Below are positions 1-52,713 of a DNA stretch of 52,713 nucleotides, piece by piece. This DNA comes from Rhodospirillales bacterium. GTDB taxonomy: Bacteria > Pseudomonadota > Alphaproteobacteria > Rhodospirillales > CAMCUA01. Position 1 is the stretch's first letter. Each line of letters begins with the position of its first letter. Position numbers and translations under genes: made by a program. The stretch lies in the NCBI GenBank assembly GCA_947470575.1, contig CANITX010000002.1:1-52713 (forward strand). The letters are read 5' to 3'. Under the pieces are notes generated by a model. That model did not search any database, had not been told where the DNA came from, and was given only the letters and a program-made list of their open reading frames with translations.

Positions 1-1224
1 CACCAGGACAATGACGAAGGCGATCAGGGCGCTGTCGATCACCATGGTGCCGGTCACCGCCACGCCATAGGCCGCGGCCAGGTTGCTCGAACTGCCGAAG
101 CCGATGACCAGGGCCAATACGATCACCATGAGGGACCAGTTGAGGACGGGAACGTAGATCTGGCCGATCTCGCGTTCCGAGGTGTGGATGCTGCGCATGC
201 GCGGCAGGAAACCCAGGTTGATGGCTTGGCGGGTGACGGTGAAGGCCCCAGAGATGACCGCTTGCGAGGCAATGACCGTAGCGATGGTGGCAAGTATCAC
301 CATCGGCAGCGCCGCCCAGGTCGGGGCCAGGCGAAAGAAGGGGCTATCGATGGCTGCCGGATCGGCCAGCAGCAGGGCGCCCTGGCCGAAGTAGTTGAGT
401 ACGAGGGCCGGCAGCACCAGGGCGAACCATGAAGCGCGGATGGGCCCGCGCCCGAAATGCCCCATGTCGGCGTATAGCGCCTCGGCGCCGGTCACCGCCA
501 GGACGACCGAGCCGAGTGCCAGGAAAGCCGTGACGCCATCGTGAAAGAAGAAGGCAACGGCATGATGCGGGCTGATCGCCCACAGTACCTGTGGTGCCTG
601 CGCGATGCCGCGGACGCCCAGCACGCCCAAGGTAAGGAACCAAATCAGCATCACCGGGCCGAAATATCCGCCGAGAGCGCCCGAACCGCGACGCTGGATC
701 AGAAACAGGGCGATCAGGATGAGCACGGCCAGCGGTATGATGTAGGGTTCCAGCTTTGGTGCTGCGACCCTGAGGCCCTCGACCGCGCTGAGCACCGAGA
801 TGGCCGGCGTGATCATGCTGTCGCCATAGAACAGCGCGGCGGCGAAAATGCCCAACATGCCGACGGTGGTCGCCATACCGGCCCGGTTCGCCACGGCGCG
901 TTCGAGCAGGGTCAACAGCACCAGGCTGCCGCCCTCGCCGCGGTTGTCGGCGCGCATCATGATCATCACGTATTTGAACGAGACGATGCAGGTGATCGCC
1001 CAGAAGACCAACGACAGCACGCCCAGCACATGCGCCCGGTCGATGGGCAGCGGATGCGGCCCGGCGAAGGTTTCCTTAATCGCGTAAAGCGGGCTGGTAC
1101 CGATGTCGCCGAAGACGACGCCGAGCGCCCCCAGCATCAGCACCGCCATGCTGTTGCGCCGAACGTGGGCGGCGGCATGCGTGCCGCCGTTCGCGGGTGT
1201 TGGGGAACTGGTTGTCTGGGACAT
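1..1224 (-). CDS. kup: KUP/HAK/KT-family potassium uptake protein, N-terminal ~408 codons; C-terminal part runs off the left window edge
   Basis: Not in the ORF track because it is edge-truncated. The reverse-strand frame from ATG at 1224-1222 is open to base 1. It reads [60 protein letters not shown].., which are hallmark Kup N-terminal motifs. Track ORF 541..1302(+) is its antisense shadow. Confidence 0.9.
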
Positions 1225-1407
1225 GGGGTGTGTGTATGCCTACGGCCGGTCGCCGAAGAACCGGGATGCGATGCCCCGGTTGCTGGCCTGCAAAAGGAAT
1301 AAAAAAAGCCTCTCGTTGCCAACCCCGGCCGCCGATACCCGGCCCCGGAGACGCCGGGAACCTACTCCGTCCGGGGGGTGTCGACAACAGGTTCAACGAA
1401 TGCCCGC

Positions 1408-3102
1408 TTACGGGCGGGCTCCTCGTCGCCATTGTTGTGCCAGTTGTCGGCTTTGGGCGACTTGCTCCGGGGTCATCCGCTGGACGAGGTCGTCGCGGCT
1501 TTTCATGGCCTCGTCGCGGAGGTGGGTCGACAAGTCGGCGCGCTCCGCGAGTGAAAGTTCGAACCACATGAGGGCCTGTACCGCATCTGTCGGCACGCCG
1601 CGACCGGCGGCAAACAGTTCGCCCAGAAGGTACTGCGCGTCGGCATCGTCCTGCTCGGCCGCTCGGCGGTACCAGGCCGCCGCCTGGACATCATCCTTCG
1701 CTACGCCCTCGCCCTTACTGTAAAGGGTCGCTAGTGCGTACTGCGCGCCAACATAGTTTTGTTCCGCCGACAGACGGAACCACTGCGCTGCCTTGGTATG
1801 ATCCTGTTCCACACCTAAGCCGACATGATAAAGGGTGCCGAGTGTGAACTGAGCGTCGAACAAGCCGCTTTCGGCCGCAGAGCGCAGCCATTTTGCCGCT
1901 TCGACGGGGTTGCGTCCAATGCCCTCGCCCTTGAGAAGCATGAGTCCAAGGTTGGCCTGGGCCCCATCATAGCCTTGTTGAGCGGCAAGGCGAAACCAAC
2001 GCGCGGCCTCAGTCAGGTCGCGCTCCACGTATTTGCCCTCCTTGTAGAGGATACCGAGATTGTTCTGGGCTGTGGCATGTCCCTGTGCCGCCGCCAGCCG
2101 ATACCACCTCAGCCCTTCTGGGCCATTATTGGGTATGACCTTGCTGCGGGTGTACATGTACCCGAGGTAGTACTGCGCTTGTGCCCAGCCCTGCCGGGCG
2201 GAAAGAAGAAACCATTTTTCGGCCTCGTACTCGTTCTGGGGAAGGCCCTCGCCTGTGCCGTATATCCGCCCGAGGTTCGCCTGTGCCTCGGCATCGCCCT
2301 GTTCAGCCGCTAGGCGATACCACTTTGCCGCTTCCTCTGGGTCACTCGACACACCCCAGCCTTTTTCGTACATCAGGGCTAGGTTGACTTGGCCCCCGGC
2401 ATTGCCTTGTCGGGCACTCAAGCGATACCATTTTTCCGCTGCCGCCAAATTCTGCGCGACGCCGCGGCCCAGTCGATAGAAGTCGCCGAGAAGCACTTGG
2501 GCGTTGATGTCCCCTTGTTCGGCCGCCATCTCGAGCCACTTGGCAGCTTCGACATCATCCTGAGGGACCCCGTCGCCTTCGATATACATGGTGGCAAGTA
2601 GGGTTTGGGCACCGATATGGCCCTGCACCGCGCTACGTTGCAGCCAGCGAGCCGCCGCCGCCTTATCCGGGGATAGACCGAGGCCATGGAGGTAGGCTTG
2701 CGCCAGATAGTACTGCCCCTCCCTATGGTTGCCGAAGGCAGCGCATTGAAACTGCTTTACTCCGTCGGCTGGACTCTTCTTCACCCCCGACCCCGACATG
2801 TAGCGGATACCAAGATCGGCGCAGGCGGGAGGGTAACTCTGATCGGCGGAACGCCGTAACCACTGCACCGCCAAGGCTTCGTCTTTGGTAACGCCTTTGC
2901 CAAAGGCGTAGATGACGTTGAGCATGTATTGGATGCCGGCGTTTCCGCGTTCGGCCGCCGGTCGCCATAGCTTCAAAGCAGTGGCGTAGTCGGCGCGCTC
3001 ATAGGCGGCGAAGCCGTCTTCGATGGGATCCGCTGTGCCCGGTATACTGCCGCCGGCCACCAATCCTAAGATGAATAATCCGGCGAAGAATGCGCGCCAC
3101 AT
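1408..3102 (-). CDS. Secreted Sel1-like repeat (SLR/TPR-like) protein, about 13 repeats
   Basis: Track ORF 1408..3135, with the start moved to ATG 3102 (MWRAFFAGLFILGLVAGG = signal peptide). About 13 tandem ~36-aa units of the form A..W(Y/F/L)R.AA.QG...AQ..LG..Y..G.GV..D...A. A C-terminal helical tail follows (..RDEAMKSRDDLVQRMTPEQVAQSRQLAQQW). Confidence 0.85.
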   Translation of the reverse strand: MWRAFFAGLFILGLVAGGSIPGTADPIEDGFAAYERADYATALKLWRPAAERGNAGIQYMLNVIYAFGKGVTKDEALAVQWLRRSADQSYPPACADLGIRYMSGSGVKKSPADGVKQFQCAAFGNHREGQYYLAQAYLHGLGLSPDKAAAARWLQRSAVQGHIGAQTLLATMYIEGDGVPQDDVEAAKWLEMAAEQGDINAQVLLGDFYRLGRGVAQNLAAAEKWYRLSARQGNAGGQVNLALMYEKGWGVSSDPEEAAKWYRLAAEQGDAEAQANLGRIYGTGEGLPQNEYEAEKWFLLSARQGWAQAQYYLGYMYTRSKVIPNNGPEGLRWYRLAAAQGHATAQNNLGILYKEGKYVERDLTEAARWFRLAAQQGYDGAQANLGLMLLKGEGIGRNPVEAAKWLRSAAESGLFDAQFTLGTLYHVGLGVEQDHTKAAQWFRLSAEQNYVGAQYALATLYSKGEGVAKDDVQAAAWYRRAAEQDDADAQYLLGELFAAGRGVPTDAVQALMWFELSLAERADLSTHLRDEAMKSRDDLVQRMTPEQVAQSRQLAQQWRRGARP

Positions 3103-3373
3103 GCGGTCTATCCTGCAACAATTCCTATGGTGCAACCGGTGTCTGGGCCAAACGCAAGACTATTTTTTTTATCATACAATAGCTAGTGCCACACAACTTT
3201 AAATATCTTTGCGATGTGCATATCGTTCTCTTGTAAAGTGCGTCGTCAAACCGCTGTGAGCCCGATACCCGGCCATCCGTATCCGCCCCAACCCCACCGC
3301 CCCTTACACGCCGCCGCCGGGGCGGCTAGACTGGCGGCGCGGTATGCGCCAAGGGATTGCACGGGAGCCGGAA

Positions 3374-3745
3374 ATGCCCTTCATCAAGCGGGACGAGCAG
3401 GGGGCGGTCGCCGCCGTCTTTCACCAGCCGGTCGAGGAAGGGCTGGAGGAAATGGGGGTCGAACACCCCGATCTGGCGCTCTTCCTGCAAAAGACCTTGC
3501 TCGACTACACCGTCAACCGGCACTGGATCGAATCCGATCTGAGCATGGTCCGTGTCGTCGAGGATTTGGTCGACATGCTGATCGACCGCAAGGTCTTTCT
3601 GTTCATGGACCTGCCGGAGCCGGTACAGCGAAAGTTTCTGCAGCGGCGCGGTTTGCGCGCCGAATTCGCCTATATGGATACGCTGTTCGGCGAACAGGAG
3701 TCCTTCGAGGTCAACGATCAGGACGAGGGGACGGGCTTCCTGTAG
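3374..3745 (+). CDS. Hypothetical acidic protein (123 aa), family not recognised
   Basis: Track ORF 3344..3745, with the start moved to ATG 3374; GGGAG lies 6 nt upstream. Product begins MPFIKRDEQGAVAAVFHQPVEEGLEE.. and has protein-like composition. The 3' end overlaps the convergent TrmH-like gene by 35 nt. Confidence 0.55.
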   Translation: MPFIKRDEQGAVAAVFHQPVEEGLEEMGVEHPDLALFLQKTLLDYTVNRHWIESDLSMVRVVEDLVDMLIDRKVFLFMDLPEPVQRKFLQRRGLRAEFAYMDTLFGEQESFEVNDQDEGTGFL

Positions 3746-4310
3746 GCGTGTCGTCCGTCGGTACGGGTTCGGCAAAAGCCGCGGCCCGCAAGCGAAAGCG
3801 CGGATCGCCGAAGACATGTTCGGGCGGTCGTTCCGAAGCTCCGCCGGGCCATACCGGGCGGGGAGCGAAGCGACCCAGGCAGATCAGTCGATCGTACATC
3901 ACCAATGCGCCGGCGATGCCGAGGTTGAGTGAAAAAGCGGTCGGAATCCTTACCACGTGGTCGCAGCGCGCCAGCAACTCTGGCGACAGCGCGCCGCGCT
4001 CGCGGCCGAGCACATAGGCGGCGGCACGCGGGTGGCGGAAGCTGGGCAAGGCGAGCGCTTCGTCCATCAGCTCGACACCGACGACGGCACAGCGGTGGGG
4101 CAGCACCATCGACTCGACATCGGGGAAACTGTAGAAGGGCACCTCCGTCGGCGTATCCGATGTGTCGCTGCGCCGGCCGTCCCGCCGCTTGTAGGCGGCG
4201 GCAACGGTAAAGACGAAACTGGCGCCGAAGGCGTGCGCCGAACGGAACAGGCTGCCCACGTTCATTGCCTTGCTGGCGCCCTCGATGCCGATGCCGAAAT
4301 ATCCGCGCAT
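3711..4310 (-). CDS. TrmH/SpoU (SPOUT) family RNA 2'-O-methyltransferase
   Basis: 199-aa ORF. MRGYFGIGIEG..HAFGASFVF..YVLGRERGALSPELL..HVVRIPT.FSLNLGIAGALVMYD matches the short TrmH-family pattern, including the C-terminal knot motifs. Confidence 0.8.
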   Translation of the reverse strand: MRGYFGIGIEGASKAMNVGSLFRSAHAFGASFVFTVAAAYKRRDGRRSDTSDTPTEVPFYSFPDVESMVLPHRCAVVGVELMDEALALPSFRHPRAAAYVLGRERGALSPELLARCDHVVRIPTAFSLNLGIAGALVMYDRLICLGRFAPRPVWPGGASERPPEHVFGDPRFRLRAAAFAEPVPTDDTPTGSPSPRPDR

Positions 4311-4382
4311 GCACGATCCTTCCCCAACCGATCTCAGATTCGGTTACTTCGGCCGGTCGATCAAGCCGGTGGAAGGCGGCGC

Positions 4383-5639
4383 ATGAGCGACGCAGTCCGC
4401 GACCAATACGAAGCCTATCCCTATCCGTGGCGCGATCCGGTGGACGAACGTCGCCGTTTGATCGTCGGTTCGCCGAGCCACCGGCTGGAGATCGACCATT
4501 TTCTGTTCGCCGGCGGCCGTGAGAGCGCCGAGAAGGGCGGTGCGCCCTTGCGGGTCCTGGTCGCTGGCGGCGGCACCGGCGACGGCGCCATCATGTTGGC
4601 CCAGCAGCTGGCCGACGCCGGGAAGGGCGGCAGTGTCGACTATATCGATCTATCGGAGGCCTCGGCCGCCATCGCCCGTGCCCGTGCCGAGGCAAGGGGC
4701 CTTGCCAACATCCGCTTCCGGCGACTGTCGCTGCTCGATCTGCCCGCCTCGGGATTGGGGCCGTTCGACTACATCGACTGCTGCGGCGTGTTGCATCACC
4801 TGGACGACCCGGCGGCCGGGCTGGCTGCCTTGGTATCCGTCCTGGCACCCGGTGGCGGCCTGGGATTGATGCTGTATGGGGGGCTCGGGCGAACCGGCGT
4901 TTATCCGCTGCAGGAGGTGCTGCGCAGTCTAAGCGCAGGGTTGCCCTTGGCCGAGCGGGTGGCGTTGGCGCGCCGGCTATTGGCCGACCTGCCCAGCACC
5001 AACTGGTTTGCCCGCAACGGCGAACTTAAGGACCATCTCGACGGCGGCGATGCCGGGCTGGTCGACCTGCTGCTGCATTCGTGCGACCGGGCCTATCGCA
5101 TCGACGAGGTCGTGGCGCTGTTGGGCGCCGCCGGTCTCGTCATCGCCGGCTTCAGCGAGCCGGCCCGTTACGATCCCCTGTCCTATGTCACCGATCCCGA
5201 GGTCCGCCGACGGCTGACCGGACTTAGCGGCGTGGCGCGCTGGTCGGCGGCTGAGAATCTCGCCGGCAACCTGCGCACCCATGTGTTCTACGCGGTGCGT
5301 CGTGGCGAATCGATGGGGCGGGTCGCTTCGCCCGACGATGCGCGATTGATACCGGTGGCCCGCGATCTCGATATTGCCGCCGTCGCTCGCCATCTCGGCC
5401 AGGGCGGTCGGATGCGTATTCCTCTCGACGGCTTCACGCTTCATGTGGAATTGCCTGTGGCGGCAGGGGCCATCGTCGGCGCCATCGACGGGCGGCGCAG
5501 CATCGCCGACGTCCAGCGGTACTTGGCGGCGCGGCAGGGCGGTTACGATGGGTTCGCCTTCCATCGCGATTGGCGCCAAGCCTTCGATGCCCTGCACGGG
5601 TTGGGCAAGCTGTTCCTGCGCAAGCCGGGTATCGGCTGA
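4383..5639 (+). CDS. Class I SAM-dependent methyltransferase with C-terminal extension
   Basis: Track ORF 3957..5639 trimmed to ATG 4383 (MSDAVRDQYEAYPYPWRDP..). The upstream part is antisense to the TrmH-like gene. It has SAM motif I VLVAGGGTGDG, followed by DYIDCCGVLHHLDDP and LAPGGGLGLMLY. Confidence 0.8.
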   Translation: MSDAVRDQYEAYPYPWRDPVDERRRLIVGSPSHRLEIDHFLFAGGRESAEKGGAPLRVLVAGGGTGDGAIMLAQQLADAGKGGSVDYIDLSEASAAIARARAEARGLANIRFRRLSLLDLPASGLGPFDYIDCCGVLHHLDDPAAGLAALVSVLAPGGGLGLMLYGGLGRTGVYPLQEVLRSLSAGLPLAERVALARRLLADLPSTNWFARNGELKDHLDGGDAGLVDLLLHSCDRAYRIDEVVALLGAAGLVIAGFSEPARYDPLSYVTDPEVRRRLTGLSGVARWSAAENLAGNLRTHVFYAVRRGESMGRVASPDDARLIPVARDLDIAAVARHLGQGGRMRIPLDGFTLHVELPVAAGAIVGAIDGRRSIADVQRYLAARQGGYDGFAFHRDWRQAFDALHGLGKLFLRKPGIG

Positions 5640-5641
5640 AC

Positions 5642-5887
5642 TCAGCGTTGCCGGTAGGGATTTTCCAGGCCGGCGACGATGCCGTCGAGCACCTGACGTA
5701 TCTGGCGCTCGTCGCAGCCCATGAGCACGGCATCCTCCAGGGCGTCCTGGCAGACCTGCCGGATTTCCTCCAGGTTTTCGCTGAGTACCTTGAGCTTATC
5801 GACGCAGGAGACGAGCGATCCGTCGGTCTGGCGCCAGACGATTTTGCCGATGTCGATCTTTTCCAGCGTCTTGGCGTCGTTGTCCAT
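5642..5887 (-). CDS. Hypothetical small acidic protein (81 aa)
   Basis: Clean ORF reading MDNDAKTLEKIDIGKIVWRQTDGSLVSCVDKLKVLSENLEEIRQ.., with non-shadow-like composition. Its stop is 2 nt from the convergent methyltransferase stop. No family recognised. Confidence 0.5.
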   Translation of the reverse strand: MDNDAKTLEKIDIGKIVWRQTDGSLVSCVDKLKVLSENLEEIRQVCQDALEDAVLMGCDERQIRQVLDGIVAGLENPYRQR

Positions 5888-5982
5888 GGCGGCTTTCCGG
5901 CTGCGGGATGGCCCGACGGGGCGATCCTTGTCACCATATTTGGCGCATTGCCGGCGGGATGCAACCCGCCCAACTGCTTGCT

Positions 5983-6567
5983 TCAGATATCGACCCTTAC
6001 CTTAGGCCATGTCGCCGGCCAATTCTTGGCGGCCATGCGTGCTTTATACTGGTCGGCCTTGCGCCGCCCGGCGGGAGTCGGGCGCGAGCGCAGCGCCAAC
6101 AGGTCGTCCAGGCCGTAGGGTGCGACAATGTCGATGGCGCCGTGCCGGCTCAGACGCGCGGCGACGCAGGTCGCCGTCTCCAGCCAGAAGCGCAGCGCAT
6201 CGGCGGTATCGCGATAGGGGGCGTCCCGGTTGCGCCGGTGCATGCGCGCCTGATTGCGGACCGAGAACGGCAGACCGGGCAGCCGACGGGAAAGGGCGCG
6301 TTCGATGGCCGCCTCGCGGCCACGCGACCGGTTGCGAGCATCGAAATACAGCACGTCGATATCGGGTAGCGGCGTCGGCGTTGCGAATCGGTGGGCGGCG
6401 TCCCAGATGGCCGAACGGACGAAGCCGGCGCCGACGGCGCTGTCGGGTAGACGCAGGTCGCGCACGGCGCGAAGTACCGCTAGACGGCCGCGGTCCGATC
6501 GCAGCCGTGCCGCCAGCCGGTGTGCCGCCAACGCTCGTGTGCTGACAAGACGACGGCGGATCAGCAT
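5983..6567 (-). CDS. Nucleotidyltransferase family protein (PF06042/DUF925-like)
   Basis: Track ORF 5983..6867 trimmed to ATG 6567 (MLIRRRLVSTRALAAH..). The pattern ..LPDSAVGAGFVRSAIWD..DIDVLYFD..PFSVRNQARMH..Y.DTADALRFWLETATCVAARL..IVAPYGLDDLL resembles the small stand-alone NTase family. Confidence 0.65.
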   Translation of the reverse strand: MLIRRRLVSTRALAAHRLAARLRSDRGRLAVLRAVRDLRLPDSAVGAGFVRSAIWDAAHRFATPTPLPDIDVLYFDARNRSRGREAAIERALSRRLPGLPFSVRNQARMHRRNRDAPYRDTADALRFWLETATCVAARLSRHGAIDIVAPYGLDDLLALRSRPTPAGRRKADQYKARMAAKNWPATWPKVRVDI

Positions 6568-6627
6568 GATGGGGGATGTCCCGCCCTTTCCGCGCCCGAC
6601 GCCTGCCGCCGACAAGGAGCCACCGTC

Positions 6628-6819
6628 ATGACCAATCCGTTCGTCCTTGCCATCCGTCGCGATCCAGCAGCTTTTCTCGGCGGCCTGGATGTCGCCGAAC
6701 TGAGGGCTATCGCCGAAGGCTGCGTCGCCGCGTTGGAAAAGCATGCCAAGGCGGGCGACACGACCGCACCGGCCGCCCTGCAGGCGATTTACCGCAAGCT
6801 CGGCGACATATCGGTGTGA
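6628..6819 (+). CDS. Hypothetical small protein (63 aa)
   Basis: Track ORF 6520..6819 trimmed to ATG 6628; AAGGAG lies 8 nt upstream. Product reads MTNPFVLAIRRDPAAFLGGLDVAELRAIAEGCVAALEKHAK.. and is divergent from the NTase gene. No family recognised. Confidence 0.45.
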   Translation: MTNPFVLAIRRDPAAFLGGLDVAELRAIAEGCVAALEKHAKAGDTTAPAALQAIYRKLGDISV

Positions 6820-6829
6820 CGCGCCGGGT

Positions 6830-8782
<1,953 letters not shown>

Positions 8783-8809
8783 GTCGATGTCCTCCCTGCT
8801 TGCCGGGTA

Positions 8810-9094
8810 CTAGACGGCTTGGCGGAAGGGTTGGACCTGAATATCCACCCAGACGCCGCCGGTTACGTAGGGATCGGTCTTCAGCCACTCGTTCAGTTCG
8901 GCGCGCGACGGGTAATCGACGATGGCTGCCGAACCGATCATCCGGCCTTCCTCGTCCAGGATGGCTCCACCGGCCACCGTGCGGCCTTCCGCCTTGCGCC
9001 GGCGGGCGCCGGCCAAGTGGGCTTCGCGCGCTGCCAGACGCCGTGCGGGCGCCGCTGCATCCTTGCCGTCATAGGCGAGTACCAGAAACTGCAT
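8810..9094 (-). CDS. YciI family protein
   Basis: Track ORF 8810..9181 trimmed to ATG 9094 (MQFLVLAYDGKDAAAPARR..REAHLAGA..GGAILDEEGRMIGSAAIVDYPSRAELNEWLKTDPYV..GVW). Length (94 aa) and pattern fit YciI-like proteins. Confidence 0.75.
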   Translation of the reverse strand: MQFLVLAYDGKDAAAPARRLAAREAHLAGARRRKAEGRTVAGGAILDEEGRMIGSAAIVDYPSRAELNEWLKTDPYVTGGVWVDIQVQPFRQAV

Positions 9095-9246
9095 GTATCC
9101 AAGTCCCTCGCCAGGCGTTTTGCCATCGTCGCCCGGTCGTCGATTTTGACGGAGTATGAGGCCACCTGGAATGGCGCGCAACCGACCTGGCCGTATAGGG
9201 AGGCCGCCGGGTGTGAAGTCGACACGACGATCGGCGGTGTAGCGCC

Positions 9247-9645
9247 TCAGCCGACAGGCGGCTCTTTGCCCAATTGGCGGCGGGCAGCGGCGTGGTGTTC
9301 GTCGGTGATGTAGGGCGAAAGCGCACGTACGGCGGTCAATAGCACGGCCATATCGTCGGTAAAGCCAAGGCCGACGATGAAATCGGGGATCAGATCGGCG
9401 GGCATTACGAAATAGGCCAATGCCGCCAACAGAACAGCCTTGGCCGTGGCGGGCGTCCGGCGGTCGAGCGCCGCGTAGTGGGCGGCCAGCGCCGTTTCGA
9501 TGAACGGCAATCGTCCAAGCGTCCGGCGCACCTTGTCGCGGAAGCGGCCTTCGTCGAAATCCTCGGCGCCGACGCCCCGCCAGCGGAGCGCCGGATGGCG
9601 GGCGGCGGCCATGCCGTCGCTGTCTTCCTTTTCCGCTTCAGCCAT
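9247..9645 (-). CDS. YkvA/DUF1232 family membrane protein
   Basis: 132-aa ORF. The core ..[38 protein letters not shown].. is the DUF1232 signature. Its start overlaps the stop of the upstream dehydratase gene by 8 nt (ATGGCTGA). Confidence 0.75.
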
Positions 9646-9943
9646 GATCGCGCATGGGTGCTATGCGGTCGATGAAACGCGCCAGGGTCACATCGCGCTG
9701 GCTGACCCCGCCTGCATTGTGGGTGGTCAGCAGGATTTCCACCCGATTGTAGACGTTGGACCATTCCGGATGATGGTCCATGCGCTCGGCCTGCAGGGCA
9801 ATCCGGGTCATGAAAGCAAAGGCTTCTTTGAAATCCGCGCAACGGAAGGACTTGGCGATGGCGTTGCGGCCATCGACCTCGGCCCAATCCTTGAGCTCGC
9901 GCAGCGCGGCCTTGCGCTCGGCATCTGTCAACCGCTCGACCAT
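9638..9943 (-). CDS. phhB: 4a-hydroxytetrahydrobiopterin (pterin-4a-carbinolamine) dehydratase, PCD/DCoH
   Basis: Track ORF 9638..10012 trimmed to ATG 9943 ([58 protein letters not shown]...L.TH). This is the canonical PCD pattern. Confidence 0.85.
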
Positions 9944-10031
9944 AAAGGCTCTCCCGGGTGCGGAAGTTCTGGCGCCCACCCTTAGGATGGGATGCCTTGG
10001 CGGGTCATTCAAGCCGCGCTAAGGTCCCATC

Positions 10032-10457
10032 ATGTCAATATCTCTCCCGGTTGCCGCCGATGAATGGACCCCGCCCAGCCTGGCCGATCTCGAGGACTTG
10101 GCGCGGGCGGCATTGGCCACCATACCGCAGCGCCTGGCGCAGCATGTGGAGGGCGTCGTCATCCGCGTCGAGGACTTTCCCGACGAGGAGACCGAGCGCG
10201 AGATGGAGCTGGAAAGCCCGTTCGAATTGCTGGGGCTTTATCGCGGCGTGGCGCTCGGCCTGAAAAGCATCGACTACACGCCCGACGATATCGACATGAT
10301 CTTTCTCTACCGCCGGCCGATTCTCGACTATTGGTGCGAGACCGGGGAAGATTTAATCCACGTCGTGCGCCATGTGCTGATCCACGAGATCGGCCACCAC
10401 TTCGGCTTGAGCGACGACGACATGCAGCGAATCGAAGAAGAGGCGGAAGACTTATGA
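10032..10457 (+). CDS. DUF1025-type zincin metallopeptidase family protein
   Basis: 141-aa acidic ORF with an HExxH site (VLIHEIGHHFGLSDDDM). Its stop overlaps the start of the next gene (ATGA at 10454-10457). Confidence 0.75.
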   Translation: MSISLPVAADEWTPPSLADLEDLARAALATIPQRLAQHVEGVVIRVEDFPDEETEREMELESPFELLGLYRGVALGLKSIDYTPDDIDMIFLYRRPILDYWCETGEDLIHVVRHVLIHEIGHHFGLSDDDMQRIEEEAEDL

Positions 10458-12961
10458 GGCATGCTCCCTTGGCGCCGGAAGCGCTCTATACCGCCTGCGA
10501 CCTTAGCCGGCTGCCCTTTGTCACGACGGCCGAATTGACGCCCGTCGATTACGTCGTCGGCCAGGATCGGGCGGTGGCTGCCATCCGCTTTGCCATCGGC
10601 ATGCGTCACGACGGCTATAACCTGTTTGCCCTCGGCACGGAAGGTACCGGCAAGTATACGGTGGTGCGGCGGTTCCTCGACAAGGCCGCTGCCGATGAGT
10701 CGGTGCCCACCGATTGGTGCTACGTCAACAATTTCGCCGAGCCGCACCGGCCGCTCGCCATCAGCCTGCCGCCCGGTCAGGCCTGTACCTTGCGCTCCGA
10801 CATGGAACGGTTGGTCGAAGATTTGCGCGCGGCCATCCCCGCCGCTTTCGAGGGCGAGGAATACCGTAATCGCAAAAACGTCATCGAAGAAAGCTTCAAG
10901 GAGCGTAACGAACAGGCCTTCGGAACCCTGCAGAAGCAAGCCCACGAGCAGAACATCGCCTTGATCCAATCGCCGATGGGTTTGGCTTTGGCCCCCGTCC
11001 GCGACGGCCAGGTGATGAAGCCGCAGGACTTTCAGGCTTTGCCCGAGGACGAACGCAAGACCTTCGAGACGAATCTCGAGGCCCTGCAGGAGAAGCTGGC
11101 CGAAACCCTGTCGCAGATTCCCGGTTGGGAAAAGGAAATGCGCGAGAAGCTGCGGGAGTTGGATCGCGAGGTCACGCTGCACGCCGTCGGCTTTCTGCTC
11201 GACGAGATGAAGCGTAAATGGGGGCATCACGCTTCGGTTGCCGCCTATCTCGAGGCGGTGCGTACCGACGTCGTCGAGAACGCCGAGGAATTCCTGCCGC
11301 AGGAACAGCAAGTGCCGCCGGCGATGGCGGCGGAATTGACGGCCGCGGCGCGACGCGGCCAACGTGCGCCGTCTTACTTCCGCCGCTATCAGGTCAATGT
11401 CGTTGTCGATAACACCCGGCTGCCGGCGGGCACCGAGGAAAGCGAACAGATCTGCGGCCTGACGGCGCTGTCCGGTGCGCCGGTCGTCTACGAAGACCAC
11501 CCGACCTTGCCCAATCTGATCGGCCGGGTCGAACACTTGGCGCAGTTCGGCTCGTTGGTCACGGATTTCAACCTGATCAAGGCCGGCGCCCTGCACCGGG
11601 CCAATGGCGGCTATCTGATCCTCGACGCCCGGCGCGTATTGATGCAGCCGATGGTTTGGGAAAGTCTCAAGCGCACGCTTAGGGCCGGGCGCATCCGAAT
11701 CGAGTCGGCCGGCGAGGAGATGGGTTTTGCGCCGACCGTTAGCCTGCAGCCGGAACCGATACCGCTCAGCGTCAAGGTGGTGATGCTGGGCGACGCAGAA
11801 ATCTATTATCTGCTGTCGCGGATGGATCCGGATTTCCATGAGCTGTTCAAGGTTGCCGCCGATTTCGACGACCGCATGGATCGGACCGAAGACAACATCC
11901 TGCACTATGCCCGCCTGGTGGCCACCATCGCGGCCAACGAAGGCTTATTGCCGCTCGACCGCGCCGCCGTCGCCCGCATGGAGGAGCGCGCTGCGCGTAC
12001 GGTCGAAGATACTCTGAAGTTGTCGACTCATATCGGCGACGTCCAGGACCTGCTGCGCGAAGCCGACTACTGGGCCCGGCAGGAAGGCGTGTCGACCATC
12101 GCTGCCGCGCATATCGAGAAGGCCATCGATTCCCGCGACCATCGCTCGGACCGCATCCGCGAGCGTATCCAGGAGCGGATCGCACGCGACATCGTCCATA
12201 TCCAAACGACAGGCGCGGTGGCGGGCCAGATCAACGGGCTGGCCGTGCTGCAACTTGACTCTTTCTCCTTCGGCCGGCCCTCGCGCATCACCTGCCGGGC
12301 ACGCATTGGCAGGGGCGAGGTGGTCGACATCGAGCGCATGGTCGACTTGGGTGGGCCGCTTCATGCCAAAGGCGTGTTGATCCTGTCGTCCTACCTGTCC
12401 AGCCAGTTCGCTCAAGATGCGCCGCTATCGTTGTCGGCCAGCCTGGTGTTCGAGCAGTCCTATGGCGGCATCGATGGCGACAGCGCGTCGTCGACCGAAC
12501 TCTACGTGCTGCTCTCGGCGCTTTCCGGCATTCCGATCCGCCAATCGCTGGCGGTCACCGGCTCGGTCGACCAGTTTGGCCGGGTGCAGGCTATCGGCGG
12601 GGTCAACGAGAAGATCGAGGGCTACTTCGACGTTTGCCGTGCGCGCGGACTAACCGGTGAGCAGGGAGTGCTGATCCCGGCTTCCAACGTCAAGCACCTG
12701 ATGTTGCGCGCCGATGTCGTCGCGGCGGCGCGCGATGGGCGGTTCCATATCTATCCCGTCGCCACCATCGAGGAAGGCATCGAACTGTTGACCGGCATTC
12801 CGGCCGGCGAACGTGCCGCCGACGGCAGCTACCCTATCGGTTCTGTCTTTCGCGCCGTAGCCACCCAGCTTGCCACCTTCGCGCACAAGGCCCACAAGTT
12901 CGAAGAACCTAACGGCGCCAAGCCGCGTCATCGGCCTAAACGCGGCGAGGACGAATTATGA
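10454..12961 (+). CDS. LonC-like protease: AAA-like module with long helical insertion plus Lon proteolytic (Ser-Lys) domain
   Basis: Track ORF 10064..12961 trimmed to ATG 10454 (MRHAPLAPEALYTACDLSRLPF..). It has a P-loop-like GTEGTGKYT and, roughly 300 residues later, GGYLILDARR, which is Walker-B-like but lacks the Glu. The Lon catalytic motifs are GGIDGDSASSTELYVLLSALSG and GGVNEKIEGYFDVC. The 525-aa minus ORF 10328..11905 is an antisense shadow. Confidence 0.85.
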   Translation: MRHAPLAPEALYTACDLSRLPFVTTAELTPVDYVVGQDRAVAAIRFAIGMRHDGYNLFALGTEGTGKYTVVRRFLDKAAADESVPTDWCYVNNFAEPHRPLAISLPPGQACTLRSDMERLVEDLRAAIPAAFEGEEYRNRKNVIEESFKERNEQAFGTLQKQAHEQNIALIQSPMGLALAPVRDGQVMKPQDFQALPEDERKTFETNLEALQEKLAETLSQIPGWEKEMREKLRELDREVTLHAVGFLLDEMKRKWGHHASVAAYLEAVRTDVVENAEEFLPQEQQVPPAMAAELTAAARRGQRAPSYFRRYQVNVVVDNTRLPAGTEESEQICGLTALSGAPVVYEDHPTLPNLIGRVEHLAQFGSLVTDFNLIKAGALHRANGGYLILDARRVLMQPMVWESLKRTLRAGRIRIESAGEEMGFAPTVSLQPEPIPLSVKVVMLGDAEIYYLLSRMDPDFHELFKVAADFDDRMDRTEDNILHYARLVATIAANEGLLPLDRAAVARMEERAARTVEDTLKLSTHIGDVQDLLREADYWARQEGVSTIAAAHIEKAIDSRDHRSDRIRERIQERIARDIVHIQTTGAVAGQINGLAVLQLDSFSFGRPSRITCRARIGRGEVVDIERMVDLGGPLHAKGVLILSSYLSSQFAQDAPLSLSASLVFEQSYGGIDGDSASSTELYVLLSALSGIPIRQSLAVTGSVDQFGRVQAIGGVNEKIEGYFDVCRARGLTGEQGVLIPASNVKHLMLRADVVAAARDGRFHIYPVATIEEGIELLTGIPAGERAADGSYPIGSVFRAVATQLATFAHKAHKFEEPNGAKPRHRPKRGEDEL

Positions 12962-13857
12962 GCGCGGCGCGACACACCGGTAAGACATCGACGCCGAAGG
13001 ACGGCGTTCCGGGACAGTTTCGCCGCATCCTGTTGGCGCTCGATGCCACTGCCGACGACCCGGCCGGACTCGATGCCTTGGCCAGCCTGGCTGCCCGCCT
13101 GCAGGCGGAAGTTCATGGCCTGACGGTGGAAGACGCGGAGGAACTCGATCTGGCAGACCATCCGGGCGTGCGTTTCGTCAGCCGCGTTTCCACGACCGTG
13201 GTCCGCATGGAGCGCGGCGTCGTCGAACGCAGCCAGCGCCATCGCGCCGAGACCAGCCGGCGCACGCTGGCCGGCGTCATGGCGGCGCATCGGGTGAAGG
13301 CGTCCTTCGAGGTCCGGCGCGGGCCGGTCGCCGACGAGGTCATCGCCCAGGCCGAGGATGCGGACCTGATTGTGCTGGGCTGGGGCAGCGGCGGCTTTGC
13401 CGTGCGGGTGCCGGGCCGACCCGGCCGTATTGCTTGTGCGGTGGCCGAACGGTCGCAGCGGCCGGTGTTGCTGCTGCATCCTGGCAGCCCGGCCGGCGGG
13501 CCGATGCTGCTCGCCTACGACGGTACGCCAGCCGGCGAGAAGGCGCTGGACGCCGCCATCGAAATCGCCCGTTCGCGCGATGGCCATGCCGGGAGCCCGG
13601 TTGCCGTCGCCTTGCTCACCGCGCGGCTGAGCGATGCCGAGGCCTGGCGCACGGACGTTGCTGCGCGGCTAGCGACGCATGGAATTACCTCTCGCTTTCT
13701 GCACTTTCCGGGTGCGGCCGCCGCCGACCTGATCGCTGCCGCCCGGCAATCCGGGGCTGCCCTGATGGTGTTCGGTGTCGAAGGGCCGAGCTGTTGCGGC
13801 GGCGAGGTTCGCGCTGTCCTCGATCGCGCCGGCTGTTCGGTGCTGCTGGTGCGTTAG
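12958..13857 (+). CDS. Tandem universal stress protein (UspA-family) domain protein
   Basis: 299-aa ORF whose start overlaps the Lon-like stop (ATGA at 12958-12961). It has two USP-like halves: ..RILLALDAT..ADLIVLGWGSGGF.. and ..MLLAYDGTPAGEKALDAAIEIA..ALMVFGVEG....GEVRAVLDRAGCSVLLVR. Confidence 0.75.
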   Translation: MSAARHTGKTSTPKDGVPGQFRRILLALDATADDPAGLDALASLAARLQAEVHGLTVEDAEELDLADHPGVRFVSRVSTTVVRMERGVVERSQRHRAETSRRTLAGVMAAHRVKASFEVRRGPVADEVIAQAEDADLIVLGWGSGGFAVRVPGRPGRIACAVAERSQRPVLLLHPGSPAGGPMLLAYDGTPAGEKALDAAIEIARSRDGHAGSPVAVALLTARLSDAEAWRTDVAARLATHGITSRFLHFPGAAAADLIAAARQSGAALMVFGVEGPSCCGGEVRAVLDRAGCSVLLVR

Positions 13858-14459
13858 GCGATCAGCGGCGCGGTCTTGCCGAATTCGCCGGCGAAAACCA
13901 TGCCGGCCAGCGGCTTGCGTTGCCGGGGCGCCGCTTCCTGCTTTTGCCGGTCTTCGGGCAACGTCGAGGAGTCGGCCTGATAGCCGATGGCGATACCGGT
14001 GACCGGATCGTAGCCTTCGGGCACTTTGTAGAAGGTGCGGATCTTGTTGCCGTCGATGCCGGCCATCTGGTGCACCATCAGGCCGCTGGCCATGGCCTGA
14101 AAAGTAAGCTGGGCTGAAGCCAGTCCCATATCGTGCAAAGCGTGGCGATAGGGCTCGCCGTTGCCGCGGGTGAGGCGGGCCACGGTGAAGACCAGCAGCC
14201 CGGCGTTCTTCGCCCAGCCCTGGTTGCCCGCTGCCAGGCAATCCACGGCGCGCTCGAAGGCGGCAGTGTCTTCGCGGGGCGCGACAATATAGTGCCAGGG
14301 CTGCTCGTTGCTGGCCGAAGCCGCCCAACGCGCTGCCTCGAACATCGCAAGCACTGCCTGCTGCGGCACCGGCTTGGGCGTAAAGGCTCGCGGGCTCCAC
14401 CGCTCGCGAATCAATTCGTGGACGGGGGCGGCGGTTTCGGCGGGCTTTCTGAGCGTCAT
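13854..14459 (-). CDS. Nitroreductase family protein
   Basis: 201-aa ORF. ..ELIRERWSPRAF..KPVP...V..MFEAARWAASASNEQPWHYIV.. is the classic nitroreductase N-terminal signature. Its stop overlaps the convergent USP stop by 4 nt. Confidence 0.85.
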   Translation of the reverse strand: MTLRKPAETAAPVHELIRERWSPRAFTPKPVPQQAVLAMFEAARWAASASNEQPWHYIVAPREDTAAFERAVDCLAAGNQGWAKNAGLLVFTVARLTRGNGEPYRHALHDMGLASAQLTFQAMASGLMVHQMAGIDGNKIRTFYKVPEGYDPVTGIAIGYQADSSTLPEDRQKQEAAPRQRKPLAGMVFAGEFGKTAPLIA

Positions 14460-14507
14460 GACAGGCCCTCGATGTGGGGTTGGTAGGATGGCCCGTTGCT
14501 TTGGAGG

Positions 14508-15512
14508 CTACGGGCGAAAACGGTCGGTGGCCGAAACCAGTTCGTGGACGATGCCGGGTTCGCTCTGTGCATGACCGGCATCGGGGACCAGCCGGAGGTC
14601 GGCTTCCGGCCAGGCGCGGTAGAGGTCCCAGGCCGACATCGCCGGGGTGACCACGTCGTAGCGACCCTGGACGATGACGCCGGGGATGTGGCGGATGCGC
14701 CCGACGTCGCGCAGCAGTTGATCGTCGGTCTCGAAGAAGCCGCCGTTCATGAAGTAGTGGCATTCGATGCGGGCGAAGGCGATGGCGTAATCGTCGCCGC
14801 CCATCTCTTCGACTCGTCCGGCATCGGGCAACAACGACAGGGTGGCCGCCTCGTATGTGCTCCAGGCCTTCGCCGCCGTCAGGCGCGCGGCCTTATCCGA
14901 TCCGGTCAGGCGTTGGTGATAGGCGGCGATCATGTCGCTGCGCTCGGCCGGCGGAATCGGCGCGACGAACTTCTCCCACAGATCGGGATAGAGTGCGCCG
15001 GTGCCTTGCGATCCATCGCCCTGGGGGCCGCCCTGATAGAACCACTCCAACTCCTTGCGCCGAAGCATGAAGATGCCGCGCAGGATGATTTCGCTACAGC
15101 GGTCGGGATGGGTTTCGGCATAGGCCAGGGCCAGCGTCGATCCCCAGGAGCCGCCCAATACCAACCAGCGTTCGATGCCCAGGTGTTGGCGGATCGTCTC
15201 CATGTCGGCGACCAGATGCCAGGTGGTGTTGTCGGTCAGCGAGGCGTGCGGGGTGCTTTTGCCGCAGCCGCGCTGGTCGAACAGCACGATGCGATAGGCC
15301 TGGGGATCGAACAGCCGGCGCATGTCGGGCTTGGTGCCGCCGCCCGGTCCGCCGTGCAGGAAGATCGCCGGTTTGCCGTTGAGGTTACCGGATTCCTCGA
15401 AATAAATCTCGTGCAGGTCGGACACCTTCAACCGCCCCTCGTTATAGGTGGCGACCGGGGGGTAGAGGGTGCGGCGCGTGCTGTCGTCCATGGCGTAGGA
15501 GCTTCGATCCAT
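14508..15512 (-). CDS. pip: Prolyl aminopeptidase (proline iminopeptidase), alpha/beta hydrolase
   Basis: Track ORF 14508..16472 trimmed to ATG 15512 (MDRSSYAMDDSTRRTLYPPVATYNEGRLKVSDLHEIYFEESGN..GKPAIFLHGGPGGG). The nucleophile motif is GGSWGSTLALAYA. ATG 15491 is an alternative start. Confidence 0.88.
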   Translation of the reverse strand: MDRSSYAMDDSTRRTLYPPVATYNEGRLKVSDLHEIYFEESGNLNGKPAIFLHGGPGGGTKPDMRRLFDPQAYRIVLFDQRGCGKSTPHASLTDNTTWHLVADMETIRQHLGIERWLVLGGSWGSTLALAYAETHPDRCSEIILRGIFMLRRKELEWFYQGGPQGDGSQGTGALYPDLWEKFVAPIPPAERSDMIAAYHQRLTGSDKAARLTAAKAWSTYEAATLSLLPDAGRVEEMGGDDYAIAFARIECHYFMNGGFFETDDQLLRDVGRIRHIPGVIVQGRYDVVTPAMSAWDLYRAWPEADLRLVPDAGHAQSEPGIVHELVSATDRFRP

Positions 15513-15593
15513 GAGGGGGATGGCGATGATAGGGAGGCGGCTCCCGACCGGAAAGCGAATCATGGTTGGGCGGCAGCCGATTCGGCGATCTTT

Positions 15594-15606
15594 ATCGATA
15601 ATCGAT
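15594..15606. promoter_or_regulatory. Candidate operator: ATCGAT-A-ATCGAT dyad in the pip / SBP1 divergent intergenic region
   Basis: ATCGATAATCGAT is palindromic about its central base. It sits in an AT-rich stretch, 81 nt upstream of the pip start and 95 nt upstream of the SBP1 start. No binding protein can be assigned. Confidence 0.25.
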
Positions 15607-15701
15607 TTTCCTAGGGCACGGACAACCCACTCGCTAATATCCTTTCCGAAGCTGTCCGAAAAATAATGGGCGGCCACAACGAATTCATCAGGAGGAACGA
15701 C

Positions 15702-17258
15702 ATGCCTTTGATAAACAAAGCGCTTTTGGCGTTGGTGACACTGTCGGCCGTCGCCGCCGTCGGGATGATCCCCGCCCAAGCTCAAACCAACCGCAACGTC
15801 ACCATCGTGCTGCCGGACGAGCCGATGGGGCTCGATCCGTGCAACTCCGACACATCGACGCTGGGCCGCATCAACCGGCAGAACGTCACGGAAACACTGA
15901 CCGAGATCGATCCCAAGGACGGCTCGATCAAACCGCGTCTCGCAACATCCTGGGAAAAAATCAACGATACCACGTGGCGCTTCAAGCTGCGCCAGGGCGT
16001 GACCTTTCACGACGGTGCGCCGTTCAATGCCGAGACGGCCGTCACCTCGATCATGCGCACGCTGGCGACCGACTCGGTGGTCAAGGGCGACGTCAAAACC
16101 GGCCTCGATTGCTCGACGCGGACGATTTTCTTCAAGGCCCTGAAGCTCACGCCGAAGGCCGTCGATGCGACGACGCTCGAAATCGTCGCCGACCAGCCGG
16201 TGCCGATCCTGCCGACCCAGATGGGCATCGTCATGCTGGCCTCGCCCAAGTCGCCGATGGACAAGCTGACGCAGGCCCCGGTCGGCACCGGACCCTACGT
16301 CTTCGATCATTGGACGGCGGGCCAGGAAGTCGTGCTCAAGCGCAACGACAAATACTGGGGTGAAAAGCCGCAGGTGGAAGGCGCCAGGTACGTCTGGCGC
16401 AACGAATCCTCGGTGCGGGCCGCCATGGTGAAGATCGGCGAGGCCGACATCGCGCCGGTCATCTCGCCCCAAGACGCCAACGACCCGGCCCTGGATTACA
16501 GCTACCTCAATTCGGAAACCACCTGGCTGCGCATCGACGCGACGCGGCCGCCGCTCGACGACATCCGCGTTCGCCTTGCCATGAACTACGCTGTCGACCG
16601 CAATGCGCTGCGCGGCAGCTTGTTCTCAAAGGATGTCGTTCCGGCGACCCAGATCGTGGTGCCCAGCATCGCCGGGCATAACCACGAGCTCGACAAACGG
16701 GTCTACGCATACGATCCGGCCAAGGCTAAGCAGCTGATCGCCGAAGCCAAGGCAGCCGGTACCCCGGTGGACAAGGAGATCGCGCTGGTCGGTCGCATCA
16801 ACTTCTATCCCAATACCCAGGAAGTGATGGAAGCCATCAACGGCATGTTCCATGCGGTCGGCTTCAACACCAAGTTGAGCATGCTGGAGGTTGCCATCTG
16901 GACCAGCATGATCCGTAAGCCCTTCGACGAAAAGCGCGGGCCGGCCATTCAGAATACGGTGCACGACAACAACAACGGCGATCCGGTGTTCTCGGTCTAT
17001 GCGAAGTTCGGCTGCGAGGGCATCAATTCGACGATGTGCAACCCGGAACTGGACAAGGTCATCACTCAGGCTTCGGTGTCGTCGGGTGCGGAGCGCGTCA
17101 AGGCTTGGGAAAAGGCCTTCCAAATGATCTTCGAGGCGGTGCCCGACGTGATGCTGTTCCATCAGGTCGGCTATTCCCGTGTCGGGTCGCGTCTCGATTT
17201 CAAGCCGACCATCGCCATGAACAGCGAAATCCAGCTTGCGCAGATCAAGTTCAAGTAG
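15702..17258 (+). CDS. ABC-type solute-binding protein, family 5 (peptide/nickel/opine type), paralog 1
   Basis: Track ORF 15666..17258 trimmed to ATG 15702; AGGAGG lies 6 nt upstream. Signal peptide MPLINKALLALVTLSAVAAVGMIPAQAQ. Family-5 pattern ..RLATSWEKI.DTTWRFKLRQGVTFHDG.PFNAE.. plus KRNDKYWGEKP and WRNESSVRAAMVKIGEAD. Confidence 0.88.
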   Translation: MPLINKALLALVTLSAVAAVGMIPAQAQTNRNVTIVLPDEPMGLDPCNSDTSTLGRINRQNVTETLTEIDPKDGSIKPRLATSWEKINDTTWRFKLRQGVTFHDGAPFNAETAVTSIMRTLATDSVVKGDVKTGLDCSTRTIFFKALKLTPKAVDATTLEIVADQPVPILPTQMGIVMLASPKSPMDKLTQAPVGTGPYVFDHWTAGQEVVLKRNDKYWGEKPQVEGARYVWRNESSVRAAMVKIGEADIAPVISPQDANDPALDYSYLNSETTWLRIDATRPPLDDIRVRLAMNYAVDRNALRGSLFSKDVVPATQIVVPSIAGHNHELDKRVYAYDPAKAKQLIAEAKAAGTPVDKEIALVGRINFYPNTQEVMEAINGMFHAVGFNTKLSMLEVAIWTSMIRKPFDEKRGPAIQNTVHDNNNGDPVFSVYAKFGCEGINSTMCNPELDKVITQASVSSGAERVKAWEKAFQMIFEAVPDVMLFHQVGYSRVGSRLDFKPTIAMNSEIQLAQIKFK

Positions 17259-17372
17259 GCCCGGCGCTTTGGAGGCGGTCGGCGGCCGTCTCCAAAGCTG
17301 ACGCCCTGCCAATTTTTGGCTAGGATGGCCGCGAAGGGTCGCCGTTCCGGCCCCCGTTTGGGAGAAAACAAC

Positions 17373-18146
17373 ATGGTTGCCAGGATGTACGAGTTACCCG
17401 CCCGGTCGATGCGCGACCGAGTGAGCCCGGAAGAGTGGGAGGCCCGCGTCGAATTGGCCTGCGCCTATCGCGTGGCGTGGCATTTCGGCTGGTACAGCCA
17501 GATTTTCAACCACATTTCTTACAAGATACCAGGCAGCAACGAAGAATTCCTGCTTAACCCCCTGGGCTTTCTGTATCGCGAAATCACCGCGTCGTCGCTG
17601 GTCAGGATCGACCTGGAGGGCAATACGCTGGACGGCAGCCCGCATGGAGTCATCCAGGCCGGCTGGGTGATCCACAGTGCCATTCACAAGGCGCGCCCCG
17701 ACATCAAGTGCATCATCCATACGCATTCCAAGGACGGCATCGCGGTGAGCGCCCAGAAGTGGGGTCTGCTGCCGGTCAACATGGCGGCGATCATGTTCCA
17801 CAACCGGATTTCCTATCACGACTACGAAGGCCCCTCGATCGAGACCGACGAGCGCGAGCGGCTGGCTGCCAACCTTGGCAAGAACAACGCTCTGGTGTTG
17901 CGCAACCACGGCCTGATCAGCTGCGGCCCCGATATCGGCGATACCATGTGGCTGCACCATCAGCTCGAATCCGCCTGCACGGCCCAAGTTGCAGCGCTGT
18001 CCGGAGGACGTGAGAACCTCCACCTGCCCTCTCCGGAAATGCTGGAGCAGGCCTCGCGGCGCAGCAACCGGCCGCGTACCCACGAAATCAACTGGGCTGC
18101 CCATCGCCGGATGGCCGACGAGCTCTATCCCGGCTACGATCAGTAA
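17373..18146 (+). CDS. Class II aldolase/adducin family protein
   Basis: Track ORF 17316..18146, with ATG 17373 preferred (GGGAGA SD 8 nt upstream). ..RVELACAYRVAWHFGW...IFNHISYKIP..FLLNP.G..Y.EITASSLV..D..G.. and IIHTHS fit the aldolase_II fold. Confidence 0.8.
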   Translation: MVARMYELPARSMRDRVSPEEWEARVELACAYRVAWHFGWYSQIFNHISYKIPGSNEEFLLNPLGFLYREITASSLVRIDLEGNTLDGSPHGVIQAGWVIHSAIHKARPDIKCIIHTHSKDGIAVSAQKWGLLPVNMAAIMFHNRISYHDYEGPSIETDERERLAANLGKNNALVLRNHGLISCGPDIGDTMWLHHQLESACTAQVAALSGGRENLHLPSPEMLEQASRRSNRPRTHEINWAAHRRMADELYPGYDQ

Positions 18147-18170
18147 TCGTCGATCGTAGCGCGATAAAAG

Positions 18171-18208
18171 AAGCCGCCGTACCTGGAAGGGTGCGGCGGC
18201 TTTTCTTT
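18171..18208. terminator. Bidirectional rho-independent terminator between the aldolase and D-2-hydroxyacid dehydrogenase genes
   Basis: 9-bp stem AAGCCGCCG / CGGCGGCTT (18171-18179 and 18194-18202). TTTTCTTT follows on the + strand and CTTTTAT follows on the - strand. Confidence 0.6.
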
Positions 18209-19170
18209 CAGTAGCCGGCGGCGATATCGACGATGTTGCGCAACGTCTTGCCGTTACGCCAGCGGCCGATGTTATCGACGAAGATGTCGACGCCGCGTTG
18301 CGCGGTTTCCAGCGACGTCGGCCCATTGTGCGGTGTGATGATTGTATTGGGGGCCGTCCATAGCGGGCTGGAAGACGGCAGCGGCTCGATGGCGAAATCG
18401 TCGAGTCCGGCACCGGCGATGCGGCCGTCCTTGAGGGCGGTAAGCAGCGCGTCCTCGTCGATGATGTTGCCGCGCGAGACCAGAACGATCATCGCCTTCG
18501 GTTTCATCGCCTTGATTGCCGCCGCATCGATCATGTTGTCGGTTTCCGGCGTGTGCGGCGCGGTGACGACGACGAAGTCGGATTGGCCAAGCAACTTGTA
18601 AAGCTCGCTCCGGTCGAACATCTCGTCGATGTGGGCGACCGGTTCCTTATTGCGCTTAAGGCCGAGGGTACGCATGCCGAACGCCTTGGCGCGCAGCGCG
18701 GTTTCCTTGCCGATATAGCCAAGGCCGATGATGCCGCAGGTCTTGCCGTGCAGCTCTCCGACGATGTGCTTTTCCCATTTGCTCTGGCGCTGTGCCTCGA
18801 GCCACTTGAGCATGTTTCGTTGCAGCATCAGCATCAGCATCATGACGTGTTCGGCCAAGGCGATGGCGCCGTTGCTCTTGGCACAGGTCAGCAGCACGCC
18901 GCTGCTGGCCAGTTCCGGCGAGGCCAGTTCGTCGACCCCGGCGCTCCAGCTGTGGACCCATTTCGGCACCGGCCGGCGCTTGAGGAAGTCCAGATCGTTG
19001 CCATGGCGGCAAGCAACGATGTCGGCCCCTTCGGCGGCGGCGCTCAGTTCGCCGGCTTCGACGAAGCGGCAGGTCAGCGTGCCGGCGGCCTTGCGGATTT
19101 GGTCCTTCTGCGCCTCGGTCAGTTTTTGGGCCGGTGGCGCGACGACGATGTTCGCGGACTTGGTTTCCAT
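18208..19170 (-). CDS. D-isomer-specific 2-hydroxyacid dehydrogenase (NAD-binding) family protein
   Basis: 320-aa ORF with the Rossmann motif GIIGLGYIGKE. It also has ..VVTAPHTPETDNMI.. and ..ITPHNGPTS.. (catalytic His region). It lies 52 nt downstream of enolase paralog 1 on the same strand. Confidence 0.85.
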   Translation of the reverse strand: METKSANIVVAPPAQKLTEAQKDQIRKAAGTLTCRFVEAGELSAAAEGADIVACRHGNDLDFLKRRPVPKWVHSWSAGVDELASPELASSGVLLTCAKSNGAIALAEHVMMLMLMLQRNMLKWLEAQRQSKWEKHIVGELHGKTCGIIGLGYIGKETALRAKAFGMRTLGLKRNKEPVAHIDEMFDRSELYKLLGQSDFVVVTAPHTPETDNMIDAAAIKAMKPKAMIVLVSRGNIIDEDALLTALKDGRIAGAGLDDFAIEPLPSSSPLWTAPNTIITPHNGPTSLETAQRGVDIFVDNIGRWRNGKTLRNIVDIAAGY

Positions 19171-19222
19171 GATCGTTTCCCCGTTTTGGAACTCGCCCGG
19201 GGATTGGCTCCCGAGGCTACGA

Positions 19223-20332
19223 TCAGCTTAACACCGCCACCGTGTGTCGTTTGATCAAATCGTCATCGTAGGTGACACCGAGACCGGGTCCCTCGGGGCA
19301 GTGCATGTGGCCATCGGGCCCGACCTTCAGATCGCCGACGATGCCGAACTGGTGCGCTTCGTTGGGCAGCAGCACCTCGAACATCTCGCTGTTGGGCAGC
19401 GCCATGGTCAGCTGCAGGTTGGCGATGTTGTTGACCGAATTGCCGCCGTGATGAATCTCGTAATTCATGTGGAAGGCGTGGGCGAGGTGGGCGGTCATCA
19501 GGCAGGGCGTGATGCCGCCCTTGACCGCGACATCGCCGCGCAGGGCGTCGGTGGCGTGCGAGGTGATCCACGGCGCGTAGAAGTGGAAGTTGCCGGGCGC
19601 GTATTCGGTGGCCATCACCATGATTTTCAGCTTCTGGCAGAGCTTGACGTAGGTCCAGATGTCGGTGTGCGGCAGCGGGTCTTCGAACCAGTGGAAATTC
19701 ATTTCCGCGATGGCGTCGCCGACCTTCATCGCCTGCGAATAGTCGAGGTGGCCGGCGGCATCGAGCATGAGTAGGAAGTCGGGCCCCACCGCGTCGCGGA
19801 TTTTCTGGTGCATGAGGATGTGCTCGTCGGCGCTGATGCCCAGGGGTGGATGGGTCTTGTAGCCGACGTAGCCGGCCGCCTTCACGGCCAGCGCCTGTTC
19901 GACGTAGGCCTCGGGCGAGGCCAGGGTGGCCGAACTGGCATAGGCCGGGACGCTCGGCTGGCAGGTGCCGATCAGCTTGTGCACGGGCAGGCCGGCAGCC
20001 TTGCCGGCCAGGTCCCATAGCGCCACGTCGATGGCGCCGATGGCACGATACGACGTCGAATTGATGCGGTTGAGCAGCGCTTTCCAGATGATGCCGCGGT
20101 CAAAGGGGTCGCGCCCCAGGATCACCGGCTTCAGCACGTTGATCATCGACCACGCCTCGATCTCGGCGCTGCGGTAGGACGCGCCCAGGTAGCTTTGGCC
20201 GACAACGCCCTCGTCGGTACGAATGGTCACCAGGCCGATCTGGCTGCTGCCGAGAACGGGGTTGTGCGCGCCGTACTGCACGCGGGCGCCGGTCCACTCG
20301 ATCATGGTCATCGTCAAGTCGGTGATCTTCAT
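19223..20332 (-). CDS. Enolase-superfamily enzyme (mandelate racemase/muconate lactonizing family), paralog 1; substrate unknown
   Basis: 369-aa ORF. Putative metal ligands sit at MR-like spacing: MLDAAG (D191), WFEDP (E217), ATEY (E243). RGD (D267) and EIHHGG (H294/295) follow. The N-terminal capping domain includes AIDVALWDLAGKAAGLPV. Confidence 0.85.
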   Translation of the reverse strand: MKITDLTMTMIEWTGARVQYGAHNPVLGSSQIGLVTIRTDEGVVGQSYLGASYRSAEIEAWSMINVLKPVILGRDPFDRGIIWKALLNRINSTSYRAIGAIDVALWDLAGKAAGLPVHKLIGTCQPSVPAYASSATLASPEAYVEQALAVKAAGYVGYKTHPPLGISADEHILMHQKIRDAVGPDFLLMLDAAGHLDYSQAMKVGDAIAEMNFHWFEDPLPHTDIWTYVKLCQKLKIMVMATEYAPGNFHFYAPWITSHATDALRGDVAVKGGITPCLMTAHLAHAFHMNYEIHHGGNSVNNIANLQLTMALPNSEMFEVLLPNEAHQFGIVGDLKVGPDGHMHCPEGPGLGVTYDDDLIKRHTVAVLS

Positions 20333-20390
20333 GGGGGCTCTCCATTTGGGCAGGCACAGGCGTGGCCCGCTGCCGGCCGGCCTAAAATGA

Positions 20391-20420
20391 CTCCGCCGCC
20401 CCTGGGAGGGGGCGACGGAG
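20391..20420 (-). terminator. Hairpin (attenuator/terminator) between SBP paralog 2 and enolase paralog 1
   Basis: On the minus strand: CTCCGTCGCCCC-CTCCCA-GGGGCGGCGGAG, a 12-bp stem with one G:U pair. The following tract (TCATTTTA) is weakly U-rich. Confidence 0.45.
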
Positions 20421-20476
20421 CGTGGTTCTGGTTTCTTGCGCGATACCCGAGCCGGATCGCCCGGCCCGGGCGTCCG

Positions 20477-22030
20477 TCACCTGAACGTGACGGACGCGAT
20501 TTCGAGCGAATTGTTGGTGAGTGGCGTCGGCGTGTAATCGATGCGCGAGCCGACCCGGACGAACCCGACCAGATTGAATTGCGCTATGTCGACGATCTTT
20601 TCCTCATGGGCGATGCGGAACGCCTCTTGGAACTTCTTGGCGCGTTCGGGTCCGGTCGGCAGCTGGGTGGCCTCGGCGATCAGCTTGTCGAGGGCCGGGT
20701 CGCAGACTACTGAGAAGCGGCCGGTGCAGCCCCACTTGCTGTCGGCGGTGAAGACGGCGTCGCCGGTCTGGTTATTGTGCCGGGTTTGGATGATGCTGGG
20801 CCCGCGGTCGTCGGCGAAGGGCTTGCCATGGATCTTGCTCCAGTTGGCTGATTCCAGCATGACGATCTTCATCTTGAAGCCAAGCTGCGTCCACATGGCG
20901 AGCAGGGATTCCATGCTCTCCTGCGAATTTGGATAGAGATTGCCGCGACCGTAGAGTGTGATCTCCTTGTCGACGGGGGCGCCTGCGGCCTTGGCCTCGG
21001 CGAACAGCTGCTTGGCCTTGGCCAAGTCGTAGGGCCAGGGCTTCAGGTTGGGGTTGTGCCCGGCGATGCCCGGCATCACCAAGTTGGCGGTAGGCAGCGA
21101 TTCCTTGGGGAAGACCGTGCCACGCAGCGACTCGCGATCCACGGCGAGGTTCAAGGCGAGGCGCAGCCGCTTGTCGTCGAGCGGCGGGATCATTGCATCC
21201 ATGCGCAGGAAGGCGGTTTCGGCGTTGGGATAGCTGATGTCGCGGAATCCCGTGCCGTTCTTGTCGACATCCTGGGCAGCGATGTTGTCGGTAAGGTCTG
21301 CTTCGCCGATCTTGATCATGGCGGCGCGCACCGAGGATTCGTTGCGCCAAACGAAGCGGACGGACTCGGCCTGCGGCTTGGGGCCCCAGTACTTGTCGTT
21401 GCGCTTCATCAGTATTTCTTGGCCGGGTGTGTATTTCTCGAACGCGTAGGCGCCGGTCCCGACGGCCGTCTGGGCAAGCTTGTCCATGGGTGTGTTGGGC
21501 GAAACCAACATAACCCAGGTCATGAAGGTCGGCAGGATCGGTTCTGGAATTTCCGTGACGATGTCGATCGTGGAGGCATCGACCGCCTTGGCCGTGGCGT
21601 TCACCTTGCCGAAATATTCGAGGCGGGAATGGCAATCCAGCTTGGTGGCGACAATGCGGTTGACCGCCTTGGCCGCGTTCTCGGCGTTGAGCGGTTCGCC
21701 ATCGTGGAAGGTGACGCCCGGACGCAGCTTAAACCGCCAGGTGGTGGGGTTCGTCTGCTCCCACGACAGCGCCAAGCGGGGGATGAGGGTGCCGGTCTTG
21801 TAATCGATCTGGGTCAAGCCCTCGACGGCATTGTTGAAAATCACGCGGCCGTTGTTCGATTTGGTATTGCCGCAGCCGTCCAGATTGTCGGGCTCCTCGC
21901 TGAGCACCACGGTTACCGACTTGCTCTTGTCTTGAGCCTGGGCGGTACCTGCCATCAGCATCGGGGCAGCCAACAGGGCCGCTGTAACTATCGAAAGGCT
22001 TCCTCGCATTAGATCGAAAGTGCGTAGCAT
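20477..22030 (-). CDS. ABC-type solute-binding protein, family 5, paralog 2
   Basis: Track ORF 20477..22144 trimmed to ATG 22030; AGGAGG lies 6 nt upstream. Signal peptide MLRTFDLMRGSLSIVTAALLAAPMLMAGTAQAQ. It shares ..RLALSWEQTNPTTWRFKLRPGVTFHDG.., KRNDKYWGPKP and WRNESSVRAAMIKIGEAD with the other paralogs. Confidence 0.88.
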   Translation of the reverse strand: MLRTFDLMRGSLSIVTAALLAAPMLMAGTAQAQDKSKSVTVVLSEEPDNLDGCGNTKSNNGRVIFNNAVEGLTQIDYKTGTLIPRLALSWEQTNPTTWRFKLRPGVTFHDGEPLNAENAAKAVNRIVATKLDCHSRLEYFGKVNATAKAVDASTIDIVTEIPEPILPTFMTWVMLVSPNTPMDKLAQTAVGTGAYAFEKYTPGQEILMKRNDKYWGPKPQAESVRFVWRNESSVRAAMIKIGEADLTDNIAAQDVDKNGTGFRDISYPNAETAFLRMDAMIPPLDDKRLRLALNLAVDRESLRGTVFPKESLPTANLVMPGIAGHNPNLKPWPYDLAKAKQLFAEAKAAGAPVDKEITLYGRGNLYPNSQESMESLLAMWTQLGFKMKIVMLESANWSKIHGKPFADDRGPSIIQTRHNNQTGDAVFTADSKWGCTGRFSVVCDPALDKLIAEATQLPTGPERAKKFQEAFRIAHEEKIVDIAQFNLVGFVRVGSRIDYTPTPLTNNSLEIASVTFR

Positions 22031-22174
22031 CTCGTTCCTCCTGCTCCCGTGATCGCCTCGCCGCAGATGCGCGGCCGTTCCTGTTGCGGATGAAGTGCGG
22101 GTTTCTTGCCCATCCGCTTTTCCAGCCTGCACTGGGCAGGCCAAGCTTCTTGGCAGATACCGTCGACCTTGTTA

Positions 22175-22203
22175 TTCATACGATGACTCGATCTTTGAGT
22201 GAC
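22175..22203 (-). promoter_or_regulatory. Candidate sigma-70-type promoter for SBP paralog 2 (GTCACT-N17-TATGAA)
   Basis: Minus strand: GTCACT (22203-22198), a 17-nt spacer, then TATGAA (22180-22175). The layout matches the elements upstream of SBP3 and SBP4. It lies in the intergenic region shared with the divergent GntR gene. Confidence 0.35.
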
Positions 22204-22284
22204 CGATTGATTGAGTCAATGGGCATTCACATCTGTATTTCGGCCTGACGATCTAGGATTAGGGCCGCTTCCATAGGAATTTAC

Positions 22285-23007
22285 ATGCCGTTCGAACCGA
22301 TCCAATCGCCGCGAATCTATCAACAGGTCGCGGCCCGCATGGCCCAAATGATCGCCGGCGGGGAATTGAAGTCGGGCGAACGCTTGCCGAACGAGCTTGA
22401 GCTGGCGCGCCGCTTCGCCGTCAGCCGCGGTGCCATCCGGGAAGCGATGATCGCGCTGGAGACCGGCGGCATGATCGAAGTCCGCCATGGTAACGGCGCC
22501 TATGTGCGCGAGGATTCGGCCCATGGCACGGATATCGACTGGAGCCGTGGGGCCATCGCCGACCCCGGGCCGCTCGAACAGTTCGAGATGCGCGAACTCC
22601 TCGAGCCCGAAGCCGCGGCGCGCGCCGCGCTCAGGATCACCGATGAGCGGATCGACGGACTCGAAGCGATGTTGGGCCGTATGAAGGCGAGAGTCGGGGA
22701 TACCGGCAGCCAGCGCGACGGACGCACCTTCATGGAGCGGATCGCCGCGGCCTCGGGAAATTCCATCCTGCAGTCGATGATCGAGGAATTGTGGCGGCTG
22801 CGCGACGGGCGCATGTGGACGACGCTGCGCATGCGCATGCTGGGGCCCGATCAGCGCGCCGCCGCCATCGTCCATCGCGAGGTTATTATCGCTGCGCTGC
22901 GCAGCCGCGATCCCGCAGCTGCCCGTCGGGCAACCCAGGGTTATCTTGTCCTGACCAAGCGCATCTACTTCGGCGACTTGGCCGGAGCGGTGGACGGCGG
23001 CGGCTGA
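22285..23007 (+). CDS. GntR-family transcriptional regulator, FadR subfamily (FCD ligand domain)
   Basis: 240-aa ORF. The winged-helix part reads ..YQQVAARMAQMIAGGELKSGERLPNELELARRFAVSRGAIREAMIALETGGMIEVRHGNGAYV. The C-terminal helical part resembles an FCD domain (..FEMRELLEPEAAARAA..). Confidence 0.88.
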   Translation: MPFEPIQSPRIYQQVAARMAQMIAGGELKSGERLPNELELARRFAVSRGAIREAMIALETGGMIEVRHGNGAYVREDSAHGTDIDWSRGAIADPGPLEQFEMRELLEPEAAARAALRITDERIDGLEAMLGRMKARVGDTGSQRDGRTFMERIAAASGNSILQSMIEELWRLRDGRMWTTLRMRMLGPDQRAAAIVHREVIIAALRSRDPAAARRATQGYLVLTKRIYFGDLAGAVDGGG

Positions 23008-23015
23008 GCCTCCTC

Positions 23016-24128
23016 CTAGCGCAATACGGCGACGGTCTTGCGCTTGATGAGGTCGTGATCAAGCTCGACGCCAAGGCCCGGTCCTTCGGGGCAGCGCATC
23101 AGACCGTCGGTGCCGACCACCAGGTCGTTGACGACGCCGTACTGCTGGGCCTCGGCCGGCAGTAGAACCTCGAACATCGAACAGTTGGGTATCGCCATCG
23201 CCAGATGTAGGTTGGCGATGTTGTTGATCGAATTGCCGCCGTGATGGATTTCGTAGTTCATGCAGAAGGCATGGGCCAGGTGCGCCGTCATCAAGCAGGG
23301 CGTGATGCCGCCCTTGACCGCGACGTCGCCGCGCAAGGCATCGGTTGCATGCAGGGTGATCCACGGCGCGTAGGAACGCAGGCTGCCCGGCGCGTATTCG
23401 GTAGCCATCACCGGTATTTCGAGTTTCTGGCAAAGCTTGACGTAGGTCCACACGTCCTCGGCCGGCAGCGGATCTTCGAACCACAGGAAATCGAGCTCCT
23501 TGAGGGCTTCGCCCAACTTGAGCGCGCGGGCATAGTCGAGATGGCCGGAAGCGTCGAGCATGAGGATGAATTCGGGTCCGACCGCCTCGCGGATCTTGCG
23601 ATGCAGGTCGATGATGCGGTCGATGGAAACGCCGAGCGGCGGATGAGTCTTGTAACCGACGTAGCCGGCCGCCTTCACCGCCAGGCTTTCCTCGATATAG
23701 GCATCGAAGGAACTCATGGTGGCCGAACTGGCGTAGGCCGGCACGGTGGGGCGACAGGTGCCGATCAATTGGTGTACAGGCAGGCCAGCGGCCTTGCCGG
23801 CCAGGTCCCATAGGGCCACGTCGATGGCGCCGATCGCCCGATAGGTCGTCGAACGGATGCGCGACATCAGCAGCTCGTTGATGGCGCCGCGATCGAACGG
23901 GTTGCGCCCCATGATGGCGGGCTTGAGCAGTTTGATCAGGGACCAGGCGTCGATCTCGGCGCTGCGGAAAGAGGCGCCGAGAAAGCTCTGCCCCGTCACT
24001 CCTTCGTCGGTGGCGATGGTGAGCAGGCCGATTTGGCTGCCGTCGACGATGGGGTTGTGGGCGCCGTATTGGACCCGCGCGGCATCGTCCCAGTCGAACA
24101 TGGTCAGCGTGACATCGGTGATTTTCAT
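23016..24128 (-). CDS. Enolase-superfamily enzyme (MR/MLE family), paralog 2; substrate unknown
   Basis: 370-aa ORF, colinear with and clearly similar to 19223..20332 along its whole length. It has the same GYKTHPP, MLDASG, WFEDP, ATEY, RGD and EIHHGG positions. Confidence 0.85.
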   Translation of the reverse strand: MKITDVTLTMFDWDDAARVQYGAHNPIVDGSQIGLLTIATDEGVTGQSFLGASFRSAEIDAWSLIKLLKPAIMGRNPFDRGAINELLMSRIRSTTYRAIGAIDVALWDLAGKAAGLPVHQLIGTCRPTVPAYASSATMSSFDAYIEESLAVKAAGYVGYKTHPPLGVSIDRIIDLHRKIREAVGPEFILMLDASGHLDYARALKLGEALKELDFLWFEDPLPAEDVWTYVKLCQKLEIPVMATEYAPGSLRSYAPWITLHATDALRGDVAVKGGITPCLMTAHLAHAFCMNYEIHHGGNSINNIANLHLAMAIPNCSMFEVLLPAEAQQYGVVNDLVVGTDGLMRCPEGPGLGVELDHDLIKRKTVAVLR

Positions 24129-24163
24129 GAGGAATTCCTCGAGAAAGGACGTTTCAGGGCATC

Positions 24164-24200
24164 ATAACAAAACCGCCCCGGCAACGGTATGCCGGGGCGG
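24164..24200 (-). terminator. Rho-independent terminator directly after SBP paralog 3, upstream of enolase paralog 2
   Basis: Minus strand: CCGCCCCGGC-ATACCGTT-GCCGGGGCGG, a 10-bp GC stem, followed by TTTTGTTATG. Confidence 0.7.
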
Positions 24201-24244
24201 GGTATTTAGTTACCTACAGAGGGCTGGAGAGAACCCCCATCTTC

Positions 24245-25786
24245 TCAATTGAAGGTGATTCTTTCGACGCCGATTTCGCTGTTGAGCGAGAGGTTCGGCT
24301 TGAAGTTGATCCGTGGATTTACGCGGGTATAGCCGACCATGTGGAAGAGATACACGTCGGGGATCTTTTCTTCGTAAACGATACGATAGATATCCTCATA
24401 CGCCTTGACGCGAGCCGGACCTATAAGGGTCGCCGCCTCGGCGATCTTGGCATCGAGAGCGGGATCGCAGATGGTGCTCTGCACGCCCTTGCAGGCATAA
24501 CGGGCTTCCACGGTGAACACAGAGTCGCCGTTGTTGTTGTCGTGCTGGCCTTGCAGCAGGACGGGGCCGCGTTCGTCCTTGAAGGGCTTGTTCAGGATGT
24601 CGAGCCACTCGGCGCGGTCCAGCATCTTGAGCTTCACCTTGAAGCCGGCAGCTTTATACATCTCCATCAGCGCTTCCATGGTTTCCGTGCCGTTCGGCCA
24701 AATTCCGGTACGCCCGACCATCTCGAGTTCCTTGTTAAGGTCGGCGCCTTCGGCCTTGGCTTCGGCCACGAGCTGCTTGGCCTTGGCGAGATCGAAGGGG
24801 ATGGGCTTTTTATCCAATTCGTGATTGTGCCCAAGGATGAAAGGCAACACCACCTGGGCCGCGGGGATGACGTCTTTCGACAGGATGGAACCTCGCAGGG
24901 CGTTGCGGTCGGTGGCGTATTGCAGCGCCTGGCGCACCTTGAAGTTGTTGAGGGGTGGGATCATGGTATCGATACGCAGGAAAGAAGTTTCGGAATTCAG
25001 GAAGCTGAAGTCCGTCTTCGGATCGTTGGCATCCTGCACGGCGATGTTATCGGTCAGGTCGGCCTCGCCCACCTTGACCATGGCGGCACGCACTGCCGAT
25101 TCCTTACGCCAGACGAACTTGACCGCCGTGGCTTCGGGCTTCTTGCCCCAATAGCTTTCGTTGCGCTTGAGCGTGATTTCGATGCCGTTGGTCCACTTCT
25201 CCAACACATAGGGACCGGTGCCAATGGCCGTGCGTTGCAAGCCATTGATCGACGTGTCGGGATGGACCAACGTATAGACACCCATGCGGGTCGGCAGGAT
25301 CGGATCCTTGACGCTCGAGGTGATGTCCAGCGTCAGCGGATCGACAGCCTTGCCGGTCAGCTTCTGCGCACCGAAGAACTTGGTGCGCACGCCGCAGACC
25401 GGCGTGATGGATTCGACCAGGGTACGGGCAATGGCCCCGGAGGCGGTCGTCGCATTGAACGGCGTGCCGTCATGGAAGGTGACGTTCGGGCGCAGCTTGA
25501 AGCGCCAGGTAAAATCGTCGATCCGTTCCCACGAGGTCGCCAGACGCGGCGTGACCGCACCGGTGTCGGGATCGACCACGGTCAGGGTTTCGGCAATGGT
25601 TTGTTTGACGACGCGCCCGACGGTCGATTGGCTGGTATTGCAGCCGTCGAGATCGGTGGGTTCGTCGGTCAGGACGATGGTGAGATTCCTGTTCTGGGCC
25701 TGAGCCTGAGCCTGCGATAACGGCATCAAAGCCAATACGGCGGCAGCCGTTACAGCTCCCAGTGCAAACACGGGGTAACGCGGCAT
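24245..25786 (-). CDS. ABC-type solute-binding protein, family 5, paralog 3
   Basis: Track ORF 24245..25804 (TTG) trimmed to ATG 25786; AGGAGG lies 7 nt upstream. Signal peptide MPRYPVFALGAVTAAAVLALMPLSQAQAQA. It has the family-5 pattern and subfamily motifs (KRNESYWGKKP, WRKESAVRAAMVKVGEAD). Confidence 0.88.
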   Translation of the reverse strand: MPRYPVFALGAVTAAAVLALMPLSQAQAQAQNRNLTIVLTDEPTDLDGCNTSQSTVGRVVKQTIAETLTVVDPDTGAVTPRLATSWERIDDFTWRFKLRPNVTFHDGTPFNATTASGAIARTLVESITPVCGVRTKFFGAQKLTGKAVDPLTLDITSSVKDPILPTRMGVYTLVHPDTSINGLQRTAIGTGPYVLEKWTNGIEITLKRNESYWGKKPEATAVKFVWRKESAVRAAMVKVGEADLTDNIAVQDANDPKTDFSFLNSETSFLRIDTMIPPLNNFKVRQALQYATDRNALRGSILSKDVIPAAQVVLPFILGHNHELDKKPIPFDLAKAKQLVAEAKAEGADLNKELEMVGRTGIWPNGTETMEALMEMYKAAGFKVKLKMLDRAEWLDILNKPFKDERGPVLLQGQHDNNNGDSVFTVEARYACKGVQSTICDPALDAKIAEAATLIGPARVKAYEDIYRIVYEEKIPDVYLFHMVGYTRVNPRINFKPNLSLNSEIGVERITFN

Positions 25787-25969
25787 CTGATTTCCTCCTG
25801 GCAAGTGATCTTCTTCGTCGCGAGCGATTCACGCGGTGGACGCCGGGGACGGTGGGTCGAACGATAAGTTATTCCCTTGGTGCCGAAATCTTGCCGACAA
25901 CCCTTAGCCTTCCCCGCCGGCTGAACGTTGCCAGCCGATTTTTTTGCGTCAGACGCGTTTTCGCCGGTT
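25787..25969 (-). promoter_or_regulatory. Conserved ~180-nt 5' leader of SBP paralog 3 (homologous to 27921-28106)
   Basis: It aligns block by block with the SBP4 leader on the minus strand. Both have an A-run followed by a hairpin, GGGGA...UCCCC complementary pentamers, and a highly conserved 3' block GTCCCCGGCGTCC.CCGCGT..CGACGAAG..TGC.AGGAG. An in-frame TGA 10 codons upstream of TTG 25804 shows this region is not coding. Confidence 0.45.
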
Positions 25970-25998
25970 ACGATACATCGACCTGCGAGGTAAGTCAC
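25970..25998 (-). promoter_or_regulatory. Candidate promoter for SBP paralog 3 (GTGACT-N17-TATCGT)
   Basis: Minus strand: GTGACT (25998-25993), a 17-nt spacer, then TATCGT (25975-25970). The hexamers and spacing are identical to those upstream of SBP4. Confidence 0.4.
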
Positions 25999-26154
25999 TC
26001 TGGGAACCAACATGGGGAACAAGATACGGCGTAGGCTTACCTTCGGTGGTACAAGGTATGCGGCGATGGTCCCGGGCATTCGGGAAGCGAGCCCCGGCGC
26101 CAGGCCGCAGGCTGCCTCGCGTCGCTAATGGCAGCGTTGGTAGGGCGAACCCGG

Positions 26155-26268
26155 TCAAATCGGCTGTTCGCCCTGGCTGCCGTCGACGATGGGATTGTGG
26201 GTGCCGTATTGGACCCGTGCGGCATCGTCCCAATCGAACATGGTCAATATGACATCGGATATCTTCAT
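26155..26268 (-). pseudogene. Truncated remnant (37 codons) of a third enolase-superfamily paralog
   Basis: The minus strand reads MKISDVILTMFDWDDAARVQYGTHNPIVDGSQ GEQPI*. The first 32 residues match the paralog-2 N-terminus (MKITDVTLTMFDWDDAARVQYGAHNPIVDGSQ) at 29 of 32 positions. The DNA at ~26176-26268 visibly aligns with 24036-24128. Homology stops abruptly near 26176. Confidence 0.8.
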
Positions 26269-26302
26269 CGGGGGCTCTCCCTTGGACCTGTGGCGGTCGT
26301 CT

Positions 26303-26338
26303 CAAACAAAACCGCCCCGGCGTGATGCGCCGGGGCGG
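26303..26338 (-). terminator. Rho-independent terminator directly after SBP paralog 4
   Basis: Minus strand: CCGCCCCGGCG-CATCA-CGCCGGGGCGG, an 11-bp GC stem, followed by TTTTGTTTG. The stem is near-identical to the 24164-24200 terminator. Confidence 0.7.
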
Positions 26339-26381
26339 GGTATCCAAACTTCCATAAGGGGCCGGATGGCCCCCGGCCTGC

Positions 26382-27920
26382 TTACTTGAAGCTGATGCGG
26401 GCCAACGGGATCATGGCGTTCAGCGACGGATTCGGCTTGAAGACGATCCGCGGGTTGACGCGGGTGTAGCCGATCATGTGGTACAGGAGGACGTCGGCGA
26501 TGATGTCGTCGTGAATCCGGCGGAACACCTCTTCGTATAACTTGTAGCGTTCCGGGGCCGGGGTCGCGGCGGCTTTGTCGGCCAGCTCCTCCAGGTCCTT
26601 GTCGCAGGTGAAGCTCTGCGAGCCTTCGCACTTGTAACGGGTCGGCACGGAGAACACCGCGTCGCCGAAGTTATTGTCGTGCTGGCCCTGCAGCAGGGTC
26701 GGTCCACGGTTCTCGTCGTGGGGCCGGTTCAGGAGTTCGAGCCACGGCGCGCGGTCGTACATCACGAGCTTCACGTTCAAGCCAGCCGCCTTCAGCATCT
26801 GCTGGACCGCTTCCATCATTTCCGTGGCGTTCTGCCAAATGTTGACGCGGCCCTGTATCTCGATCTCCTTGGAGATGTCGACGCCGGCGGCCTTGGCTTC
26901 GGCCAGCAGCTGCTTCGCCTTCGCGAGGTCGAACTTGTAGGGCCGCTTGTCGAGCTCGTGGTTGTGGCCCGGGATAGTAGGGATGATGACCTGCGTCGCG
27001 AGCAAGGCGTCCTTGGACACGAGCCCCTTGAGCGCCTCGCGATCGATGGCATAGGTGATGGCGAGCCGCACCCGCTTGTCGTCCAACGGCTTACGGGTCG
27101 AGTCAATCCGCAGGAACGACGTCTCCGTGTTCAGGTAGCTGTGGTCGAGGGTCGGGTCGAGGGCGTCCTGCACGGCGATATTGTCGGTCAAGTCGGCCTC
27201 GCCGATCTTCACCATGGCGGCCCGCACCGCAGACTCCTTACGCCAGACATACTTGGCGCCGGCGACCTCGGGCTTCTTGCCCCAGTAGTCCTCGTTGCGC
27301 ACCACGTTGATTTCCAATCCTGGCACCCAGTTAACGAACTTGTAGGGACCGGTGCCGACGGCCGTGCGGGTAAGGCTGGCCTCCGACGCACCCGGCGCCT
27401 GCAGGGTCATCTGTGAGAGGCGGATGGGCAGGATCGGCTCGGGCTTCTCGGTGTAAATCTCGAGCGTGTAATCGTCCGGCGTCTTGAAGGTGAACTTGTC
27501 CAGGCCGAAGAATTTCGTGCGGTTGCCGCAGGCCGGGCTGACGGCGGGGTTCTGGTTGCGTTGGATGGTCTTCACGATCCCCTGGGCGGTAAACGGCTGC
27601 CCGTCGTGGTACTTGACGCCATTGCGCAGGTGGAAGCGCCAGCCTTTAGAATCAGGGGTAATCTGCTCCCATGACGTCGCCAGCAGCGGGGTGAGTTGCC
27701 CGGTGTCCGGATCCATCATAGTCAGGGTCTCGTAGAAGTTCTGCAACGCCACCCGGCCCACCGTCGACTGGCTCGTATCGCAACCGTCCACATCCGTCGG
27801 CTCGTCGGTGAGCACGATGGTTACATTCTTGTTCTGGGCTTGGGCCTGTGACAACGGCATCAGCGCCAATACGGCGGCGGCCGTCGCGGCTCCCAATGCA
27901 TACACGGGGTATCGCAACAT
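26382..27920 (-). CDS. ABC-type solute-binding protein, family 5, paralog 4
   Basis: Track ORF 26382..28064 trimmed to ATG 27920 (AGGAGC SD). Signal peptide MLRYPVYALGAATAAAVLALMPLSQAQA, nearly the same as paralog 3. Subfamily motifs RNEDYWGKKP and WRKESAVRAAMVKIGEAD are present. Confidence 0.88.
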   Translation of the reverse strand: MLRYPVYALGAATAAAVLALMPLSQAQAQNKNVTIVLTDEPTDVDGCDTSQSTVGRVALQNFYETLTMMDPDTGQLTPLLATSWEQITPDSKGWRFHLRNGVKYHDGQPFTAQGIVKTIQRNQNPAVSPACGNRTKFFGLDKFTFKTPDDYTLEIYTEKPEPILPIRLSQMTLQAPGASEASLTRTAVGTGPYKFVNWVPGLEINVVRNEDYWGKKPEVAGAKYVWRKESAVRAAMVKIGEADLTDNIAVQDALDPTLDHSYLNTETSFLRIDSTRKPLDDKRVRLAITYAIDREALKGLVSKDALLATQVIIPTIPGHNHELDKRPYKFDLAKAKQLLAEAKAAGVDISKEIEIQGRVNIWQNATEMMEAVQQMLKAAGLNVKLVMYDRAPWLELLNRPHDENRGPTLLQGQHDNNFGDAVFSVPTRYKCEGSQSFTCDKDLEELADKAAATPAPERYKLYEEVFRRIHDDIIADVLLYHMIGYTRVNPRIVFKPNPSLNAMIPLARISFK

Positions 27921-28106
27921 CTGATCTGCTCCTAGCAATTGACCTGCTTCGTCGTGAACCGTTGACGCGGCGGACGCCGGGGACCGATTGAAAGAACGAC
28001 GGATTTCGGTTGTTGCCGAATTAAAGGTATCGGCAGCCTTTGCTCTCCCCTTCGGCCGGAACATTGCCGGCCGATATTTTATGCGTTGAACGCCTTATCG
28101 CTGAGC
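27921..28106 (-). promoter_or_regulatory. Conserved ~180-nt 5' leader of SBP paralog 4 (homologous to 25787-25969)
   Basis: See 25787-25969. The hairpin here is CGGCCGG-CAAUGUU-CCGGCCG, against CGGCUG-GCAACGUU-CAGCCG in the other copy, which is a compensated base pair. Confidence 0.45.
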
Positions 28107-28135
28107 ACGATACTTGTACTGACTGCGTAAGTCAC
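28107..28135 (-). promoter_or_regulatory. Candidate promoter for SBP paralog 4 (GTGACT-N17-TATCGT)
   Basis: Minus strand: GTGACT (28135-28130), a 17-nt spacer, then TATCGT (28112-28107). Confidence 0.4.
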
Positions 28136-28212
28136 TCCGTGAACTGTCACGGGGGCCTTCGTTTCCAATGCCAGCGAGGGAAGAATTTAAGCGTGGTAGC
28201 GATATTCGGGTC

Positions 28213-28350
28213 TTAAGACTTTTTCTTGAAAAGACCCATTGGCGCAGACTTGCCTTTGGTCGGGGTAATAAACGTGGCTGCTAGGGCAACCGGCTTGGCC
28301 TTCTTCGGCTTTTTTAATTCTCGATTGCTGCGCTTTTGGCTTTTGGCCAT
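28213..28350 (-). CDS. Small lysine-rich protein (45 aa), not in ORF track
   Basis: Minus strand: GAGGAGG, then 6 nt, then an ATG at 28350 and a TAA stop at 28215-28213. Product is MAKSQKRSNRELKKPKKAKPVALAATFITPTKGKSAPMGLFKKKS. It lies 95 nt downstream of cspA on the same strand, and was too short for the track's apparent length cutoff (shortest listed ORF is 60 aa). Confidence 0.55.
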   Translation of the reverse strand: MAKSQKRSNRELKKPKKAKPVALAATFITPTKGKSAPMGLFKKKS

Positions 28351-28445
28351 GGTGGCCTCCTCGGCGCCAAACCGGCGCTGGGTTGACGGGATACATCGGG
28401 GTTGGCGGCCGAAGCCGGCAGGCCTCGGGCCTGCCGGTGAGTCGA

Positions 28446-28658
28446 TCAGTCGGCCAGCTTGAGGTTGTCAGCCGACATCTTGCCGCTCTTCTGGTCGGAG
28501 ACCAGTTCGTAACCCAGCTTCTGTCCTTCGCGCAGGTCGTCAAGACCGGCACGCTCCACAGCGCTGATGTGGACGAACGCGTCCTTGCCGCCATCATCGG
28601 GGGCAATAAAGCCGAAGCCCTTTTGGGCGTTAAACCACTTCACGGTTCCCGTCGTCAT
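28446..28658 (-). CDS. cspA: Cold-shock protein, CspA family (CSD)
   Basis: 70-aa ORF reading [34 protein letters not shown].., containing the RNP1 (KGFGFI) and RNP2 (VFVHI-like) motifs. Confidence 0.95.
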
Positions 28659-29027
28659 GGGAACTCCTTTCTCGAATATGAGTTTTGCTTGCCCGCGAAT
28701 ATGCAGGCCGTCGAATTCGCGTTTTCAGGCAAGAAGATTGTAAGCTCGGCGCCAAAATTATTTGCGCAAGGCCAAGTCGTCTGGCCGTCTATCGACCGGA
28801 TGAAGATGGCGGTATTACAATGACAATACAAGGCGTATTCAGGACGACCATTAAATATACATAGATCGGCGGCCCAGAATATATTGGGGTGCAGATATTT
28901 TTTTATCCAAAGATTGTCGGGCTCTAATGGCGTCTGCCGGTATTCCGGATGCCGTACGCAGCGCCAGGCCGAACTTCCTCTGTGGAGGGTCGTCGTCGGT
29001 GCGCAGGGATGGGGAGCTGCGGTTCGA

Positions 29028-29864
29028 TCAGACCGGCCGTTCGCCTTTGATGCAGACGCGATAGAGCAAACGGTGCTGATTCATGTCGTAATCGTAGTTG
29101 GCCTTGTGCATGGCGGCCCGGTTGTCCCAAATCAGCAGGTCGCCCTTCCGCCATTGATGGGTGTAAAGGTATTCGGGCTTCATGGCGCGCTGGAGCAGGT
29201 CGTCCAATAGCTCCTGCGATTCCTCGGGGCTCATGCCGACGATGTTTTCGGTCTTATTCGGATTGAAGTAGATCGACTTCTGGCCATTTTCCGGATTGGT
29301 CCGCACCAGGGGATGCACGACGGGAACCACGTTCCCCGCCTTTTGCGCCTCGATGGCCAAGGCGTTGTATTTCTCCTTTACGGCGCTGCCGAGGCGGACA
29401 TTGACGGTCTTAAAGCCGTCGATGTGCCGCCGGATCTCTTCAGGCAGGGCGGCATAGCCGGCGCGCATGTTGCAAAACGCGGTGCCGCCTCCGGAATCGG
29501 GAAGTTCGAGAGCGTAAAGCGCCGTGTACTTCGGCGGGCATTCGAAATTGGTGCTGTCCGTATGCCACTTGGCGGCCGACTTGAGTGGGTTTCCCGCCTT
29601 GTCCGTAAATTGGTTGGAGACGTAATTGACGAACGGCACGCCCGGCACGCCATGCTCGGCGTAGTTCTGATCCATGGCTTCGCCGAAAAGTTGGGTGGCG
29701 GTCAGGAACTGGTTTGGGGTCAGTTCCTGATCGCGGATCACCAGCGCAATGTGCTCGACGACCGCCTGGTTGAGCAGCCGGCGCGTTGCCGCGTCGAGCG
29801 GCTGGCGCAGATCGATGCCGGTAACCTCGGCGCCGAGATGCTCGGAAAGCTTGGTTACCTGCAT
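29028..29864 (-). CDS. TauD/TfdA-family Fe(II)/2-oxoglutarate-dependent dioxygenase
   Basis: 278-aa ORF. ..LGAEVTGIDLRQPLD......L..A...H.ALVIRDQ.LTP.Q.. and the HxD iron site WHTDS. ..GGGTAFCNM..AY..LP.. and ..DLLIWDNRAAMH.A.. follow. Confidence 0.88.
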   Translation of the reverse strand: MQVTKLSEHLGAEVTGIDLRQPLDAATRRLLNQAVVEHIALVIRDQELTPNQFLTATQLFGEAMDQNYAEHGVPGVPFVNYVSNQFTDKAGNPLKSAAKWHTDSTNFECPPKYTALYALELPDSGGGTAFCNMRAGYAALPEEIRRHIDGFKTVNVRLGSAVKEKYNALAIEAQKAGNVVPVVHPLVRTNPENGQKSIYFNPNKTENIVGMSPEESQELLDDLLQRAMKPEYLYTHQWRKGDLLIWDNRAAMHKANYDYDMNQHRLLYRVCIKGERPV

Positions 29865-29898
29865 CGTCGTTCCTCCCGCGTCGATCCTGCCAGCGCAA

Positions 29899-30630
29899 TT
29901 AATCCAGATAGATGCCCGAGCGTTCCTTGAACACGGTCTCGAAGTACTCGTCGCGGTCGGCTTCCCGCTTTACGGCCCAGGTGCGGTCGATGACGGTCCT
30001 TTTGTATTCGTCGATGGCATCGGCAACCGGCGCCGCATAGGCATGCGGCACAACGACGGCGCCTTCGTTCTCCGAAGCCGTCACCAAGTCGCCCGGATGA
30101 ACGATCACGCCCCCGCAGCAGACCGGCACGTTGATTTCAAAGGGCCCCAGCTTGTGTCCGGAATAAGCGGCCGCCCCTTTGCAATAGATCGGAAAGTTCG
30201 CCGCCTTGGCGAGGGCCACGTCGCGATAGGCGCCGTTGACCATAAGGCCCTTCATCCCGCGTTCCTTGATGGCAAGGATCAGCATGTCGAAGCCACCCAG
30301 GCACCATTCGGTGAAGCCCAGGGCATCGACGACCAGCACGTCGCCGGGTTCGATCATCTGCAAGGCTTTCTTGACGCCCATGTTGTCGCCGGGCGGACAC
30401 TTCACCGTCAGCGCCGTACCGAGCAATTTGGGGGCGGGTTCGAAGAACGGGCGGATGGAAGCGTCCATGGTGTACATGCGCCCGACCTTGTCGCTGATGT
30501 CGCACAGCGGATATTTCTCGAACCGCTTGACCAGGTCAGGTGCGAGGCGCGGAAACTTTTGGCGTATTTGGATGCTGACGAGAGGATAGCGGCCACTCAT
30601 GGCCTTTCTTTTGGCGGCGTCCATGGTCAA
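29899..30630 (-). CDS. RraA-family protein (RraA / HMG-CHA aldolase / oxaloacetate decarboxylase fold)
   Basis: 243-aa ORF. ..LCDISDKVGRMYTMD..I.P......L.GTALTVKCPPGDN....KAL.MIEPGDVLVVDA.G......GG.M..LA.KERG.KG.VVNGA.RD fits the RraA-like fold family. Confidence 0.8.
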   Translation of the reverse strand: MTMDAAKRKAMSGRYPLVSIQIRQKFPRLAPDLVKRFEKYPLCDISDKVGRMYTMDASIRPFFEPAPKLLGTALTVKCPPGDNMGVKKALQMIEPGDVLVVDALGFTEWCLGGFDMLILAIKERGMKGLMVNGAYRDVALAKAANFPIYCKGAAAYSGHKLGPFEINVPVCCGGVIVHPGDLVTASENEGAVVVPHAYAAPVADAIDEYKRTVIDRTWAVKREADRDEYFETVFKERSGIYLD

Positions 30631-30773
30631 TATCGCTCCCTGTCCTGTAAAGTGGAGCCCACCGGCAGCGCGCCCGATATATGCATGCTGAAAAGGCTCC
30701 AGGTGTTTGGCCGGATCGGCAGCGGATTTAAGGCGTATTCCGCCGTCCGATCAAGCTGCCAAGGACTCCTTTT

Positions 30774-33700
30774 TCACTCTGCGGCGGTCGCCGCCAAACC
30801 GGTTCGAAGGAAGTCGGCAAGCAGCTTGGCCTGCTTGCCCCTGGCGCGTTCGGCATTTTCCGCTTTGACGTGGCCGAAGCCTTTGATGGCCTGCGGAAGG
30901 CGCGCGATCTCCACGGCGAGGGCGTGGTTGGCCGTGGTCAGCGCGGCAAGCAGATCGCCGACGGTGCGTTCGTAATCGACAATCATCCCCCGTTCCATGC
31001 GGCGTTCCTCGCTGTAGCCGAAGATATCGAACGGCGTGCCGCGCAATCCTTTCAAGCGGGCCAACAGGCGGAAAGCCGGCATCGTCCAGGCGCCGAATTC
31101 CCGTTTGAGCAGATGGCCGCTGATCGGATCGCGGCGCGAGATCAGCGGCGGCGCCATATGAAAGCCCAGGCGCACATCGCCTTCGAACTGCTCGGCGAGC
31201 TCCCTAAGGAATGTGCCGTCGGTATACAGGCGGGCGACCTCGTATTCGTCCTTGTAGGCCAACACCTGGTAATAGGTTTGGGCGACGGCAAGGGTGAGTC
31301 CGTCACGGCCTGGGGCGCGTTCCCGTTCGAGGGCGCGCACGCGCGCGACCAGTTCGGCATAGCGCCGCGCGTAAGCGGCATCCTGATACCGGGCCAGGTC
31401 GGCGGTCCGTTCGGCGATCAGGTCATCCAGCAATGCCGGCTGGGATTTGAGCCCTGGTGTCCTCAGGCAGCGCTCGACGGCGGCGCGGTCATGGGCGGCG
31501 CGGCGGCCCCATAGGAAAGCCTGTTTGTTGAAATCGACAGCGACGGCGTTGATTTCGATAGCTTGCTCGATGGCCGCCGCACTCAGCGGGATCAATCCCT
31601 GCTGAAAGGCATAGCCCGTGACGAACAGATTGGTGGCGATGGTATCGCCCATCAGGCGTCCGGCCAGGCCGCCGGCGTCGAGAAAGGTCACGGCATTGCC
31701 GCCCACCGCGCGCTCGATGCCGACGCGCAAGGCGTCGACGGGAACTATCGAATCCGGATTGCGGGTGAAATCGTCGAGGGGCGTTTCGTGGCTGTTGATC
31801 ACCGCACGGGTGAATCCGCGGCGGGCGCGAGCCAGGCCCTCGGGTCCGCCGACGGTGACGATGTCGCAACCGAGCAGCAGGCGGGCGCCGCCGGCATCGA
31901 TACGGGCCGGGCCGACATCTTCGGCGCGGGCGGCGATCTTTACGTGGCTGAAGACCGAACCGTTCTTCTGCGCCAAGCCGGCCTGGTCGAAGACGCCCGC
32001 AGCTTTGCCTTCCAGGTGCGCGGCCATGGCCAGCAGCGCGCCGACGGTGACGATGCCGGTGCCGCCGATGCCGGCGACCAGGATTCGATAGGGCTCGTCC
32101 AACGACGGTGGTACCGGTTCGGGCAGCACCGGAAATGGCCCGCCGGTATCGGCGTTCCTCGGCCGGCGCAGGCGGCCACCGTGCACGGTCACGAAACTGG
32201 GGCAAAAGCCCTTGGTGCAGGAAAAGTCCTTGTTGCAAGCAGATTGGTCGATGGCGCGCTTGCGCCCATAGGTCGTTTCCAGCGGTACGATGGCGACACA
32301 GTTGGATTGCTGGCCGCAGTCGCCGCAGCCCTCGCAGACCCTGGGGTTGATGAAGGCCTGGCGGGCCGGATCGGCAAGCCGGCCACGCTTGCGCCGGCGG
32401 CGCTTTTCGGCGGCGCATGTTTGGTCGTAAAGCAGCACCGAAACGCCTGGCCACTCGCGCAGCTCCCGCTGTACAGCATCGAGATCGTCGCGGTGGTGGA
32501 TGCTGGTCCCTGCAGCGAAGGCGGCGGAGGAATGACGCGTCGGGTCCTCGGCGACAACGGCGATGCGCTCGATGCCTTCGGCGGCAAGCTGAGCGGCCAA
32601 TTGCGCGACACTCAGCTGCCCGTCCATGGGCTGGCCCCCGGTCATCGCCACGGCATCGTTGTAGAGCAGCTTATAGGTCATGCTGACGCCGGCGGCGACG
32701 GCGGCGCGGATGGCCATTACCCCGGAATGGAAATAGGTGCCGTCGCCCATGTTGGCGAAAATGTGCGGTTCGTCGACGAACGGCGCGCGACCGATCCAAT
32801 TGGCGCCCTCGGCGCCCATATGGGTGAAGGTGGCTGTGCTGCGGTCCATCCACAGCGCCATGGTCGAACAGCCGATACCGGCAATCGCCTGCGAACCCTC
32901 CGGCACCTTGGTCGAGGAGTTATGCGGGCAGCCGGCGCAGAAATAGGGCATGCGCTTAAGATTGGGGCCGCCGATGCCCACGCCACGCTCACGCAGCCGC
33001 TCGGCGCGCTCGGCAAAGCTGTCGACGCCAAAGCGCTGCAGACGGATCGCGATGGCCAGCACCACGTCGCGCGGTGTGAGTTCGGCCGTCGACGACATCA
33101 ACGGCCTGCCGTGCTCGTCGGTCTTACCGACGACCCGAGGGCGCCGGTCGGCGGGCAGGTGGTAAAGCTGTTCCTTGATCTGGTTTTCCAGGAAGGCGCG
33201 TTTTTCTTCGATCACCAAGAGTTCATCGAGGCCCTCGGCAAAGCGGCGGATGCCCTCGGGTTCGAGCGGCCAGGGAACGCCCACCTTATAAACGGCCAGC
33301 CCGATGGCCTGGGCCGCCTGTTCGTCGATGCCGAGTTCGGCCAATCCCTGCATCACATCGACATAAGCCTTACCGGTACTGACGATGCCCAGGCGTGCCC
33401 CCGCCATGCCCAAGGCCCGGCGGTCGAGACCATTGGCGCGGACGAAAGCGCGGACGGCGGGTAGCTTGAATCGATGCAGGCGTTCTTCCGGGGCGCGGAA
33501 ATCTTCGGGCCAACGGATGCCGAGGCCGCCCGGCGGCAGTTCGATGTCGTCAGGCAAGGCGATCGGTGCCCGTCCGGGGCCAACTTGTATGGTGGTGGTG
33601 GTGTCGACCGTATCGGCGACGGCCTTCAACGATGTCCAGCAGCCGGAAAACCGCGACATTGCCCAGGCATACAGGCCGAAATCGAGCACCTCCTGTACCC

Positions 33701-34226
33701 CGGCCGGATTGAAGATCGGGATCTGGGCGTCGAGCATGGCGAATTCGCTGGCGCTGGGGATGGTCGAAGATTGGCAGCCGGGGTCGTCGCCGAAGACCAG
33801 CAGAACACCGCCGTAGGGCGCCGTGCCGGCCATATTGCCGTGGCGGAAGGCATCGCCCGACCGATCGACACCCGGCCCCTTGCCATACCACATGGCGAAT
33901 ACGCCGTCGTAACGGGCGCCGGGGAACAAATTGGTCTGCTGCGTTCCCCAGACTGCGGTGGCCGCCAGCTCTTCGTTGACGGCGGGATGGAGGCGCACGT
34001 GATGGGCTTCGAGAAACGTTGCGGCGCGGGTCATCGCCCGGTCGACGCCGCCCAAAGGCGAGCCGCGATAGCCGGTGACGTAGCCGGCCGTATTGTGTCC
34101 CGCCGCCATGTCGCGCTGGCGCTGCGCGAGGGTCAGGCGGACCAAGGCCTGCGTGCCGGTCATCAGTACGCGGCCTTCGTTGAGGGCATACTTGTCCTCA
34201 AGGGTGACGTTGCCCAGGCCACCCAT
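30774..34226 (-). CDS. Indolepyruvate:ferredoxin oxidoreductase family protein (fused alpha/beta, 2-oxoacid:ferredoxin oxidoreductase)
   Basis: Track ORF 30774..34367, with the start set at ATG 34226 (MGGLGNVTLEDKYALNEGRVLMTGTQALVRL.. = typical IOR N-terminus). The TPP-binding region reads ..GCSTMALWMD..GDGTYFHSG.. and the ferredoxin-type cysteine cluster reads CEGCGDCGQQSNC. The start is uncertain: a strong GGGGAGGA at 34271-34278 is followed 8 nt later only by CTG 34262. The 633-aa + ORF 31563..33464 is an antisense shadow. Confidence 0.88.
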   Translation of the reverse strand: MGGLGNVTLEDKYALNEGRVLMTGTQALVRLTLAQRQRDMAAGHNTAGYVTGYRGSPLGGVDRAMTRAATFLEAHHVRLHPAVNEELAATAVWGTQQTNLFPGARYDGVFAMWYGKGPGVDRSGDAFRHGNMAGTAPYGGVLLVFGDDPGCQSSTIPSASEFAMLDAQIPIFNPAGVQEVLDFGLYAWAMSRFSGCWTSLKAVADTVDTTTTIQVGPGRAPIALPDDIELPPGGLGIRWPEDFRAPEERLHRFKLPAVRAFVRANGLDRRALGMAGARLGIVSTGKAYVDVMQGLAELGIDEQAAQAIGLAVYKVGVPWPLEPEGIRRFAEGLDELLVIEEKRAFLENQIKEQLYHLPADRRPRVVGKTDEHGRPLMSSTAELTPRDVVLAIAIRLQRFGVDSFAERAERLRERGVGIGGPNLKRMPYFCAGCPHNSSTKVPEGSQAIAGIGCSTMALWMDRSTATFTHMGAEGANWIGRAPFVDEPHIFANMGDGTYFHSGVMAIRAAVAAGVSMTYKLLYNDAVAMTGGQPMDGQLSVAQLAAQLAAEGIERIAVVAEDPTRHSSAAFAAGTSIHHRDDLDAVQRELREWPGVSVLLYDQTCAAEKRRRRKRGRLADPARQAFINPRVCEGCGDCGQQSNCVAIVPLETTYGRKRAIDQSACNKDFSCTKGFCPSFVTVHGGRLRRPRNADTGGPFPVLPEPVPPSLDEPYRILVAGIGGTGIVTVGALLAMAAHLEGKAAGVFDQAGLAQKNGSVFSHVKIAARAEDVGPARIDAGGARLLLGCDIVTVGGPEGLARARRGFTRAVINSHETPLDDFTRNPDSIVPVDALRVGIERAVGGNAVTFLDAGGLAGRLMGDTIATNLFVTGYAFQQGLIPLSAAAIEQAIEINAVAVDFNKQAFLWGRRAAHDRAAVERCLRTPGLKSQPALLDDLIAERTADLARYQDAAYARRYAELVARVRALERERAPGRDGLTLAVAQTYYQVLAYKDEYEVARLYTDGTFLRELAEQFEGDVRLGFHMAPPLISRRDPISGHLLKREFGAWTMPAFRLLARLKGLRGTPFDIFGYSEERRMERGMIVDYERTVGDLLAALTTANHALAVEIARLPQAIKGFGHVKAENAERARGKQAKLLADFLRTGLAATAAE

Positions 34227-34398
34227 GCCCAAAACATTTGCCTCAGTCGTTGTCGGTACCAGCGTCTTTTTCCTCCCCTGTCCCGCCCCGCGCTGCGCGC
34301 GTAAGGCAGGCCTCCCGTTGGGGATAGCACCCAGCATCAACGTAATCGTCGGCTCGCCCGGCAGCAACAGGCGGCGTTTGTACGCCGCCGGCCGCCGG

Positions 34399-35415
34399 CT
34401 AATCGGGCTCTGTCATGCGCAGGATTTCGAGTTCGGCTTCCGGAAGGGCGTGGCCAATCAAGGCCAGTTCCAAGGATGGCTGAACGCCGCTGGTGTGGCG
34501 ATCCGCTTGTTGGGCGGCGATGATGGCCCAGCGTACATGCGCCATCACCTCCCAATAGGCGATGGCGTCGGAATCGATCCGGCGGCCCGAGGCGGATTCA
34601 TAGGCGGCGATGAAGTCTTCGCGCCGGCCGATACCGCCGGCCTCGAGATCGTCGCGCCCGCAGCGCCAGCAGCGCGCGCAGAACCAACCGATGTCGGCAA
34701 GCGGGTCGCCCCAACCCGCGAATTCCCAATCGAGGATGGCGGTCAATCCGGACTCGTCGACCAGAAAATTGCCGGTACGAAAGTCGTTATGGCAAAGCGA
34801 GAGGCCATTTTCAGGGGATGACGGGGCGTGGATTTCCAGCCACCGCAAGCCCCATTCCAGACCTGGATAGGGCCACGCCAGATCGTCGAGGAATTGGCGA
34901 TAGCGGGCCACCCAGAACAGGGCCGGGTTGGGTGCCGGTTCGGGCAGAAATGCCAAACCGGCGGTTCCGGGCCGGATGGCGTGGATGCGCGCCATCTCCT
35001 GGGCCAGGCGACGCAACAGCAAGGCCCGGTCGGGGGCAAGCCGCTGGTCCTTGACGATGCGGAACCTGTCGGCCGTGCCAGTCAGGCGTCGCATCACAAA
35101 AAAAGGTTTGCCGATGACGGAGCTATCGGCGCTCAGCCATAAGGGCTCCGGCACCGTTACCCCGGCCGCGTGGGCGGCACGCAATACGGCGAACTCTTGG
35201 GCGCGGTTATGGCTTTCAGCGATCTTGGACGGCGCATCCGTGCGCAGCACGGCGTCGAGCCGGCCGGCATAGGGGCCACCCGCAACCTCGGCGAACAGGT
35301 GCCAATTTTCCTGAATGGCGCCCCCCGACAGGGGTTCGAACGTGCGGATCTCCACGCCGGTTGCCCCCGCCGCATGGGCAAGGAATGTTGCCAAGGCTTG
35401 CCGATGCTTTTGCAT
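34399..35415 (-). CDS. Phosphotransferase (APH/choline-kinase fold) family protein
   Basis: 338-aa ORF with the catalytic loop CHNDFRTGNFLVD and the metal-binding ILDWEFAGWGDP. The N-terminal lobe reads ..SGGAIQENW..FVMRR..G. Confidence 0.82.
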   Translation of the reverse strand: MQKHRQALATFLAHAAGATGVEIRTFEPLSGGAIQENWHLFAEVAGGPYAGRLDAVLRTDAPSKIAESHNRAQEFAVLRAAHAAGVTVPEPLWLSADSSVIGKPFFVMRRLTGTADRFRIVKDQRLAPDRALLLRRLAQEMARIHAIRPGTAGLAFLPEPAPNPALFWVARYRQFLDDLAWPYPGLEWGLRWLEIHAPSSPENGLSLCHNDFRTGNFLVDESGLTAILDWEFAGWGDPLADIGWFCARCWRCGRDDLEAGGIGRREDFIAAYESASGRRIDSDAIAYWEVMAHVRWAIIAAQQADRHTSGVQPSLELALIGHALPEAELEILRMTEPD

Positions 35416-35424
35416 GGCCGGCGG

Positions 35425-36435
35425 CTACCGAGGCCCTCCCGCCCGCTTGAACTTTTGCAGCGAGCGAACTTCCAGAGGTGCGAAGTGGGCAGTGGCGCCC
35501 GCGGTTTTCACGACCTCGCCGCAATACAGATCGCCGCGCGAATCGACCCAAATACCGTGCGGCGCGATGAAGTTGCCGGGCATCAACGGATCGGGACCGC
35601 CGAAGCGCGAGATGACCTTGCCGTCCGGGTCGCAGATCGTGACACGGGCGATGGGATCGTGACCCATGGGCGGATGATCGCAGAAATTATAGTGGATGCG
35701 GGCTGGGCCGGAGGGCAGCATCCAGCCCAGTTCGGCGATGTAAATATTGTCCTGATCGTCGATGAAGATATCGCAAGGCCGGTTGACCCAGTCCCAGGAC
35801 TTTATGAACGAACCATCCTTGCGGAAGATCTGGACCCGCGAGTTCTCGCGATCCGCCACATAGATGCGGTTGGCGCTGTCCACCGCGATGGCATGGGGCA
35901 GGTTGAATTCGCCCGGTCCGTTGCCGGGTTGTCCCCACGACGTAATCAGTTTGCCGTCCGCCGAATAGCGATGAACGCGGGCGTTGCCGTAGCCGTCGGA
36001 AATGAACAGATCGCCGTTCTCGCCGATCGCGACGTTGGTCACTTTGTTGAAGGGACCGCCACCCCACAACACGGGGGACTCGTTTTCCTTGAAGCCGGTG
36101 TTGGCCGCGACGCCGGGCTTGCCCAACATCGATTTCATGTTGCCTTCGGTATCGAAGATGCGAACCGTGTGATCGAAATGGTCCGACAGGTAAAGTTGGT
36201 CGTTCTTATCGATGAAGATGCCGTGGGCGTTGGCGAAGACGCCTTCTCCCCAGGCGTTGAGGAATTTGCCTTCCTTATCGAACACGATGATCGGATGGGC
36301 GCCGCGGTTGAAGACGTAAACCCGGTCCTGGGAATCGACGGCAACGCCGGCGACCTCGACGAACGACCAGCCCTCCGGCAGCCGTTCCCAACCCTGGATG
36401 ACTTCATAAGCAATCTTGTGCGGACCGACGGACAT
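35425..36435 (-). CDS. NHL-repeat six-bladed beta-propeller protein (peptidyl-alpha-hydroxyglycine alpha-amidating lyase-like family)
   Basis: Track ORF 35425..36588 trimmed to ATG 36435 (MSVGPHKIAYEVIQGWERLPEGW..). It has repeated ..H.I.VD..(D/N).(I/L)Y(V/I)(A/S)D..N.R(V/I)..F...G blades. Its stop is 9 nt from the start of the kinase-like gene. Confidence 0.75.
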   Translation of the reverse strand: MSVGPHKIAYEVIQGWERLPEGWSFVEVAGVAVDSQDRVYVFNRGAHPIIVFDKEGKFLNAWGEGVFANAHGIFIDKNDQLYLSDHFDHTVRIFDTEGNMKSMLGKPGVAANTGFKENESPVLWGGGPFNKVTNVAIGENGDLFISDGYGNARVHRYSADGKLITSWGQPGNGPGEFNLPHAIAVDSANRIYVADRENSRVQIFRKDGSFIKSWDWVNRPCDIFIDDQDNIYIAELGWMLPSGPARIHYNFCDHPPMGHDPIARVTICDPDGKVISRFGGPDPLMPGNFIAPHGIWVDSRGDLYCGEVVKTAGATAHFAPLEVRSLQKFKRAGGPR

Positions 36436-36697
36436 GTGATGGGGGCCCCTTCTTGTGCGGGATGGGTTGAGGGCGGTGGCGACAGGCATACAGGGTGACT
36501 TAACATCGTCTCCGCCGCAATATGCCGAAACCAGGACGGCCACCCATGAATACCCCACAGGGGAGTGCTCACGGCCGCTCCCCGCCAACCAATTTGAGGC
36601 TTACCGAAACCCGTTGCGGGCGGATAAAGTCCAACGTTCGCGTTCAGCTGTCCTGAAGACTTGCCGCCCGACATCCAAATCAAGGGAGGGACGACCA

Positions 36698-37552
36698 ATG
36701 CAGATCAACGATCCGTCAAAGGCCAAGGATTTTCATAAGCTGGTCGACGATCACCGTCCGGGCAACCGCAAGGCCGCCCTGCTGCTGACCGGCAAGGAAG
36801 GCACCCCAGCCAACTATCGTCTGGCCCTCAGCGAGGGCGGCACCGCCGATTGGACGGCGCCGCGTCATCGTCACGTCTTCGAACAGTTCCGCTACATCCT
36901 GTCCGGCGACTACGTCATCGGCAAAGACGACGTGCTGCCCGCCGGTTGGGCCGCGTACTTCCCGGAATCCGTCTATTACGGACCCCAGATCAAGAAAACC
37001 AACATGACGATGATCATCTTGCAGTTCGGGGGGCCGAACGGTCTGGGCTATTGGAGCGCCGAGCAGTTCAGCCAAGCGAGCGCCAGACTGGAGGCCAAGG
37101 GCAACGGCAAGTTCGACAACGGTATCTATACCTGGACCGATGCCGAAGGTCGGCGTCACAATCAGGATGCTGTGGAAGCGGTCGAACAGGAGATGCGCGG
37201 CAGCAAGATCGTATACCCACCGGCCCGCTATAACGATGTCATCCGAATGAACCCGGCAAGCTTCGATTGGGTGATGGACGCCGACAGCCCAGGCGTGGCG
37301 CGGAAGCATCTCGGCACCTTTACCGAGCGCGACGTCCGCTTCGGCTTCGTCCGCCTGGAGAAAGGCGCGACCTTGCAATTCGGCGCCGAGATGTCGCCCG
37401 AGGCGTTGGTCCTGATGAACGGCACGATGACGCACGACAACAGCAGTTACGGTCGCTACACCGCCTTCGGCACGGAAGCGGACGAAAGCCCTGTTGCGCT
37501 GACCGCGGTCGAGCCCAGCGAACTCCTTTATATGAAGATGCCGACCTATTGA
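36698..37552 (+). CDS. Cupin-domain protein (284 aa), function unknown
   Basis: Track ORF 36455..37552 trimmed to ATG 36698; GGGAGGG lies 7 nt upstream. ..APRHRHVFEQFRYILSGDYVIG..VLPAGWAAYFPESVYYGPQ.. resembles a cupin metal or ligand site. A second beta-rich half follows. Confidence 0.6.
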   Translation: MQINDPSKAKDFHKLVDDHRPGNRKAALLLTGKEGTPANYRLALSEGGTADWTAPRHRHVFEQFRYILSGDYVIGKDDVLPAGWAAYFPESVYYGPQIKKTNMTMIILQFGGPNGLGYWSAEQFSQASARLEAKGNGKFDNGIYTWTDAEGRRHNQDAVEAVEQEMRGSKIVYPPARYNDVIRMNPASFDWVMDADSPGVARKHLGTFTERDVRFGFVRLEKGATLQFGAEMSPEALVLMNGTMTHDNSSYGRYTAFGTEADESPVALTAVEPSELLYMKMPTY

Positions 37553-37638
37553 GGGCGTTCGTTCTTTAGACGTGCAGACGGTGCGGCGACCACAAGGCGG
37601 TCGTCACGCAGTTGCTGTGCTCGGATGAAAGAGCTGTC

Positions 37639-38838
37639 ATGGACTTTACCCTGCCGCCTGCGCTCGACGAGCTTCGCCTGCGCATCCGCCGTTTCGTCGA
37701 AGAACGGGTCATCCCCCTTGAATCCGACCGCGCCAATCTCGACGCGCACGAGATGATCCGCGAAGATCTGCTTGCCGACCTGCGCCGCGAGGCTCGCACC
37801 GCTGGCCTGTGGGCGCTGTCCATGCCGCCGGCCCGCGGCGGTCGTGGGCTCGATATGGTCGGCCTTGCCGCCTGTTACGAAGAGATGGGGCAATGCCCGT
37901 TCGGCGCGGTGGTTTTCAACGCCGCGGCTCCTGACGACGGCACCATGATGCTGTTGAATAAAATTCTCGACGAGCCGGCCAAGGATCGTTGGTTGCAGCC
38001 GGTCATCGACGGCAGCAAACGTACCGCGCTCGCCATGACAGAACCGGCGCCCGGCGCCGGTTCCGATCCTTCGGCCATGCTGACCACCGCCACCCGCGAC
38101 GGCGGCGACTGGGTGATCCGGGGCCGCAAGTGGTTCACCACCGGGGCGGAGGGCGCCGCCACCTTCATCGTGATCGCCCGCACCTCCGACGATGCAAGGC
38201 GCGGCCTAACTGCCTTTCTGTTCGATGCCGAATCCCCCGGTTGGCGGATCGAACGGCGCATCCCGATCATGGGACCGGAGGAGCACGGCGGTCATTGCGA
38301 GTTGATCTTCGATGGGTTGCGCATACCCGACGAACAGCGCCTGCTCAATGTCGGCGACGGGCTCAAGGTCACGCAGATACGGCTCGGTCCCGCCCGTCTC
38401 ACCCATTGCATGCGCTGGTTGGGCATGGCCCGCCGGGCGCTGGCCATCGCCCATGCCTACGTTGCCGAGCGCCAAAGCTTCGGCGTGAAGCTCGCCGACC
38501 GCGAAGGCGTGCAATGGATGCTGGGCGAGGCCGCCGCCGACATTCAGATCGGCCGCCTGTTGGTCATGCATGCGGCTTGGAAGCTCGATCAGGGCGACTT
38601 CGCCCGCAAGGAACTGTCGATTGCCAAAAATCACGTCGCCGATTGTCTGCATCGGGCCATCGACACGTCCATCCAGCTTTGCGGGGCGCGCGGCTATTCC
38701 AAGGACACCATGCTCGAATGGATGTACCGCTACGCCCGCCAGGCGCGTTTGGTCGACGGCGCCTCCGAAGTCCACAAGATGGTCCTCGCCCGGGCTTTGA
38801 TGGCCGAAGGGGACGGCTTCTGGAAGTGGGGGGCTTAA
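37639..38838 (+). CDS. Acyl-CoA dehydrogenase family protein
   Basis: Track ORF 37612..38838 trimmed to ATG 37639 (MDFTLPPALDELRLRIRRFVEERVIPLE..). It has ..ALAMTEPAPGAGSDPS....TA.RDGGDWVI.G.KWFTTGA.. and a C-terminal ..Q..GA.GYS.D..LE...R.AR...I.DG.SEVH. Confidence 0.88.
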   Translation: MDFTLPPALDELRLRIRRFVEERVIPLESDRANLDAHEMIREDLLADLRREARTAGLWALSMPPARGGRGLDMVGLAACYEEMGQCPFGAVVFNAAAPDDGTMMLLNKILDEPAKDRWLQPVIDGSKRTALAMTEPAPGAGSDPSAMLTTATRDGGDWVIRGRKWFTTGAEGAATFIVIARTSDDARRGLTAFLFDAESPGWRIERRIPIMGPEEHGGHCELIFDGLRIPDEQRLLNVGDGLKVTQIRLGPARLTHCMRWLGMARRALAIAHAYVAERQSFGVKLADREGVQWMLGEAAADIQIGRLLVMHAAWKLDQGDFARKELSIAKNHVADCLHRAIDTSIQLCGARGYSKDTMLEWMYRYARQARLVDGASEVHKMVLARALMAEGDGFWKWGA

Positions 38839-38940
38839 GCGACCGAAGCGGTCCGGATGGCCGGTGGACTCACGGCGACTGGAAGAAATTCCAACTTCTC
38901 CTCCAACGGCTTGATGATTTCAAACCCCTTGGAAGGAAGT

Positions 38941-39016
<76 letters not shown>

Positions 39017-39074
39017 ATCCGATATCGGAACCCGCGCGCCGCGTGCTTGGGAAACCGGGGCGGCGAGGTGGCCG

Positions 39075-39104
39075 AATATGTGGGGCGGGGCTCAACTGTG
39101 TCAA
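39075..39104 (-). promoter_or_regulatory. Candidate promoter for tRNA-Ala (TTGACA-N18-CATATT)
   Basis: Minus strand: a perfect TTGACA (39104-39099), an 18-nt spacer, then CATATT (39080-39075). It sits about 60 nt upstream of the mature tRNA 5' end. Confidence 0.4.
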
Positions 39105-39195
39105 GGCGAGGCTTCAGGCCCCCGCCGTGGGACCTTGGCTGCATGGCGTGATAAGCTCCGCTGTCGCCGCATAGCTATTCCGGACCGGACCCAGA

Positions 39196-40284
39196 ATGGA
39201 CGCCCCCAGCTACTTCGCTACCGGCTACCGCGCTGCTCGTGCCGCCTTTCTTGCCGCTGCGAACGCTGCCGGTGCCCGCATCGAAACCTTCGACAATCCA
39301 GCTCTGGCCCCGGATGGGTTGCCGGTCCATACCGACGTTGCGTTGCTTGGCGACGCCGCGGCCGAACGCCTGCTGCTGGTCAATTCGGCAACCCATGGCG
39401 GCGAGGGCTTCTGCGGCTCCGGCTGTCTGGTCGGTTGGCTGCGCTCGGGCGCCCATAAACGGTTGCCGGCGAACGTGCGTGCCGTGTTGGTGCATGCCAT
39501 CAACCCGCATGGCTTTGCCTGGATCCGGCGGGTTACAGAAGACAATGTCGACCTCAATCGCAATTTCATCGACCACGCGGCCGGCGCCTGGCCGGCCAAC
39601 GGCGACTATGGAAAGCTGCAGACCGTCATCCTGCCAGAGCGTTGGGACGGCGACGGCCGGGCGTCCATGGAGGCCGTCTTCGCTGCCTACATGGCCGAAC
39701 ACGGCGCTTTCGCCTTGCAGACGGCGCTCAGCCGCGGTCAGTACGATCATGCCAACGGCATCTTTTATGGCGGCCGGACGCCGACTTGGTCGAATCGCAC
39801 CTTTCGCGCCATTGCGGAGGGATTTTGCCGCCAGGCGGCGCAGATCGCCTTCCTCGATTTCCACACCGGCCTAGGCCCCTATGGCCATGCCGAAATGATC
39901 GCACGCTTCACGCCAGGTTCGGCTGAAGAGCGCCGTCTGCGCGTCTGGTTCGGCGAAGGACTGACGTCGCCCGAGGCCGGCGATTCGACCTCGCCGCCGC
40001 TAACCGGCCTGATTGCCGATGGTTTGATCGCCGGCTGTCCCGGCGCCGATATCGTCAGCGTTACCGTCGAATACGGCACCTATCCGATCCGCCGCATCCT
40101 TATGGCTCTGCTCGCCGACAACTGGCTGCATGCCCGTAGCGACCCCGCCTCAGACCTTGGCCGGGCGATCAAGGCCGAAATGCGGGCCTGCTTCTATCCG
40201 GACGAAACCGATTGGAAGGAGTTGGTCTGGCTGCGCGCGCGACAGATCATGGGCCGTGCTGTTTCGGGCCTGTCTGCGGCTTAA
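39196..40284 (+). CDS. M14-family metallocarboxypeptidase-like protein (DUF2817)
   Basis: 362-aa ORF. ..LLLVNSATHGGEGFCGSG.. , ..VLVHAINPHGFAW.RR..EDNVDLNRNF.. and ..FLDFHTGLGPYG.. fit the DUF2817/M14 pattern. Confidence 0.7.
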   Translation: MDAPSYFATGYRAARAAFLAAANAAGARIETFDNPALAPDGLPVHTDVALLGDAAAERLLLVNSATHGGEGFCGSGCLVGWLRSGAHKRLPANVRAVLVHAINPHGFAWIRRVTEDNVDLNRNFIDHAAGAWPANGDYGKLQTVILPERWDGDGRASMEAVFAAYMAEHGAFALQTALSRGQYDHANGIFYGGRTPTWSNRTFRAIAEGFCRQAAQIAFLDFHTGLGPYGHAEMIARFTPGSAEERRLRVWFGEGLTSPEAGDSTSPPLTGLIADGLIAGCPGADIVSVTVEYGTYPIRRILMALLADNWLHARSDPASDLGRAIKAEMRACFYPDETDWKELVWLRARQIMGRAVSGLSAA

Positions 40285-40350
40285 AGCCGGGCAGCGGATA
40301 AAGGACGAAACCTTGGCAATAGCGGTCGTCATGGTTATGTAGGGTAGGCT

Positions 40351-40887
40351 ATGAGCGCGTGCATCCCCATTTTCCAGCTGTTTGCCAACCTGTTCGCCGC
40401 CGCTGCCCTTTTCGGCGTTGCCGTGTCCTCGGCCGCGGCGCAGCAGACCGTTCAGCTCGGCACTTTTAAGGATTGGGGGGCTTTTCGCCACACCTCGGGT
40501 TCCGCGTCATTCTGCTATGTTGGCAGCGCACCGAAAAAATCGGTCGGTAACTATCGCCAGCGCACCAGCACCTACGTCCAAATCACCCACCGCCCGGCAG
40601 CCAAGAGTTTCGATGTGGTCAGTGTGACGGCCGGCTACGACTACCAGCCGGGCAGCCGGGTGGACGTGAAGATCGACGGCAAGGAATATGCTCTTTTCAC
40701 CGAAGGCGGTCGCGCGTGGACCACGGATACGGCGCGCGACGCCGAACTGGTTTCGGCTATGCGGGGCGGTCGCCAGATGATCGTGCGCGGCACCTCGTCG
40801 CGCGGCACGCAAACCGTCGATACCTATTCCCTGGCGGGCTTTACCGCCGCGCGCAAAGCCATGGAATTGGCCTGTCCGCGCAAATAG
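40351..40887 (+). CDS. Invasion-associated locus B (IalB) family periplasmic protein
   Basis: 178-aa ORF with a signal peptide (..[15 protein letters not shown]). ..FKDWGAF......FCY..S.P.. and ..G.......Y.LF.....AW......D..LV.AMR.G..M.V.G.S.RGT...DTYSL.GF..A fit IalB. It sits immediately upstream of rlmN; I recall this ialB-rlmN adjacency as common in alphaproteobacteria (from memory, not checked here). Confidence 0.75.
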
Positions 40888-40909
40888 GCCGGTCCGATTC
40901 CCTTGGGCG

Positions 40910-42028
40910 ATGGCGGCGGAAGCGCTATATCGAGGCATGATGAGCGATACGCGGACCAACCTTATCGGCCTGGATCGCGCCGAATTGACCGCCGAGATGG
41001 CGGCCTTCGGCGAGAAGCCCTTCCGCGCGCGCCAAATCTGGCAGGCGATGTATTTTCAGGGCGTCGCCGATTTTTCCGACATGACGACCCTATCGAAGGA
41101 CCTGCGGGCTCGCTTGGCCGAACGCTATAGCATCGCTCGGCCGGACATCAGCCGGGCGCTGGTGTCCGAAGACAACAGCCGCAAATGGCTGTTGCGATTC
41201 GCCGATGGCAATCAGGCGGAAACCGTGTTCATCCCCGAAGACGACCGTGGCGCCCTTTGCGTCTCCTCCCAGGTCGGCTGCACGCTGACCTGCTCGTTCT
41301 GTCATACGGGGACGCAGCGGCTGGTGCGCAACCTGACGGCCGGCGAGATCGTCGCCCAGGTGATGATCGCCCGCGACGCCACCGGCGAATGGCCTTCGGC
41401 CCAGGAAGACCGGCTGATGTCCAACATCGTCATGATGGGCATGGGTGAGCCGTTGTTGAACTACGACAACGTCGCTAAGGCGCTCGGCATCGTCATGGAT
41501 GGCGAGGGCATCGCCATTTCAAAGCGGCGCATCACGCTGTCGACCTCGGGCGTGGTGCCGCTGATCCGCCGCTGCGGCGAGGAACTGGGCGTCAACCTAG
41601 CGATCAGCCTGCACGCCCCGACCGACGAACTGCGCGACGTGCTGGTGCCGATCAACAAGCGTTACCCGATCGCCGAACTGCTGCAGGCCTGCCGCGAGTA
41701 CCCGGGGTCCAGCAACGCGCGGCGCATCACCTTCGAATACGTCATGCTCAACGGCATCAACGACTCGCCCGCGGAAGCCCACGAATTGGTCCGTTTGGTG
41801 AAGGACATCCCGGCCAAGTTCAACCTGATCCCGTTCAATCCGTGGCCGGGCGCGATCTACACCTGCTCGTCGAACAATGCCATGCATCGCTTCGCCAAGA
41901 TTCTCAACGACGCCGGCCTGTCGGCGCCGATCCGGGTGCCGCGCGGGCGCGATATCATGGCGGCCTGCGGCCAGCTCAAGTCTGCAAGTCAGCACGCCCG
42001 GCTGAAGGCCAACGCCCCCGCTGCCTGA
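40910..42028 (+). CDS. rlmN: 23S rRNA/tRNA (adenine-C2)-methyltransferase RlmN, radical SAM
   Basis: 372-aa ORF with the radical-SAM cluster site [18 protein letters not shown]. It also has ..[12 protein letters not shown].. , ..ITLSTSG..P.. and ..LAISLHA....R..L.P.N.. , plus a C-terminal ..AACGQL. Alternative starts are ATG 40937 and 40940. Confidence 0.92.
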
Positions 42029-42100
42029 GCGGCGGAATTAGGTTGTAAAAACATCAAATCATAGTTACGATAAATTGTTGTCCGGACGGGAGAAGGCGTT

Positions 42101-42337
42101 ATGGCGGATACCGTCAACTATCTGTTCTTCCTGAACTATCTGGCGGCGGCACTGTTCGTCATCCCGACATGGCGCATCATGCGCCGGGCCGGCTTTCGGC
42201 CCGCATGGACGCTTCTCCTGTTCGCGCCATGCATCGGTTATATAGCGACGCTGATGTTCCTTGCTTATCGGCCTTGGCCCAACCGCGTCGATGGCTGGAC
42301 CCCCGGCATCGCTTCGGTCGGCAAAGTATTCGAGTAG
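42101..42337 (+). CDS. Small two-TM membrane protein (78 aa), paralog A
   Basis: ORF preceded by GGGAGAAGG 5 nt upstream and by an AT-rich region. Product reads ..FVIPTWRIMRRAGFRPAWTLLLFAPCIGYIATLMFLAYRPWPNRVDG.. and shares a motif with the next ORF. Confidence 0.6.
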   Translation: MADTVNYLFFLNYLAAALFVIPTWRIMRRAGFRPAWTLLLFAPCIGYIATLMFLAYRPWPNRVDGWTPGIASVGKVFE

Positions 42338-42343
42338 GGGGCC

Positions 42344-42547
42344 ATGGGCGAGGCGGTCATAGAGCTAGCGGTTCTTTTCATCGCCCTCTTGGCGATAAAC
42401 ATTTATATCATTCGGCTGCAGGTTCTGATCCTGCGCAAGGCTGGCAAGCCAGGGCTTTGGGCCCTGTGCTTTCTTACGCCTGTCTATGCGATCTGCGTCT
42501 GGGTCTTTGCATACATCCCTTGGCCGACCGTGCGCGACGGCGACTAG
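42344..42547 (+). CDS. Small two-TM membrane protein (67 aa), paralog B
   Basis: It starts 6 nt after the previous stop. ..LILRKAGKPGLWALCFLTPVYAICVWVFAYIPWPTVRDG shares R(R/K)AG..P..W.L..(F/L)..P..Y(I/A)......(F)AY.PWP...DG with paralog A. Confidence 0.6.
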   Translation: MGEAVIELAVLFIALLAINIYIIRLQVLILRKAGKPGLWALCFLTPVYAICVWVFAYIPWPTVRDGD

Positions 42548-42662
42548 CGCCCTTCCATGATCCGGATTCCCGCTGCGGCTGCCCGGCGTTCTGCCGGCTT
42601 GCCCACCGGTAACCGTTCCCTATACTGCGCCGCCATTCGACAGCGGTGGAGCGGCCTTACCC

Positions 42663-43898
42663 ATGAATGCCAGTAATCGGGGCGAAGTCAAAGGTGTGAA
42701 AAAGGTGGTGCTGGCCTATTCGGGCGGGCTCGACACCTCGGTCATCCTCAAATGGTTGCAGGAAACCTATCGCTGCGAGGTGGTGACCTTTACTGCCGAT
42801 CTGGGCCAGGGCGAAGAGCTGGAACCGGCGCGCAAGAAGGCCGAGATGCTGGGCATCAAGGAGATCTTCATCGACGACCTGCGCGAGGTCTTCGTCCGCG
42901 ACTATGTCTTCCCGATGTTCCGCGCCAACGCCCTTTACGAGGGCACCTATCTGCTCGGCACTTCCATCGCCCGGCCGCTGATTGCCAAGCGCCAGATCGA
43001 GATCGCCGAGATGGTCGGCGCCGACGCCGTCGCCCACGGCGCCACCGGCAAGGGCAACGATCAGGTACGCTTCGAGCTCGGCTACTACGCGCTCAAGCCC
43101 GACATCAAGATCATCGCGCCGTGGCGCGAATGGGACCTGACGTCGCGCACCAAGCTGGTTGAATACGCCGAGCGCCACCAGATCCCAGTTGCCCGCGACA
43201 AGCGTGGCGAACAGCCGTTCTCCCAAGATGCCAACCTGTTGCACATCTCCTCGGAAGGTAAGGCGCTGGAAGATCCCTGGCAGGAGCCGGATTGGGATCT
43301 GATCCTCAGCCGCGTCGTCCCGCCGTGGAAAGCGCCCGACAAGCCGCTGGAGATCACCATCGATTTCGAAGCTGGCGATCCCACGGCCGTCAACGGCGAG
43401 AAGCTGTCGCCCGCCAACCTGCTCGCCAAGTTGAACGAACTCGGCGGCGCCAACGGCATCGGCATCCTCGACCTGGTGGAGAACCGCTTCGTCGGCATGA
43501 AGTCGCGCGGGCTGTACGAAACGCCGGGCGGCACGGTGCTGTTCCATGCTCGCCGGGCGATGGAAAGCCTGACGCTCGATCGCGGCGCCATGCATCAGAA
43601 GGACGAACTGATGCCGCGCTATGCCGAGATGGTCTACAACGGTTTCTGGTTCTCGCCGGAACGGCGGATGTTGCAGGCGGCCATCGACGAAGCCTCGCAG
43701 CGGGTTGCGGGTACCGTGCGGATGAAGCTTTATCGCGGCAACGTCTTCGTCACGGGGCGGAAATCGCCCAACAGCCTGTACAGCCAGGACATCGTCACCT
43801 TCGAGGAAGATTCGGTCTATGACCAGCGCGACGCCAAGGGCTTCATCAAGCTCAACGCGCTGCGCCTGCGCCTGGCAAAGGCGCTGGAGAAAAAGTAG
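42663..43898 (+). CDS. argG: Argininosuccinate synthase
   Basis: 411-aa ORF with [19 protein letters not shown] (N-type ATP-PPase motif). It also has ..[15 protein letters not shown].. and ..[18 protein letters not shown].. Confidence 0.97.
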
Positions 43899-43901
43899 GC
43901 G

Positions 43902-44549
43902 CTACCGAACTTCGCCGACCAGTGCGCGGACCCGCTCGCGCAGCGCCGGCACCACCTCGGCTTCGAACCAGGGGTTGCGTCGCTGCCAACCGGTGGTCCG
44001 CCAGCTCGGATGCGGGGTCGGAATAAAATCGGGGGCATGGTCGCGCCAGGCGGCGACCGTCTCGGTCATGGTCGGCTTGCGCGCCTTGCCCAGGTAGTGG
44101 GCCTGGGCATAGGAGCCGACCAGCAGGGTCAGGCGGATCGCCGGCATCACGGCGCGCAGCCGGGCGTGCCAGGTGGGCGCGCATTCGGGACGCGGCGGGT
44201 TGTCGCCGCCGCTGGCGGCACGCCCGGGATAGCAGAGACCCATCGGCATGATGGCGATACGGCTCGCGTCGTAGAAGACCTCGTGGTCCAGTGCCAGCCA
44301 ATCGCGCAGCCGGTCGCCGGAGGCGTCGTTCCAGGGGATGCCCGTCTCGTGCACCTTGGTGCCCGGTGCCTGGCCGACGATCAACAGGCGGGCGGTGGGC
44401 GATAGGCGAAATACCGGGCGCGGCCCGAGCGGCAGATGGGCCGCGCACAGAGTACAGGCGCGCGCTGCGTCCGCCGCCTGTTCCAACGATTCGACGGGCA
44501 AGGTCGTTGCGTCCGGCGATGTCTTGTTTGGCCTGCTCACCGGACGCAT
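43902..44549 (-). CDS. Uracil-DNA glycosylase superfamily protein
   Basis: 215-aa ORF. ..C..C......P.P.......A.LLIVGQAPG..VH.TG.P..D.SG.RL..WL.. (motif A region) and a C-terminal ..PTPHPS.R.. (motif B His). Confidence 0.75.
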   Translation of the reverse strand: MRPVSRPNKTSPDATTLPVESLEQAADAARACTLCAAHLPLGPRPVFRLSPTARLLIVGQAPGTKVHETGIPWNDASGDRLRDWLALDHEVFYDASRIAIMPMGLCYPGRAASGGDNPPRPECAPTWHARLRAVMPAIRLTLLVGSYAQAHYLGKARKPTMTETVAAWRDHAPDFIPTPHPSWRTTGWQRRNPWFEAEVVPALRERVRALVGEVR

Positions 44550-44593
44550 GTTATGCCAGGAGCCGGGAACGACGCCATGGAGGCCGATTTATT

Positions 44594-45262
44594 TTGACCA
44601 AGCATCGCCACCTGTTGATGTTCGATTGTGACGGTGTGCTGGTGGACAGCGAACTGTTGGGCAATCGAACGCTGGCTGCGGCCCTCGCGGAACATGGCTA
44701 CCCCATCACGCCGGAAGAATGCCGCCGCCGCTTCCTGGGCATGGCCCTACCGTCGGTATTCAAGACGGTGGGCGAGGAAATGGGCCGGCCATTGCCGTCG
44801 AATATCGAGGCGCGCATCCGTGCCCGCGATGACGAGACCTTCGGACAGGAGTTGCGAGCCATCGCGGGCATCCACCAGGTTCTCGATATTCTCGACGGGC
44901 CGCGCTGCGTGGCGTCTTCGGGCAGTATGGACAAGATGCGGTTCACCCTTAGTCACACCGGCCTGTGGGGCCGGTTCGCCCCGCATATCTTCAGCTCCCG
45001 CATGGTCGGCCGGGGCAAACCGGCACCGGATTTGTTCCTGCATGCGGCGCGGGAAATGGGGTCGGCCCCCGCCGATTGCGTGGTCGTGGAAGACAGCGTC
45101 AATGGCGTGCTCGCCGGACTGGCGGCGGGGATGACCGTTCTCGGTTTTACCGGCGGCGACCATTGCGATCCCGACCATGGGGCAAATCTGAGTCGGGCGG
45201 GTGCCCAAATGGTCTTTGCCGACATGCGCGCCCTGCCCGATGTGTTGCGTGGCTTAGGGTAA
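44594..45262 (+). CDS. HAD-superfamily hydrolase (subfamily IA, phosphatase/beta-phosphoglucomutase-like)
   Basis: Track ORF 44291..45262 trimmed. A TTG start at 44594 is proposed (GGAGG 10 nt upstream), giving (M)TKHRHLLMFDCDGVLVDSE. The first in-frame ATG (44618) would leave only one residue before the catalytic DxD. Motif III/IV region reads ..GRGKPAPDLF.. and ..VVVEDSVNGV.AG.AAGM. Confidence 0.75.
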   Translation: MTKHRHLLMFDCDGVLVDSELLGNRTLAAALAEHGYPITPEECRRRFLGMALPSVFKTVGEEMGRPLPSNIEARIRARDDETFGQELRAIAGIHQVLDILDGPRCVASSGSMDKMRFTLSHTGLWGRFAPHIFSSRMVGRGKPAPDLFLHAAREMGSAPADCVVVEDSVNGVLAGLAAGMTVLGFTGGDHCDPDHGANLSRAGAQMVFADMRALPDVLRGLG

Positions 45263-45793
45263 CAGCAACGGGTATTCCGCCAGCGCTTCATAGCGCGCGC
45301 CCTCTTCGCCCAGGTGGCTCTGGAACAGGGTGAAGGCTTGGACCTCGAACGACGGCGTGGCGATGCCGCCGTGGAGCGTCAGGTACTCGCGCAAGCGCTC
45401 GATGGGGGTGTTCTTGAGCCGGGCCAGCGTCACATGCGGTTTGAATTTGCGCCGTTCGCTGGGAAGGCCGCTGCGCACGGTTGCCGATTCGACTTTGCCA
45501 TGCAGGTGATCGAGCATCGAATTGGCGGCAGCGCCCATCCACAAGGCGCGTTGCGCGCGGTCGTTGCCGAAGGTGCCGAGACCGTCGAAGGCCAGGGTGA
45601 AGGCCGGTGCATGGATGGTGGAAAGCGCCGCATCCAGGTCCTCGGCCTCGCCGCGGTCAATTTCGCCGAGGAAGCGCAAGGTCAGGTGCAGATTTTCCGG
45701 CGGGATCCAGCGGGCGCCGGGCAGGCCGCTCGCGAAACGACCCAACGCGGCCCGTGCCTCATCCGGCAAGGCAATGGCGACGAACAGCCGCAT
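45254..45793 (-). CDS. thpR: RNA 2',3'-cyclic phosphodiesterase (2H phosphoesterase, LigT/ThpR)
   Basis: 179-aa ORF reading MRLFVAIALP.. with the two H-x-T-x motifs HLTLRF and HVTLAR. Confidence 0.88.
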   Translation of the reverse strand: MRLFVAIALPDEARAALGRFASGLPGARWIPPENLHLTLRFLGEIDRGEAEDLDAALSTIHAPAFTLAFDGLGTFGNDRAQRALWMGAAANSMLDHLHGKVESATVRSGLPSERRKFKPHVTLARLKNTPIERLREYLTLHGGIATPSFEVQAFTLFQSHLGEEGARYEALAEYPLLLP

Positions 45794-45824
45794 GGAATCG
45801 ATGTCCCCGGTGCTTCGGTCGGCG

Positions 45825-46940
45825 TTATGTGAACAGCGTCAACACACCAGTATATCCATAGATGCGGTCGCGCGATATTTCGCCATTGCCGAAGAAGCCG
45901 ATCAGAGGGACGGCCCCTAGAACCTCGCGGATCAAGGCGACTTCGCGGCCCTCGGCCCCGAACATGCTGGCGCCGCGCCCGACACAGGAAAAATAGAGCG
46001 CGCCGCGCGGTTCCCCGTTCAGGCGCTTGCGCAGGCGTTCCAGCATATGGCGCAGGTCTTCTTCGGCGCTTTGCGGGTCGCGACGCACGAACATCACGCG
46101 ATCGCCCTCGGACACCCGTTGGCCGATGGCCAGCCACCCCTTGGCGGGGTCGATGGCGACCAGGTTGCGCACGGTATAATCGCCGGTGTCGCTGCCGGTA
46201 ATGGGAAGGGCGGCATGGATATAGCCGCCGACCCGGTTGAGATTGCGGGCCAGCAGTTCGCCGATGTCGTTCTTGAAAACGTCGAGCGCCGGTTGCCCGT
46301 CGAGGGTCATCAGCACGTTTTCCGACGACTCGGTGATCGTGTGCACCGGACCGACCGGCGTGCAGCCCTGGGTCAGCCCGGTTGCCACCTCGATGGCTGG
46401 GTCGAACAGGACGCCGGAAACGCAACTGTCCTCCAGACGTCCGGCGATCTGAGGATTGCCGCGGCGCGATGCCGTCAGGCCGCCGACCAGGAAGCGCGTA
46501 CCTTCGTCGGACAAGGCTTCGATCAGGGCCGGCGTCAGGGCGTGGGTGGGGTCGCCGTGGATAACGCCGAAGGCGGGTGAATGGCGATCGATCCATGCGG
46601 AATCGCCGTCCGATATGCCGCCGAGATCATCGTGCAGCGCCGGCAGGATGCGGAAGCTATCGGTCGGCAAGGTCGCCACCATGGCGGCCACCGCCGGCTC
46701 GTCGAAATACTCGCGGTCATCGACACAGATGCCCATGCCGACGGTGCCTACCCATTCCAGGATGCCCGTTCGCTTGCGCATGACCTCCAGCACGTCGCCC
46801 AAATGTTCGGCCAGGTGGTCGGTGATGTAGAGAAATCCCAGCCGAACGCCGGCCGCCGAATCGCCGAGAATGTCGGCGCAGGTATTGGCAGCCTGGCGCC
46901 AATCGTCGCCGCCGGCATGGGCGGTGCGAAAGGGGGTCAT
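45825..46940 (-). CDS. FIST-domain (FIST_N + FIST_C) putative sensory protein, stand-alone
   Basis: 371-aa ORF. ..LGFLYITDHLAE.L..VLE..R..TGI..WVGTVG.GI.. and a C-terminal ..GALYFSCVGRG..MFG..G.E...I.E.LG.VPL.GFF..GEI fit FIST. No output domain is fused. Confidence 0.75.
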   Translation of the reverse strand: MTPFRTAHAGGDDWRQAANTCADILGDSAAGVRLGFLYITDHLAEHLGDVLEVMRKRTGILEWVGTVGMGICVDDREYFDEPAVAAMVATLPTDSFRILPALHDDLGGISDGDSAWIDRHSPAFGVIHGDPTHALTPALIEALSDEGTRFLVGGLTASRRGNPQIAGRLEDSCVSGVLFDPAIEVATGLTQGCTPVGPVHTITESSENVLMTLDGQPALDVFKNDIGELLARNLNRVGGYIHAALPITGSDTGDYTVRNLVAIDPAKGWLAIGQRVSEGDRVMFVRRDPQSAEEDLRHMLERLRKRLNGEPRGALYFSCVGRGASMFGAEGREVALIREVLGAVPLIGFFGNGEISRDRIYGYTGVLTLFT

Positions 46941-47026
46941 CGGGCGGACCGCATGGCGCGGCGGCAGGCGACGGAGGTGTTCATGGACACAGCGTGAGTT
47001 CTTCGGGCCGTTCCGTCAATGGCGTC

Positions 47027-47719
47027 TCAATTAGCAAGGCCGTCGATCAGCCGGGTGACGTGCGGCAGGATGCGTTTGACGATGACCTCGATCCCGCGGG
47101 CATTGGGATGCAAACGGTCGGGAAGGTTAAGGTCAGGGTCGGTCGCGACGCCGTCCAGAAAGAACGGATAGAGCGGCACGCCGTGTTTCGCCGCAACGCG
47201 AGGGTAGACATCCTCGAATTCGACACCGAACTCGACACCCAGGTTGGGTAACGCCTTCATGCCGGTCAGCAGCACGGCCACGCCAGCCATCTTCAATCGG
47301 CCGACGATGGCATCCAGATTAGCGAAGGTAACGGCGGGATCGAGCCCGCGCAGGCCGTCGTTCGCCCCCAGTTCGACGATGGCCGCACGCGGCTTGTCGG
47401 CCAGCGCCCATTCCAGCCGGGACCGGCCGCCGGCCGAGGTATCGCCGGAAACCCCCGCATTGATGACCCGAACATCGTATCCCTTGCTGCGCAATACGGT
47501 TTCCAGGCGCGTGGCGAAGGATTCCTCGCGAGCCAGCCCATAGCCGGCTGTCAGGCTGTCGCCCAGCGCCAACAACGTCACCGGGGCGGCCACGGCGGGC
47601 AATGACAAGACCGTGAGGAAGAACCCCGCGGCAAAGCATACGTTGACAAGCCCGGCGGCAGCCCCATATCGAATTCCGTTCGCCAAAATGCCCGACCCAG
47701 TGTTCCAGAACCCATTCAT
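47027..47719 (-). CDS. tesA: SGNH/GDSL hydrolase, TesA-like arylesterase/acyl-CoA thioesterase I
   Basis: Track ORF 47027..48466 trimmed to ATG 47719 (MNGFWNT.., N-terminal hydrophobic segment). It has block I LLALGDSLTAGYG, block II NAGVSGDT, block III ELGANDGLRG and block V D.LHPN..G. It is divergent from ybbA-ybbP, as in E. coli. Confidence 0.85.
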   Translation of the reverse strand: MNGFWNTGSGILANGIRYGAAAGLVNVCFAAGFFLTVLSLPAVAAPVTLLALGDSLTAGYGLAREESFATRLETVLRSKGYDVRVINAGVSGDTSAGGRSRLEWALADKPRAAIVELGANDGLRGLDPAVTFANLDAIVGRLKMAGVAVLLTGMKALPNLGVEFGVEFEDVYPRVAAKHGVPLYPFFLDGVATDPDLNLPDRLHPNARGIEVIVKRILPHVTRLIDGLAN

Positions 47720-47734
47720 GCAAAGGGGCCCAAG

Positions 47735-48469
47735 GTGGAGGTTAAGGAAAAAAACCGTGCCGCCATCCACCTGAGTGGCGTGCACCTTAGGCTCCCAAGC
47801 AGCGCCGGGTTGGTCAACATCCTCAACGGCATCGACCTGACCGTGACGGCGGGCGAGACGGTTGGCGTCGTCGGCCCGTCGGGTTCGGGCAAGACCAGTT
47901 TGCTGCTCATCATGGCCGGCCTGGAACGGGTCAGTGCCGGTTCGGTGACGGCGGCCGGAATCGAATTGACCCGCCTCAGTGAGGACGAACTGGCCCTTTT
48001 CCGGCGCGATCACGTCGGCATCGTCTTTCAGGATTTCCACTTGGTGCCGACCATGACGGCGTTGGAAAACGTCGCCATGCCGCTGGAATTTGCCGGCCGC
48101 GGCGATGCCTTCGAGCGCGCCCGCGAGCAACTGGTTGCGGTCGGCCTCGATCACCGTCTTAGGCACTATCCGGGGCAGTTGTCGGGTGGCGAGCAGCAGC
48201 GCGTGGCGCTCGCCCGTGCCTTCGTTGCCGAACCCGATATCCTGTTGGCTGACGAACCGACCGGTAACCTGGACGGCGCCACCGGCGAAACGGTGATGTC
48301 TCTGCTGTTCGACCTTCACCGGCGGCGCAATACCACGTTGATCCTGGTCACCCATGAAATGGCGCTGGCCGAGCGTTGCGGGCGAATCTTGCACATCGCC
48401 GACGGGAACATCGTTGGCGACGAGGCGCGGGTTGCCCCACCCGCGTTGGTCGGCGCGGCGCGGCAATGA
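47735..48469 (+). CDS. ybbA: ABC transporter ATP-binding protein (YbbA/LolD-like)
   Basis: GTG start at 47735. Walker [10 protein letters not shown], signature [14 protein letters not shown] and Walker [13 protein letters not shown] are present. Its stop overlaps the permease start (ATGA). Confidence 0.9.
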
Positions 48470-50997
48470 GCTCCGACATCGTTTTGGCGTTGCGCTTGGC
48501 GCGGCGCGAGTTGCGTGCCGGCACGCGAGGCTTTCGCGTGTTCATCGCCTGCCTGATCATCGGCGTCGCCGCTATCGTTGGGGTCGGTACCCTGTCGGCG
48601 TCGATCACTGCCGGCATCGATGCCGATGCCCGCGCCCTGCTCGGCGGCGACATCGAGGTGCGTCTGGAAGGCCGCGCCGCCACCGCCGGCGAATTGGCCT
48701 ATCTCCGCGATAACGCGGCGGCTGTCTCGACCGTCGTCGAGATGCGCGCCATGGCCCGCCGCGAAGGCAATGGCGGCGGCCGTTCGCTGATCGAACTGAA
48801 AGGTATCGACGGTCTCTATCCATTGGTCGGCGCAGCGCTCGTCGAACCGTCGATGGGGTTGAGTGACGCCCTGGCGAAACGGAACGGCACATGGGGCGCC
48901 CTGATTGCGCCGGCACTGCGAAGCAAGCTGAACATCGCCGTCGGCGACAGCCTCCGGGTGGGCGAGGCGACATTTGATGTGCGCGGCGTGTTGACCCGCG
49001 AGCCGGACGAGGTGGTCAGCTTTTTCGATCTCGGGCCGCGGGTGATGGTCGACCTTGGCGCCTTGGCGGATACCCAGCTGGTGCAACCCGGCAGTCAGTT
49101 TCAGTACCACTACCGTCTGCTGCTGACGGCCGGGGTTGCCCGGGCGGATTGGATCGCCGCCGTGGAGGCCGCTTATCCCCGCACCGGCTGGCGCGTCCGG
49201 CCGTTCGACGAAGCCGCGCCCGGCGTGCGCCGCTTCATCGACAACATGGGCTTGTTCCTGGTCTTTTCCGGCCTGACGGCGCTGTTGGTCGGCGGCATTG
49301 GCGTTGCCAATGCGGTCGGCAGCTACCTGGAGGCGAAGACCGCGACCATCGCTACCATGAAATGCATCGGTGCACCGTCGCGTCTGGTTTTCTTGACCTA
49401 CATGGCGCTGGTACTGGCGCTGGCGGCCGTCGGCATCGCTATCGGCTTGGTCATCGGCGGTGCGGCTCCGCTATTCGGCCTTTCCGCACTCGAACAGTAT
49501 CTGCCGGTGGCGCCGCGTATCGGCCTGTATCCGCAGCCGCTGATTACCGGCGCCGCTTTCGGCCTGTTGACGGTATTGACCTTCGCTCTGTGGCCATTGA
49601 CCCGGGCAACCGAAGTGCCGGCGGCGCGATTGTACCGGGATCAGGTGGCGCCGATGCCGGTGCGCCGCCGTGCGGTGGCGCTCTTCGCCATCGCCATCGG
49701 GGCGGTGGGCTTGGCGGCACTGACCTTCGTTACGGCTGCGCGACCGGATTTCGCCGCTTGGTTCGTCGGCTGTTCGGCGGCAACCCTTTTGGTGCTGCGC
49801 GGCGCCGGCCTGCTGGTGGTGCGCGGCGCCCGCCGGTTGCCCCGCCTGCGCCATGTCGAATGGCGCCTGGCGGTGGCCAATTTGCACCGGCCGGGCTCGA
49901 CGACGCCCAGCATCGTCGTCTCCCTCGGTCTCGGCCTTTCGGTGCTGGTCGCCGTCGCCCTGATTCAGGGCAACCTCAGCCGCCAGATCAGCGAGCGCCT
50001 GCCCGAACGCGCCCCGGCCTTCTTTTTCATCGATATCCAGCCGGATCAGGTGGCAGCCTTCGATGCCGCCGTTCGCGCTGTGCCGGGCGTCGAGGAATTG
50101 CGCCGGGTGCCGACACTGCGCGGCCGCGTCGTCGCCATCGCCGGCGTGCCTGTCGAAAAGGCGACAATCCATCCTGATTCCCAATGGGCGGTGCGCGGCG
50201 ATCGGGCTTTCACTTACAGCGCCGCGTTACCAGCCGGAGCACGGCTGGTTGCCGGCAAGTGGTGGCCTTCCGACTACGCGGGACCGCCGCTGATCTCGAT
50301 AGACGCCGCCATGGCGCGAGGGTTCGGCGTCGGCGTTGGCGACACCCTGACGCTCAGCATCCTCGGGCGCGATATCGAAGCGACCATCGGCAGCCTGCGC
50401 GAGATCGACTGGCGCAGCCTGCGTTTCGATTTCGCCATTATCTTTTCGCCGGGCGTGCTCGAAGGCGCCCCCCATACCCATATCGCCGCTGCCCAGGTGC
50501 GGCCGGAGGCGGAGGAAGCCACCGAGCGGGCAGGGACCGACGCCTTCCCGAATGTGTCGGCGGTTCGCGTACGCGAGGCGCTGGAGGCGGCGGCCCGTAT
50601 CCTGGAAGCGACCAGCGTTGCCGTCCGCTCCACCGCCGGGATCAGCATCGTCTCCGGCGTTTTGGTGCTGGCTGGCGCCATTGCCGCCGGCCAGCGCCGA
50701 CGCATATACGATTCGGTGGTGTTCAAGGTATTGGGCGCTACCCGGCGGACGATGACCCTGGCGTTCATGGCGGAATACGGCCTGCTCGGCCTGCTGACCG
50801 GGTCGATCGCCGCCGCGGTGGGCACGCTGATCGCCTGGGCGGTGATTGTCCACCTGATGAAGGCCGAATGGTTCTTCCTGCCGCCGGTAGTGGCCGTCAC
50901 CGTTGCCGCCAGCGTCGTTGTGACGATTGCTGTCGGTTTTGCCGGGACGTGGCGGGCGCTCGGCCAGAAGGCGGCCTTCTACCTGCGCAATGAATAG
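48466..50997 (+). CDS. ybbP: ABC transporter permease, duplicated FtsX/MacB-type (YbbP-like)
   Basis: Track ORF 48376..50997 trimmed to ATG 48466 ([39 protein letters not shown]..). The ~843-aa product has two FtsX-like 4-TM modules and large periplasmic loops. Confidence 0.85.
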   Translation: MSSDIVLALRLARRELRAGTRGFRVFIACLIIGVAAIVGVGTLSASITAGIDADARALLGGDIEVRLEGRAATAGELAYLRDNAAAVSTVVEMRAMARREGNGGGRSLIELKGIDGLYPLVGAALVEPSMGLSDALAKRNGTWGALIAPALRSKLNIAVGDSLRVGEATFDVRGVLTREPDEVVSFFDLGPRVMVDLGALADTQLVQPGSQFQYHYRLLLTAGVARADWIAAVEAAYPRTGWRVRPFDEAAPGVRRFIDNMGLFLVFSGLTALLVGGIGVANAVGSYLEAKTATIATMKCIGAPSRLVFLTYMALVLALAAVGIAIGLVIGGAAPLFGLSALEQYLPVAPRIGLYPQPLITGAAFGLLTVLTFALWPLTRATEVPAARLYRDQVAPMPVRRRAVALFAIAIGAVGLAALTFVTAARPDFAAWFVGCSAATLLVLRGAGLLVVRGARRLPRLRHVEWRLAVANLHRPGSTTPSIVVSLGLGLSVLVAVALIQGNLSRQISERLPERAPAFFFIDIQPDQVAAFDAAVRAVPGVEELRRVPTLRGRVVAIAGVPVEKATIHPDSQWAVRGDRAFTYSAALPAGARLVAGKWWPSDYAGPPLISIDAAMARGFGVGVGDTLTLSILGRDIEATIGSLREIDWRSLRFDFAIIFSPGVLEGAPHTHIAAAQVRPEAEEATERAGTDAFPNVSAVRVREALEAAARILEATSVAVRSTAGISIVSGVLVLAGAIAAGQRRRIYDSVVFKVLGATRRTMTLAFMAEYGLLGLLTGSIAAAVGTLIAWAVIVHLMKAEWFFLPPVVAVTVAASVVVTIAVGFAGTWRALGQKAAFYLRNE

Positions 50998-51074
50998 AGC
51001 CGACCTGGCACCGGATCATGTCCGAAAGCAGGCCACTTGGACGAGCTTCGGCGGCGAGAATCGTTCGCTTTCGG

Positions 51075-51103
51075 TTGAACCTCCTCTATTTCCTGCCATA
51101 TTA
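51075..51103 (+). promoter_or_regulatory. Candidate promoter for the BI-1/YccA gene (TTGAAC-N17-ATATTA)
   Basis: TTGAAC (51075-51080), a 17-nt spacer, then ATATTA (51098-51103). It lies about 85 nt upstream of ATG 51186. Confidence 0.35.
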
Positions 51104-51185
51104 ATTGCCAAACCGGCATCGCTCCCCACTGACCTCCGGTCGGCGGCGAGTTATGGTGCGTGAACGTAGTCGAGAGGAACTTGAT

Positions 51186-51920
51186 ATGGCGCTCGGATCA
51201 GACAAGCGGTTTTCACTCCGTACCGCGGAGATGACCCCCGCCCAGGCGGCAGCCGCCGATATCGATGTCGGCCTGCGCGCCTATATGCTGCAGGTTTACA
51301 ATTACATGGCTTCGGGCCTGGCGCTGACCGGCGCGGTGGCCTATGGCGTGTCGACGTCTCCAGCCTTCCTGCAGGCCATCTATGGAACACCGCTGATGTG
51401 GGTGGTGATGCTGGCGCCGTTGGGCCTGGTGTTCTTCCTCAGCGCGCGGATTCATCACATCAAGGCGAGCACGGCGCAGGCCCTGTTTTGGGTCTATGCG
51501 GCGCTGGTCGGGCTGTCGCTGGCCTCCATCTTCGTCGTCTATACGGGCACCAGCATCGCACGGGTCTTCTTTATCACGGCCGGCTCGTTCGCGGCGCTCA
51601 GCCTGTACGGCTACACCACCAAGCGCGACCTGTCGGCCTTCGGCTCGTTCCTGATGATCGGCCTGTTCGGCATCATCATCGCGAGCGTGGTCAACATCTT
51701 CATGGCGAGCAGCGCCCTGCAGTTCATGATCTCGGTGGTCGGCGTCTTGGTGTTCGCCGGGCTGACGGCCTATGACACTCAGAAGATCCGCGAGATCTAC
51801 AGCGAGGTGGACTCCTCCGAGGTGCATGGCAAGAAGGCCATCATGGGTGCGTTGAGCCTATACCTCGATTTCCTCAACTTGTTCCTGATGCTGATGAACC
51901 TGTTCGGCGAGCGCCGCTAA
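51186..51920 (+). CDS. Bax inhibitor-1/YccA family membrane protein
   Basis: Track ORF 51105..51920 trimmed to ATG 51186 (MALGSDKRFS..). ..GLRAYMLQVYNYMASGLALTG.. is followed by seven hydrophobic segments. The C-terminus ..GALSLYLDFLNLFLMLM..FG is typical of BI-1/YccA. Confidence 0.88.
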   Translation: MALGSDKRFSLRTAEMTPAQAAAADIDVGLRAYMLQVYNYMASGLALTGAVAYGVSTSPAFLQAIYGTPLMWVVMLAPLGLVFFLSARIHHIKASTAQALFWVYAALVGLSLASIFVVYTGTSIARVFFITAGSFAALSLYGYTTKRDLSAFGSFLMIGLFGIIIASVVNIFMASSALQFMISVVGVLVFAGLTAYDTQKIREIYSEVDSSEVHGKKAIMGALSLYLDFLNLFLMLMNLFGERR

Positions 51921-51953
51921 GCAGCGGTCTCCATCGCAGCGAAGGGTTATCGA

Positions 51954-51986
51954 CCGCCCGGGGGCAACCCCGGGCGGTTTTGCTTT
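51954..51986 (+). terminator. Rho-independent terminator after the BI-1/YccA gene
   Basis: A perfect 10-bp stem CCGCCCGGGG-GCAA-CCCCGGGCGG (51954-51977) is followed by TTTTGCTTT. Confidence 0.8.
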
Positions 51987-52713
51987 CAGCCGAGCCGGTC
52001 GGCCGGCGGGCGCCCGGCGAAGAAGGCATCGAGGTTGTCGAGCGCCCGAAAACCCATGGCGTTACGTGTCTCCAGCGTTGCTGAGCCCAAGTGCGGCGCT
52101 AGCATGACATTGGGCAGGGTGCGGTAACGGGCATCGAGCGCCGGTTCGCCGGTGAAGACGTCGAGCCCGGCAGCGGCCAGCTTGCCCGAACGGAGTGCGG
52201 CGATCAGCGCCTCGTCGTCGACGATGGCGCCGCGCGCCGTGTTGACGACCACCGCGCCGTCGGGCAGCTGGGCGATGCGTTCCGCGTTCAGCAACCGGTC
52301 GGTTTCCGGCGTCACCGGGCAGTGCAGGCTGAGGAAGTCGCTGACCGCCAGCAGGCTGTCGAGGTCGGCGTGAAAGACCGCGCCATGTTCTCTGTCGGCG
52401 GGCAGGCGCGTGCGGTTGTGGTAGTGGACTTTCATGTCGAAGCCGCGCGCCCGGCGGGCCATCGCCTGGCCGATGCGGCCCATGCCGACGATACCCAGAC
52501 GCTTGCCGGTGATATGGCTGCCCAGCATGTGGGTCGGCGTCCAACCAATCCACTGACCGGCGCGTACCAGGGCATCGGCCTCGGCGCCGCGCCGGGCGGC
52601 GCTCAGCATCAGCATCATTGCCTGATCTGCGGTGGAATCGGTCACCACGTCGGGTGTGTTGGTGACGACGATGCCGCGCCGGCCGGCGGCGGCGACATCG
52701 ATGTGTTCATAGC
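51986..52713 (-). CDS. D-isomer-specific 2-hydroxyacid dehydrogenase (glyoxylate/hydroxypyruvate reductase-like), C-terminal ~242 codons; N-terminus beyond right window edge
   Basis: Track ORF 51986..52648, but the frame stays open to the window end (..YEHIDVAAAGRRGIVVTNTPDVVTDSTADQAMMLML..). It has the Rossmann motif GIVGMGRIGQA and ..LAPHLGSAT.ETR. Confidence 0.85.
   Translation of the reverse strand, partial: YEHIDVAAAGRRGIVVTNTPDVVTDSTADQAMMLMLSAARRGAEADALVRAGQWIGWTPTHMLGSHITGKRLGIVGMGRIGQAMARRARGFDMKVHYHNRTRLPADREHGAVFHADLDSLLAVSDFLSLHCPVTPETDRLLNAERIAQLPDGAVVVNTARGAIVDDEALIAALRSGKLAAAGLDVFTGEPALDARYRTLPNVMLAPHLGSATLETRNAMGFRALDNLDAFFAGRPPADRLG

Follow-up and report, generated by a model that had tools for sequence, protein, structure and literature searches.

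In Pseudomonas aeruginosa, the carnitine operon caiX-cdhCAB-hocS begins with an orphan solute-binding protein (SBP) gene, caiX, whose product uses the core transporter CbcWV, encoded elsewhere (PMC5806209). The same species has five DppA proteins, DppA1-A5, and one DppBCDF (PMC4206461, PMC12728205). The ligands of these family-5 paralogs, which differ in specificity, are di- and tripeptides. To our knowledge, no catabolic enzymes are paired with their genes, and we are not aware of any family-5 SBP whose ligand is a plain organic acid. In the Bug/TctC expansions of Betaproteobacteria, many SBP genes lack adjacent membrane components and lie beside catabolic genes. On the enzyme side, the mandelate-racemase (MR) subgroup of the enolase superfamily, which includes mandelate racemase, L-talarate/galactarate dehydratase (TalrD/GalrD) and the A. 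tumefaciens protein of PDB 1RVK/4HCD, acts on carboxylates with an abstractable alpha proton.

Here we describe a cluster from a freshwater bacterium that spans 14.5-28.1 kb of the window, i.e., the whole stretch of 52,713 nucleotides that was analyzed. It comprises four intact family-5 SBPs with Sec signals (ending AQA/QAQA in the translations), two enolase-superfamily enzymes (ENO1 and ENO2) and a 32-codon scar of a third, as well as a class II aldolase-like gene (ALD), a D-2-hydroxyacid dehydrogenase (DH), a GntR/FCD regulator and a prolyl aminopeptidase (PIP). All of the gene families named in the initial annotation were confirmed in place with Pfam, the four SBPs matching SBP_bac_5 at E 1e-60 to 1e-70. 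The features are as follows:

14508-15491, minus strand: PIP, prolyl aminopeptidase, S33 alpha/beta hydrolase (NCBIfam TIGR01249)
15702-17258, plus strand: SBP1, family-5, Sec signal peptide (Pfam SBP_bac_5, E 3e-67)
17373-18146, plus strand: ALD, class II aldolase/adducin-fold protein (Pfam Aldolase_II, E 1e-45)
18169-18204, no strand assigned: strong hairpin between convergent ALD and DH (16-pair stem)
18208-19170, minus strand: DH, D-isomer-specific 2-hydroxyacid dehydrogenase (Pfam 2-Hacid_dh_C, E 9e-56)
19223-20332, minus strand: ENO1, mandelate-racemase subgroup (Pfam MR_MLE_N and MR_MLE_C)
20333-20476, minus strand: SBP2-ENO1 spacer with two strong hairpins (fold)
20477-22030, minus strand: SBP2, family-5 (Pfam SBP_bac_5, E 1e-65)
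22285-23007, plus strand: GntR/FCD (FadR-type) regulator (Pfam GntR and FCD)
23016-24128, minus strand: ENO2, ENO1 paralog (Pfam MR_MLE_N and MR_MLE_C)
24173-24200, minus strand: terminator-like hairpin after SBP3 (11 pairs, then UUUUGUU)
24245-25786, minus strand: SBP3, family-5 (Pfam SBP_bac_5)
25787-26060, minus strand: SBP3 upstream region and leader, a copy of the SBP4 leader (alignment, nhmmer)
26155-26268, minus strand: ENO2-like gene remnant (tblastn, direct repeat, sequence reading)
26312-26338, minus strand: terminator-like hairpin after SBP4 (11 G-C pairs, then UUUUGUUU)
26382-27920, minus strand: SBP4, family-5 (Pfam SBP_bac_5, E 3e-70)
27921-28205, minus strand: conserved SBP4 upstream region and leader with GTGACT-N17-TATCGT (alignment, nhmmer)

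SBP1 opens an SBP1-ALD pair with the PIP gene divergent from it, DH closes an SBP2-ENO1-DH unit, and the SBP2 and GntR genes are divergent. The earlier description of a catabolic-looking cluster for a small ligand is supported. As in the Cbc system, an SBP gene comes first in a catabolic unit devoid of permease and ATPase genes, a local regulator is transcribed divergently, and a single translocator presumably serves several SBPs of the same subfamily; however, the Cbc SBPs are of the class F betaine type and those described here of family 5 (cluster C), the enzymes differ, and transporter sharing has been demonstrated there and is only inferred here. As with DppA1-A5, family-5 paralogs of distinct specificities would be served by one Dpp-type translocator, but here an enolase-superfamily or aldolase-like gene accompanies each SBP, and no SBP reaches the NCBIfam DppA equivalog (69-111 bits vs. 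a cut-off of 1005). Orphan SBP genes beside catabolic genes also recall the Bug/TctC expansions, and in other genomes the ENO family does lie next to further carboxylate uptake proteins, most often a TctC/Bug-like SBP, so called from its sequence (14/77 loci), although the SBP fold differs and the transporter is tripartite tricarboxylate there and ABC here. We consider it rather probable that the four proteins are orphan SBPs served by a Dpp-type ABC importer encoded elsewhere, each heading a small catabolic unit.

The window had been described as free of permease and ATP-binding genes for the SBPs; it does contain one ABC ATPase and one FtsX/MacB-type permease. Searches with tblastn and Pfam detected no Dpp/Opp-type permease or ATPase in the window or in 10 kb to its right (~62 kb of genome), and the syntenic relatives L007, L008/L012 and L092 yielded none either. 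The ABC ATPase (~47.6-48.4 kb) and the permease (48358-50997) lie beside a GDSL lipase, a group that we read as a tesA/ybbA/ybbP-like arrangement; it is not an SBP-dependent importer. More distant loci are differently equipped. In L001-L003 and L179, genes for a permease, a permease/ATPase and an ATPase come after the same SBP-ENO pair (ENO there 64-69% identical), and in L093-L098 and L105 operons of the SBP-dppBCDF type start with an SBP1-like gene, from which it follows that these SBPs belong to SBP-dependent Dpp-type importers. A full ABC operon is thus found at some homologous loci but not always, with the close relatives and L100-L102, orphan subfamily members in other lineages, having none. 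Because full operons do occur in relatives, the layout is the familiar one of orphan SBPs of a shared transporter and not a transporter-less novelty.

The missing permease genes, in ~62 kb and in four relatives, would also be explained if the SBPs were periplasmic sensors docking to a chemoreceptor, sensor kinase or other membrane protein, and SBPs of other families do signal via chemoreceptors or kinases. We consider this very unlikely, as in the window, L007 and L008 the cluster is free of chemoreceptor and kinase genes, a hybrid kinase near the L092 locus lies outside the SBP1-ALD unit, and homologs, the same SBP-ENO pair included, sit in standard importer operons. Additionally, pairing each SBP with a cytoplasmic enzyme makes sense solely for a ligand that is taken up into the cell.

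The four SBPs had been placed in one expanded subfamily that shares a set of motifs. The listed motifs and cysteines are all present, along with a further invariant cysteine (C137 in SBP1 numbering), but they are common to all 125 subfamily members examined and are therefore no mark of local expansion. Pairwise identity among the four is 44-60%. They are neither one local expansion nor each other's closest relatives: SBP1 shares 57-66% identity with many proteins from other bacteria vs. only 50-54% with SBP2-4. In a neighbor-joining tree the common ancestor of SBP1-4 covers 124 of the 126 sequences; SBP1 is nested in a widespread clade, SBP2, P0125 and P0234 make up a clade apart, and SBP3 and SBP4 form the sole sister pair. 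The dS between paralogs is 0.9-1.07, near saturation. The four represent three old lineages (SBP1; SBP2; SBP3 and SBP4) of a widespread subfamily.

Peptides are the classical ligands of family-5 SBPs, and the best solved relatives include DppA. A rival reading is peptide salvage: the SBPs would bind proline- or D-amino-acid-containing di-/tripeptides for a general Dpp system, ENO would epimerize and PIP cleave the peptide, and DH and ALD would process the released acid. Equivalents of DppA Asp408, which binds the peptide amino group, and Arg355 are retained in SBP1, SBP3, SBP4 and 119 of 125 subfamily members. PIP is a true prolyl aminopeptidase (438 bits against the NCBIfam equivalog TIGR01249, cut-off 260) and is adjacent in all close relatives, with ALD as its neighbor in L007, L008 and L092; in L178 it lies directly 3' of DH on the same strand, co-directional with SBP-ENO-ENO-DH. 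Within the enolase superfamily, dipeptide epimerases are also said, by Lukk et al. in 2012, to sit with dpp genes. However, SBP2 has Asn at the Asp408 position, which is likewise lost in the L001 SBP, and these are the two SBPs encoded ahead of ENO1 and of its closest homolog in a full operon. In other genomes, the genes that recur beside the subfamily encode organic-acid enzymes (HpcH/HpaI, CoA-transferases, Asp/Glu-racemase-like, aconitase-like, Iso_dh, RraA-like) rather than peptidases.

The enolases also argue against peptide salvage, which we consider unlikely overall. ENO1 and ENO2 are 75% identical, and ENO keeps the MR catalytic set (K160-T-H162, D192/E218/E244, D268, H295); throughout a 25-sequence alignment, the residues K-x-H, D, E, E, D and H-H show no variation. 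K160-T-H162 corresponds to K164-T-K166 of mandelate racemase, the second Lys being replaced by His; the phmmer alignment of ENO1 with MR stops at ENO1 residue 294, facing MR 297. With the fold, metal ligands and His-Asp dyad in common, ENO belongs to the MR subgroup (K-x-H, Asp/Glu/Glu, His-Asp). It has the MR arrangement of an Asp five residues before the strand-6 GG, plus His, and not the Lys in strand 6 by which dipeptide epimerases and the MLE subgroup are defined, and ENO1 scores only 27 bits against the NCBIfam L-Ala-D/L-Glu epimerase model. Both paralogs fall outside every curated isofunctional model, the best NCBIfam score being 115-119 bits against TalrD/GalrD (cut-off 500). The closest solved structure, 1RVK, is distant (E 2e-43, 152 bits) and, unlike ENO, has no Asp at the dyad position, and we found no characterized member of this family. 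ALD exceeds the cut-off of NF005451 (295 vs. 207 bits; PRK07044 subfamily), DH reached no NCBIfam equivalog, and the models nearest to the GntR/FCD protein (NanR, UxuR, ExuR) are all below cut-off.

The window's own lineage has kept the orphan arrangement, which at least four related genomes share; the SBP-ENO pair of four close relatives has no transporter genes. As proposed, SBP number varies around a conserved enzyme core: ENO-DH-ALD-PIP is accompanied by two SBPs and one ENO in L008/L012, at least two SBPs and two ENOs in L007, and four SBPs, two ENOs and one scar in the window. DH follows ENO in L008-L011 and L178, and L008 also has the GntR gene, between its two SBP genes. Orthologs were found for SBP1 (89-90% in L092, neighbors the same), SBP2 (91-92% in L007 and L008), SBP4 (86-88% in L007, L008 and L012; dN/dS ~0.32), ENO1 (97% in L008, 91% in L007; dN/dS ~0.08-0.11) and ENO2 (94% in L007, directly after the SBP4 ortholog); none above 61% was found elsewhere for SBP3. 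The third-enolase remnant is likewise real, with 32 codons (26173-26268, minus strand) like the start of ENO2, followed by five unrelated codons and a stop; it matches ENO2 residues 1-32 at 91% protein (tblastn) and 89% DNA identity, and a direct repeat (24034-24128 / 26174-26268) is 89% identical.

Such a scar, the varying copy number and the full operons of more distant relatives would be in keeping with decay, i.e., the remainder of former complete ABC operons that have lost their membrane genes, with the SBP genes on the way out. This is highly improbable: all four SBP and both ENO genes are intact, the orphan arrangement is retained in the relatives, and cluster genes that have orthologs are under purifying selection, with dN/dS of 0.06-0.11 for ENO and 0.11-0.32 for SBP1, SBP2 and SBP4 at dS 0.19-0.55. 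Moreover, contigs from several lake metatranscriptomes match SBP1-4, ALD (X23, X28) and PIP, with SBP3 in pieces (X11, X21) and SBP4 almost completely covered by X11 contigs. Since identity is mostly 90-99%, many contigs come from related strains. ENO1, ENO2 and DH had no matching contigs, although such contigs cannot show absence. Selection and expression data have already largely refuted decay.

The strong G+C-rich hairpins reported after SBP genes were recovered for all four. The ALD-DH hairpin, in a 64-nt stretch of -32.8 kcal/mol (z -4.9), is likely a two-way terminator; the SBP2-ENO1 spacer (148 nt, 20333-20480) folds at -77.5 kcal/mol (z -2.6), and the hairpins 3' of SBP3 (spacer z -4.2) and SBP4 have near-identical stems with U tracts. 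Promoter-like elements had been reported for three SBP genes; a sigma-70 consensus scan gave such sites no more often than in shuffles (3 found vs. 4.1 expected). A conserved upstream GTGACT-N16/17-TATCGT element belongs to SBP3 and SBP4 only, and no operator common to all four SBP upstream regions was found. The SBP3/SBP4 leader has a mean column identity of 77% over four sequences, above coding regions, with the SBP3 copy matching at nhmmer E 1e-76; the SBP4 leader has a hairpin at 28052-28074, after the element, and is overlaid by an RNA contig extending to at least 28049.

For orphan SBPs sharing an importer, we infer the transporter, ENO chemistry, ligand class and regulatory wiring as follows. 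Each SBP, exported by Sec, would capture one of a family of related small carboxylates and hand it to shared DppBCDF-like membrane and ATPase components. In the cytoplasm, ENO would take the proton next to the ligand's carboxylate and either eliminate a beta-hydroxyl, a dehydration that yields a 2-oxo acid, or invert the center (racemization), with the product handled by DH, ALD and perhaps PIP. The GntR/FCD protein may control the divergent SBP2-ENO1-DH unit, and the hairpins after the SBP genes may hold SBP transcripts far above enzyme transcripts. Since ENO, DH and ALD fall short of every specific functional model, the pathway is read from folds only. The ligand is probably a small carboxylate, and the Asp408 equivalent of SBP1, SBP3 and SBP4 would suit a ligand with an amino group more than it would a sugar acid. 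Overall, the architecture is of a known kind.

The window has a G+C content of ~63% and is matched almost letter for letter by freshwater lake metagenome assemblies. HMM searches against Pfam and NCBIfam, together with pairwise comparisons, confirmed the gene list of the cluster, and both the families and the positions proposed in the initial annotation were borne out:

14508-15491, minus strand, prolyl aminopeptidase (PIP; NCBIfam TIGR01249, 438 bits, passing the equivalog cut-off of 260)
15702-17258, plus strand, family-5 solute-binding protein SBP1 (SBP_bac_5)
17373-18146, plus strand, class II aldolase-like protein (ALD)
18208-19170, minus strand, D-2-hydroxyacid dehydrogenase (DH)
19223-20332, minus strand, enolase-superfamily paralog ENO1 (MR_MLE_N and MR_MLE_C)
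20477-22030, minus strand, SBP2 (SBP_bac_5)
22285-23007, plus strand, FadR-type GntR/FCD regulator (Pfam GntR winged helix, E 2e-18; FCD effector domain, E 1e-21)
23016-24128, minus strand, enolase-superfamily paralog ENO2 (MR_MLE_N and MR_MLE_C)
24245-25786, minus strand, SBP3 (SBP_bac_5)
26173-26268, minus strand, ENO2-like remnant of 32 codons
26382-27920, minus strand, SBP4 (SBP_bac_5)

Three groups of these genes, SBP2-ENO1-DH, SBP3-ENO2 and SBP1-ALD, are candidate catabolic units without membrane components. The strong hairpins seen earlier from sequence are present 3' of all four SBP genes, those of SBP3 and SBP4 being near-identical terminator-like stems. A GntR operator common to the upstream regions of all four SBPs was looked for and none was found. 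DH is just 76% identical to its counterparts in two related loci (L007, 6059-7021; L008, 8978-9940) against 91-97% for ENO1 and ALD on either side of it, which suggests allelic replacement or recombination at DH. Outside the cluster, the first-start ORF of a LonC/LonB-like protease (10064-12961) has 965 aa vs. 835 aa called in L008, reflecting either an internal true start or an N-terminal extension.

The four SBPs score 205-238 bits against Pfam SBP_bac_5, carry an N-terminal hydrophobic signal ending in AQA or QAQA, and share 44-60% pairwise identity. The signal peptides, motifs and cysteines listed in the initial annotation are present in all four, but the motifs are no local marker, being invariant in all 125 subfamily members examined. 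A profile search placed 2,028 of the candidates that it scored in this large subfamily (E <= 1e-40). SBP1 is 57-66% identical to many subfamily proteins of other bacteria and just 50-54% identical to SBP2-4. A neighbour-joining tree nests SBP1 in a widespread clade, gives SBP2 a small clade of its own and leaves only SBP3 and SBP4 as sisters, and dS between the paralogs is 0.9-1.07. These identities, the tree and the dS values rule out a single local expansion, and the four are not each other's closest paralogs. SBP3 has so far turned up in the window alone. When metagenomes were scanned with the SBP profile, most matches were generic family-5 SBPs of 26-32% identity, and only nine loci proved useful. 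Subfamily members and their ENO partner carry generic names only in their sources ("peptide/nickel transport system substrate-binding protein," "L-alanine-DL-glutamate epimerase-like," "mandelate racemase"). Elsewhere, two tandem subfamily SBPs adjoin genes resembling the large and small subunits of aconitase (L102, 1-2303), and an SBP2-like gene accompanied by a LysR regulator has another enolase-superfamily gene (392 aa) immediately upstream (L106, 2323-5099).

Searching the window by tblastn with the permeases and ATPases of homologous operons revealed no Dpp/Opp-type permease and one ABC ATPase only, at ~47.6-48.4 kb. The sole ABC system in the window (~47030-50997) consists of a GDSL lipase (minus strand), that ATPase (plus) and an FtsX/MacB-type permease (plus), and is read as a tesA/ybbA/ybbP-like set of exporter type that does not depend on an SBP. 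Nor is there an importer in the 10 kb that follow the window's right end on the same organism's 154,872-base scaffold (~62 kb of genome read in all). Close relatives, comprising metagenome contigs and one species-representative MAG, share flanks of RlmN, IalB, DUF2817 and tRNA-Ala on one side and prolyl aminopeptidase, nitroreductase, Usp and Lon on the other. The gene order is SBP4 ortholog, GntR, SBP2 ortholog, ENO1 ortholog, DH, ALD, PIP in L008/L012 (L012 being the GTDB representative CAMCUA010000008.1, a lake MAG and the closest genome at species level); SBP4, ENO2, SBP2, ENO1, patatin, DH, ALD, PIP in L007; and PIP, then SBP1-ALD in L092. The patatin-like gene between ENO1 and DH (L007, 4760-5839) occurs in L007 only. 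Importer genes are absent from all of these flank-sharing loci, and the two permease and two ATPase genes by which a family-5 SBP system is recognized stand alongside neither their SBPs nor those of the window and its 10-kb extension. The orphan state of the SBPs is therefore conserved in this lineage, with SBP and ENO copy number varying. Comparisons of orthologs give a dN/dS of 0.06-0.11 (ENO) and 0.11-0.32 (SBPs) at dS 0.19-0.55, and this purifying selection argues that the cluster genes with orthologs are working genes.

More distant homologs are found in full importer operons. In L001-L003 and L179, where ENO is 64-69% identical and the SBP 47% identical to SBP2, genes for a permease, a permease/ATPase fusion and an ATPase come immediately after the SBP-ENO pair. 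SBPs of the widespread clade head ordinary SBP-dppBCDF-type operons in L093-L098 and L105, and also occur as orphans adjoining enzymes in L100, L101, and L102. L178 encodes an SBP2-like protein, two ENOs, DH and prolyl aminopeptidase, all on one strand. Thus, the missing transporter stands as an observation on the window and the adjoining 10 kb but not as a novelty, and a complete ABC operon accompanies some homologous loci (L001-L003, L179) and none of the close relatives.

ENO1 and ENO2 are 75% identical, and both contain the MR_MLE_N capping and MR_MLE_C barrel domains (Pfam, E 1e-14 to 1e-45). In 25 sequences D192, E218, and E244 (ENO2 numbering) are invariant within the motifs LMLD, WxEDP, and ATE, and are assigned by motif as putative metal ligands at the ends of strands 3, 4, and 5. 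The same alignment shows an invariant H295, and D268 five positions ahead of the strand-6 GG. In mandelate racemase (MR), D270 likewise precedes GG by five residues and H297 lies opposite ENO H295; in the phmmer alignment of ENO1 with MR the last ENO1 residue is 294, paired with MR 297. The His (strand 7)-Asp (strand 6) dyad of the MR subgroup is present as H295 and D268. In place of the strand-2 K-x-K of that subgroup the family has an invariant K160-T-H162, situated where MR has K164-T-K166, and 1RVK also has K-x-H at the aligned position. ENO thus has the MR-subgroup apparatus with His in place of one Lys, as distinct from the Lys/Lys pair of dipeptide epimerases.

Known functions fit this enzyme poorly. 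A dipeptide epimerase of the L-Ala-D/L-Glu type (MLE subgroup) is rejected on the Asp that occupies the strand-6 catalytic Lys position and on a score of 27 bits vs. a cut-off of 343 for the NCBIfam L-Ala-D/L-Glu epimerase model. TalrD/GalrD, GalD, ManD, RhamD, AraD, and gluconate/galactonate dehydratase are likewise rejected, the best ENO scores being 87-119 bits vs. equivalog cut-offs of 311-750. The best solved relative, 1RVK/4HCD of A. tumefaciens, is distant (E 2e-43, 152 bits) and differs at the dyad Asp; the PDB relatives in general are distant and mostly structural-genomics entries. A search of the literature on the relevant PDB codes and on enolase-superfamily/SBP pairings found nothing relevant. 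On these grounds membership of a known isofunctional family is rejected, and the outcome that would have undone the initial annotation, placement of ENO in an isofunctional cluster of known substrate, did not arise, with no NCBIfam equivalog approached.

The ENO family is strikingly conserved, at ~55% identity from Proteobacteria to Rokubacteria, a MAG labelled Nitrosotalea being among the matches, which number at least 584 in species-representative genomes from many phyla. Cultured bacteria with a member of the family include Stella vacuolata ATCC 43931, Ancylobacter mangrovi and Caldovatus sediminis. Among 77 loci with ENO at 53-58% identity, Dpp-type genes lie within ~1 kb of ENO in L018 and L045 only, and L063 has a distant SBP-like match ~8 kb away. 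A conserved SBP_bac_5 neighbourhood for the whole family is rejected on these two or three loci; the co-occurrence holds in the ENO subclade of at least 64% identity and not in the wider family. Neighbourhoods of the other loci are diverse, the commonest neighbours, assigned by inspecting sequences, being a TctC/Bug-type binding protein (14), a family III CoA-transferase (8) and a second enolase-superfamily gene (7). These neighbours outside the subclade point to a carboxylate substrate taken up from outside, with the uptake system swapped between lineages.

As regards the ligand of the SBPs, their scores of 69-111 bits against the DppA equivalog cut-off of 1005 mean that they are not DppA. 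Profile alignment to E. coli DppA, in which Asp408 and Arg355 hold the dipeptide termini, shows an Asp opposite Asp408 in SBP1, SBP3, SBP4, and 119 of 125 members (the SBP2 clade has Asn there and the L001 SBP has Gly) and an invariant Arg one position from Arg355. Elsewhere, enzymes adjoining the subfamily include HpcH/HpaI aldolase, Asp/Glu-racemase-like, CMD, CoA-transferase, aconitase-like, Iso_dh, RraA-like and TauD proteins; they belong to hydroxy- and oxo-dicarboxylate metabolism and offer a hint on the ligand. Because of these neighbours and the DppA-site residues, we infer that a small polar carboxylate, which may be opine-like or bear an amino group, is a likelier ligand than ordinary peptides. 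A peptide-type ligand is a live alternative, for which the prolyl aminopeptidase adjoining the cluster speaks.

The cluster carries two repeats of the SBP-ENO cassette, spaced at ~3.77-3.79 kb (SBP2-ENO1 vs. SBP3-ENO2) and SBP3 vs. SBP4 at 2134-2140 nt. The latter, younger repeat covers the leader and the terminator hairpin as well as 95 nt from the start of ENO, and this last piece explains the ENO2-like remnant. This scar is 89% DNA-identical to ENO2 whereas the SBP3/SBP4 bodies have a dS of about 0.96, so the flanks are younger than, or homogenized relative to, the bodies. Clean tandem duplication of SBP4 into SBP3 is only partly tenable, because the bodies are far more diverged than the scar and 112 nt of unique sequence sit at the repeat joint. 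In L007 an intact ENO2 ortholog comes immediately after the SBP4 ortholog, which shows the arrangement without SBP3.

The leader, ~270 nt long, lies upstream of SBP3 (25787-26060, minus strand) and SBP4 (27921-28205, minus strand), and also in L008 (3296-3569) and L012 (5480-5753). Its mean column identity of 77% exceeds that of the coding regions. Its features are GTGACT-N16/17-TATCGT, a run of A with a hairpin after it, and several invariant blocks. No known riboswitch in Rfam matches it, and it was not found upstream of other subfamily members. It could represent a promoter plus a cis-regulatory 5' UTR.

Beyond the SBP4 leader, ~10.8 kb (~28206-38940) separates it from tRNA-Ala(CGC); L008/L012 lack this stretch, the tRNA there adjoining the leader, and it resembles a strain-specific islet beside a tRNA gene. 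It encodes a small Lys-rich ORF, a cold-shock gene, TauD, an RraA-like gene, APH, an NHL-repeat protein, a cupin-like ORF, an acyl-CoA dehydrogenase and a 1197-aa 2-oxoacid:ferredoxin oxidoreductase-like gene (POR, TPP_enzyme_C, DUF6537). Homologs of its TauD (29028-29864) and RraA-like (29899-30630) genes recur beside subfamily SBPs in unrelated contigs: a 62% identical TauD near the L093 operon, TauD flanking the L095-L097 operon and the L100 orphan SBP, and an RraA-like gene 3' of the L105 operon. Both may act in metabolism of the same ligand as the SBPs; the window's copies lie within the stretch missing from L008/L012.

Five lake metatranscriptomes contain matching contigs, mostly 90-99% alike. 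They span nearly all of SBP4, including ~130 nt of its leader, parts of SBP3, SBP2, and SBP1, and also ALD and the aminopeptidase. No contig from the five metatranscriptomes covers ENO1, ENO2, DH or the regulator, although contigs cannot prove absence and many derive from related strains. Still, this pattern fits attenuation at the post-SBP hairpins. Depth is highest over the gene for a 70-aa CspA-type cold-shock protein (28446-28658, minus strand), which neighbours the 45-aa Lys-rich ORF (28213-28350, minus strand); the contigs matching csp are short, continue into dissimilar sequence and probably derive from the csp genes of other organisms.

Taken as one reading, in which we have moderate confidence, the orphan SBPs would bind related ligands and rely on a Dpp-type translocator whose genes lie elsewhere. 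ENO would abstract an alpha-proton, with dehydration or inversion following, DH and ALD would process the product, and the GntR/FCD protein would regulate the divergent SBP2-ENO1-DH unit. Documented precedents for this architecture are caiX-cdhCAB-hocS with CbcWV (PMC5806209) and five DppA proteins that share one DppBCDF (PMC4206461, PMC12728205). As in the Cbc/CaiX-type arrangement, SBP genes of the window lie in catabolic units without membrane components. The cluster is a catabolic unit of orphan SBPs and an uncharacterized enzyme, neither a single local expansion nor a novel transporter-less system; the earlier view of a catabolic island for a small-molecule class not matched to a characterized pathway holds in this sense. 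More tentatively, at slightly less than even confidence, the K-x-H enolase family and this SBP subfamily may form an undescribed uptake and breakdown route for small carboxylates, widespread and transcribed in lake bacteria, with hydroxy- or amino-polycarboxylates and opine-like compounds as candidates.

The arrangement is already known in kind and, as the orphan-SBP/shared-transporter architecture is understood, the value of the cluster lies in function discovery, for which it is a good, well-posed target, rather than in a new principle. Lake metatranscriptomes hold contigs close to SBP genes of a subfamily known by generic names only. Binding proteins and enzymes come in matched pairs (SBP2-ENO1, SBP3-ENO2, and SBP4 with its ENO2 ortholog in L007), so the ligand of one SBP would directly nominate the substrate of an uncharacterized enolase-superfamily family. 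Such a ligand would also reveal whether part of the peptide/opine/nickel SBP family has shifted to a different class of ligand. If the proposed route is true, ENO would be a new isofunctional family of its superfamily and the SBPs a non-peptide branch of the "peptide/nickel" family.
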